DNA of 64,000 nt from an uncultured bacterium (GTDB taxonomy: Bacteria > Oederibacteriota > JAAXVQ01 > JAUVAV01): NCBI GenBank assembly GCA_965371665.1, contig CBDUZI010000001.1, forward strand, positions 9,411-73,410, given 5' to 3'. Shown piece by piece: positions 1-64,000 of the stretch. Positions within the stretch are counted from its first letter, which is position 1. Each line of letters opens with the position of its first letter. The position numbers and the translations under genes are program-made. A model generated the notes under the pieces. That model saw nothing but the letters and a program-made list of their open reading frames with translations. It searched no databases and had not been told where the DNA came from.

Positions 1-81
1 AGTAAGTATGTTTTTACCCGGACCGGCCTGATCCGCCGTTTCTCCGCTGGAAGTCACAGATTCCAATTCCTTCAGCGCCAA
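1..81 (-). CDS. possible 5' end of another minus-strand gene continuing past the left edge (product unknown)
   Basis: Reverse strand: AGGAGG (87-92), 5-nt spacer, TTG (81-79), then 26 open codons (ALKELESVTSSGETADQAGPGKNILT) to the window edge. Not in the ORF track (TTG start, truncated). Weak support only. Confidence 0.25.
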   Translation of the reverse strand, partial: MALKELESVTSSGETADQAGPGKNILT

Positions 82-145
82 TCTTTCCTCCTGACTATTT
101 AATATCTGTTGTGGAAACCCTTTTTTATAGAAATTCTCTCGCTTT

Positions 146-263
146 GTCATTCCGAGCGAAGCGAGGAATCTCTAAAACCCCTGCTTTTCAAAGAGATTCC
201 TCGGTCGCTTCGCTTCCTCGGAATGACAAAAAAATTAAAATGGCCTTTCCGCAACAGAAACTA
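146..263. repeat. intergenic hairpin element, type B, copy 1
   Basis: Imperfect long inverted repeat GTCATTCCGAG..CGAGGAATCTCT (146-173) / AGAGATTCCTCG..CTCGGAATGAC (192-227), followed by the box CTTTCCGCAACAGAAACTA (245-263). The box contains the stop codon of the SBP gene. The same architecture recurs at 14443-14577. Confidence 0.7.
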
Positions 264-1571
264 TTTAGCCATTACTTTTTGTTTAGTCTTCCAAGCCTGT
301 TTAAGCACTTTTTCCGGATCAGACTTTCCGATTAAAATGGACTGCATGCCTTTTGAGATCACTTCCCGGACTTCATATTTTTCTTCCATTTTCAGGTCCG
401 GGGTAAGATTTCGCATGCCCTTGGCAAAATCCTTAAGCAAAGGATCAATCTCATCCATGGCTTGGAAATTCGCCGGTATCTGCTTGGATTCCTTGGCCAG
501 CCTGACTTGTTGCTCTTTGGACAAAAACCAGCGTAAAAAGGCTACTGCTTCCTCCGGATTTTCCGAATTGTTGGTCACCGCACAGCCTTTCCCCACCCCG
601 CCGATAAGGTACATGGGATGGGCCGCATCCTCCGGCTTGGGAAAAGGAAAAACACCCAATTCCAGTTCCGAATTCATCTCGAGATAGACATTTACCGCCC
701 AGGAACCATTCAACATCATGGCCGCCTTCTGATTGGCAAAATTGATTTCCGCGTCTTTGTTGGACATGGAAACCGCTCCGGGGTAGAGTATCTTTTTTTT
801 CTGCATATCCACCACGCGCTCGAGAACGCTTACACATCCCGGGTCAGTATAGGGCAAGGTTCCCGAGTATAACTTGCGCATTTTTTCTTCTCCCAGATAA
901 GTCCAGCAATAAGCATTAAAAAAGGTATAATCGATCCAAAGATCTCCGAAGCCCACCAGGAAGGGAGGAATGCCGGCACGGTTAAGCTGATCCCCGGCCT
1001 CCAGGAATTCGTCCCAGGTTGCCGGGGGTTTTTCGGGATCCAGACCGGCTTTTTTGAAAAGCTGCTTATTGTAATATATCTGAATATTCATTACGGAAAT
1101 CGGCACACCCCAGAAGGTATCGGGCTTAACCTCATAGGCATTGCCTTCCTCGTAATGAAACGCTTTTAAGGCCCGCGGAAAAAAGGTGTTACGCCAGGCA
1201 GAAGTATCCGCGTTCAATTTCCCGGTCATTTCATATATTCTTCCAGCCCGAATATAGCGGGCCAGAAGTTCTCCGCCTCCCGCCAAGCCAATGATATCCG
1301 GCAAGGTGTTGGCATTAGCCGAGGCTTGCAGCTTATTAAAGTAATCCGAACCGACCGGCGCCGAGAGTTCGAATGCCACCTTAACCCCGGTCTCTTCCTC
1401 ATATTCCTTGGCCATACTTTCAAACATGGATTGCTGATCCGCCCACCATTCCCAAAAAGTAATTTTTACCTCCCTCTTTTTCTCGGGGTGCTTCCCGCAC
1501 CCGAACAACAAGCCACCTACCATCAAACCGGTCAATGCCAATGTGAACAGTCTACTTCTTTGAAGCTTCAT
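261..1571 (-). CDS. ABC transporter extracellular solute-binding lipoprotein (carbohydrate type, family 1)
   Basis: 436-aa ORF. Lipoprotein signal MKLQRSRLFTLALTGLMVGGLLFGC (lipobox LFGC). Length and motifs (ITFWEWW, IQIYYNKQLFKKAGLDPEKPPATWDEF, MMLNGSWA) are typical of sugar-binding SBPs. Its ATG (1571-1569) overlaps the TGA (1570-1568) of the upstream gene. Confidence 0.9.
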   Translation of the reverse strand: MKLQRSRLFTLALTGLMVGGLLFGCGKHPEKKREVKITFWEWWADQQSMFESMAKEYEEETGVKVAFELSAPVGSDYFNKLQASANANTLPDIIGLAGGGELLARYIRAGRIYEMTGKLNADTSAWRNTFFPRALKAFHYEEGNAYEVKPDTFWGVPISVMNIQIYYNKQLFKKAGLDPEKPPATWDEFLEAGDQLNRAGIPPFLVGFGDLWIDYTFFNAYCWTYLGEEKMRKLYSGTLPYTDPGCVSVLERVVDMQKKKILYPGAVSMSNKDAEINFANQKAAMMLNGSWAVNVYLEMNSELELGVFPFPKPEDAAHPMYLIGGVGKGCAVTNNSENPEEAVAFLRWFLSKEQQVRLAKESKQIPANFQAMDEIDPLLKDFAKGMRNLTPDLKMEEKYEVREVISKGMQSILIGKSDPEKVLKQAWKTKQKVMAK

Positions 1572-4500
1572 TTAATTTCCTCCTTCCAATTATTATTGCC
1601 CACGATATAAAAAACGGTAAAATTCCGCTTTTCCCCAGGCTTTAGAGTGACTTCTTTGCCTAATAGTTCCATGGTATAAAAATTCGAGTCCTGCCAAACA
1701 CCGATTTGACCAATCTCCTCATGCTTGAATAATTGCATAAAATAATCTTTAGTAGCTTGGTTTAGCCCTACCACCCAACCCGCACGCGGTTCATAAGAAT
1801 CTTTATCGATTTTCGCAATAAATTTTTCAGTTACGAACTTGACTCTTTTCTTATTTTCAGGGTCAGAGATTGGCATAATCATCCTATGTTGCTCGTCCGC
1901 AAAATTATTTTTACCCGGAGCAAGATCAGGATGATTGAACCACTGATATTTCATGATGTCACCCGATAAGTTGGTAACTTGATAGTCTACCTGGAGGCGT
2001 CTTCCCTTAGCAGGTAGTATCATAGTTCTTTCGAGAAGGAGCCCCTTGCGGGTTTTAGTATACATTTTAACCGCTGCTTCATTCCCGTCATCAGTTACAA
2101 TCTCCGCCTCCCAATGATTATTCCAAACCACACCAGGCCAGCCCGATGGAAACCAGTCATTTATACCTCCGTATTCAATCCAGTCCCTATCACCTTTACG
2201 TTTCGCTATCTTAGGATAATTTTGATAAAGCATATTAGCACCGGTTTCGCGATGATAAAACGCCATTATTCTCCCGCCAATATCCTGAACGGCTTGAATT
2301 TCCACTTCGGCATTCGCTAAAATGACATCCTCGTCGCCACGCTTCATGATATCACCCATTAACACTTTAGCTTCCCCTTCAACCACAACTGGATATATTA
2401 ATTTAAATCGTTTTATTTCCTGGGGACATCTCAATTCAAAACCAAGGGTTTCTTTTCGAGCTTTCAAAGGCAATATGGAAAACTCCAACAGGACCTCCCC
2501 ACCTTTAGGAACGCTGAAGTTTAATTCTTGCGGTTCTACTTGCAAACCCTTTGAGGGGGTTAACATCACTGTTCCTTGGGTACTCATATTCCCACTAGCA
2601 ATCAGTCGAATAATACCTGTACTTTTCTTACCTTTCACCAGCACTCGTGGTCCTTCGCATGAAATAATTCGCCACACGGGCAAAACTTCAACTTTCTGAG
2701 GTTTAGACTTAAAAAAATTCTTCTTGACTCGAAAACTCGCAATAATGTCATAAGTTTTTTTCTTTTCAAGACTCGGTGGCAAAACAGAAAAAGTAAGTTT
2801 CTTTGTTTTCCCTGTATTTAGGTCCAACTTTTCTTCCTTTTTCCCTTTCCACGCTTTCGGCAGATTTAGCATCACCCTCCCTCTGACTTTTTCCGTGAAG
2901 TTATTCTTTACTTCCACTTCCAGTTTCGTCCATTTTCCCGCAGATACTGCTTGTTGGTCAGTCAGAATATCAACCTCAAAGGGCGAAATAACTTTAACAA
3001 TACCTTGGGATGAAACCGTTTTTACTTTTCTTCCCCGTGGAGTAATGAGTTCTCCTTTCAACCAGATAATATCTCCGGCTTCCGCGGTAGAAGGAATTTG
3101 AAAGGGGAAAACGGTTGAGATCACCTGGCCAGAAGCTAATTGGGGGATAGGACGCGTTTTCAACACGTGCTGAGGAGAAAGTGTGGCATAACCCGCCCGG
3201 GAATTAATCACAGGTTCGTTGCGTTTCACGAGCCATGCGGATAACGCTAAGCGAGCATTAGAAAGCACTTTCTGACTTAAATTCCTCGCTTCCAAACCAA
3301 TCTGAATCTCGGTATTAACTGTTGCACTTAACTTTGAAGCACGTACATTAATAAAATAATCCTGCTTATACTTTGCATTATATTCCATGACATATGTACT
3401 CGCTTCCGTAGCCGCCCCAACAGCATCCGGATAGAAGGAGATCGTCTGGGGTGTAGTTGCCACGAAGGTTATTGGTCTCCCCCCCTGCCGGACAGTAATG
3501 GCTTCATCGAATTTCCATTCCGCAGGACGCGGTAAGGTTAAGAGCGTTTTTTGATATTGCTGCAACTGGATAACCGTGATCCGGTTTTTTTCTCTTTCAA
3601 TGACGAGGTACTGGTCGCCGGTTAAATCAAATCCATAAAGACGGGAAAAGCGGCCGGCTAAAAAGGTCCCGGAATTATTTGTAGCTATAAAACCGTTTTT
3701 AGAAACTGTATGGTTTAATACCTCCAGTTCATGGACATTTGAAATATTCGCCAAAATACCCAGATCAGGATAGGCGGACCAGAAAATCCGGTTGGGCTCC
3801 GGCTGGGAATAATTCAGTAGTGGTTTGCCCACATATTTGGATACGACTCGTTTCTGTAATTGATCCGCCAGGGCAAACCATTTTTTTTGATTATGCCATC
3901 TAGAAACCCAGCGACCATTCAGCATATGGTAGCCATGGGCGAGATACCAGACTATTTTTTCATGACTCTCACAAAATACTTCATGGGCGAGGTCATGATG
4001 AAAAAAACAAACATGTTCGTGACCGAGATACTGCGCTATAGGAAAATATTCCCAGTTCCCTTCTCCGAAAAGGTTATTATAATCCACACTCTCCGGAACG
4101 GTAAAAGAAGCCAAGCCGCTGAAACCGCTCATCATGGGTATCAAGCGATCGTATCCCTGTTCAGTAAACAAAGGACCCAATTTCAGGTATGCTTCACAGT
4201 TTTCATACCAGGCTTGGCAATAACCGATCGGATTTTTTAATGTCGGATTTAAATCAAAATAAATAAAACGCGCACCAATCTGATCCAGGAATAATATATC
4301 GATACCATATTCTTTAAAAAATTTATTCGCAATATGATTCCCGGCTTTGACCACAGCGGGATGGCGAGGCGAAGCCGCCCAGCCTTTTCCGCCGGAAGGA
4401 TAGAATTCATATTTAAGATCATTCTTTAAATCCCGGCTCGCTATCTCTTCCGGACCACCTGCTCTTTCCAATGTCGGACTAATATTCCAGAAAGTCGGAT

Positions 4501-6784
4501 TGGTATAAGGCATAACCACCAGGTCATGCTTCTTGGCCAAAGCAATGCTTTTTTTAAAATCGGCATTCGTCCCAAAGGTCGGATCAACAGGCCAGAAGTC
4601 CGGCATATGCCGATCGAAGCCTTCCAACCACCAAGCTACAAAATGAACAATCGTCCCTTTGGGCAATTCTTTAAAATATTTATTAACATAACGAAAACTG
4701 CGATTCATATCCAAAGAAATTTTCAATAATACCCCTTGCCTAATTTTAGAAAATAAGGTTTTACCCAATTTATCAATCAAAAGCGGAGCCTTGGTCAGCT
4801 TATTGTCTTTTTTAAAACGTCGCAAAGCAGCCTCAACTTTTTCACCAAATACCATTCTCAACGGTTGGCCCTCCCAGCTGGTTTTCGGCTCAATATAGGT
4901 CGTCCAAACGTGTTCATAAACACCACGCCTGCCGCGAGCGTAACCAACATTAATTCGGGTCGATTCGATCGGCTTATCTGCCCAAAGCAGAAAAGAAGAA
5001 AATTGTCCCCCGTCAGTTAAAGACCAGTTGATAAAGTCTGAGAATAAAAAGGGATAAGTCGTTTTCCAACGCCGTTTATTCTTAAAAAATTGCTGATTAA
5101 ATGCTATTCCCATACGCCACGGTAAATAAAATCGTTCAAGTTTTCCATAATCAAAGCTCAACTTGGGCATTTCCACTCCAATAACCGTCTTATCCTCATG
5201 ATTTTGAAATTTGGCATACAAATCAAAGTAGTTATAGTTACTGAACACCAAATTGACAGCCATGACCGAAGAACCTCGTTGGGAGAGCAAACGAAGCGTA
5301 CGGCTACTCTCGATCCATCGATATGAAAATTTTGCTTCCTTATCTGCCAGAAACTCCTCGGAATTGAGAAAGGTTCCTTCTTTAAACATAATCCGCCAAA
5401 GGTAAGCATGTTCAAACCCTAATGAAACTCGGGAATTATTTATCCTATCTGTCAGAGATTCGAAAACCCCGGTTTTGCGGCTCAGAATCACCTGATAATA
5501 CTTATTTTGAATTGTAAGTTGATTTCCGGTTTCAGAAAATCCCGGGGGGCTACTCTCTTGGGAAACCGTTTGGGCCCTATGCTTCTCCCCAAAAACCTTT
5601 TGCAGGCCCCCTTGATCCAGAGATTTTTTTTGCTTTTTATAGGTAACCGGCAATGGTGCTTTAGTATAGGGTTGAGCGGCGATCAGAGACGGAAGCGGTT
5701 GAATTAACTGGGAGGGAACAAAGCCTGCCACCAATTTGATTTTTCTTTTCCCGATAAATTTGACCGAAGAAAACTCGATTTCGTGACCCCTATTAGGCTT
5801 TTTCTCATCCTCGGTTGTAACTCCTAATTTTAATATAAATGTCTGCGGACCTTTTAAATAATTAAACTTCCCAGCTAAATCATAAATATACCTCCCGGGT
5901 TTGGAAATGTACTCTAAGCGATGATACCCTCCGCGAAATTGAGGGCCACTAAAAATCACATACATATTGGCGGTTAAGCGACCAACCTTAATCTCTAATT
6001 TGGGATACTCCTCGAAATCGACTGTCAGCTCTTTGTTTACACAGCCATAGCACTGGTGCGGGTAATCGCCGATTAGCTTGATTTTTTCATCTTCGGTTTT
6101 TTGAAGATGAGCGCCTGAACTCCCGCCATTTTCAGCACGATTACTCCAACCTAAAACGCTGGTTTCCAAGGTGGCCTTTTCTAACGCCGCTTCCTCAGCT
6201 TCTGATAAACCCTTCTGGGCCACCACCTTTATCTTTTTTGCCCTGCTGGAGGATACCAATTTCAAACTGGAAAATGTAAAACTCAATCCTTTATTTGCAG
6301 GACGTTCGGAAGTGGCTATCCCTAATTCCAGACGTATTCTTCGGACCCCATTCAAGCCGGTTGCTTTTCGAATATTGTAAGCTCTTTTCCCGACCGCCTT
6401 GGTTCCTTTTTCGGGCTTAATATAATCATTTTTACTAAAACCATCCTCGATATTAGGATTTTGAATCACTAAATACCAAGCCGCATTACAAGCCGTAACT
6501 TCAATTTCCAAAATAGGATATTTATCCAGGTCCCATTCAATATTCTGATAAACCATACCGTAAAAGAGGCTCGTGGAGGTGCCGATCACCCGGGCCTGGT
6601 TTTCAAAGAGCTTAATCTTAGCGCCGGTTGGGGTGTCGTCAGGCCAGGCCACACGCCAACGTTCCAGCGATTTATGCTTGGCATCGAATAAAACATGAGC
6701 CTTAACCTTGGCCTCCACGTGATTAACCCCCCAGGCAGCGAATATAAAGGCAGTAAATATTATTCCACATAAAAAATTTTTCAT
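1568..6784 (-). CDS. 1738-aa secreted multidomain protein, putative glycan-active enzyme (2 shared modules + TIM-barrel-like block + Ig-like repeats + mutarotase-like C-terminus)
   Basis: AGGAGGG lies 9 nt upstream of the ATG; signal peptide MKNFLCGIIFTAFIFAAWGVNHVEA. Two shared-module copies at about 6697-6229 and 6172-5734 (TVDFEEYPKLEIKVG). Central block at about 4750-3900 with FVAWWLEGFDRHMPDFWP, LVVMPYTNPTFW, ILFLDQIG and FFHHDLAHE, resembling uncharacterised glycoside-hydrolase-like TIM barrels. CARDB/Ig-like repeats at about 3400-2330. Galactose-mutarotase-like block at about 2330-1571 (GGRIMAFYH, EYGGINDWFPSGWPG). The CDS call is strong; confidence in the function is only about 0.4. 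Confidence 0.85.
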   Translation of the reverse strand: MKNFLCGIIFTAFIFAAWGVNHVEAKVKAHVLFDAKHKSLERWRVAWPDDTPTGAKIKLFENQARVIGTSTSLFYGMVYQNIEWDLDKYPILEIEVTACNAAWYLVIQNPNIEDGFSKNDYIKPEKGTKAVGKRAYNIRKATGLNGVRRIRLELGIATSERPANKGLSFTFSSLKLVSSSRAKKIKVVAQKGLSEAEEAALEKATLETSVLGWSNRAENGGSSGAHLQKTEDEKIKLIGDYPHQCYGCVNKELTVDFEEYPKLEIKVGRLTANMYVIFSGPQFRGGYHRLEYISKPGRYIYDLAGKFNYLKGPQTFILKLGVTTEDEKKPNRGHEIEFSSVKFIGKRKIKLVAGFVPSQLIQPLPSLIAAQPYTKAPLPVTYKKQKKSLDQGGLQKVFGEKHRAQTVSQESSPPGFSETGNQLTIQNKYYQVILSRKTGVFESLTDRINNSRVSLGFEHAYLWRIMFKEGTFLNSEEFLADKEAKFSYRWIESSRTLRLLSQRGSSVMAVNLVFSNYNYFDLYAKFQNHEDKTVIGVEMPKLSFDYGKLERFYLPWRMGIAFNQQFFKNKRRWKTTYPFLFSDFINWSLTDGGQFSSFLLWADKPIESTRINVGYARGRRGVYEHVWTTYIEPKTSWEGQPLRMVFGEKVEAALRRFKKDNKLTKAPLLIDKLGKTLFSKIRQGVLLKISLDMNRSFRYVNKYFKELPKGTIVHFVAWWLEGFDRHMPDFWPVDPTFGTNADFKKSIALAKKHDLVVMPYTNPTFWNISPTLERAGGPEEIASRDLKNDLKYEFYPSGGKGWAASPRHPAVVKAGNHIANKFFKEYGIDILFLDQIGARFIYFDLNPTLKNPIGYCQAWYENCEAYLKLGPLFTEQGYDRLIPMMSGFSGLASFTVPESVDYNNLFGEGNWEYFPIAQYLGHEHVCFFHHDLAHEVFCESHEKIVWYLAHGYHMLNGRWVSRWHNQKKWFALADQLQKRVVSKYVGKPLLNYSQPEPNRIFWSAYPDLGILANISNVHELEVLNHTVSKNGFIATNNSGTFLAGRFSRLYGFDLTGDQYLVIEREKNRITVIQLQQYQKTLLTLPRPAEWKFDEAITVRQGGRPITFVATTPQTISFYPDAVGAATEASTYVMEYNAKYKQDYFINVRASKLSATVNTEIQIGLEARNLSQKVLSNARLALSAWLVKRNEPVINSRAGYATLSPQHVLKTRPIPQLASGQVISTVFPFQIPSTAEAGDIIWLKGELITPRGRKVKTVSSQGIVKVISPFEVDILTDQQAVSAGKWTKLEVEVKNNFTEKVRGRVMLNLPKAWKGKKEEKLDLNTGKTKKLTFSVLPPSLEKKKTYDIIASFRVKKNFFKSKPQKVEVLPVWRIISCEGPRVLVKGKKSTGIIRLIASGNMSTQGTVMLTPSKGLQVEPQELNFSVPKGGEVLLEFSILPLKARKETLGFELRCPQEIKRFKLIYPVVVEGEAKVLMGDIMKRGDEDVILANAEVEIQAVQDIGGRIMAFYHRETGANMLYQNYPKIAKRKGDRDWIEYGGINDWFPSGWPGVVWNNHWEAEIVTDDGNEAAVKMYTKTRKGLLLERTMILPAKGRRLQVDYQVTNLSGDIMKYQWFNHPDLAPGKNNFADEQHRMIMPISDPENKKRVKFVTEKFIAKIDKDSYEPRAGWVVGLNQATKDYFMQLFKHEEIGQIGVWQDSNFYTMELLGKEVTLKPGEKRNFTVFYIVGNNNWKEEIK

Positions 6785-7042
6785 TAAGCATAACCCTCCT
6801 AATTCGACTCTGCAATCAGCCTTTTACAGCCTCGGCTCTTCGTCTTATACTACCCACCCCAAACCGAAAGCAAAAACTGCTTTTTAGACACAGAAGCTCG
6901 AAGATTAAATCCCAAATCCGAAGCACCAAATCCGAAACAAATCCAAATTTCAAACTTCAAAATTCAAATAAAAAACAAGAAAAATCTTTGACCGGCTTTA
7001 CAGGATATACAAGATTTTATAAAAAATCATGTTCATCCTGTC

Positions 7043-7110
7043 AAAAAAATCACTATTTTCCTGCCACAAGCGGTTAATTACGTTTATCTGCGTCCATCGG
7101 CGGTTGTTAA
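7043..7110. repeat. intergenic repeat element, type A (internal part + right terminal core)
   Basis: AAAAAAATCACTATTTTCCTGCCACAAGCGGTTAATTACGTTTATCTGCGTCCATCGGCGGTTGTTAA. Near-identical units occur at 18592-18666 and 22486-22551. Confidence 0.75.
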
Positions 7111-7175
7111 TTTCTTGGTCATTCGAATTTCGATATTCGAATTTAATTACAATCTCTCTATGCCTCTGTGGCCCT

Positions 7176-8129
7176 CTAATATACCAAACCCACCGTAAAG
7201 AATTGAGTACCTCCAAAGCTGTCTGAGCTCCAAGTGGTAACCCGATAGGCATAGTCCAAACGAAAAGTGCACACCCCTATTGCTGTCCGAACACCGACGC
7301 CAAAGGTCATGCCTTCTGTCCCATCCGGGGCCAGGGCATACCCCAGGCGGGCCGCAAAAACACCGGCATAAAAAAATTCGCCTCCCATATGCAAGCTGGT
7401 TTCGGATTCCAGAGTCTGTTCAATATCCAGCGCCACAAAAAATTTTTCCAGTAAGCCTGACAACAAATCATATTTTGCGGAAAGAACAATACGCAGGGGC
7501 AGTGGATCCGCCTCATCGATGAATTTCAGGGGCAGGCCGAGATTTTTTACCGCCAGGCCGACCAGAGCCTCGGGCGCGGCTTCCCAGAGAACGCCGATGT
7601 CCGCCGCAAGGGTATTCGCGGAATATTCTCCCAGCGTGGAATTGAGAAACTTCAAGTTCAACCCGCAGGAGAAACCATCCAAAAATTTTGAGACCGGCCG
7701 GCCCAGGGAGATGATACCCAAAATATCTCTAACCTCAACGGACGACTGGCTGGTGCCGGCATCATTTAAAGACGGCATCCCGTGGTAGACAAAGGTAACT
7801 CCCAGTACTCCGAGGTGTGAGAACGGCATGGCAAAATTCAAGATCTCGGAATAGTCTTCCGCAATTCCGGTCTGATGCGTAAAAAGCCCGCTCACCCTCT
7901 GGACGGATTGCAAACCCGCCGGATTGTAAAATATAATCCCTGGATCGCCTGTTAGGGTACCACCAGCCCCACCCAAGGCACTGGCCCGGGCTGTGTTAGC
8001 CGTCACCAGCAACAGTCCTCCAGATGTATCGGCCGCATCGGCCTGCACCGCCAGGCAGATAACCGACATGCCGGCCACCACCAGACCAGTCGTTAGCATC
8101 AACATTTGAGAAATTCTTTTTGGGCTCAT
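7176..8129 (-). CDS. outer-membrane beta-barrel protein, PorV/PorQ/FadL-like
   Basis: The ORF track gives 7176..8234. The internal ATG at 8129-8127 gives a clean signal peptide (MSPKRISQMLMLTTGLVVAGMSVICLAVQADA) and an ATGA overlap with the stop (8128-8126) of the upstream gene. N-terminal motif ARASALGGAGGTLTGDPGIIFYNPAGL, alternating beta-strand pattern, C-terminal FFTVGLVY (terminal aromatic residue). Confidence 0.75.
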   Translation of the reverse strand: MSPKRISQMLMLTTGLVVAGMSVICLAVQADAADTSGGLLLVTANTARASALGGAGGTLTGDPGIIFYNPAGLQSVQRVSGLFTHQTGIAEDYSEILNFAMPFSHLGVLGVTFVYHGMPSLNDAGTSQSSVEVRDILGIISLGRPVSKFLDGFSCGLNLKFLNSTLGEYSANTLAADIGVLWEAAPEALVGLAVKNLGLPLKFIDEADPLPLRIVLSAKYDLLSGLLEKFFVALDIEQTLESETSLHMGGEFFYAGVFAARLGYALAPDGTEGMTFGVGVRTAIGVCTFRLDYAYRVTTWSSDSFGGTQFFTVGLVY

Positions 8130-9601
8130 TTTACTACCGCTACCCGAATATTCTTCTGGAATCGATTGCTTTCGAGCCTGATGATATAGACACCGCTGGC
8201 GACCCAGTCGCCGTTGGCATTCTTGCCATCCCACCGCACCTGGTCATCCACGGCTCCGGAAGCCGGGCCGTCGACTAAGGTACGTATTTTGCGGCCGGCT
8301 AAATTGTAAACCGTGATCCTCACCCGGCTGGCGTCTTCCGCACCGTAATGAATGGTTAATGACCCTTGCTTGGGCCGGAAGATGTTGGCAGAAGGCCGGA
8401 GTTCATTCACACCAACGATGGGCGTAGGGGTAGCGGTTGGCGGTTGGCTGGTTATCTCCAAGCAGTCGAATCCGAGCTTATCGCCATCGGCACTGCCGAT
8501 CCAGATAACAACGCGGAAAGTCTTTATCCCCGACCAACCGGTCGCAGAGGCATAATCGTAAACCAGAACCCCGGGCTGGGTAAGATTCGGAGACAAGGCG
8601 TGATAGTCTGTGCCATCATAAACATTGAGTAATTGGATTGTGGCCTGCGCGCTGCCTTCAGGCTCCACGGAATCCACCGTGGCAATGAAATACGGAAAGG
8701 CCGTTACATCCGTGGTAATAGGAGCGCTTTCCATCTTGTGCTCGCCCGTACCGGTAAAGGTCACCCAGCCGATGCCGGCTTGCGCATCCAGTTGCACGTT
8801 CGTCAACGTCCAATCGCTGGGAGGATCAAAATCCTCCACCCAGCCATTATTGACTCCAGTCGGTGTCGATGTTGGAGTATAAGATGTTGGAGTATAAGTA
8901 GCACTGTTTGTCGAAGTAGGTGTTATAGTTGGCGTATCTGTCATAGTCCAATCCGGAGTCTGAGTGGATGTGGGGCTCTTGGTTGGGCTGTCCGTAGGTG
9001 AACAGACCATAGTTTCCGTGGGAGTGGGTGATACTGTCGGCGTTGCGGTGGGGGTATAATCCACGTCATAAATGCGGACCGAATCAAAAGTAGCATAACA
9101 CCACTGCGGGCCGTACACTTTAAGCACAAAATAATAGAGCTGCGTTCCACTTTCTCCAGTAACCGAAGAAATATTATAGGAATAGGTGCCGGGTACGGTG
9201 GGAGTGCCAAACACAAAATATTCCCAGGTGGGCTTCTGCAGGGCTATTTCCACCTTGGTCGTACCCGCCTGGATGTCGCTGATGACGACCTCCATCCTGT
9301 TATATGTGCTTAAATCCACTGATTTAGTAATCGATGTGACATATCCGGCTCCGTCCATGCCGGTGACGGTAATATCTGCGTAACTGTCGCTCTGGCTATA
9401 AACCATCTCTGCCGGATTCGGCCCGCCGCCCCGGTCCGTGACATCGAACCAGCTTCCGGGCTTTTCTCCGGGCGTGCCGCCGGTAAAATCATCCATCCAG
9501 AGATTTGTTGCCTGGACCAAAGCAGCTGCACTCAGGCAAAGCCACCCGGCAGCCAGCCCTATCCGGCTGACCCGCAAAAAAGTACGTCCCCCTCTATGCA
9601 T
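8126..9601 (-). CDS. secreted protein: 2 shared modules, Pro/Thr-rich linker, C-terminal FlgD-Ig / T9SS-type sorting-like domain
   Basis: GGGGA lies 7 nt upstream of the ATG; signal peptide ..GLAAGWLCLSAAALVQA. Modules at about 9499-9061 and 8851-8446. PT linker at about 9070-8880 (TPTATPTVSPTPTE...TPTSYTPTSTPTG). The last 90 aa or so (8400-8129), RVRITVYNLAGRKIRTLVDG..VRWDGKNANGDWVASGVYIIRLESNRFQKNIRVAVVK, match the FlgD-Ig/Por-secretion-tail pattern. Confidence 0.8.
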   Translation of the reverse strand: MHRGGRTFLRVSRIGLAAGWLCLSAAALVQATNLWMDDFTGGTPGEKPGSWFDVTDRGGGPNPAEMVYSQSDSYADITVTGMDGAGYVTSITKSVDLSTYNRMEVVISDIQAGTTKVEIALQKPTWEYFVFGTPTVPGTYSYNISSVTGESGTQLYYFVLKVYGPQWCYATFDSVRIYDVDYTPTATPTVSPTPTETMVCSPTDSPTKSPTSTQTPDWTMTDTPTITPTSTNSATYTPTSYTPTSTPTGVNNGWVEDFDPPSDWTLTNVQLDAQAGIGWVTFTGTGEHKMESAPITTDVTAFPYFIATVDSVEPEGSAQATIQLLNVYDGTDYHALSPNLTQPGVLVYDYASATGWSGIKTFRVVIWIGSADGDKLGFDCLEITSQPPTATPTPIVGVNELRPSANIFRPKQGSLTIHYGAEDASRVRITVYNLAGRKIRTLVDGPASGAVDDQVRWDGKNANGDWVASGVYIIRLESNRFQKNIRVAVVK

Positions 9602-9611
9602 ACGCCATCCC

Positions 9612-12600
9612 CTAGAAAGTTACGGTTACCTGGGCCCAGACAGCGTTCTGACCCCAGTTTTTTTCATTTTCAAAAGGAAAATAAACTTTGTTCATTTCGC
9701 CATGCAGCCGTATGTAACCCCCGGCTAAATCCCGCAGCAGACCCACGGCCAGTTTGTCGCGTATCTCCTCCGCTTGTCCGTGTTTAGACATGCAGGAAAT
9801 TTCGCGACCGAAATCTAAGGAAAATTTATATTCATTGAAAAACAGCACCGAGTTTTGCAGGTAAAGCCCGTGGAAGATAGGTACATCCCAGTTCTCGTCC
9901 GGTTCATACCCCTGCGGCAAATAATAGGTATTGTGAATCGGGGCACTCGCATTGGCCTGCCTCCCGCCGAACCGACCGATATAGACTGGCTGCATGGCAA
10001 AGACCTCTTCCAGCAGATAATGCTTATAGCGGATATCCACCGTAGCTAAGTTGCCGTAATACCTCCTGCGTTCTCTATCCAGCTCCTGGTCCAGCCGGAA
10101 GCGATCCAAGAGAGTCATTTTCAATCCAAAGGGAGCATTGTATATAACTTTCAGCTCAGGAGTCACGGTTAAATTGTCGGTGTAATCCAAGGTGAGCGGG
10201 ATTTCCTCGTCATTGGCTGTGTAAAGGGCGTACTGATCCGAGATATCGTCTCGGATTCTCGCCCCATAAGCGCCGACTTCAAACACCCAATCGTCAATAT
10301 CTGTATTCTTATACTTTAGGGTCAAGGATACGGATTGGTTTCTGCCAGGCTTGGAAAGCCGTTTGATATAATGTCCGTCCAAGCGTATTTCCATATTAGA
10401 AGCATAAGTACCTTCCAACACCTGGCGAGGAATAATCGCCGAAAAGGAATATCCTCTTTGATCGCGACGATAAGGATAATCCGGCTCGTGGTCGTTTTCC
10501 CGGCTGTCAAGGATACCGTTGTGATTCAAATCCTCGCTTTCGTGGAAAAGGTAATCCTGCGGAATGTACAGACCGTTGACGTATTCCTGACTAGGCTGGC
10601 CCAGATTGTAAAAATCACCGAAAATGACCCCGTTTTTTTCCGTATCCCAGTCCGGAAGAAGCGCACAACTGTCATTATCCTCCACCACGTCATAATTCAG
10701 CAGCTTGGTGGAATAATCCTTAGACAAGTTGAAATAACTAGCCTTTAAAAGCGCACCCTCGATCCCGCGGGAAAGGGTAACGAAATAGGCATTGGCCATA
10801 CGGTTCACGCGGTCGCCAGTATAAGCTTGATTGTGCGCGATGGAAACTGCGTATTCGGCTGCCAGGTTGATGCCTAAAAGCTGGCCGCGTAAATCCGCTC
10901 CGAGTATGGAGCACGCCTGCGTACCTTCGTCCCTAAAGGTCCCGCTTTTCAGCCTCTCCAGCTGGTCTGCCGTAAGGGTATAGTCAACATCCACTACAGG
11001 CTCATGCGTTGTAAATGTGCTGTAACTTTCAATTAGCCGCCAGTTTTCGCCGTCCGAAGAAATACTGAAATCGATAGTGCCATCATCGGGGATATGCCAA
11101 CAGCTAAGCTCCAGGTGTCCGGAAACGGCTTGTATCTGGGAAGGTAGCACGCGTCCTCCGCTGTTGGCGCCTGTGGTTAGAACCAAGGGAACTCTTAAGA
11201 CCAGGTAACCGCCCTCATTGATACCCCGGGCGGCATTGTTCGGGTCGGTGTCGATCAGGTCTATGTAGGTGTTACTTTGGTCGGAGACGTATGCTATACT
11301 ACTGTCATCAACATCCGGGCTGAAATCCGGTGATATTGGATTTCCGGCAGAATTGGCGATGGTCATGTAATTAGTGTCTTCTGTCTTGAAATAAAGATTG
11401 GATTCATTGGGATGGGTGGTGTTGGTGGTATGATTCTCGATTTTAACGTAAACCGAAGGTACGAAATTTTGATAAACCTCGGGCGGCTCGTCTGGGCCCA
11501 TGAACAGGTTAGTATCCATCTCGCCGTTGCTTTTGGATAAATTGACGGCCGAAAGACCAAGCTGCACCGTGCCGATCCGGATGGAGAAATTCTTGGCCGC
11601 ACGCAGGCCGGTCATGAAAACGTTGGTTTTATTATAATCGCTACTGGAGGATGACAGCCGGGTTCCAAACAGCTTGAAACATATGTCCCCAAGCTTCGGC
11701 TGCCAGAGAATGCCTCGAAAAGTAGAGGCTTTCTTAAAAGTCAGGTCCGTGAACAGTGGTTCGTAAACCGTACCGAGCTGGGCCATATTTCCGATGTATA
11801 AATCCTGATATCTCAACAAGCCATAGTCGAGCTGGGGAGTAAGATAGCGGCCAGCTGGTTCTTCCCAGCGGACGTTATTTTTCTCGTTGATTATGTCGTA
11901 GCCCAAAGAGGCCCAGATATCGACATTTTCAAAAGGGTGAATATAGGAAATTAAATAAAATTTTTGCGTAATTTCATTGAACCCGATATCCTTCAAAGGG
12001 ATACCCCAGCGGTTCAGTCCGGTCCAGTCCTCGTTTTTGGCCACGCCGTCCAGCCACATAGCACGATAGGTTTGATAGGCTACGCCAGAAATTTTGAGAA
12101 TATCCGCATCTTTGGCAGGTGCAATGGCCTCGGGTTTCACTCCCGGGATTGGTAGCATAATCCCCTGGGCTGTCGCCATCTTGCTGGAGAAGCCGATGGC
12201 ATTTAAGGCAACTTGAGTGCCAGCGCCTTCCAGAAAAAACTCAATAAAAAAAGTCTGCTCAGTTTTCCAGCCTGTGAGATCAGGCACATTGGCCATATAG
12301 ACGCCGGCTCGGGAGAAGCGGGGAGTAATTATACGAAAATTATCCGGATTGCGGGCATGAATCAAATGCACCCTTACTTTTCCACGTTCTAATTCACGTC
12401 CCAATTCGATCTCCAAATAGGGATACTTGGAAAAATCCACGGTCAAAGGTTTTTTCGGAGACAAAAATCTGCCATATGTCACCTTTTCTTTTAATTTCAG
12501 CAGGATTTCCCCACCCTTTTGAACCTTTGCAATGGTATTCAAGCCCTTTTCAATTGAATTATCACGCCAGCCATTCAAACCTTTTGCCCAATTCTCAAAA

Positions 12601-13226
12601 TACTTATAAGATTTTGATTTATCTCCTCTAAAATCCTTTTTAACTTTTCGAGCCCCTTTGGCCAATAGACTTTTAGCGACTTTGGATTTTTCAGACTTTG
12701 CCAAACTCTGCGCAGGCTTATTGACCAGTGCCAGACCTTCCCCGATTCGCAACTGGGAAACCTTTGCCTCAGCACCAGAGCCTCCCAACCAGAGGGTGAC
12801 CCAGAAATCTTTAATTTCTTTCCACGGCGTTGATTTCATGATGCTCACGCTGTAGATTCCGGGTTGGGTAATTCCATTCAAAATCTTATACCCGGCATAA
12901 GGCCGATGCGCGTCCATAAGCTCCACGTCCATCGAGCCGTCCTCACTTATCTCATCTATAATAATCTGAAGAACCAAGCCAGAGGTAATATTCATGGCAA
13001 TGGCTTTTTCAGGAGTCATAACCTTACCATACTCGAAGCTGCCCGGCACAGAGATCAAGGCCTGTTTCTCATGCCTCTCCAGCAGCGCATGGAAGTCGGG
13101 ATTGGTCCGGTTATCCCGCCAACCCTTAAACTCGGCTTGGTAAAAATCCTGTACCGCCAACGAGGGAATAACCGATATCACTAAGGCTAGCAGCAGAAAA
13201 CATGTGCCGAAACGAAACTGCTTCAT
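9612..13226 (-). CDS. 1204-aa outer-membrane protein: 2 N-terminal shared modules + very large C-terminal beta-barrel-like region
   Basis: AGGAGGGGAGAG lies directly upstream of the ATG; signal peptide MKQFRFGTCFLLLALVISVIPSLA. Modules at about 13151-12735 (FKGWRDNRTNPDF) and 12608-12189 (TVDFSKYPYLEIELG), joined by a Lys-rich linker. The remaining 850 aa or so are rich in alternating aromatic/polar strands and end in NAVWAQVTVTF (a C-terminal Phe, as in OMP signatures). Confidence 0.8.
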   Translation of the reverse strand: MKQFRFGTCFLLLALVISVIPSLAVQDFYQAEFKGWRDNRTNPDFHALLERHEKQALISVPGSFEYGKVMTPEKAIAMNITSGLVLQIIIDEISEDGSMDVELMDAHRPYAGYKILNGITQPGIYSVSIMKSTPWKEIKDFWVTLWLGGSGAEAKVSQLRIGEGLALVNKPAQSLAKSEKSKVAKSLLAKGARKVKKDFRGDKSKSYKYFENWAKGLNGWRDNSIEKGLNTIAKVQKGGEILLKLKEKVTYGRFLSPKKPLTVDFSKYPYLEIELGRELERGKVRVHLIHARNPDNFRIITPRFSRAGVYMANVPDLTGWKTEQTFFIEFFLEGAGTQVALNAIGFSSKMATAQGIMLPIPGVKPEAIAPAKDADILKISGVAYQTYRAMWLDGVAKNEDWTGLNRWGIPLKDIGFNEITQKFYLISYIHPFENVDIWASLGYDIINEKNNVRWEEPAGRYLTPQLDYGLLRYQDLYIGNMAQLGTVYEPLFTDLTFKKASTFRGILWQPKLGDICFKLFGTRLSSSSSDYNKTNVFMTGLRAAKNFSIRIGTVQLGLSAVNLSKSNGEMDTNLFMGPDEPPEVYQNFVPSVYVKIENHTTNTTHPNESNLYFKTEDTNYMTIANSAGNPISPDFSPDVDDSSIAYVSDQSNTYIDLIDTDPNNAARGINEGGYLVLRVPLVLTTGANSGGRVLPSQIQAVSGHLELSCWHIPDDGTIDFSISSDGENWRLIESYSTFTTHEPVVDVDYTLTADQLERLKSGTFRDEGTQACSILGADLRGQLLGINLAAEYAVSIAHNQAYTGDRVNRMANAYFVTLSRGIEGALLKASYFNLSKDYSTKLLNYDVVEDNDSCALLPDWDTEKNGVIFGDFYNLGQPSQEYVNGLYIPQDYLFHESEDLNHNGILDSRENDHEPDYPYRRDQRGYSFSAIIPRQVLEGTYASNMEIRLDGHYIKRLSKPGRNQSVSLTLKYKNTDIDDWVFEVGAYGARIRDDISDQYALYTANDEEIPLTLDYTDNLTVTPELKVIYNAPFGLKMTLLDRFRLDQELDRERRRYYGNLATVDIRYKHYLLEEVFAMQPVYIGRFGGRQANASAPIHNTYYLPQGYEPDENWDVPIFHGLYLQNSVLFFNEYKFSLDFGREISCMSKHGQAEEIRDKLAVGLLRDLAGGYIRLHGEMNKVYFPFENEKNWGQNAVWAQVTVTF

Positions 13227-13272
13227 CTCTCCCCTCCTGATATGAGTGGTTATTTAAGGCTGAAATATAAGA

Positions 13273-14313
13273 TTAATTTCGGATGTGAATATATTTGATG
13301 CCCGCCCCGGCCTCGGTCTCCGGAGCTCCGGTAGTTCCCATCCAAATTTGAATCCAAAAAACTTTAGCGCCTCTCCATTTGGTCTTTTCGTTAATATTTA
13401 CCGTATATACCCCAGGGCGGGTAACAAAAGGCATGAGAGTGTAGTTAGTGTAAGGTGCCTGCGCAAGCATAAGTTCAACTTTTACTTTGCTCGTCCCCAT
13501 ATCCCCAAAAGCAATCTCAAATTTTGTGGAAGGGGTAATCTTGGCTTTAATCCCGCTTGAATCTGACATCAACTTACAATATTTTCTGCCAGGAATTATT
13601 TTTAGCCGCGGAACATCTCCTTCAAAATTCAACTCACTCCCGAATTCCGGGTCGGTTTCAGCCGTTCTCCACCCCCCAACTCCATTCCTGAAATCTTCAA
13701 AAAAGATACTGTTTGGGGGCATAGGCGCAAACTTTTTCAAGGTAAACGCTTTTATGGCCGCCAGCTTTCTTTGTTTTTCTAAAATATTAGCATCCTGAAA
13801 AAAAACCTCCTTGATAATCACACTTTTTTTTTCACCTTCCAGCCAGACCTTGATCCACATGCTGGTAACACCCTTCCAGCCTGTCAACTCATGAACATTT
13901 GCTTTATATTCTCCTGATTTTCCTTGAAGTTTGGCAACCCGATAGGAATTATAAGGTTCATAAGCATGCATTAAATAAACCGTTGCTATTGTGTCCGGAG
14001 CAATTCGGTCAACCTTGATGACAATCTCGGTTTTCCGGGTAATATTAATGGTAATCGGGTCGGCTTTTGACATCGCTTTACCGTAGGCCACGTTAGGGGT
14101 CGAAATCTTTAGTCTTCTTCCCTGTACCTGTACCTGCGTATTAAAACCAAGATCAGTAGAATTATCCCGCCAATTTTTAAAGTCTTCCTGATAGACAATC
14201 CCTAACCCTTCATTATCATTACTTTTTTTTGCGAATGAAGTCCGAAGAAGTAAGAAGGAAAAAAGCATCACTATAATAATAGTCGGACAAAAAAACATTT
14301 TTGAAGGGTGCAT
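13273..14313 (-). CDS. secreted protein made of two shared modules
   Basis: The ORF track starts at 14349. The ATG at 14313 has AAAGGAAA 6 nt upstream and gives the signal peptide MHPSKMFFCPTIIIVMLFSFLLLRTSFA. Modules at about 14205-13794 (DFKNWRDNSTDLGF ... TGWKGVTSMWIKVWLEG) and 13706-13276. Confidence 0.8.
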   Translation of the reverse strand: MHPSKMFFCPTIIIVMLFSFLLLRTSFAKKSNDNEGLGIVYQEDFKNWRDNSTDLGFNTQVQVQGRRLKISTPNVAYGKAMSKADPITINITRKTEIVIKVDRIAPDTIATVYLMHAYEPYNSYRVAKLQGKSGEYKANVHELTGWKGVTSMWIKVWLEGEKKSVIIKEVFFQDANILEKQRKLAAIKAFTLKKFAPMPPNSIFFEDFRNGVGGWRTAETDPEFGSELNFEGDVPRLKIIPGRKYCKLMSDSSGIKAKITPSTKFEIAFGDMGTSKVKVELMLAQAPYTNYTLMPFVTRPGVYTVNINEKTKWRGAKVFWIQIWMGTTGAPETEAGAGIKYIHIRN

Positions 14314-14442
14314 ACAAATTTCCTTTCTCAAAACTAAATTTGGAGACAAACCGACTATTAGGGAGTTGTCCCGAATGGTACTAACTTAAGAGTTTTATTT
14401 GGCATTATCACTAATTTACGTAATTAAATTTAAAATCACAAT

Positions 14443-14577
14443 GTCATTCCCGAATGTATTTATCGGGAATCCAGGTGTAATGCTAAATAAAGAATATTAT
14501 TATACCTCTGGTTCCCCGATTAAAGCATTCGGGTATGACAACCCTTTCAGAAAACACTCTTTCCGCAACAGAAACTA
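14443..14577. repeat. intergenic hairpin element, type B, copy 2
   Basis: Long imperfect inverted repeat GTCATTCCCGAATGTATTTATCGGGAATCCAGG (14443-) / CCTCTGGTTCCCCGATTAAAGCATTCGGGTATGAC (-14539), followed by CTCTTTCCGCAACAGAAACTA (14557-14577). Same stem ends (GTCATTCC/GGxATGAC) and same 3' box as 146-263. Confidence 0.7.
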
Positions 14578-14705
14578 ACTAAATATTTATTTGTTACTTC
14601 TTGTTATAGGGGGTTGCTTGTGATCAAATAACCGCGTAAAGAAAATACTCTTGTTTCCGAGAAATTCTTCTTTTTCCCGGAAACAAGAGAAATATTTTTC
14701 ATCTA

Positions 14706-15329
14706 TTATTTTTTTACTTTTTCAGCGCTTTTTACTTTTACCTTACTTTTTACTTTGTCACTTTTCTTCTTTATTCTACTTTTCTTCTTAATTTTACTTT
14801 TTCTTCCTTTTTCCTTTGCGACTATTTTTTTGCCATCTGTAATGCATACATCCGATATCTTCGCAACGGGATTTTCCTCCCCGCCTATCCAGATTTCTAT
14901 CCAAAAAGTATGTTCCTCCTGCCCCGGCCATGGCGTCTTTTCAGCCAGCTTCGCGGTATAAACTCCTTTGTCACTTGCTTCGGCAATGAGTTTATGGGAA
15001 TCATAAGGGTCACCAGCTGTCATAAGTTTAACTGTAATGGAGCCTTGGGAAATATCATCAAGCAATTTCAGGGAAAGCTCTGTGTTTTCTTCGATATTAA
15101 TTGTAATTCCAGCTTCAGATGACATAACCTTTCCAATTTTTTTCTCAGGAATAGCAGTTATAATCCCGATTTCATTCTTCTCATCCAATTCAAACTTGGC
15201 CTTAAATCCTGGATTGGTACTCTCATCGCGCCAATCGGAGAAATCATCCTTATACAAATTTTTTCCCTGCACAGAAGCAACGATACCCAGAGCGAATACA
15301 GCCGTTAAAAATACTTTTAAAAATTTCAT
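14706..15329 (-). CDS. secreted single-module protein with poly-Lys C-terminal tail
   Basis: GGGGAGGGAAG upstream of the ATG; signal peptide MKFLKVFLTAVFALGIVASVQG. One module at about 15260-14835 (DFSDWRDESTNPGF ... HTFWIEIWIGGEENPVAKISDVCI). Tail at 14834-14709: KEKGRKSKIKKKSRIKKKSDKVKSKVKVKSAEKVKK. Confidence 0.8.
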   Translation of the reverse strand: MKFLKVFLTAVFALGIVASVQGKNLYKDDFSDWRDESTNPGFKAKFELDEKNEIGIITAIPEKKIGKVMSSEAGITINIEENTELSLKLLDDISQGSITVKLMTAGDPYDSHKLIAEASDKGVYTAKLAEKTPWPGQEEHTFWIEIWIGGEENPVAKISDVCITDGKKIVAKEKGRKSKIKKKSRIKKKSDKVKSKVKVKSAEKVKK

Positions 15330-15613
15330 TTTCTTCCCTCCCCATCAAAAATTTTAAACTTACTTTTTTTGGGGTAACTGAAAACCCCTAAAAATGGACG
15401 CTTATAATAAAATAAGTTATTTCACTTTAAAAGTCAAATAAATTATCCATCCCGCCTAAAAAATTCCCTCCTTTCTTTATGATTTTCATCGAGATATGTG
15501 GGTTCTTTCCTTAAATATTAGTTAAGACCTCGGCAAGAGCAAAAATATTACATAACTAATGTGAGTTACTTAAACAAAATATAGCATATTTCCGAAATAT
15601 ACTGCGCTCCGGG

Positions 15614-16618
15614 TTACTCGCCGGCTGGACCGATCTTGATCTCATCATAACGTGTGCCGGTAGCCGGGCCGGCCGTGCCTTGCTCTACTATCAGCTCAAT
15701 TATAAATTCCTTGCTGCCTTCCCAGCCTGTGATACTTTTAATGTCATAATTATAGATGCCGGGTCCAAAATACTGGCTAATCAAAATACTATCCTGGCCG
15801 GTCTCTTTCAGAAAAATCTTGTTGCCTGTACCAGAATCAACTCCGGTCACCACCACTCGCATATTATTATTCCCATCCACATCCAATGTTATGGTATCCG
15901 AGTATACAATGCCCCAGACATCGCCGGCCCCAAAGGTTACCTTGGCGGAATCATCTCCATTTGTGAGGATTTGCCCATTATGGCCAGTGTACCATCCCCC
16001 GGGCTGGCCGGGGTCTTCTTCATAATGCTCGACATAGCCATCAGAACCGGAGTTATAAATCCAGATCTCATCGTAACGCGTGCCGCCCGAATTTGGACCA
16101 CCTGTTCCTTTTTCCGCCACCAACTCGATAAGAATTTCCTTGGTGCCGGTCCACGGTATACTAAAATTGTAAATCCCCGCCCCAAAATATTCGGCAATTG
16201 TAACCTTTTCCTCGGTTACGACATTTTTTAGAATTATTTTGTTGTTGGTGTCAGAATCCACATCAGTTACCACCATGCGCATACTGTTATTTTCATTTAG
16301 ATCGATTTCAAAAGGGTCGCAGTACACAACACCCCAAACATCGCTTGCACTGTAAATGGCCTTGGCCGAACCGGTTCCGTTAGTCGTTATCTGGCCATTA
16401 TAGCCTGGGTTCCATCCCCCGGGTTGGCTGGTAGTGGTTTCCTCAAAATGCTCTAAATAGGGATCAGCTACATCCCCTGCCATTTTCACGGTGAGAGTAT
16501 AATTTAGCGCTTCGGCTGCAAATATCTGGCTGCTGCAGAAGAACAACAATGTCAAGCCTAAAGAGGCTGCGCGCATATCCTGCCAATAATTTCTCTGCCG
16601 GCAGCTAATTGTTTTCAT
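15614..16618 (-). CDS. secreted protein made of two tandem shared-module copies
   Basis: The ORF track starts at 16672. The ATG at 16618 has GGGGGA 7 nt upstream and gives the signal peptide MKTISCRQ..SLGLTLLFFCSSQIFA. Internal tandem duplication: YLEHFEETTTSQPGGWNPGYNGQITTNG...RYDEIWIY versus YVEHYEEDPGQPGGWYTGHNGQILTNG...RYDEIKI (about 16465-16057 and 16045-15640). Confidence 0.8.
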   Translation of the reverse strand: MKTISCRQRNYWQDMRAASLGLTLLFFCSSQIFAAEALNYTLTVKMAGDVADPYLEHFEETTTSQPGGWNPGYNGQITTNGTGSAKAIYSASDVWGVVYCDPFEIDLNENNSMRMVVTDVDSDTNNKIILKNVVTEEKVTIAEYFGAGIYNFSIPWTGTKEILIELVAEKGTGGPNSGGTRYDEIWIYNSGSDGYVEHYEEDPGQPGGWYTGHNGQILTNGDDSAKVTFGAGDVWGIVYSDTITLDVDGNNNMRVVVTGVDSGTGNKIFLKETGQDSILISQYFGPGIYNYDIKSITGWEGSKEFIIELIVEQGTAGPATGTRYDEIKIGPAGE

Positions 16619-16655
16619 ACTCTTTCCCCCTGCTTTATAAAAAACCGGAACCAAA

Positions 16656-16789
16656 CTTAACCGCAGATGCACGCCGATTAAGAATCTTTTTTAAATCCCC
16701 CCCTCCTCCCCCCTTGAAAAAGAGGGATAGAAGAAGCACCCTTAGTAAAGGGATGATTCGGGGAATTTATCTGCGTTCATCGGCGGTTA
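16656..16789. repeat. intergenic repeat element, type A, full MITE-like unit with terminal inverted repeats
   Basis: Left end TTAACCGCAGATGCACGCCGAT (16656-16677) is the inverted copy (19/22) of the right end ATCTGCGTTCATCGGCGGTTAA (16768-16789). The spacer is about 90 nt. The right-end TTA provides the stop codon of the OmpA-fusion gene (16789-16787). Confidence 0.7.
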
Positions 16790-18556
16790 AAGAGTTTCGG
16801 CCGGTGGTGGCTGCTTGTTGTTTTGGCGATGCTGCTGCTCGAACATTTTCTCGATCTCATCCGGCTTCAACTGCATCTCATAAACTTTTAATTTTTCCCT
16901 GAGTCTTTCGAGATCATCATAACGGATGATGTCCTCCGGGCTGATCTGCTCCCTGACCAAATCCGCGGCTGCGGGTCCTGGCTTCGCAGTGGGCGTTATG
17001 GTTTCCGCAGCCCCTTTCTCTTGTCTGGGAGCGGTCGTGGAGGTTACTATTCCAGCCGGGATCAAAACCTTGAATTCTACGCGCCGATTGGTCGCGCGGC
17101 CTTTGGTCGACTTGTTGCTCGCAATCGGCCGGGTCTCGCCGAACCCGACCGGGATAAGGTTGAAGGAATTTAATTTAAACCTGCCTGCCAGGTATTCCTT
17201 GACCGATTCCACCCTCCGCTGTGAGAGCCGCTGGTTGTACTTGGCTTTGCCTACTGAATCCGTGTGCCCCTCGAGCCTCACTTTAATCTGGAGATATTTT
17301 TCCAGGATGGCACCAATCTGATCCATGGTTTTGAATGACCTCCGCGTAAGCGTGGCCTTGCCGGACTGGAACTGGATGGGCGGCGCCTTACCCAGTTTGA
17401 TAAGTTCGTCTACCTGATTCAATTCCGTCCGGACCTGCTGGATTTCCATCCTTAACTTGTCCACCATGGCCTTGAGCCTGGCTTCATCGCGGGCACGCTG
17501 CTCGGCCAGCTCCTGCTCGCGCTTGGCTGCCAGGTTTTCCTCTGGCGCGATCATTGCGGTCGGGGCCGGAGTGGGTTTGGGTTCAGGCCGTTGGCTCCAA
17601 CTGGCGGTCAAGGCCAGGCGGTGGGTGCCATAGGTCTTCTGGATATAGAATGGCAGGGCAAAGGCATAGTCGATCTTCAGCCGAGTCATGTTCAACTGCG
17701 GGAAGGTGTATTGCCCGCTGAAGCCGACGGTGAATTCGGTGGAATTCACTCCTGTACGGGCTGCTATCAGACCGTTTAAAAACCAACTCTCAGCGCCAAA
17801 CCGGACCGTGTTTTTATTCTGCGCGTAATTGCGGTTGACCAGTTCGGCAGAGAGCAGGATGTCATCGACCACAGAGTTGATGGGTTTTAAATCATGGCTC
17901 CAGGACACGCCCAAACGGAAGATGCAGGGTACCTCCTCATAGGTGGTAACCCCTACATCTGTTGGGATTAGATTTTCCAAGCACATGCCGACCACGAATT
18001 TTTCCGGAAGCGGATAGAGCACAGCCAGATCCGCGGTAAAACCGGTCTTGGAAAGCGCCTCGGTGTAATCATTGGCATCTACTGACCAGTTCAATATCTT
18101 AAGGTTCGCACCTACATGCAAGGTTTCGGTCTCATACTTTAAACTGCGGGCATACCCTATATTAAAGGTATTCTCGCGGTAAAAATATGAATTGAACTGG
18201 GACCAGGAAGCGCCAAAATACCCTATTTCCGGATTAACCGGTATAGCCGCGGAAATAAAACTATATCCCAAAGAGTCTCGTTGGCCCGTGAATAAACGTC
18301 CCTCAAATCCCGAAAAGAGACTGGCATACATAGAAGTAATTTCATAGCGGTCCATTAAAACCAAGCCCGCCGGATTCCAGTTGACAGCATTGGCATCATC
18401 AGCCACTGCCACAAAGGCCCGTCCCATACCACAGGGCCGCACCCCGGCGCCATAGTCAAAAAAGTAAGCCCAACCGTCAGCCGCAAGCAGACTCAAGCCC
18501 AGGCTGACAACAGCCAGGCAGAACCTAAACCTATAATGTCTTGTCTTAAGTTTCAT
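16787..18556 (-). CDS. outer-membrane beta-barrel (PorV/PorQ/FadL-like) fused to coiled coil and OmpA/MotB-type peptidoglycan-binding domain
   Basis: The track start is a GTG at 18565. The ATG at 18556 has GGGGTG 6 nt upstream. Signal peptide ..CLAVVSLGLSLLAADGWA. Barrel at about 18470-17590 with CGMGRAFVAVADDANAVNWNPAGL. Coiled coil at about 17560-17390. OmpA-like domain at about 17385-17060 (QFQSGKATL...VRLEGHTDSVGKAKYNQRLSQRRVESV...NRRVEFKVL). An 85-aa tail follows. Confidence 0.85.
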   Translation of the reverse strand: MKLKTRHYRFRFCLAVVSLGLSLLAADGWAYFFDYGAGVRPCGMGRAFVAVADDANAVNWNPAGLVLMDRYEITSMYASLFSGFEGRLFTGQRDSLGYSFISAAIPVNPEIGYFGASWSQFNSYFYRENTFNIGYARSLKYETETLHVGANLKILNWSVDANDYTEALSKTGFTADLAVLYPLPEKFVVGMCLENLIPTDVGVTTYEEVPCIFRLGVSWSHDLKPINSVVDDILLSAELVNRNYAQNKNTVRFGAESWFLNGLIAARTGVNSTEFTVGFSGQYTFPQLNMTRLKIDYAFALPFYIQKTYGTHRLALTASWSQRPEPKPTPAPTAMIAPEENLAAKREQELAEQRARDEARLKAMVDKLRMEIQQVRTELNQVDELIKLGKAPPIQFQSGKATLTRRSFKTMDQIGAILEKYLQIKVRLEGHTDSVGKAKYNQRLSQRRVESVKEYLAGRFKLNSFNLIPVGFGETRPIASNKSTKGRATNRRVEFKVLIPAGIVTSTTAPRQEKGAAETITPTAKPGPAAADLVREQISPEDIIRYDDLERLREKLKVYEMQLKPDEIEKMFEQQHRQNNKQPPPAETL

Positions 18557-18591
18557 CGTTATCACCCCGGTCCAGCCGGAACCAAAAATGC

Positions 18592-18666
18592 GAAAAAATC
18601 ACTATCTTCCTGCCACAAGTGCTTAATTGCGTTCATCTGTGTGCATCGGCGTTCATCGGCGGTTAA
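18592..18666. repeat. intergenic repeat element, type A (internal part + duplicated right core)
   Basis: GAAAAAATCACTATCTTCCTGCCACAAGTGCTTAATTGCGTTCATCTGTGTGCATCGGCGTTCATCGGCGGTTAA, located between the 316-aa gene stop and the OmpA-fusion start. Confidence 0.75.
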
Positions 18667-18675
18667 TTTTCCACA

Positions 18676-19626
18676 TCATTTAATAACCACTACCGTTCCG
18701 GAAATCACGCGCCCCTCAACCTCGATCTGGTAGAGGTACAACCCGCCCTCCACGAAATGATGCCTCGAATTCCGGACATTCCAAAAACGGGTATCTTCCA
18801 GGGTAACCACCGGATAGCCGGTGGGATCGTAAATTCTGATTTTGATTTTCGAGTCCGGGTAGTTGGTATAAAAGTTGAAATACACCTGCTCTCCACGTAT
18901 GGGTTTGACCGGGTTGGGTGTGGCATAACAGCCGGTGTTAAAGTCAAAAGGATAATGGAAGAAATCCAGATTTAGCTGGCCCACGTATTCCTGTTCCGGT
19001 CTGCCCTCTACTGTTCTCATATCCGCGCCGATATAGACATAAAGCGGGGGCACTGGCACCGGTTGGCCTGCAGTAGGAAAATCGCCTAATCCCTCCGCCG
19101 TCACCATCACCCGTTCGGGCCGCTTCGCATCCCAGATTTGAACCCGGTCCCCGTCCGAACGGTCGTAAATCATACCCCAGTAGTGCATTGTATTGGGATA
19201 AAATCCCAGACCGCTGGCCACGGTCGTGACGGAATTGGGAGTTCCCCAGGTCCTGGCCACATTCAAATCGTAGCTATAAACCTGCCAATGCAGGGGAATG
19301 TTATCGTCCACGTTCAGTCGGGCTCGCAGGCCGCGGTAAAGGCCGTCCGTGGACTCGACCCCAAAACCCATCTTGCGATTGTCCGAATAGAGTTCGATGC
19401 CCCAGTTCGTATTGTTATGCCCAGGAAAGGTAATCTGAAAATAAAATGGTAGAAGCGCCGGCTCTGGGGGTTGAAGTATTCTCGGAAGATTCAAATCCGG
19501 CAGGCTATAGGCCGGGATAGTCAGGCTCAGGACATCTACGGTCATTAAAGCCCGGGCCGGGAAACTATTGACCAGTAGCAACAGGCTGATCGCTCCCAAG
19601 ATTTTCCAGGCCCGAATACACATCAT
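18676..19626 (-). CDS. secreted protein with C-terminal FlgD-Ig / T9SS-type sorting-like domain
   Basis: AGAGGGGG upstream of the ATG; signal peptide MMCIRAWKILGAISLLLLVNSFPARA. The last 85 aa or so (18935-18679), NPVKPIRGEQVYFNFYTNYPDSKIKIRIYDPTGYPVVTLED..GGLYLYQIEVEGRVISGTVVVIK, are the same tail type as the 491-aa protein. Confidence 0.8.
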   Translation of the reverse strand: MMCIRAWKILGAISLLLLVNSFPARALMTVDVLSLTIPAYSLPDLNLPRILQPPEPALLPFYFQITFPGHNNTNWGIELYSDNRKMGFGVESTDGLYRGLRARLNVDDNIPLHWQVYSYDLNVARTWGTPNSVTTVASGLGFYPNTMHYWGMIYDRSDGDRVQIWDAKRPERVMVTAEGLGDFPTAGQPVPVPPLYVYIGADMRTVEGRPEQEYVGQLNLDFFHYPFDFNTGCYATPNPVKPIRGEQVYFNFYTNYPDSKIKIRIYDPTGYPVVTLEDTRFWNVRNSRHHFVEGGLYLYQIEVEGRVISGTVVVIK

Positions 19627-19639
19627 AAACCCCCTCTAC

Positions 19640-19709
19640 TTAGACAGGATTAACAGGATTTTTTAAGGCATTTTTTTTATTCATTACCATCCGCTTTATC
19701 CTGTCTAAA
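19640..19709. repeat. intergenic inverted repeat TTAGACAGGAT..N..ATCCTGTCTAA
   Basis: Left arm 19640-19653 and right arm 19695-19709 pair over about 11-13 bp around an AT-rich loop of about 40 nt, between the 261-aa gene stop and the 316-aa gene start. A similar ACAGGAT..ATCCTGT pair sits at about 7001-7042. Confidence 0.45.
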
Positions 19710-19719
19710 TTGCCTTTTA

Positions 19720-20478
19720 TCAGTACGCAGTAAAAGGAACTTTAAGTTCGGCGCTTTGGGGCTTGCCTAATTTTTCCACGCCGTAAAGCGTGCCCCAAAA
19801 CAGCCGCACGCCCAGCTTCCTCCCCTTGCCACCGGCTGCCGGTCCCTGGCCCTGCCAGACCAGCTCGTGGGTCTGCCCTGGGAAAACCGGCTTGTCAGGC
19901 CGCAATTCCACCTGCCAGAGCCTCTTTCCGGCTGAATCTTCCACCCAGGCCACGCCATAGGGTGTCAGGTGCAAAGTACCGGTGTTTTTGACCTGCACCG
20001 CGAGTTTAAAAAATCCGTCTTTTAAAAAACTCTGCTCAATTCCGGCTATTTTGCCATTAACCCTGGTTTCCCGGTTAATTCGCACAAAAACCGGCATGCC
20101 CATTCTTATATTTAGCGGAATCCTGCTTTCCTTTCTTTCGCCGGCAAAAAGCGAAAGCACGCACTCACCGCAAACCCTCTTGTCCATTCCTTGCAATTCC
20201 AGCCGGACTTTTTTGCTTTCACCTTTTTTCAGCCGCAGCCGCTTCGGTTCAAGCGAAGCCCACTCTCCAATCTTTAATTGGCACGGCCCAGAACGGCGAT
20301 ACTCGATCTCCATCCTGAATTCTTTGGCCTTGTCAGACTCGTTCTTGACAAGTACCCCGGCCGTGGTTCTTCGCTCAGCTTCATTCTCCAACACCAGCAT
20401 CTCCGGCTCAAACGAGACTTGAGACCAGGAGAAGGCGGCGAAAAGCAGAATGAGTAAAGTACAAACCAAAGTGCGCAT
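19720..20478 (-). CDS. secreted two-Ig-like-domain protein, possibly chaperone-like
   Basis: The track start at 20505 (MHRRLKRLF) lies inside a type A repeat. The ATG at 20478 has AAAGG 7 nt upstream and gives MRTLVCTLLILLFAAFSWSQ. Two beta-rich halves (VLVKNESDKAKEFRMEIE..., LAVQVKNTGTLHLTPYG...) are loosely reminiscent of PapD-like or DUF-type periplasmic Ig folds. Functional assignment is weak. Confidence 0.7.
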   Translation of the reverse strand: MRTLVCTLLILLFAAFSWSQVSFEPEMLVLENEAERRTTAGVLVKNESDKAKEFRMEIEYRRSGPCQLKIGEWASLEPKRLRLKKGESKKVRLELQGMDKRVCGECVLSLFAGERKESRIPLNIRMGMPVFVRINRETRVNGKIAGIEQSFLKDGFFKLAVQVKNTGTLHLTPYGVAWVEDSAGKRLWQVELRPDKPVFPGQTHELVWQGQGPAAGGKGRKLGVRLFWGTLYGVEKLGKPQSAELKVPFTAY

Positions 20479-20492
20479 AAAAAGCCTTTTCA

Positions 20493-20604
20493 GCCGCCGA
20501 TGCACGCCGATTAACGCTGATTAAAAATCTTTTTTCATAAATATCTGCGTTTATCGGCGTCCATCGGCGGTTATCCGTATTTATCTTTGTTCATCGGCGG
20601 TTAA
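20493..20604. repeat. intergenic repeat element, type A, full unit with triplicated right core
   Basis: Inverted left end GCCGCCGATGCACGCCGATTAACGCTGATTAA (20493-20524). Right cores ATCTGCGTTTATCGGCG, TCCATCGGCGGTTAT and ATCTTTGTTCATCGGCGGTTAA (20543-20604). The element overlaps the last 8 codons and stop of the 328-aa gene (..WRKLTADEQR*). Confidence 0.7.
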
Positions 20605-21549
20605 TTTTCTCCAGTGAGCCGGTCTTTCTCCGGCCCAGAGATAAACGTTAATATACTTAGTAATGCCCTGACGAACACCACTAGTCACCGAGATCAGATA
20701 AAATAGCGGGCCTTTTTCAAAATCAACATCCTTTGGGACATTAATTTCCAATTCTATTTTTTTACTTTTACCTGGATTGAGTTTTATCTCATCCGGCTTG
20801 ATTTTCACCTCATCCGGGTTGCCGCTGAACTGGCTTCCCTGGTCTGGCGTTACATCAGTATCTGCAGGATCCACAGAAGATAATAAATACCTTTGTTTTT
20901 TGGATGTGTTATTTGTCAACACGATTTCTTTATTTTCCTCGGTTAATACCTGGATTTCTTTGCCAGGTACAATCTCAAACATATCCACGCGCGGTGGATC
21001 GAGGGCATACGCCGCATCTGCCGGATTTTTCAAGGCTCGCGCGAGCCCCTGTTCATTGCGGCCCGGAGCTACTGAAAATAAAAAGTGACCATCGATCTTG
21101 AACCCATACTTGAAACCTCTGGCACTGGGATCGCCTGTGGTACTCATTATAATATTAGCTTGAAACTTACGGCCCAGCAAGGACTCATCATCCGGCAGAT
21201 TTACTTTCACATCCATCTGAATTTTGCCTTTTGCCGGAATCGTGGCTGCTCGGGAATCCAGCACAATCCAGTTGGCATCAGGAATAGCTTCATATCCCGG
21301 CTTGGGTGTTTCCGGTCTCTGCGGATAAACCGATACCGCGATCGGAATAGCATAGTTATTGCCCATAACCAGGGGAAAATTTGCCAATTCCTTCATGCTG
21401 ATGGTCTTTCCAATAGGGAGATTGCCCACATTAATCTTCGTATAATTCATACTAATTCCCGAATATTTTTCGGCTTTTTTAGCGGCCCAGAGGGAAAATG
21501 GAAAAATAAAATTCAGGATAATACCGAGAATGATTGCTTTTTTTAACAT
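20581..21549 (-). CDS. secreted protein of unknown function (Ig-like beta-sandwich repeats)
   Basis: The track start is 21567. GGGGAG lies 9 nt upstream of the ATG at 21549, giving the signal peptide MLKKAIILGIILNFIFPFSLWA. No recognisable catalytic motif. Confidence 0.75.
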   Translation of the reverse strand: MLKKAIILGIILNFIFPFSLWAAKKAEKYSGISMNYTKINVGNLPIGKTISMKELANFPLVMGNNYAIPIAVSVYPQRPETPKPGYEAIPDANWIVLDSRAATIPAKGKIQMDVKVNLPDDESLLGRKFQANIIMSTTGDPSARGFKYGFKIDGHFLFSVAPGRNEQGLARALKNPADAAYALDPPRVDMFEIVPGKEIQVLTEENKEIVLTNNTSKKQRYLLSSVDPADTDVTPDQGSQFSGNPDEVKIKPDEIKLNPGKSKKIELEINVPKDVDFEKGPLFYLISVTSGVRQGITKYINVYLWAGERPAHWRKLTADEQR

Positions 21550-21650
21550 GGCATAATCTCCCCACAAAAATTTCTAAGCTGAAACTTTATTAAAAAACCA
21601 GGAAGTACGTAAGTCGAATCAGTCTTACGCACTTCCCGGTTAAAGAGAAA

Positions 21651-22298
21651 TTATACTGCATTTGCTCCAATAATGATCGTGATGGTCTGTTCTGCGCCGG
21701 CTGTAGTATCGCTAGAAGGCGCCTGGAAAAAATAACGCATAGACCGAAGCGAGCTAGCCGCTGGAACACTGAAGCCCTTAAACGCATCAGGATCATCTGG
21801 GTCAGCAAGAGCATTATTCCGGGCTAAATTATCCGTAGTCGCTACGATGTCTGTTCCTATTACTTTTAAAACGTCCTCCGTACCAAAATCTCCCTTCACA
21901 AGATTCCTCCCATCCTCATACGGGTTTTCACCAACAAGAGTCGTGTATGTGAAAATCGCCGCAAGCACAAATTGATCTGCCCCTATAGCATCTATATCAT
22001 TACCCAATCCCCAGCCGCCTGCAATAGCAGAAACCTGAGCTTTATAAGCAATCGTTGCATAGCCATTATTCTGAAGCGTGGAACGGGGCTTACCATCGGG
22101 ATTATTGGACAAATGTTCCGTGCTAACTGCTACGGCTCCAAACCCAATGGCAGCATCCCCTACCATCTCCAGATCGATCGGGTCTGAAGAAATCTTAACT
22201 GTAATATTCCAACTCTGCGTCGGTAAAGCAGCAAAACCGGAAACAGCCATCCCGCCTAAAAACGCGATTCCAACTAAAGCACCAAGAATTCTTTTCAT
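21651..22298 (-). CDS. small secreted protein, possible surface-fibre/fimbrial-type subunit
   Basis: Three in-frame ATGs (22316, 22304, 22298) follow GAGAGG. MKRILGALVGIAFLGGMAVSGFA is a signal peptide. The mature part is Gly/Ala/Thr/Asp-rich and beta-type and ends TITIIIGANAV. The start choice is uncertain by 6-18 nt; function is a guess. Confidence 0.7.
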   Translation of the reverse strand: MKRILGALVGIAFLGGMAVSGFAALPTQSWNITVKISSDPIDLEMVGDAAIGFGAVAVSTEHLSNNPDGKPRSTLQNNGYATIAYKAQVSAIAGGWGLGNDIDAIGADQFVLAAIFTYTTLVGENPYEDGRNLVKGDFGTEDVLKVIGTDIVATTDNLARNNALADPDDPDAFKGFSVPAASSLRSMRYFFQAPSSDTTAGAEQTITIIIGANAV

Positions 22299-22434
22299 AA
22301 CCATTTTACCTCTCATTTTTTTATTTTTGTTTCTGTAGGCATGGAGATAAATGTCGTCAAATTACAAAACTGCACAATTATTATAGCCCCCCTTTCGCTG
22401 GAATTTTCCTAACCCGGCCAAACCAAAACCAAAT

Positions 22435-22551
22435 TTAGCCGCAGATACACGCCGATATACGCAGATTACAAATCAATTATCCTCTCAAAAAAATCACTAT
22501 TTCCCTGCCTCAAGCGGCTAATTACGCTCATCTGCGTTCATCGGCGGTTAA
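22435..22551. repeat. intergenic repeat element, type A, full MITE-like unit
   Basis: Left end TTAGCCGCAGATACACGCCGAT (22435-22456) is inverted relative to the right end ATCTGCGTTCATCGGCGGTTAA (22530-22551). The internal part AAAAAAATCACTATTTCCCTGCCTCAAGCGGCTAATTACGCTC matches the copies at 7043 and 18592. Confidence 0.7.
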
Positions 22552-23495
22552 ATCCTTGTCGAATTTAACTTTGCGTCCTTTGCGTCTTTGCGGTAAATAA
22601 AAAAAATTTCAAACGCAAATTAGTTAATCGTTAGCCCTTCTTTATTTTGGACAACAAAATTCGCTTTTTATTACAAAAAAAAATGAACTTTTTTTAGGCG
22701 TCTACACAAACGCTTTTCTTAATCCTATCCCGTTTTTCGCATGTTTCCTGCTATGGCCAGCCATACTCCATCCCTCTGTGACTTGAGCGGTCGGTACAAT
22801 TAGCATGAAACATCTTCTTTTGGACTTTCTTTAATCCTCCTTCTTTATTGCCCCCCTTTAAATATCCCCCCTTTCATGCCGAAATAAATGTAATAAAAGT
22901 CGTTTTAAGGTAAACGAACCAGGATTACATCCCCTATTCATCGAATAACTGTTCGAAAAAAAGTTTACATGACGATAAAATAGGGATGTTAATATAATCC
23001 AAAATTAATTGGATGTCAATTTTTTTTTTTATCTTTCTAGTTTTTTGACCCAACTTTATCAAATACACTTTCAACCTTTTTTATAAATTTTGCGAAATAT
23101 TGGCAATTCAATTAAGGTAGAAAGAGATAAATTTTAAAAAACAGGGCATCCTAACATTTTATTATTATTTTATTTGACTTATTTAGCTTATGTTGTATTT
23201 TAGTATATCACAAATAATAAAAAAAAGCAAATACAATTTCTGCCTTTTTTTAAGCACAAAATTAAACGAATTCCCCGGTTTATGTCCTGGAATTTCTACA
23301 ATCTGTTGAAATAATAGGCTTTTTCTGGAACTACTGTTTCTTGCCTCACGAATGAATGAAGTAATGGAATGGTGAAATAATGCTTTTAAAGCAAAGCTAA
23401 GTTCTATATAAGTTCTATATAGGTGGATAACATTCAAACGGGTCCGCCATGGAGAAATAGTGAAAGCAGAGCAAAGCTAAGTTCAGGAGTGGTGG

Positions 23496-24344
23496 TTATC
23501 CCTTCACCGCCCCGGCTGTAAGTCCTTTAATAATATATTTGGATAGGAAAAAATAAATAATTAATAAAGGAATAGTCGCAATCGTGAGACCGGCCATAAG
23601 TAAGGCATAATCCGTAAGGTGTTCTCCCTGAAATACCATGAGTCCCCGTTGAATCGGCATCAGGGCCCGGTTATTAATAATAATCAGCGCCAAAAGAAAC
23701 TCATTCCATACCGCCAGGATAGTAAATATGGCTACCGTGGCAATCGCCGGGGTAGACAAGGGCAGAAATATCCGCCAATATAAGTTGAATTTGTTGCACC
23801 CGTCAATAATTGCCGCCTCTTCTATCTCCTTAGGCACATTTTCAAAGAAAGTTTTAAGAATAAAAATTGCCAGGGCTAACCCGGCATTAGTATAGGGAAG
23901 AATCAGTCCCAAGCGGGTATCGGCTAACCCTAATTTAATTAATAAAATATAAAGCGGAATAAAAGCGCCGGGTATGGGTATCATGAGCGAGCCAATAAAC
24001 AATAAGTATAAAAGGTTATGTCCCACAAATTTAAAGCGAGCAAAGGCATATGCCGCCATGGAGGCCAGGAATAGTACTAAACCCAGAGTAATGGCAGCAT
24101 AAAGAATGCTATTAAAAAAATAAATACCAAACGAGCCGACTTCCCAGGCAGTTATATAATTAGCGAATTTCCAAGCTTGCGGAATCAGGGAAATATTAGA
24201 AAATACTTCATTCTTGTCCTTGAGGGATGAAGCGAACATCCAGAGCAGTGGAAATACACTCGCAAACGCCCATAAAATAAGCGTACTATGTACGGGAATA
24301 TTGGCAAACGCCTTACGCCTGATTCTCATATCTTCCAGCCACAT
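23496..24344 (-). CDS. carbohydrate ABC transporter permease (MalG/BPD_transp_1 type)
   Basis: 282 aa, six hydrophobic segments, EAA-loop motif EEAAIIDGCNKFNLYWRIFLPLSTP. The start could instead be the ATG 15 nt downstream (MRIRRKAF). Confidence 0.9.
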   Translation of the reverse strand: MWLEDMRIRRKAFANIPVHSTLILWAFASVFPLLWMFASSLKDKNEVFSNISLIPQAWKFANYITAWEVGSFGIYFFNSILYAAITLGLVLFLASMAAYAFARFKFVGHNLLYLLFIGSLMIPIPGAFIPLYILLIKLGLADTRLGLILPYTNAGLALAIFILKTFFENVPKEIEEAAIIDGCNKFNLYWRIFLPLSTPAIATVAIFTILAVWNEFLLALIIINNRALMPIQRGLMVFQGEHLTDYALLMAGLTIATIPLLIIYFFLSKYIIKGLTAGAVKG

Positions 24345-24435
24345 CCTTTCATACTTAATTCGCCGTTTACCTTAGGTTTGCATTCTTGCAGCCTGTAAAG
24401 AAGTTTATATTTATTCCGCTCCAGATAATTTTTTT

Positions 24436-25338
24436 TCAACGAGTGTCTAATCTTTTACTAAGTTTCAATTGCCCCAGCGATAAAATCAGAAGCATAATCC
24501 CCAGTATAACGGCTTGAGCCGTAGCATAACCAAAATGGTATGACTCAAAAGCCATCTTATAGATACGCGTTACCGGCACCTCGGTATGGAATCCGGGACC
24601 ACCATTGGTCATGGCAATTACCAGGGGAAAAGTCTGCATAGTTCCCAACAGGGTTAAAATGAAGACTAAAGTCGCAACGGGTATCAGAGAGGGAATCGTA
24701 ACATGAAGAAATCTTTTCCAGGCATTAGCGCCGTCAACCTGGGCCGCCTCATACAATTCAACCGGTATTACTTGCAGACCCGCTAAAAACAACAAAAAAG
24801 CATTACCCAAACCCTGCCAGCTCTGAACAATCGCCACTGCAATCAGCGCAGTATTTGGATCCGCCAGCCAGGGACGGGTAATATTTTCCAGGCCAATAAG
24901 GCGCAGCCAATAATTTAAAATCCCATATTCATAATTAAATATGAAACGCCAAATCAGGCCAACTACAATCAGCGAAAGTACCGGAGGAATATAGAATATC
25001 AGCCGGTAAAAATTTTTGGCACGAATATCCCGGTCAACCAAAACTGCTAGAAATAATGCCAGGATATTCTGTCCCACCAGGGCAAAAACCGCGATAAAGA
25101 GCGCATGACCTACTGAATTCCACCAGACTTTATTTTGGGTAAAAATATCAACATAATTATTCAGTCCTACCCAAATAGGGTTGGAGGATATTCCATCCCA
25201 TTCGAAAAAACTGATTCTAAAGGTTTCCAGAAACGGATAAAGTCCGAAAATCAGAAAAATAGTCAGCGCCGGTAGCACAAAAAAGTAGGCTTCCCAGTTC
25301 CGCTTGGTTTCTTTCCAGTACAAATTCCATCCCGGCAT
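24436..25338 (-). CDS. carbohydrate ABC transporter permease (MalF/UgpA type)
   Basis: 300 aa, GGGAGG 7 nt upstream of the ATG, six hydrophobic segments, EAA-loop motif YEAAQVDGANAWKRFLHVTIPSLIP. Confidence 0.9.
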   Translation of the reverse strand: MPGWNLYWKETKRNWEAYFFVLPALTIFLIFGLYPFLETFRISFFEWDGISSNPIWVGLNNYVDIFTQNKVWWNSVGHALFIAVFALVGQNILALFLAVLVDRDIRAKNFYRLIFYIPPVLSLIVVGLIWRFIFNYEYGILNYWLRLIGLENITRPWLADPNTALIAVAIVQSWQGLGNAFLLFLAGLQVIPVELYEAAQVDGANAWKRFLHVTIPSLIPVATLVFILTLLGTMQTFPLVIAMTNGGPGFHTEVPVTRIYKMAFESYHFGYATAQAVILGIMLLILSLGQLKLSKRLDTR

Positions 25339-25620
25339 TTAGTTACCTCCCTAGTTTCAGCCTAACCTGTAAAACTACTTAGCCACAGAGGCGCAGAGAT
25401 TAAATTCCAATCCCCCCTTCACCTGAACCAAGCCGGCCAAACACAATGTGAAATAAAATTAGCTTATCACTCACGAAAAGTCAAGAAAAATTCCCCTTAC
25501 GCGGTAACCTTTCAGTTATGGTACTAAAATCGCATTGTGATAAAGTAAGCGTTGAGAATAGAAAATCGAAAATTGACCGCATTTGAATATTATTATCTAT
25601 GTTTAAGGTTCAAATGCTTT

Positions 25621-25661
25621 GTAACTTGTCAGTCACATTAGTACCGTGACTGACAAGTTAC
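25621..25661 (-). terminator. perfect 16-bp stem-loop immediately 3' of the giant gene (candidate attenuating terminator / mRNA 3' stabiliser)
   Basis: GTAACTTGTCAGTCAC (25621-25636), 9-nt loop, GTGACTGACAAGTTAC (25646-25661). It begins 1 nt after the TAA stop (25665-25663). No U-tract follows on the coding strand (AAAGCAUUUGAACC), so it is not a canonical intrinsic terminator. Confidence 0.4.
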
Positions 25662-25662
25662 C

Positions 25663-28600
25663 TTACGCGGCCATGGCGGTGCTGCGGAATATCCTCCGCC
25701 TGTATTTCTCAAACGCATCGCGGTCGATGCTCACGGGCAGCAAATTCAGGATGTCCCGGAATGCGCCCAAAGCTCCGCTGTTTCCGGGCTGCAGGAGCAG
25801 CCCAGGTACCAGGATGTCTTTATGCTTCACGCCCCGCGGGGTCGAATCCCATGCAGCCAGGCTCTGCGCCTCGAGGCTGGCCATGCTTCTGCACAGTTCG
25901 CTGAAAGTGGCCACAGATCGCTCGTGGTCTTTGATTAACGCCCGGGCCTCGGCAATGTGCCCCCTGGTTCGCAAGCGCCTGATCTCGACCCGCTGGGCTT
26001 TGAGCATGCGGATCATGGCTTTTACAAAACGCTGCGTGTTCTGTGTGCTTGGATTCAGGCTGAAACGCAGGTAAGCCTGGCCGAGTGCGCTTTCCGGATT
26101 ACGCAGCAGATCCGCTAGCGTTGAGTTCACTCCTACCTGGTTGAGCACTACATCAATATAACCCATGGGATTCTGACTCCTCATATTTTTGAGCACAGGC
26201 TGCGCAATCCCTAGGGGCAGGATGAACGCGGCTAGGCGCATGGCCTGCAGGCCTAGCGTGCTCCGGACAGGCAAAGCCGGGATGGCCTCCTCGACCTGGC
26301 CGTCAAATACTCTGGCCTTCACACCCACAGGCAGTTTGTCTGCAGCCACCATAGCCGGCGTGATCTTGGTATTGAGTGGGCTGGAGAGCTTAAAAACCAT
26401 TTGGGCGGACATGACAATCTTAACGTCGCCAACCTCAAACTCATGGGTGCTGACCTGGCCGGTAGCGACCGCGCGTATAAACCGCTTTTTGATTAATTCT
26501 TCTCCGATATCCCAAATCTTGTCGTTCTGATTTTTAAGTCTGGCCAGCCGCACAGACTCTGCCCGTTCGGCCTCGGCCAGCAAGACAGGTCCGATTTCGG
26601 AATCCAAGGGAACCAAAGTGCCGGCAGCTACAGGAGTTCCGTCTGCGGCTGACCAAGCAGCAGTCAGGAGCTTATTCAGGAACTGCAGCCGCTTGCTCAC
26701 GCCTGTGTCCTGGCAGGATTTCTTCTTTAAATCATAGAGGGCCTGCTGCACCCGATTCTGGAGGTTCTTATAGGAAGCAGGCATAGTCATCAGGTAGACT
26801 TTTTGGGCCTTGACGTCCTCGTCCGGTTGTGCTAGCTCACGTTCAGGATCGCCAACAGGCAATTCCGCCTGGCTCTGAATCAGGAGCGAGAGCAGGTCAT
26901 TGAAGACCATGGCCTGGAGCTCGGACGCCAAGCTGCGGCTCTCCCTGGCCAGATCGCGTAATCTTGCAGCCTGACCGCCTTCCTCTACGCCCTCTACGGA
27001 TTCCATTACCTTCAACAAGGTTTCCAGGTTCGGTTCAGCGCCCTCCTGCAAAGCGGTCTGCAATTGTTCGCGTATCTGAGTTAAGCTGAGATCTTGTTGT
27101 GCTTCTGTAAGGTTTTGGGCGGCGGTCAGCCAAATTTCTGCCAAGCGAATAATTGAATGCACACCTAAGGCAACAGGTTTTCCTGTCTGTTTTTTGATCC
27201 AGGTTAATGCTGGTGTCCCAATTTTGAGCGAATCCGATCCCTGTTCAGGTTGCTCCTCGTCCAGTTCCCTGGTCCCAACCCCGAAGCCCATGGCCATGGC
27301 CAGCGGATCCAGCCGGGTTTTGGCGTAATACCGCTCAGCCTGGTAGCCCGCGATTACTGCAAAGAGGAAAGCATTGATGCGGTAAACCAAACGGTCCAGG
27401 CGCGAACGCAGGCTGTTGTCCAGTTCTGGCACCTGCTGAGAAAGAGCCTGGAGCAGGCGGTCTGGCACATAAATCGTAGGCCGTTGCGCGCCCTTACTGT
27501 CCAGGTCTCCGTACTCAAGATACGCGCCCAAAGCCTGGCCATGCACCAGCCGGCTAAACCCGTTCGCCTGGAGAGCGGAGAGTGGTCTAAACAGCACCTG
27601 CTGAATCTTGAACTTACGCGCTGCGGCTGCATCTGGAATCAACAGCAGGCGTTTCATCCGGTTGAGCAACGGATTGTTATCATCTACGACCACAGGCTCG
27701 GCCGTACGAGGGTTGAGGAAGATCAAAGTCGCAGCCTGCAGGAGGGCCAGCACTGGCATTAAAAGTCCTGTTAGGGCGCCGAGTGGTGCTCTCAAATTCA
27801 GGTTCCCGGCCTGGCTGCTGTCATTAAAGAATAGGGCTGAAGTCAAGCCGTAGCGCAAAAGCCTTAAGGGCCAGAACCGGATGCCGCGATAAGGCAGATT
27901 CATGTCCTCCCCGGCCGGCAGGATCTGGTGCAGACGCTGCAATTTGCGGACTAATGTTGAGGGGCCGGCCGTATCCCCTGTAGGATGAGCCTCTCGCCTG
28001 CCAGTAAGCACGGCATCCTGCTGTTTTTCAGACAGGCGAGACGCCTGTTCTAATAATAACTGAATAGTTAACTTGTGGATCGAGCACACCTGCGACCAGT
28101 AGGCAAGCAGCTCTGCAGCCATGCGAGTGCGCGGTTCCAGGCCTTTTTTCCGGCGTGCCTGGTGATCGCAGCGGTGGGCATCCTCATGCTCGAAGATCGA
28201 GCGCTGTTCTGCAGGTGTGAGATAGGAGAGCCGCACCAAATTGGCTATGATCTTGCCGCTGCCAGGATCGTAGAAAGTGATTTTGTTCAGGTCAGTGGCA
28301 GAAAAGCCGGCGCGCTGCTCTAGGGGCAAGACCGCCATGTCCACAACATTGGGATTTTTCACGAATTGCGCGATGACTGTCTGCTGAACATCGCCCCGAG
28401 GCCGGCCATCTGCAGCCCTGCGGCCACTCCACCAGATGCGGGCAGATTGCAACAGGAAGAAGCCGGCTATGGCCGGCATCAAGACTACACCCAGCCCTCC
28501 CAGGATGAAGCCGGCCGCACCCAGGCCCAGGCCTAAGCCAGTGAGCCCGACCAAGGACGCATAGCCGAATACCAGGGTTGCGTAAGCGCCCATGGCGCCA

Positions 28601-31600
28601 AGGGCTGCCAGGGCAGCGGCTGCCAAGCTGCCAATGCTCGAGACCAGTTGGACGCCTTCTCTGGGCAGGACCTGCCGCCAATGTTCCAGATATTCCAAAA
28701 TTTCTTCGGTCGGCGGCAAGCCTCGCAGGAAATCAGCCGTATCCGCAAATCCGAAATACTGCGCGTAGAAATTTAAATCCTTCTGATCGGTTGGAGATAA
28801 TTCATCATACGTGTATTCGTTGATCGCCGGCAGGTCTAGCTCAGGCAGATGATTCGTCGAATAGAGATACACTCCAGCATAAGAATCAACCAGATCGTAC
28901 AATTGTCCATAAGTCTGAAGCTCGTTCACATTGCCGATGTCTTCGATCCGGTAGCCGGCTTTGGCTAATATCCGCCGGAAGTCTCCCTCGGAAAACTCGT
29001 AACAGAAATATCCTCCGCCCCGGTATTGGTGCAGTTCCTGATTAAGGACATTGACCCAATTTCTCCAGTCACGGGCATCCAGGGTCTGCTGTCCGAGAAA
29101 CTCAGGCAGGGTCTGGGTTCCCGGGAAGGGCTGGGTAAGCAGCTGATCACCATAGGAGGCGAGAAAGAAAGCTAACTGGTCAAAGCGTAAATTTAAAGTA
29201 TTGACGAAGTTCTCAAAATCCCGATAGCCCATATTCTGCGCGATTTGATTGTATTCTTCCAGGGTGTAATCGCGGCCCAAAACGTGGTTTAAAGCACCTG
29301 CCAGACGCCCGACATTATCCAAAGTGATGGTTTCCTTGCCTCCCTGCTCCACATAAACCCGCTGACCGTCCTCACCTCTAAGATTCAAGGCGTAGAGCAG
29401 GTTTTCAAACAGGGCGTTAGTCTTACCGGACAAGGGATGGTAATAACCTGTTTTCCCAAAGTGGAAGGGACTGTCTCCCAGGAACTGGCTGAGCTGCGGC
29501 GGATAAACTTGCTGGTTTTTATATGTGGCCAGGTCCCAGATATAGTTCCAACTGCGGCTGGTTACATGGATGCCGCTCCAGATCACAAAGGCCGCGAAAA
29601 CGCTTAATTTTGAGCTGCGTGATACCCGATACAGGAAATTATTGAATCTTTTGGTCTTGGCCAGCGCCACCATCAGTGATAGAAAAAACACCGTACCAAG
29701 CTGTAATCCCCAGGTGTTGTACCACATCCGGCTGAAGTTGGCGATAATCTGGAGTTGTTTGGGTACTTCTTGGCTACCGGACAAATCCCGCAAAAATTCA
29801 CGGATCAGCGCCTGTTGCAGAGCCCGGTCCTCTGCCTGTACCGGGTAATTTTGGAGAGCCCGGGCATCGGGGTTGACAGAATCCAGCAGGGTAGACCGGG
29901 TCGGCTTTTCCCATACCGTCATTCCGCCCCGCAGGAAATCCAGGCCTGGCAGGACGCCAATCTGCTTCCAACCCGTGGCCACCAGCAGCCGGTTATATCC
30001 CGCATTTCCACTGATGACACGGTCTAAGCCGTATTGCTCATTATTTATTAAAATATCAATCAAGGGTGTCATGGAATTCATGCCGCGCTCAAAACCCAGG
30101 GTCGCAGCATCGTATCTGACTTCTGAAGGCGTTCCTTTGAAGCGCTGGTTGTACTGAATGGTATCCGCCATACGGCCCAGGGAAACGCTTGGAATGCTTG
30201 TGATAATCGGGAACTCCGCTCCTACGACCAGATAGCGGGTGTTCACCGTTCCCAGGCCTCTTAAACTGTTCGTATCTAAAAGCATGTTCAGATCCGGATA
30301 TCCAGACGGATGCAGGGGAACGATCTCTTGGCCGAGTTGCAGTTCTCCTGGTCCTGGAAATGCCTCTGGCACTCCTTCGGCGCCAGCCTCGATTTTAATA
30401 ATCCGTCTTCTCATATCTTGAGTCTGGGCGCCGATCACCAGGTTTGGCGTCGACCCTGTCTCCTGCAGAGCTATGTTTGCCGGTATTTCACCTTCCCATT
30501 CATAAACCGCTTCCAATCTTTCGCTCAAGGTTTCACCTTGAGCGGTGATTCCTTCCAAGTCAGACGAAACAATAGTTTTGACTACAAATTCATAATACTC
30601 ATCGGTTTCTACATCTTTTAAAAGCAGTTTTCTGACCTCCGGGGTATCCAGGTTGTAAACCATCACTCCTGGGGCATAAGCCGGGGTAAGCCGAACCCAG
30701 GTCTCTGGCTCCCCAGCGCGGTTCGCCATATCCCGAGACACCTCGATAATGATGTTGGAGTTGGCGCTCGGCGTGCGGCTGTGTACTCGGGCAATCAAAA
30801 ATTTAGGCAATTCCCGCAAGCGAAGTCTCCGGCTGGCAAATCCATATTCCTCGATTTGAGTTGTTGTAATTAGTTCCCCACCCTCGACCCGGGTCGATGT
30901 AAACCAATCCTCGGGATTTATTGGAATATTAACTTTCGGGCGAGGTAGTTGTCCGGGTTTGATTTTTTCCATAACCAAGGCTGGAACCCGGATAATGTAA
31001 AAGTCAAACCAGGCTCGGGCAGACCGGTTTTCAGTCTCGCTGAACTGATCGACTACGCCTAATGAAACTTCGAAGGATTGGTTTCCAGATAAACCCCATT
31101 CCCGGAGCAGATCTGCCAGATTAATCCTCTCCTGGTTACTCTGGCTGTTGAATGCAGCATAAACGTATCCGTCTGGCAGGGACGGATGATGAATGGCGAC
31201 ATAGTACGTGCGGGTTATGTCACTGATCTCCATATTCAGCCAGACATTTTCGCTGTCCAGATCCACGCGGATAGGCTCGGGCATGCGCACGCTGGCCCGA
31301 TTGGCGCCGGAAGTATTCGCGCCGCGAACTAGCAGGCCTCCCTCTTCATTCCAGTCTACCCGCGCATCCTGGAGGTGTGCCTCCTGCAGCTTCACAGAGG
31401 TATAATAGTCATCGATTATCTTGTGCGGTTCAATATCGCTTTTGTCGGCGTAAACATGCATGACCCGGTCTGCGCCCGCGGGATCGGACAAAGCCGCAGT
31501 GTTCTCCTGCCCTATCTCTCCAAAGCCAGCAGCTTCGACTTCAGGCGATTGCGAAACTTGCCCGGCCTCGAACGAGCCGAATCCTCCGCTGATATCATGC

Positions 31601-34600
31601 TCCGTGAATACCGCGCGGCCGATTTGGCGTACGTAATCATCGCCAGCTTCAGCCGGAAAATTCCCGAGCATCAAGAAACAGTTCAAGTTGTATTCATGCA
31701 GCATATTTTTGATTCTTTCGATCTGCGGGCCGACCGGTTGGTGCATGTCTTGCACCTGGATGGAGATACCATCGACCTGCGCCAGGGTAAGAGGTCTAAA
31801 CAGGATATTATGGAAGGCATCTGCATAGTCGAGCTGAAGAATGAGCAGATGTTTGTCACCGTCGATTTCTTTGAGGAAAGGAATCATTCGGTCATACCAT
31901 TTAATCAAGTCTTGTCTGAGATTGATTCTCTGCCAGTCCGTCTCGGGGGTGTTTCTCAACAGGACATCGGGTCTGTCGGACAGACTATAAACAATATTAG
32001 GATAACTATGCAGCCTTTCCACTATCGTCCGGACGTAATTTTTATTCTCTTTATAACTTTTTGCTATTTCGTCTGGGTAAATCGTATGTAACAACGCTCG
32101 ATTGAGGCTTATAATATCTTCTTCTGCCAGGATCTTTTGGGAAGCTGCCGCTTCTTTCGCTTTTGTTAATAATTGCTCAACTGCTGGAGATAGTTTGAGC
32201 TTGTCAGCATCCACTTTGGTATATAAATCAGGCATTTTCAGGACGGCATTGAATGCTTCAACCGCCTGTTTTTCTGTAAGGGTTGGCAGTTCCTCGATAC
32301 CCATGTCAAGTTCTGCAAGCAAAATAATATCGGCTTTACTTTCCCCTTTTAGTATGTACTTTAATCCCTCGACATCTAAATCGCCTTCGCGAAACACCGA
32401 AGAGGACTCAATGTCTCCCCCAAAATCCTGGTAATTTTCAAACAAGCTGACCACAACCATGATGTTTGCATCCTGGGCTAGCTGTATAAAATTTTCTAAC
32501 TTGTCCAAGTAGCTGATGTTGACATTGGGGCCGCCGAATTCAGTGTAGGGAATCTGCATAATGACACTGTTGGCATTCTTATCTCGCAGGCCTTGCACGA
32601 GTTGGCCCAGGGATTCCGGTGTAGCATTTTCCCACCAGCCCGGCTGGGAAGTGTCTAGATTAAATCCCCAAAGCTTGACCACGTTGCCCTGGTCATCGGT
32701 AATTTGTCCGTAGCCCATGGCCGGAGCTCCGCGCACCTGGTAAGCACCTCGTCCGCCCATTTCGATGGTTTGCAAGGACGGCACTTCATAGTCGAAGATC
32801 GCCTGCAGCTGTCCGGTCCCGGTAACCTGCAACCAGTAGTTACCTTCACGATCCTCCACCTCCCTGTAGTCCACGCCCACGTATAGTCCCTGACGGTTAC
32901 TCGGCATGGAAAATTCACTTCGCCAGGAGCCGATGTCGATGCCTGCCTCAGGATAAACAAAACCTAATCGAGACCCCCAATCCATGCTATTACCCTTAGA
33001 GTCAAGCATGGCTTGGATTTCAGGCGGACACTGGTCCGGCCGCAACGTCTCAATGCCCCGAATGTGCGCACCCATGCCGGCTACAGGGGAAACACCTCCC
33101 GTAGGCAACGTTTTGCGCGAAGACTCCGGGTCCCTTTCTATTTGGAGCGGTGATTCCTGCCATTGGCCGGTTATACCCATATCAAAGCGTATGGCCCCTC
33201 CCATCTTTGCCAGTTTCTCCGGAGATAACACGATGTAATAAGTACTGGGAGCAGGGATATCCCAAGTAGCTAAGGGTTTGGGAACACCCAACATAGATTT
33301 CCTGGACATTGCTTGTCCGCGGGTTTCTATGCGCGATATGGCCAGCCTGTCCGCTTCCTCGGTCGCCAGTATTTTAGCCTCGGCTATTTTCTCCTCTGTT
33401 TCCGCACCCTGCATGAATCTTTCCAGGGCGGTTTCATAATCGGCTCGCCAGGCGCGCATTTCTACATCGTTCCCAAACTGTTCCTCACTAGGATCTAGTT
33501 TAAAATACAATTGCGCATTGGGGGAAAGTTGATCCACCTGGATGGCAATAATATTGTAGCCCTCTGGCAGAACCATCTTCCGGCTGACATAGCCCCGGCT
33601 ATGCCGCGGGCTGGTTCCGATCAGCGTCAAGCCCTCGGAGTCGGCGCTGAATTTTAAACCGTATGGCTCCCACTCCCAAACCCGCACTCCCTTTACAGAT
33701 ACGTCGTACCGGTCCCCGGCTAGGGGAACACTCAAGCGGCCGCTGTCCAGATTATCGGGTACGCCAGGATCATACGGCAGGATTTCGGGAGCCGGCCGCT
33801 CGGTGTAGTCTACATTCAAACCCTGCTGGTAGGCGCGCATGATATTCATGGCAATACTATTATCTAAAGTTTCATCCTCGCCTATTCGGTTCCGGAAAAA
33901 GAGAGTTTGCAGATAGCTAGCTGCCCGCAACCGATCCCAGCCTTCAATATTAGTCCACTCCGTGGCCAGATCCGGGTTCAGGCTGAGGAAGGGATCGAAT
34001 CCGGCAAGGAGCGCTTCATCGGATAACGCCGGGTTTTTCTTCCAAAAGTTGATTCCCATCCTTTCTTCGTGTCTAATAAGATCGGTAGATGCCAGGAAAT
34101 AATTCAGGGCAGACGCGGGAACAACGGAGAGATTCGGGAATCCGGGAATAGTTATCTTTCTCCAGCGCAAAGCTTCCCGGGTTTTTTCGGCGTGGGCATC
34201 CACCATGCCGAAAAAGTTTTCTATGGTAAGCTGATTAGGCTCATAGGCCACGAATAATTCCGAATGCTGGATCGGCAGAGGCCTATGTATGCCTTTTAAG
34301 GGCTGAAATCGATCGACCATCCATTCCAGACTACGGAGGAAGATGTTCGAGCCTTCTGTAGCAATATTTTCATATTCTCCGGACTCAAAACGCCCCAGCC
34401 CGACCTTCACGTCCGCCAGGGGACTCTGGCCGCCGGCCACAGGCTCAGGCCGAATAAAATGGGCTTCTGGTCCATACCACAATTGCCGGGCATGGATCAT
34501 ACCGTCCAAAACTACATGCGCATCCTCCAGCGAATTAATTCCGTACTCTTTCAGCCGGCCTTCATCGATCAATCGTTGCAAAACCAGCTCGAAATTTTCT

Positions 34601-37600
34601 TCGTAAATCACGCCTTGGGACCACATAGCCTCGACATCAAATATCAGCTCTAAAACGTCCTTCAGACCTTCAAAGCCGTAATCCCTGAGTATTCCGTTGT
34701 GATGGAGGTAGATCACCAGCAGTAAGTCTTTGGCTCGGCCGCGCGCCGCATAAAAGTTCTGCTGATTATCCAGCAAAGCACACGCCTCGTTAATGTCTAT
34801 ATCGTAGTTTTCCAGGACACCACCGGCTTCCAGGTCATTTAGTACCTCCTCGAAGGGCGTGTCCTGTAAAACGTCCCAAAGGACATCGATATTGTCGTTG
34901 ACAAATTCCATCTCATGGAAAGGCAAAAGCCTGACGTCTTGCCGTTCCAGCAAATAGGCCGGATGCCGCGTCCAGACATAGCGATAAAGAATCTCGGGAG
35001 TCCAGTACTTAGAGAAGAAATACTTGGGCCAAGGCAGCAGTGTCTCCCCGTTCATGCCTGAGTCTTCTCTTAAAAGCCGCTCGAACTCCGCATAGGTAAG
35101 CGGATCATAACCATTCTGTTCAACGAGATGATTCAATTCAAGCAAGATGGCCCGCATGGCCACCTTCTGGTCAGAGCGCTCCACACCCCTTCCGATATTC
35201 GTTCTTTTCAGTTCCGGCATGAACGTGGATTTCAATTCATGCTGCAGGCGGTCGCCAGGATAAAAATTGAAAATCTGCCAGAGGTACTGCGTGACTCTCG
35301 ATTCCAGTTCCCGGGCAGAATACCTGGCCAAAATATCGTTCCGGTACGGCTCCCAAAGGCCGTGAGCCTGCAGAAGTCTCATTTTCTCCTGGGGTGAAAT
35401 CGTACCGGCCTGAAACCGCCGCAGGGCGATGATGTCCCTGACGTCGAACCGGCCTTCCTTTTGCAGGGCGTTCAATTGCACGAGCAATCTGTCCGCTTCG
35501 TCGGGAAAAGCCCATTGCTCGGTTAGCAGGTTATCGAAACCGGCCGGGGAAAAACCCATGAGGCTTAAAAAATCTTCCAGTTCAATGCCATTTTTCGGAA
35601 GAGACCGCTCAACGGCTGGAATACCGCAAAAGTCGAAGACCCGCGATTGTTCGGTGAACCCGGTTACTGTCGGCCCGACCAGCGGATTGCCAGAAGCGCT
35701 AATGGCAAACTCAAATCCACCTGCTTCGGCCACCATGAATTCCCGGTATTCCTGTTCAAAATTATCCGGCCGAAAGACCGCTTCATCCGGAACAATGTAG
35801 TTCCAGTAATATCGTTCATCCCAGCCATCGGCTTCAAAGGCTGCCCAGCGAAGACGGGTTTTTCTCTCCAACTCGGCCACGATCCATTGCTCATCCTGGA
35901 TTACGTTCTGCACGTTTTTGGCATTCACCTGGGAAGGCTTGAGGAAGCGGGCAATTTCATTCTGGATTCTGAGGTACCAGTTATACCTGGCCAGTTCGGA
36001 AACATTTGGATTATTCGGATCATAGCCGTAATTAATATCCCGCACCGTTCGGATGAAAAAGGTAAAACTGATGCCCATGTCCTGGCAGAAAGCCCTGATG
36101 CTCTGGTAGTCGCTTAAGTCCAGATGCTCCATTTTCCACACTTCAGTCTGCTCCGATTCCAGCCGGACATCTTCCAACGTTCCGCAACTATCTTCCGGGC
36201 TGGGATGGGTAGTTAAGCTAATTCTTGTTTCCACGACATCCTCGATGGGTATTTCCGCCTTTTCAATTACCATCAGGAGGTCCACCTGGCTGTAGCCGTG
36301 GATAAACCACGGTCTGACTTTTACAGTAACCTCATCCTTGGTAGTGGTTTTTACCGTTAGGATGATGTCAAGGTAGCCTTGCCTGCCCATATAATTACCA
36401 GTAGAATTGTAGCGTAAAAACCGGGTGGCCTGGATTTGTTCTCCGGATACGATCCAGCTGATTCCTGCTGCGGGTTGGTCAGCCAGGGATTCAAAGGCGT
36501 AATGATTCTCGACGCCTTGCTGTGTGGCGGTGAACCGGGTCGGGTCGGTGGCATCCTGCGCCAGCATCACCACGTCGCCGGTGATCTCTGCCGTCGCGCT
36601 GGTTAAAGGCATAACCATGGTCGGAAAAGGCTCGGCCCGAACCTGGTTCGCTGACCGGTAAAGCACCTCTTTGGTGCTTTGAGAAAGTAGATGGGAATCG
36701 ATGTAAGCAGGAATTTCACCCTCTTGCTGCGTTACCGGAGTAAATATGGTTTTTAAAGCTCCGGGAAAACCGCCTGTCTGTCGCTCCTCAGCTTTACGGG
36801 CGGCGGCTTGTGGTTTGCCCACTTCGCTGGTGGTTGAGCCAGAAGATGCGAAATCCGTTGCAGGCTTTCTGGAATCCGGACCGGTATAATAGATCAGGTA
36901 ATCCAGACCCTGTTGCAGGCTGGGTATGCGCAGCGGTCCGATTCGCATTTCTGGCGTCAGCATGGCAAGTCCTTCCGAATATAAATAACCTGATAGGCGG
37001 GGGGATTGTCCTAGCCAGGTAAGTACACTAAGGATAACCGGCGTGAAAAACCACATCAGTCTCCACGCTGCCTTAGAGCGCCAGCTTGCTTCCTCAGGCA
37101 GCTTCTGATTTCGCGCCTTTTCTTTGCTCGCTCTCCAGAAATCCGGACGTTCTGGCAAGATAGCCCGCAGCTTCTGCTTGTCCCGGAAAATCCAGAACAA
37201 TCCAGCAATCATCGAAACAAGCACTCCCGCGCTGACCGCAAACAGAAGAGGAGCGATAAAGTTGCCCATAAGAAAAGCAATAATGCAGAAAACCAGGGTC
37301 AGGCTGAAAATAATTTTCCCAAAAACACGCGCAGTGGATTTGCCCATGACACCGGTTTTTTCTGCAGCCACTAAGCCGAGCGCTGCCAGAATACTGATCA
37401 TTAGTGCAGCCAGGATATCTAAAAATGCAAAATGGATTGCTCCGAAAAGGACAACCGTAAGGACGAATCCGAATAAGAAGAAATAGCTGAATTTAAACAG
37501 GCCCTTGGTAATATCCCCGGCCACCTTCCAGGTGGCCCAGTTCAAAGGCATCTGGCGTAAATGCTGCACATACTGCCTCAGATTCCTGATGGAGCCGCGG

Positions 37601-40600
37601 ATCTCTCCCACCAGTTTTTCCAGCACCAGCAACAGCAGGAACAAGGCGATGACGGGCACGATCAGCGACAAGTTGAAAATTATTGATAGGATGATCATTA
37701 CCACGGCAGCCATGGCGACGACTTTCCAGCGGCTGCGGAGAAGTTGCTTTAATCCGAAGTAATTGAAATATTTGAATAAGACTGCGAGAAGAATAATTGT
37801 CGGCACTGTATAGACTATACTCATGGGATCGGCAGATAAAACCGTTATCACATTCTGGTAGGTGGAGATAAAAGCGGTAATTATCCAGTCGATAATATTT
37901 AGAATAATTTCAACTATTGGAGCAGGAACATATGGGACCACAATATTTCTCCAGACCCATATGCTAATTGGGACCGGCAGCATGAGTACGATCGCCCGGA
38001 TGATGGCCACGAAGAGGTCCTTGGTTAGCAAGACCGGGATTTTAAGCCGTTCCGGCATCTTTTGGACAACTCGCTGGTTAAATACCCAGGATATTCCAGC
38101 TCCCACCAGAGTGGTTTCCAGCATCCGAAGCAAGGCTTCACTAAATGGAATAGCGGTAATGATGCCCAGGCCAGGGACCATGAACAAAACCGCAACCTGG
38201 TACATCAAGGTCGGAATCACGCCATAGGCCATCTGGGACAGGGATTTCAAGCTACTGTGGCGGAAAACCCGTTCGATTAAGACTTCCAGGATATAGGCGC
38301 TCAAGGGGGCCAGGATGATAATCAAATTAACGGTGAGGATGGTTTGCCAGACATTATACTCCACGCCGACTTTGGCTAGATTGGTGATATTTTGACCCAA
38401 AAAATCAGAAATACCCGTGAAGAAGGCGAATACCAAAACATTCGCAAAAAACATTCCACTTATAGGCATCTTGAACCGGATAAAGTAATCTGCACCGTAC
38501 TTCCCGGATACTACAATGGCGGCCTTGACGGGTATCAAGATTTGTTGCTTAACACATTGCCACAGAGGCTGGTAATACCTTTCCCAAAGCTCAATCAGCC
38601 GATCTTTGAGCTTTATCAAAATATCCTTCACCCGACGCAATATATCCAAAATCTTCTTCTTCACCCACTTAAGCCCGTCGCTAATTTTCGTAATTGCCGT
38701 TTTCACAAAGCGGATCATTCGCTGGACGAACTCGATTCGCAGGATCAGAAACAGGAGATTTTTGACGAACCTGATGGCAGCTTTGACGCGATTAACGATT
38801 TTGATGACGATATTATCTTTAATCCAGATAAGAAAATTCACAATAATGGGACGGATGATCCGGACAAAGGGACTGACGATCTCCTCGTAAATCCTTTTCG
38901 GCAGGGTAATTGGCAGGACGAGGGCCAGCTGTTTGACCACGTGTCCGATCTCGTGAACGGTTATACGTACAAAGCCATGGGGATCTAATCCGATATCGGC
39001 CAGGATCCGGCCGATGGGGTTGACCTTCCAGACCCACTGTGCCCATCTCTGGTACCAGGGCAGCTCTCTTTGCAAGGTCTCCGCAACTTGCAGCATCATG
39101 TTGCGCATGACCCGGCTCGGCGTGCCCTGTCTGGATTGGAGGGCGCGGTTGAGCAAGGCCGTCTCGGTCAGGGCGCGTTTGCCTGCCTCGGTCTCGAAAA
39201 AGGCATAATAGTTTTCGAATTCCTGGGCAATTTTTAAGATATTGGGCGGAATGAGGTCTTTAAGTTCGTTTCTGGAGGGTTCACTGACTGCCATTTCCAC
39301 CGGTACTTCAACCGCCTGCTTTAATCCCAGGTACCGACCAAGCACACCTAAGACTATCAAGAGTCCCAGGCCCATGATGCTTCCAGCGAGGATGGCTGCT
39401 CCACCCATGAGCATGGTAACCATCCCGCCAGCCAGCAGAGCCAAGCCAGTAATACCCGCAATAATCATCCGCGTACTTACACGAATGGGGGTATCCACCT
39501 GGCCCTCCCCAGGCGCCATGGTTTCCGGTGGAGAGGTTTCCCTGGGCGGAACCTTATCCTGCGCGAATGGATACAGGGCCTCCAGGAAATCCCCCATCAT
39601 GGCCTCACGTGCCTGGTCAGAGGTAATGGCGTCGATAAACTTCAGCAGATCCGTAGTATATTTATTAGCCTGCATGGCTTCGGAATCCGATTCCACCACG
39701 TCCGTGCCCAAAAAGGTGATTCTTCCACCGAGCTCCTGATTAATCTTGATGGCTATTTTTTTGATTTCCAATTTTCCCCGCGACGTTTGGGCCAATTCCC
39801 GGATTTCATCGGCGATTTTGACCAAATCAATCGTGGTGCCTTTTTCGAGATAGAAACGCCGCTTGAAAAGCTGGAATAGTTGTTCCGCCGTGATCTCGAC
39901 CGCTTTGCCCGCGAAAAACGTCCGGTTTAAATGCCAGGCAAACAACTTCATGCCGTTCATGCGCATTTTAGCGACATCTTCCCTCATGATGGCTTCATAA
40001 CCGCCCAGAAAGAAGAAGCGTAGGCCTTCGGCCAAATGCACACGGTAAATATCCGGGATCGAGCGCAAAGCCATGGGCGGAGCTCCTGCGAAATTGGCCA
40101 GCGGTCCCGGCCGTCCGGTTCCGAAAGTATGGGACATTATGTGGATGGGACCCTGCCCCTCGATGACTCCCTGGTATTTGGCCAGATCCTCCTCCTCGAC
40201 CCAGCCGGTATGAAGTATCGAGCCGTACAACAGTCCCATGATGTATTTGGCATAGGCTTCACCCGCATATTTATCCCCGGCAAACATAGGACTCGGGTGA
40301 TCACCACCGGTAAAATGAATTTTCGGAATCACGCCAGGCAAGGCTTCTTCCACCGCCCGCTTCAGTTCTGCTTCCAGTTCATTCAAGCGCTCCTCTGCAG
40401 TCAGCCGGGCTTCCACCTCAGGACGTAGCTGAGCACGAAGTTCTCCCCGTTTTCTTTCGATTATGCGCACCATGGCGGGGTAATAAATGTCGGTAAATTT
40501 GTAGCTTCCCAGCTTGCCAAAGGTGAAAAATATCCATTTCTCTATTGGCACCCGCGTAAAGTCCACCGGTGGAGTGACCTCGGCCATGTCCAGCAGGTGG

Positions 40601-43600
40601 TGAGTAACCGCGCCGGTCCGGCCTTGGAAATTAAACCAGGGATTATAATCGGCGATTGCCCGGGCGTATTCCGGCTGAAGGAAAATGAGTTTGTTCAGGT
40701 AAAGGTAAATCAACTGGGAGAGTCCCCAGGTGCCTAATTCCTCTTTGGTCCCGGCCTTCACCTGGGTGGCCTGCAAATCCACTCTTTCAATCACGTGGTG
40801 ATAAGGCGCGCCGATATGGGGGGTTCCGATCACCAAGGAATTGAACAGGCGGGAAACATGTCCCACCACGGCGCCCATCGGACTCTTATCGCCTTGACTG
40901 GTGAAGAGCATGTTAATCATTTCCGCATCCGAACCGGGTTTCCAACTCTCGGTCAGGTTCCGGGCAAAATTGTAAAGCCCTCCCATCTCATCCCAGGTCT
41001 GGATTAAGCTGACATTATCATGTTCCAAGGCGGCTGAAGTGACTACGCCGAATTCATTTCGGCATTCAGGACATAGACTATGCAGGCGAATCACTCCAGG
41101 ATAACGCCAATGTCCGTAGTTCACCAGCAAGCGCAGCTCCACATCCGGCCCCGCCGCATTGGCCAGTGGGATAATGGTATTTTGCATGTATTCGGACACG
41201 CCTCCGCTCTTTCCCAGTCTGCCCATTTCCCCACCAACATCTATCAACTGCCCGTCCGGATTATCTTCGAGTCTCATCCCAGGAATAACCTTTGCCTCAT
41301 CATCCACAAAACTGGAAAGGGTAGCCACAACCCCGGTACCCAGTTTGGAGGCTAATCCGGATTTCACTTCAGCCTCGGATGTCATAAGGCCTTTAACCGT
41401 ACCGACCATATCCGACAATTCAAACCCATTCGCATCGATTCGCCCCAGTTCGGCTACCGAGTTACAAACTGTTTGCAAATAAGTTAGACACTTTAAGGCA
41501 TAAGTCCGATTAGTGTGATCGGTTAAATTACTGATGTATCCTTGGCTGGCCAATTCATAATATAATCCTTGCACGCGCTGGTCGGTAAAAGCGATGGGCA
41601 CGCCGGCTTCAACATGCGCTTTGAGGGCTTGATAAATCACTTCAATATCATCTCCCAGTTGCTGCATCTGAGAACGCATATTCTTAGCCACATAAGTATC
41701 CCTAACCCTTAACCGCTCAGCAACCAAGGTAATGTCATGTTGAGCTTCGGGTATTCTCTCTGAAACGCGCAACAAATAAATCAAGTCCTCCATGCTTTCC
41801 GGGTCAGAGAGATTTAGGTTCTGCAGAAGCTCCCACACGGCCTGAAGTTTCTGAATTTTCTCAGGGGTAAAGGTCTGCCCGTCCCGAACTTTTTTAAAGA
41901 TTTCATGCAATTTGGCGATTTCCGACGGCTGCATCCATTTTTCCAGCAAAATGTCATCGCGGCCACGGGATTTAATCTGATCAACCAGAGCCCTTAAGCC
42001 TTCGTCTTCCTCACGGTAACCCGGCCCCATGGCATCCAAAGGAAGCCTGCTGGCCTGTCTTCTCTCCCGGCTGATGTCCTGGCGCACCTCCTCGGCCACC
42101 AGATCCGCGCGTATGTCACCCTTCCACTGCTGGATTTCATATAGAATTTTTAACAATTCGATCTGGCTCGGATCCTGCCGCAAGGTTTGCAGGGCAGCCA
42201 GTTTTTGCCCTATCCGATCGGGAAGAATCCTGCCCTGGACGATCAAATTGTCGGATAAGCCGGCCGCCTCGGAAGCCAAACCGTACTCTGGCATATGGAT
42301 TAAAATCTGATCAATGCTTCTTACTGCGCGGGGCAGGTCATTACGCTGATATATCCCAATGCCCGGACCCATAGTGGTGCTGACAGTCAGGACAATTTTT
42401 TCTCCGGGTTTCTTTCCCAAGCGCCTCCGGACTTGGGTAATGGCCTCTCTGAGTTCTTCTTCCGTGATCTCTTGGTTTAAGATGGCCTGGTCCTGGATCA
42501 TCGTGTCTATATCATGCCACATCACATTAAGCTCGTGCGCCATCTGCCCCATAGTACCGTAGAAGCGGTGCCGGCCCTGGCGATGGATTTGTTCGTCCTC
42601 TGCCCGGAATTCGTGCTGGTCGCCAATTTTGGCTCTCTGCCCTAAATAATCGAGATCACCTTGATCGCGGGCCAGGACAGTTTCCTGATAAGCGACGGTA
42701 GCAAGGATAAGGGCCAAACCGACAGCGGCAACTAACATTAAAGTTGGCGCAATAATGCTGAAGACGACTATAGCCGGCAACATAACCAGCGCGCAGGCAA
42801 CGGTAGTTCCGCTCTTACCCGGTATGCGAGCCGTTAAATAAAACCCGACTAGAGCAATAAAAAAAACCGCAAGAACGACCATCAAAGCCGGGGTAGCAGT
42901 CATGGCTGCCAGGGCAATGCCGGCCAAACCCATCACACCCAAGGCAACGCCGAATACGAAAAATGTTTTTCCCAGGAAGCCTAAATTCCCGAAGCTTCTG
43001 GCAGCCTGATAATGCTCGACGGCTACACTGCTCCTGCGGCTTTTTTCAATCATGTTTTCATACTTACGCAGGTTGTAATTAAACTCAGAGTAAAAATACT
43101 GCTCCCGCAGCATTTCGATGGTACGGCTCGCCTCTTCAGCGCACAGACGGGCCTGTTCTACCGCCTCGGGAGGCTGCCGACCGGCCGCAATCGCGACTTC
43201 AGCTTGTTCCATGGCCTGTTGCGCCTCCGCTTCCTGCTGTTTCGCAATCACTATTTGTTCCTGTAAAAAATCATTATAACTTTGGGCATCGTAACCCAAA
43301 ACCGGTTGATCATTGGCGTTGGTGATCAGATGTTCCATAAAATCAGCCTGAGTCAAAATGTTGGTTTTATTTCTTTGAGTAGGCTGTAAATCAAAAAGAA
43401 TCGTCCGTATCTTAGTGAAAAAACCATAGTCCGGACTGGATTTAAGCTCTGCCTGGTAATAATCCGTTATGTGTACATTGCCCTCGGCATCGATCATGAC
43501 TCCTGAAAAATCTTCGGTCCCATGATAATTCAAGCCGTGGATATCGAAGACATTTATTGCGGTCTGGAACTTTTTGGCCAGGCCTATTATCCGGTTAAAA

Positions 43601-46600
43601 TATGCTTTTTTCAGCCGGTCATGCTCAACATAGACCTCTCCCAGCCGATCATAGGCTGTCCGAATCTGTTGGCCTAATTCAAACAGATGCTGCTCCAGGG
43701 ATATCGATGGATTCAAGGATGCTGCCTGCATGGTTGTTACTAATGCCCGTGCCTCAAGGTCGACTACGTCCCGGGCCTGGGTTATAAGGCCGGGTAATTC
43801 CCGCCGGCGCTGCAGATTATCCTTTGTTTGTACGTTTTCTTGCCGTAAAGCTTCCAGTTCTTGAATCAGCCGATCCTGCTTGTGTCGTGCATGTTGCAAC
43901 TGCTGATACTGATGGTTAAGGGAATCTTTACACTCAAGCAGTCCGTCTTTTTGCGCCTCCAGTTCTGCAATCTTTTGTTTTACCGTCTGAAGTTCTCCGA
44001 GGTCTGGAGCTAAATAATCTTCTGCGCTCATACCAAAGGGTTCTTTCATGATCAGGAATCCAACATCTGATACCTTAACGTCTTGGGAACTTCGCGCAGG
44101 GAAGATGCGGCCGGTGGGAATACGCGCCTTGGCGCTCCCGGCGTAATATTTCAACTGAGCCAGGCCGGGCGTGCGGGAGCGTGTGAAATAGCGCTGCAGT
44201 TTTCTGGCAAGTCTGGAACTCAGCGGGCGGGCGCTGACGACGATGCGGTCGATGCTGCCGGTATGTGCATCCACGCCCAGAGCATAATTTTCATGGATTT
44301 CCGTAATGTAATAAGTCCGGGTTTTTCCGTCGTCGCCGGTCATCACGAAGGGAGTGTCATGCGCCAGGCAGGCGTTTAAAAGCTCCCTTCCGCTGGAGAC
44401 TTCAGGAAATCCGCTTTCAGGCGAGGCCTTGACCTGGACGACTTGCTCAATGACAGGAGCCAGTTTTCGTTGAAGGATTTGTAAAGAAGTTATGGTTTCC
44501 AACTCGAGATTTGCTAAGTGCTGTTGATATACGGGATTTTCGGCCATGCTGGCCAGCAAACGTTCCAGCACGGCGCCTTCGTAACCAGCCGATCGCACCC
44601 AGCTGAGTTCTGCGAATTGAATATCCAACAAGATTTTACTCAAAACGGATAAACGCGTCTCGGTGCTTAACATTTTGCAAATCATGTCGAGTTTATATTG
44701 CTGTTCGCTATCCCTGGGGCTGGGACTGGATAAAAGCTCAGCGAGCTTTGCTTGCCGGTTTTCGGTATTATCCTCTTTAATGCCTTTAATATATTCAACC
44801 ATCTCTTGGTACGCCTGCTGCCTGGCTTGAGTTTGGCTGTCCTTGGCTCCTGTCATTTGGCGGGTTTTCTCCTTAATGGCCTTGCGCTCGCCATTTTTGA
44901 AAATATAGAAAAGCAGCGAACCTGCTTTGATTAAAACCAGGATTCCGGCCAGGGCAATGACTACACCGGCTATGATGGCTAAAGGCAGGGAAAAGACTTG
45001 CAACAGCATTACCAGGGAAACGGCCAGGCCGGCCGTGGTCCCGATCAGGATCGATTTCATCGGCAGCGAGAGCTTGGTCAGAGGATAAAAAGAATTGAAT
45101 TCAAAGGTGGCATTCTTCCAGATGCCAGGATGTTTTTGATTTGCATAGGTGAGAAACGCGTCATTATCAATAATCCCGGCTTTATCGAAACCGGATAAGC
45201 CGTGGATTAAAAATTCACTTAAACTCTGCAGCTTGAGAGGGTGGTTACTAATATGAATTCTTCCCACCAGAGTACGGGTATCCTCCACTGCCTGATCATA
45301 AAACCGGTTAATTCGTGCCGATAACTCAGCCTGGACCTCGGCAGGAGTTTTTCCCTCAGCCTTCCAGGTTTCAATTTCGGCAAAATAGAGTTCGCTCACA
45401 TGATAGGGGTTGAAACCGAGCATAAGCGGACAAGTTTGGCCTCGATTTTCTTTTTGCCATTCGGTTCTTAAGCTTTTCACCTTATCGATTACGGCTGTCA
45501 GCCGTTGTTCCCCCCGGCTAGCAAGAATATGGCCGGTGGCATCATCGCGCAAATTGTACTTCCAGGCTTCTTCCTTCGCTATCACCATTTCAATAACCAG
45601 GTTGATATGATTTCGTGCTGCCAAAGTCACTAAATTCATTTCCGCCGACCTGCGATCGAGAAGATTATGTTTTGCCATATATAAGCCGATGTATTTTTCC
45701 CACTCATAGGGATGAAAAACAACATCCACCGGTTCAGGATGTCTCTCCTCCAGGATCGGCGCTATATCAGCCGTTTTATCTCCAAAGGCCACATGATAGG
45801 CGGCTACCTTCAGTCTTAAGCATTTAGCCGCTTTAATCTGTTCGCGGGTGGTATAAAGTTCATACTTTTTGCTGCCCATAAATAATGTTATATAAACCGA
45901 ATAAGCAATCATGGTGAGCAGGATTATGAGATTGGACAGCCAGCGTATTTTCATGATTTTCGAAATCCCAGGTATAAATTCGGGCAAATTTATTATCGTC
46001 GAAGCTATGGCGGCATTTCGAACAAATTTCTCGGGTGTGTACATCCGGTCTTCAGGCTTTTTCTCGACCGAGATTTCGGCCTCGACACTGCGCGTTTCGC
46101 GAATTTCCGCGCCTGCCTCGGGATATTTTAATTCATCGAAAAATGCCAGCACCTCTTGGGAAAATCCCTCTACGTTCTGGGGACGGTATAATCTGGCTTT
46201 TATTTCTGGGCTGTCCAGGGATATATAGCCGAGTTTTTCAGCAGGATAATCCGCAGCCTGAATCTCAGTCCGAATTTCCAGGGCCTCGACATCTTCGCCC
46301 AAACGAATCTCGAAATTGTGACCAGCGGCTTGCAATTGATCCTGGAGGGCATAAATATAATGCATCTCTTCGCGAGGCGCCATTTCTTCGGAAAGCATAA
46401 TCGCTACCACGGGTACAACGGCTATACGTTTACGCCCGGCTTCGGCTATTATTTCCTTAATTTCCCGAACCAGGGTCGCGATCTGCTCTTCCCGATTGGC
46501 TTCCGTCTGGGATGAAGGCAGCAATATCTCTGCCTCGGGATTAAAGGCGCCGGTCGCTTTCGTGAGCCTTACCCCCCCCATACCGAAGCCTTGAGAAGAT

Positions 46601-49600
46601 AGGCGCACGGCCGGCAGGATGACTTCATCGCCGCTTAAAGCGGCAAGGTCTTGGGGAGAAATCAAACCTGCGCTGGCGCCTAATTTTTGGGGATCCAAAT
46701 GAGAAGCCAGAACTATACCAGCAGCATAGCCTTTATCGGCAAGCCATTGATTTGCTTTGGCGATAATGAGTTCACCGTTGGGTTGACTTAAAGCTTCACT
46801 ATTAATCATAAATCTTTTGGTCCCGGACCATTGGCTGATATCCGACCGGGTTTCTTTGTCTCCTTGCAAGGCAAAATAGATTTTTATTCCATAAAGCAGG
46901 ATCGGTGGCACCAGTATAGCCAGTAAGGGATTTATCACTGAAATGCTCAGGATACCTAAGCCGCTTAAAGTTTCGGCCAGGTTAGCAACCGCATCTAAAC
47001 CTAAAAAGCGAGTGTACACCCAGAAGCCCAGCCCCATTCCGGCAATGATTAATCCGCCCCCCGCGGCTTTGCCTGCCATTCCAATTTTACCCTCTAATTT
47101 AAAAAGGCGGAGTATTTCGGCGAGTTTTTTCGCTCGCACGCCAAACAATTCAATAAATAGAATGGCGCCGAGCCACCACAACAAGTGCACCAGTTCAAAT
47201 CCCATGATCGTCTCTATCAAGCCAGACCAAAATACGACGTAGGCTGCAAAGGCACTACTGCCTAAAAAGCTTGCTATTCCCAGAAATTTATTCCTGGTTA
47301 TTCCATATACAATAAAATAACCCATAACCAATGCAGTCAATGCAACAGCACTTCCCAACATGATTTGAGTTCCAAAGAAAAGCAATCCCAACCCAAGGGC
47401 AATGGCTCCCAGGGATGCTAGAACCTTGTTCTCCAGGGCGCTCCGGATTTTCGAGGATTTAAAGGCAGGCGTATCCTTGCCTTGCAAGAGGGAAATGACG
47501 GTCTGTCCCAGATTTTTACCTAGAGCGTCGATTTGTTCCGAACGCAATGGGGTTGAGCTCTTCTGGATAATTAGTTCCAAAAGTTTATTTAAAGGCGTAT
47601 TTTTTCGGCCTGGATTTATGCCTTTGGCCGTGCCTAACGTCAAAGTGCTGCCTTCGGAAAATTCGGCGGGTTGATAGGGATTCGGACATAGATTCAAATT
47701 CCCTTGCCCAGCCTGACCTGTCAAAACAAAATGTTTCTCGACTAACTGCTTTATGGCTCCGTAGTCAGAATGACGCAAGACGGTTTCCAGAAGGCCATTT
47801 TTAAGTTTACTTATAACTTCATCTGGTTCCTGTCTCGGCCAAAGATAAGCCGCAGCACCTATGGCGAAAAGCAGAGCCCGGGGGGACTTCGCTGCAGCCA
47901 GCGAAACTCGCAAAGCTTGAAGTCTTTTCTCTTGGTCTGCGTCTAAAGTTTGGGCACCAGCCAGATCAATAATCTCCTGGTCCAGCCTATGTATCTCTTC
48001 ACGCTCTTTTTCCTCTGCCTGGGAACCCAATGTTTCTGCCAAAGTCTGAAGCATATGTTGGTTTTTTGCTTGAATACTCTGAGTATCGCGTTGTACCGGT
48101 TTAGCTTTTTCAGTTTTTTTAGCCGTCATGAGTACGTTTAAATTCGCTTCGAATATTTCCGGCTTGCTTCTGTCCAGTTTTAAGGCCACGTTTAAAAGGT
48201 TTTCCGCTTCCTCGCCCTTGAATCCAGCAGCTTGGATTTTCTGACGCAACTGCTCTTCAAACTTATCAATCTTTACCTCTTTTGGCTTTTCATCTTCATA
48301 CAGCTCTTCCTGCTTCTTCAATTCTTTTTCGGCCCAGGCCTTGGCCTTTTCCTCGCTGAGAACCGGGCCGATCAGGGTTTTATATTCCTCGCGAAGATCC
48401 GGATAATCCTTGCTAAGAATCATGCCGGCAAAAATTTCCAGGAAGCTGAACCATTTCCAGCGATTCGGCTTATCGAAGAGTGTGCCCGGGTATTGGGTGA
48501 CATCATGACCCGTGACATGGAAGAGTCTTTGCTTAATCGCGGCCAATAAAAATTCTCCCGGCTCCCGTCCGCCCACTCTGGTCTCGGCCTCGGATTCAAT
48601 CCAGGGAATATCCTTGCCCATGACCTTATGACCCGACATCAGAGCCAGGGTAATGAGTTCGGTTTCGAATTCCATCTTGACGCTGCTGGCAAGTTCAAGC
48701 GCTTTCTTGACAACCTCCGGCCGAAAAGCCTTAAATCCGGCCTGCGTATCCGGCACTCCTCCCAGCGGGACAATCGCCCGGACCATGAGATTAAATCCCA
48801 GGCTCAGGATATGCCGCGCAAGCGGCTTGGCAAAAACCACGGATTCCGGGCCTACGCGCGACCCGTAAACCAGTCCGACATCCGCATTCTCAGGATTGGT
48901 CAGCGGTTCTGTGAGCTTGCCAAAAAGCCCGGCATTGGTGGAAACATCGGCATCTATATAGCCGGCTATATCCACCTCGTCTTCTTCCACCATTATTTTA
49001 TAGGCCTCGTACAAGGCTCCGCCTTTTTTTTCCTGCCTGGCGAATTTCAAGCCTTTGCGGTCGAAATAATACTCGACCCTGATCTGGTCTGCCCGGTGTT
49101 CAAAATCGCTTTCGATCACATTCTGCGCCAGCCGGGCTGAAGCGTCATCGTCTGTGGTAAAAAGAATCCTGGGGCCTAAATGTCCGGCCTTTTTATCAGG
49201 ATCACTTGAATAAGCTACTCCCTCTTCTACAATAGTAATCGTCATCACATCCAGCTTTTCCACACCCTCTTTTTCAGCCTTATCCAGCTTTTCTTTAGCC
49301 TCTTCGGCGTCTTTCTTGGCATCTTCCACCTTTTTTTCAAGGTTTGGGTCCTGCTTAGGAACTAACAGGTTAAGCTTTTTTAATATAGCCGGCAGACTGA
49401 ATATCAACCCGCCCAAGCCGGCCAGCCCGATACCTGTCCAGGAACCCAATATCAAGGCCGCTGGAAAGAAAAAAGTCATGACCACTCCGGCGATGATTAG
49501 AAGAATGCCGATAATCCCGGCAGCAAGCACAGTGTTTTCATCCCAGGCATTCAAGGCTTTACGCTTTTTGCTCAAGTCTTCGTGGTTTTTACGCGCCTCT

Positions 49601-64000: not shown

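Follow-up and report, generated by a model that had tools for sequence, protein, structure and literature searches.

Does a single bacterial polypeptide combine enzymes that build sugar polymers with enzymes that cut them, and on which side of the membrane would each reside? This question arises from a very long coding sequence in the DNA analyzed here (64,000 nucleotides, termed the window), in which an earlier note had proposed a GT2 glycosyltransferase domain and a second, GT-B-type domain alongside glycoside hydrolase (GH)-like modules.

A single giant reading frame

The window originates from an uncultured bacterium of the FCPU426 (Goldbacteria) type, a candidate division. It contains a single uninterrupted minus-strand ORF of 12,729 residues, counted from the first in-frame start (25663..63852). 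The frame is open to the end of the window, so the true N terminus lies outside it and the protein comprises at least 12,778 residues (Table 1). Two ortholog fragments located in FCPU426 MAG GCA_016929575.1 (P0007 and P0008) are collinear with the giant at 35-57% identity over aa 4261-11154, which establishes the ORF as a genuine coding sequence. An assembly or annotation artefact, with modules not truly joined in one polypeptide, might be suspected from the metagenomic origin of the sequence, the fragmentation of a related contig (L001) into numerous short genes, and the position of the N terminus beyond the window. This is exceedingly improbable given that one frame is stop-free for 38 kb, that the neighboring genes recur on several independent assemblies, and that the ortholog in the second MAG is collinear over ~6,900 residues and occupies an entire 12.9-kb contig as one open frame. 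The chain may be cut into pieces posttranslationally.

Pfam matched a GH5 cellulase, a SecY channel (E 5.4e-40), and a SecA motor (SecA_DEAD, 9e-16, aa 2475-2715; P-loop_SecA, 4e-6, aa 3022-3241) on the chain. In the GH5 module, GVTNEID and LIFEEMG occupy the catalytic-glutamate positions. A second, degenerate copy (GH5b) has no Pfam match, and LSDRPD and LGNFP replace the NE and EE residues of the first. The proposed union of a glycosyltransferase with GH-like domains in one chain is borne out by these two modules, both of which fall outside the interval to which it had been assigned (39840-49250).

Table 1. Coordinates of the giant ORF and its modules in the window
Feature	Residues	Window position	Strand	Basis
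Giant ORF		25663..64000	-	Open-frame analysis; collinear ortholog fragments P0007 and P0008
GH5 cellulase-like module	170-407	62632..63345	-	Pfam PF00150, E 6.2e-6, 26.3 bits (cutoff 23.5)
SecY-like 10-TM channel, two extra TM helices, and SecA-like motor	2062-2373 (channel)	54130..57669	-	Pfam
Four TM helices	3745-3763, 3768-3786, 3818-3836, 4209-4227	51172..52620	-	Hydropathy and topology model
GT2 N-half	4601-4673	49834..50052	-	BLASTP to P0001 residues 64-141, E 1e-7; hhalign
Insertion within GT-A domain (~225 aa)	4674-4900	49153..49833	-	Gapped in stand-alone relatives; kept in ortholog
TM hairpin	4774-4825	49378..49533	-	Kyte-Doolittle peak 2.73; flanking K+R counts 4 and 3
GT2 C-half, catalytic core	4901-5110	48523..49152	-	Homology to stand-alone GT2s; hhalign; profile vs. 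DPMS
GT-B candidate	7520-8025	39778..41295	-	46-67% identical in two relatives
Degenerate GH5-like module (GH5b)	10363-10780	31513..32766	-	Internal BLAST to aa 126-244, E 3.6e-10

A very divergent GT2 domain

All the motifs on which the glycosyltransferase calls had been based occur in a single minus-strand frame: IDADVS (48940-48957), PDTQAGFKAFRPE (48715-48753), KSGGV (41197-41211), and LLVNYGHW (41107-41130). The isolated GT2 block gave no direct Pfam or PDB sequence match, even at E<=10, and the giant's own GT2 sequence gave none in NCBIfam; homology became visible only when more sensitive methods than Pfam were applied. In a search covering 5.8e9 proteins, stand-alone relatives were recovered at E 7e-17, two of which exceed the cutoff for Pfam PF00535. 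A third relative (P0005), in which the GT2 is fused to a PMT_2 GT-C domain and YkcB_C, is a strong Pfam GT2 (E 1.6e-25). When the giant and its ortholog were aligned using hhalign, they scored 98.6% against the stand-alone family (E 1.4e-15) and 97% against P0005 (E 1e-10). A profile matched DPMS (PDB 5MLZ, E 2e-6), the sole PDB match at the sequence level, and DPMS also showed the highest identity among structural matches (22%). The best NCBIfam resemblances of the relatives were to AglJ, dolichyl-phosphate hexose transferase, ArnC, and PpgS, the AglJ-type matches being weak. These comparisons confirm the sequence-based prediction that the block at 48540-49250 belongs to a very divergent GT2 domain with a GT-A fold, related by true homology and not by chance (hhalign, 97-98.6%), but the N-terminal third of the domain lies outside those coordinates.

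The C-half contains KKGG (aa 4942-4945), the DxD motif DAD (aa 4967-4969; window 48946-48954), GSRVG (aa 4997-5001), the acceptor-loop motif DTQAGFK (aa 5035-5041; window 48730-48750), and WIESE. These motifs are invariant across the giant, its ortholog, and the stand-alone GT2s; KKGG, DAD, SRVG, and DTQxG[FL]K are identical in the giant and ortholog, with an overall C-half identity of 45%.

The GT2 fold is divided by a membrane hairpin

Alignment with the relatives shows the GT-A domain (aa ~4601-5110) to be divided by an insertion of ~225 residues. The N-half supplies the β1-α1-β2 elements, with β1 LLLGVAISFYRE, the GEDFL helix, and β2 VLLMDGT at the VDDG position; it aligned with residues 75-140 of the stand-alone family (hhalign, 96.4%, E 1.2e-9) and is kept in the ortholog. 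The strands following the insertion were also considered as the family β1/β2 and rejected (hhalign, 0.6%). The insertion comprises, in order, a short α/β element, a K/E-rich helical stalk, a TM hairpin, a return stalk, and the conserved TITIVE..ILFTTD strands. It is missing from all stand-alone relatives and is 32-40% identical in the ortholog (40% for the hairpin). The hairpin is formed by two helices separated by a turn of no more than ~10 residues, with K/R-rich flanks on either side. In an AF2 model, residues 132-206, 208-237, and 249-273 (model numbering) are predicted to form long helices, with the hairpin at the tip of long K/E-rich helices. The segment at 49530-49390, previously described as a flanking TM cluster, is part of this insertion inside the GT2 domain.

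A module interrupted in this way could be a catalytically dead relic, now serving as a structural or sugar-nucleotide-binding scaffold. The extreme divergence of the domain (under every Pfam and NCBIfam threshold), a fold broken by the 225-aa insert, replacement of the second Asp of the canonical VDDG (LLMDGT in the giant), and the presence of another degenerate enzyme module (GH5b) in the chain are all in keeping with such a loss. It is nevertheless improbable, in view of the retention of the donor, metal, and acceptor-loop motifs (KKGG, DAD, SR, DxQxGF, and W.ES.E) in both the giant and its ortholog at 45% overall identity, and of FLDDG at β2 in the ortholog.

Predicted topology

Topology was assessed with a home-made enumeration of hydropathy and positive-inside bias, as opposed to a trained predictor, using SecY/SecA as the cytoplasmic anchor. 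Four TM helices separate the SecA motor from the GT2 N-half, and their parity decides the side on which the GT2 resides; the same region (51172..52620) contains a ~370-residue loop, X1, between the SecA module and the GT2. The best model used all six helices (these four and the in-domain hairpin), gave a K+R bias score of 18, and placed both GT2 halves inside. Hydrophobicity and the positive-inside rule thus predict a cytoplasmic location for both halves, as had been presumed for the synthesis-type enzyme. Because the inserted hairpin would cross the membrane twice, the two halves would lie on the same side and could reassemble. The same enumeration assigns different sides of the membrane to two X domains that are homologous to each other, which exposes the limits of the method. 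The suggestion that the hydrolase modules occupy the opposite side was not upheld: the two best models place the N-terminal GH5 on opposite sides, with scores of 9 and 8.

The GT-B candidate block

The proposed GT-B domain at 39840-41260 contains the quoted motifs, but its homology found no support. No Pfam match was obtained for aa 7520-8025 at E<=10, including Glyco_transf_5 and Glycos_transf_1, and a three-sequence profile found no PDB match at E<=10. An exhaustive HMMER scan of 1.84e9 representatives returned no GT-B; every match was a fragment of an orthologous giant. The block scored 0.6% in hhalign against validated GlgA and 0.1% against a 12-sequence GlgA profile, whereas the same method scored 96-99% for the giant's GT2. 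The lack of GT-family HMM matches is the outcome that the earlier note had itself named as telling against its call. The relative P0006 has Gly in place of the KSGG Lys, no E-x7-E or EPCGL-type C-lobe motif was recognizable in the block, and the AF2 model is mostly helical but unreliable (pLDDT 32).

A real GT-B enzyme (GT5/glycogen-synthase-like), too divergent for sequence methods, is very doubtful on these results, even though the domain is conserved and predicted to be cytoplasmic and GT5 is reported as the most frequent glycosyltransferase on the Archaeovorin giants discussed below. The likeness to Escherichia coli GlgA (GT5; PDB 2QZS) consists of a Gly-rich K-S-G-G-V loop behind a hydrophobic strand and a few short look-alikes, matched by eye and in conserved order (KSGGV/KTGGL, IFLQPEYARAI/ITAVSPTYAREI, FGKLGSYKF/VSRLTSQKG, and HFTGGDHP/LLGAGDP); statistical similarity, a GT5/GT1 Pfam match, and a C-lobe motif are absent from the giant's block. 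The block is a near-orphan but conserved domain of unknown fold, probably cytoplasmic according to the topology model. Because the GT-B call fails, the coupled uptake and repolymerization route envisaged with it is unsupported.

Proposed function of the GT2 module

The somewhat favored explanation is that aa ~4601-5110 form one catalytically competent, cytoplasm-facing GT-A/GT2 domain, split by the hairpin, that likely transfers a hexose to a membrane polyprenyl phosphate. In this explanation, we infer that the module is catalytically competent, that a lipid phosphate is its acceptor, and that its product is used downstream. Inverting, metal-dependent (DxD) GT2 enzymes of the polyprenyl-phosphate hexosyltransferase type (DPMS, ALG5/AglJ-like, and ArnC) are closest to the module, whose most likely mechanism would move a hexose from a cytoplasmic NDP-sugar onto membrane-embedded polyprenyl phosphate. 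From the β2 DDG loop, the insertion would extend outward as a K/E-rich stalk, pass twice through the membrane as a tight hairpin, and return, substituting for the C-terminal TM anchor of DPMS, GtrB, and ArnC. A lipid acceptor is suggested by DPMS as the only PDB match, by the GT2-GT-C fusion in P0005, and by the NCBIfam resemblances of the relatives. Lipid-linked sugar donation, one of the routes raised previously, fits the DPMS, ArnC, weak AglJ-type, and GT2-GT-C relatives, but no GT-C or flippase able to consume the product was detected in the giant chain; none was detected among the genes neighboring the ORF.

Several observations weigh against this explanation. TM segments are absent from the closest stand-alone relatives, P0001-P0004, which points to a possibly soluble ancestral enzyme, and the long K/E-rich helices bearing the hairpin, if rigid, would keep the active site off the membrane. 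The missing GT-C/flippase partner and the lack of a direct Pfam/NCBIfam match for the giant's own sequence were also counted against it. The GT2 might instead act on a nonlipid acceptor, for instance a segment of a cytoplasmic protein or a small soluble molecule of the kind used by mannosylglycerate and glucosyl-3-phosphoglycerate synthases, with the TM hairpin as a mere tether acquired with life inside a multipass giant. This is possible but rather unlikely: DPMS leads both the sequence and structural PDB comparisons, P0005, whose partner GT-C uses polyprenyl-phosphate sugars, has the same D-x-Q-x-GFK loop, and the resemblances of the relatives are to lipid-phosphate transferases. CAZy assigns MGS, MPGS, and GpgS to other GT families.

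Comparison with known systems

The polyprenyl-phosphate GT2 enzymes used for comparison were Pyrococcus DPMS (PDB 5MLZ), ArnC (8VXH), GtrB (9NYE), and the ALG5/AglJ type. In solved enzymes of this class, the TM helices come after the catalytic domain, whereas the giant's hairpin is inserted within the fold after β2, on long K/E-rich stalks. Identity to these enzymes is only ~22%, and the scores fall far short of every NCBIfam equivalog cutoff; the activity and acceptor of the giant's module are predicted ones. The nearest relatives are the metagenomic stand-alone proteins P0001-P0004 (GT2s of ~410 residues) and P0005, at 28-31% identity (E to 7e-17). They share the family motifs Y.E.NRI, GEDFL, DADxST, and DTQCGFKAF with the giant. 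P0001-P0004 differ in being small, uninterrupted, and devoid of TM helices, and the membrane part of P0005 is its C-terminal GT-C domain; none of the five has the internal hairpin.

The description of the domain combination as unusual requires qualification, as giant multipass proteins with GT, GH, and SecA modules have been published as the Archaeovorins of Omnitrophota (West-Roberts et al. 2023, bioRxiv 10.1101/2023.11.21.568195); giants of this type are also covered in a 2026 Omnitrophota survey (10.64898/2026.06.07.730766). Like them, the present giant is a single ORF of >10,000 residues with dozens of TM helices and a divergent DEAD motor of the SecA type, combines GT and GH modules in one polypeptide, includes domains whose divergence defeats routine annotation, and has carbohydrate-import genes beside it. 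It differs in its FCPU426/Goldbacteria lineage; in lacking HEAT, TPR, dockerin, methyltransferase, and NUDIX domains detectable by Pfam, and type II secretion genes within 25 kb downstream; in carrying a full SecY channel ahead of the SecA motor in the same chain, where the Archaeovorin preprint describes separately encoded SecYEG (10.1101/2023.11.21.568195); and in possessing a DPMS-like GT2, as opposed to the reported GT5 and GT1. Giant proteins combining sugar-building and sugar-cutting modules are therefore already described, and the new detail is a GT2 domain split by a membrane hairpin.

One Giant Open Reading Frame Carries the Proposed Domains

The interval 39840-49250, for which glycosyltransferase domains of type GT2 and possibly GT-B had been proposed alongside glycoside hydrolase-like domains, is a slice of a single uninterrupted open reading frame (25663..63852, minus strand; 12,729 aa) and contains no separate genes. 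The frame remains open to the right edge of the window, so the protein is 12,778 aa or longer and lacks its N terminus here; residues are numbered here from aa 1 at window 63850-63852. All motifs quoted in the earlier note are present in this frame, its GT2 block falling at aa 4868-5105 and its GT-B block at aa 7531-8005. Pfam scans were run on chunks of 4,200-4,430 aa and on isolated blocks. Only four recognizable items were found in the whole chain, all upstream of the two blocks (see the table), and no domain was recognized by Pfam in aa 4200-12729. A GH5 domain identified by Pfam and a GT2 domain identified by homology thus share one uninterrupted frame, as the earlier note had proposed. 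A hydropathy scan located about 58-60 hydrophobic, transmembrane (TM)-like helices in clusters. Internal repeats include a second GH5-like module, four β-sandwich-like modules, and a duplicated TM-flanked domain (X1 and X2); no second copy of the GT2 domain or the GT-B candidate was found among them.

Features of the giant protein and of the genes downstream of it
Feature	Residues (aa)	Window position	Strand	Evidence
Repeated ~150-aa module, one copy	-49 to 101	63550-64000	minus	internal repeat
GH5 cellulase (GH5a)	170-407	62632-63345	minus	Pfam, E 6e-6, above cutoff
HEQYAH motif	979-984	60901-60918	minus	motif
Repeated ~150-aa module, other copy	~983-1139	60436-60910	minus	internal repeat
SecY-like channel to SecA-like motor, whole stretch	~2004-3241	54130-57843	minus	
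SecY channel, complete	2062-2373		minus	Pfam, E 5e-40, 304/306 model positions
SecA DEAD	2475-2715		minus	Pfam, E 9e-16
SecA P-loop	3022-3241		minus	Pfam
SecA wing/scaffold			minus	weak Pfam match
X1	3921-4222	51187-52092	minus	internal repeat
GT2 N-half	4601-4673		minus	alignment, hhalign
Insert with TM hairpin	~4674-4900		minus	alignment
GT2 C-half	4901-5110		minus	alignment
X2	5981-6284	45001-45912	minus	internal repeat
Coiled-coil-rich region	6320-6960	~42970-44890	minus	
GT-B candidate block	7520-8025		minus	
HEIGH motif	8300-8304	38941-38955	minus	motif
GH5b, degenerate copy	10363-10780	31513-32766	minus	internal repeat
HEDAH motif	11889-11893	28174-28188	minus	motif
Two ABC sugar permeases, solute-binding protein, OmpA-like protein		within 261-25338	minus	
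1,738-aa DUF6259/NPCBM_assoc protein; 1,204-aa SlpA-like protein		within 261-25338	minus	
Protein with Por_Secre_tail/FlgD_ig C terminus		within 261-25338	minus	

Bridging Homologs Identify a GT2 Domain

Direct searches did not detect the GT2 domain. PF00535 gave no match to the segment of the giant, whether isolated, spliced, or in long chunks, even at E<=10; NCBIfam gave no match to it, and an ortholog (described below) was likewise without a PF00535 match. No PDB match was obtained with the isolated block (phmmer) or with a profile built from the giant and its ortholog only. In a word-indexed search of 5.8 billion proteins, five relatives of the block were found: four stand-alone proteins of ~410 aa (P0001-P0004) and one fusion protein (P0005). 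P0001 and P0002 match the giant at E 7e-17 and 2e-16, respectively, with ~30% identity, and both pass the PF00535 cutoff. In P0005, a strong GT2 domain (90 bits to PF00535) is joined in a fusion to PMT_2 GT-C and YkcB_C domains. Comparison of the giant plus ortholog by hhalign gave 97% (E 1e-10) against the GT2 domain of P0005 and 98.6% (E 1.4e-15) against the stand-alone family. A 5-sequence profile matches one solved protein, Pyrococcus DPMS (5MLZ; E 2e-6), over the region of the DxD, GSR, and acceptor-loop motifs. The block has a GT-A fold, with a single Rossmann-like α/β/α unit. DAD (aa 4967-4969) and D5035 in the sequence DTQAGFK are invariant in the giant, the ortholog, and all five relatives; the retention of the DxD and of the acceptor-loop Asp suggests an inverting, metal-dependent GT-A enzyme.

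The GT2 assignment therefore stands, because the bridging homologs and profile methods show homology. The absence of GT-family HMM hits had been proposed as grounds for rejecting it; direct hits are indeed absent, yet the homology is real and that test would wrongly reject the domain. Bridging homologs combined with structure prediction can yield a confident assignment for a module that Pfam does not see.

An Ortholog Shares the Domain and Places the Giant in FCPU426

Two fragments of an ortholog, P0007 (4,296 aa) and P0008 (3,448 aa), came from an exhaustive HMMER scan covering 1.84 billion representatives, for which the query was the GT-B candidate block and not the GT2 domain. They are collinear with aa 4261-7770 and aa 7768-11154 of the giant, respectively, with 35-57% identity. 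P0007 occupies the whole of a 12.9-kb contig of GCA_016929575.1, a metagenome-assembled genome (MAG) labeled "candidate division FCPU426." The proteins most similar (76-79% identity) to the ABC permease encoded beside the giant gene come from this assembly as well. The neighboring gene and the ortholog together place the giant in candidate division FCPU426. No further orthologs were found in GTDB genomes or JGI metagenomes. The ortholog has the same N-half, hairpin-containing insert, and C-half, and the motifs KKGG, DAD, SRVG, and DTQxG[FL]K are identical in the two proteins, within C-halves that are 45% identical overall. The same split domain with identical motifs argues for a functional enzyme encoded by a real gene, and against an assembly artefact.

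Upstream of the shared region, P0007 has ~600 residues (aa 1-595; JAFGIQ010000242.1) that are not collinear with the giant, where the X1 domain and a TM helix occupy the matching position; modules of these giants are thus swapped between related species. A G-x-G-T-R-like loop in the ortholog upstream of its GT2 domain (MPGKGTRMSPFTQ) was considered as a sign of a sugar-1-phosphate nucleotidyltransferase and was rejected for want of Pfam or PDB support. In related FCPU426 MAGs (L009-L012), the genes directly upstream of the 76-79% identical permease are of ordinary size and do not encode the C terminus of the giant. Judged by these identities, the giant evolves much faster than its neighbors (35-57% versus 78%), and synteny is absent in some relatives.

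The GT-A Domain Is Split by a Membrane Hairpin

BLAST of the giant against P0001 gave two collinear matches, aa ~4585-4675 to residues 64-141 and aa 4897-5106 to residues 128-346. In a multiple alignment, the N-terminal motifs of the family (Y.E.NRI, GEDFL, and the β2 "VDDG" position) align with aa 4601-4673, and the region between the two halves is a gap in every stand-alone relative. The strands that follow the insert ("TITIVE..ILFTTDDD") could in principle be the true β1/β2, which would make the upstream segment a partial duplication and leave the domain unsplit; hhalign against family residues 75-140 gave 96.4% (E 1.2e-9) with the upstream N-half, compared with 0.6% for these strands, and this alternative was rejected. 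In the split domain, the insert runs from a short α/β element through a long K/E-rich helix into a TM helix, a short turn, a second TM helix, and a return helix. The TM cluster at 49530-49390, read in the earlier note as flanking the GT2 block, belongs to this insert and is inside the domain. No description of a hairpin-split GT-A architecture was found in the literature. A GT-A catalytic domain can be encoded as two pieces with a membrane hairpin between them, which is useful for domain-boundary prediction and protein engineering.

In an AF2 model of aa 4590-5125, the helical hairpin with its hydrophobic tip (model residues 132-273) gave weak Foldseek matches (E ~0.2-0.6) to AhlB and SmhB, components of tripartite α-pore-forming toxins. 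These matches probably reflect generic helical-hairpin geometry.

Predicted Topology

Topology was predicted from hydropathy peaks and a TopPred-style enumeration of K+R bias, anchored on the ATP-dependent SecA motor, whose side was assumed to be cytoplasmic. In the SecY part, 10 + 2 helices can be read, along which the K/R pattern alternates perfectly. Four strong helices lie between SecA and the GT2 domain, followed by the in-domain hairpin. The resulting six-helix model has the highest bias (18) and places X1 outside and both GT2 halves inside, whereas in the runner-up (bias 15) the membrane would separate the halves of a single fold. An inside position is likewise predicted for the GT-B candidate (bias 24 versus 12 for the next model). 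The same enumeration assigns X1 to one side of the membrane and its homolog X2 to the other, which is either a real oddity or a sign of the limits of the method. For the N-terminal GH5, the two best models have opposing sides and scores of 9 and 8. Of the proposed arrangement with synthesis on the cytoplasmic side and hydrolase modules on the other, the first half is thus supported by the prediction for GT2 and the second is not.

The GT2 Module May Be a Polyprenyl-Phosphate Hexosyltransferase

Among PDB sequences, the GT2 domain matches DPMS alone, and DPMS is also the structural match with the highest identity. A D-x-Q-C-G-F-K loop is common to this domain and P0005, in which GT2 is fused to GT-C, and the weak NCBIfam matches of the relatives are to AglJ, dolichyl-phosphate hexose transferase, ArnC, and PpgS. 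Collectively, these resemblances suggest an enzyme of the polyprenyl-phosphate hexosyltransferase type. In the best reading, the module would transfer a sugar from an NDP-sugar to a lipid phosphate on the cytoplasmic side, and the inserted hairpin would serve as its membrane anchor. DPMS, GtrB, and ArnC have their membrane anchors at their C termini, and the hairpin would take the place of these. The hairpin is retained in the ortholog and predicted on the cytoplasmic side, but it lies inside the fold on long stalks and is not C-terminal; TM helices are absent from the nearest stand-alone relatives. In the model, the long stalks may hold the active site away from the membrane.

A partner for a lipid-linked sugar, in the chain or at the locus, is a supporting and not a strictly defining feature of these enzymes. 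Profile searches with two large TM clusters (aa 8280-8900 and aa 5470-5975) retrieved no PDB relatives, GT-C or flippase, and neither the chain nor the neighboring genes contain a GT-C recognized by Pfam. The lipid-linked sugar donation suggested earlier is possible in view of the DPMS-type relatives and lacks a GT-C or flippase partner in the TM clusters and neighbors searched. If the GT2 module does make a lipid-linked sugar, it offers a testable handle on decoration of the giants or on cell-surface modification. A far bolder scenario, which we consider improbable, is that insertion of the hairpin turned a soluble ALG5-like GT2 into an in-chain lipid-carrier glycosyltransferase and that the giant, using its SecY-SecA, would export its GH5 and binding modules to the extracytoplasmic side and then glycosylate them, or the surrounding surface layer, via a lipid-linked sugar. 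If true, this would couple secretion to glycosylation within a single polypeptide in a new way, and it would be the first demonstration that a GT-A fold can accommodate an internal transmembrane hairpin.

The GT-B Candidate Has No Detectable GT-B Relatives

The GT-B candidate block is conserved, with 46% identity to its relative P0006 and 67% to the FCPU426 ortholog. It had one match in 5.8 billion proteins; among 1.84 billion representatives, the exhaustive HMMER scan recovered fragments of orthologous giants and nothing else, hence no GT-B, and no relatives were found in GTDB genomes. Neither Pfam (Glyco_transf_5, Glycos_transf_1, phosphorylase) nor a PDB profile search gave a match at E<=10. 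The block was compared with GlgA by hhalign because look-alike motifs were noted and GT5 is the commonest glycosyltransferase reported on Archaeovorins, the giant multi-pass proteins of Omnitrophota (West-Roberts et al. 2023). The E. coli GlgA sequence used was validated against 2QZS (1,098 bits). With this sequence the value was 0.6%, and with a profile of 12 GlgA sequences it was 0.1%, from profiles that are shallow on both sides (the GlgA homologs are all at least 71% identical), whereas the GT2 comparisons gave 96-99%. The K-x-G-G-L loop reads GKSGGV in the giant, GKSGGL in the ortholog, and GAGGGV in P0006, so the donor-loop Lys is not conserved. An AF2 model from a 2-sequence alignment (pLDDT 32) was too poor to use. 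A by-eye chain of order-preserving GlgA look-alike motifs was discarded as evidence, given the hhalign values and the lack of any database match.

The block might be an extremely divergent GT-B, but this is improbable and has no positive evidence in its favor. The glycogen-synthase assignment is not borne out by these data, and the idea of coupled uptake and re-polymerization is left unsupported, as no evidence was found for a glycogen-synthase-like module; a false lead is thereby removed.

Other Modules of the Chain

In GH5b, LSDRPD and LGNFP replace the TNEID and FEEMG of GH5a, and the ortholog has a like replacement of the motif residues. GH5b, which also holds a ~120-aa insert, is probably a noncatalytic binding module. 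The X domain (~300 aa) has no Pfam or PDB relatives. A module of ~150 aa, consisting of an "AHEQYAHRWAQ..AEKGNK" segment and three or four TM helices, occurs twice with 59% identity; one copy is at the very start of the ORF in the window, so the missing upstream part may hold more repeats. Three HExxH-type motifs lie beside TM clusters, in regions without a Pfam match, and HEIGH is retained in P0008 as LHEIGHVV. One possible role for these motifs is as embedded metalloprotease sites in the processing of the giant chain. The coiled-coil-rich region, between two TM clusters, holds a VMIDAEGNVHITDYYQAE-type segment that is retained in the ortholog and by eye resembles a kinase/phosphotransferase catalytic loop.

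Upstream of the GT2 domain, one chain joins a SecY-like channel, a further two TM helices, and a SecA-like motor in that order, a natural SecY-SecA fusion within a giant protein. An engineered SecY-SecA fusion is reported to work (PMC5562318). The fusion may outrank the glycosyltransferase finding in interest.

The genes downstream of the giant are all on its strand, and GC content across them swings from 38% to 55%. This gene content is at least as compatible with a surface apparatus that processes polysaccharides as with predation.

Comparison with Known Giant Proteins

Few products of uncultured bacteria are as poorly understood as giant multi-pass "enzyme-string" proteins, which lack annotation over most of their length. 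Omnitrophota giant ORFs encode numerous TM helices together with a divergent SecA DEAD domain and both glycosyltransferase and glycoside hydrolase modules (West-Roberts et al. 2023); a 2026 survey widens them to hundreds of proteins (10.64898/2026.06.07.730766). The co-residence of such modules in one chain, termed unusual in the earlier note, is thus a defining trait of a known class. Like Archaeovorins, the giant is very large (at least 12,778 aa, against a criterion of >7,000), has about 58 hydrophobic helices and a SecA_DEAD match at E 9e-16, and bears GT2 and GH5 modules on its chain. No HEAT, TPR, methyltransferase, or NUDIX domains were found in it by Pfam. The giants of the 2023 preprint have SecA domains on the chain and SecYEG encoded elsewhere (West-Roberts et al. 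2023), whereas here a complete SecY is fused upstream of the SecA motor, an arrangement that the preprint does not report for giants. Unlike Archaeovorins, which carry GT5 or GT1, the giant has a DPMS-like GT2, its GT-A domain is split by a hairpin, and it comes from FCPU426/Goldbacteria and not from Omnitrophota. A characterized member of FCPU426/Goldbacteria is a cellulose degrader (PMC7031533). With this giant, the enzyme-string architecture reaches beyond Omnitrophota to this cellulolytic lineage.
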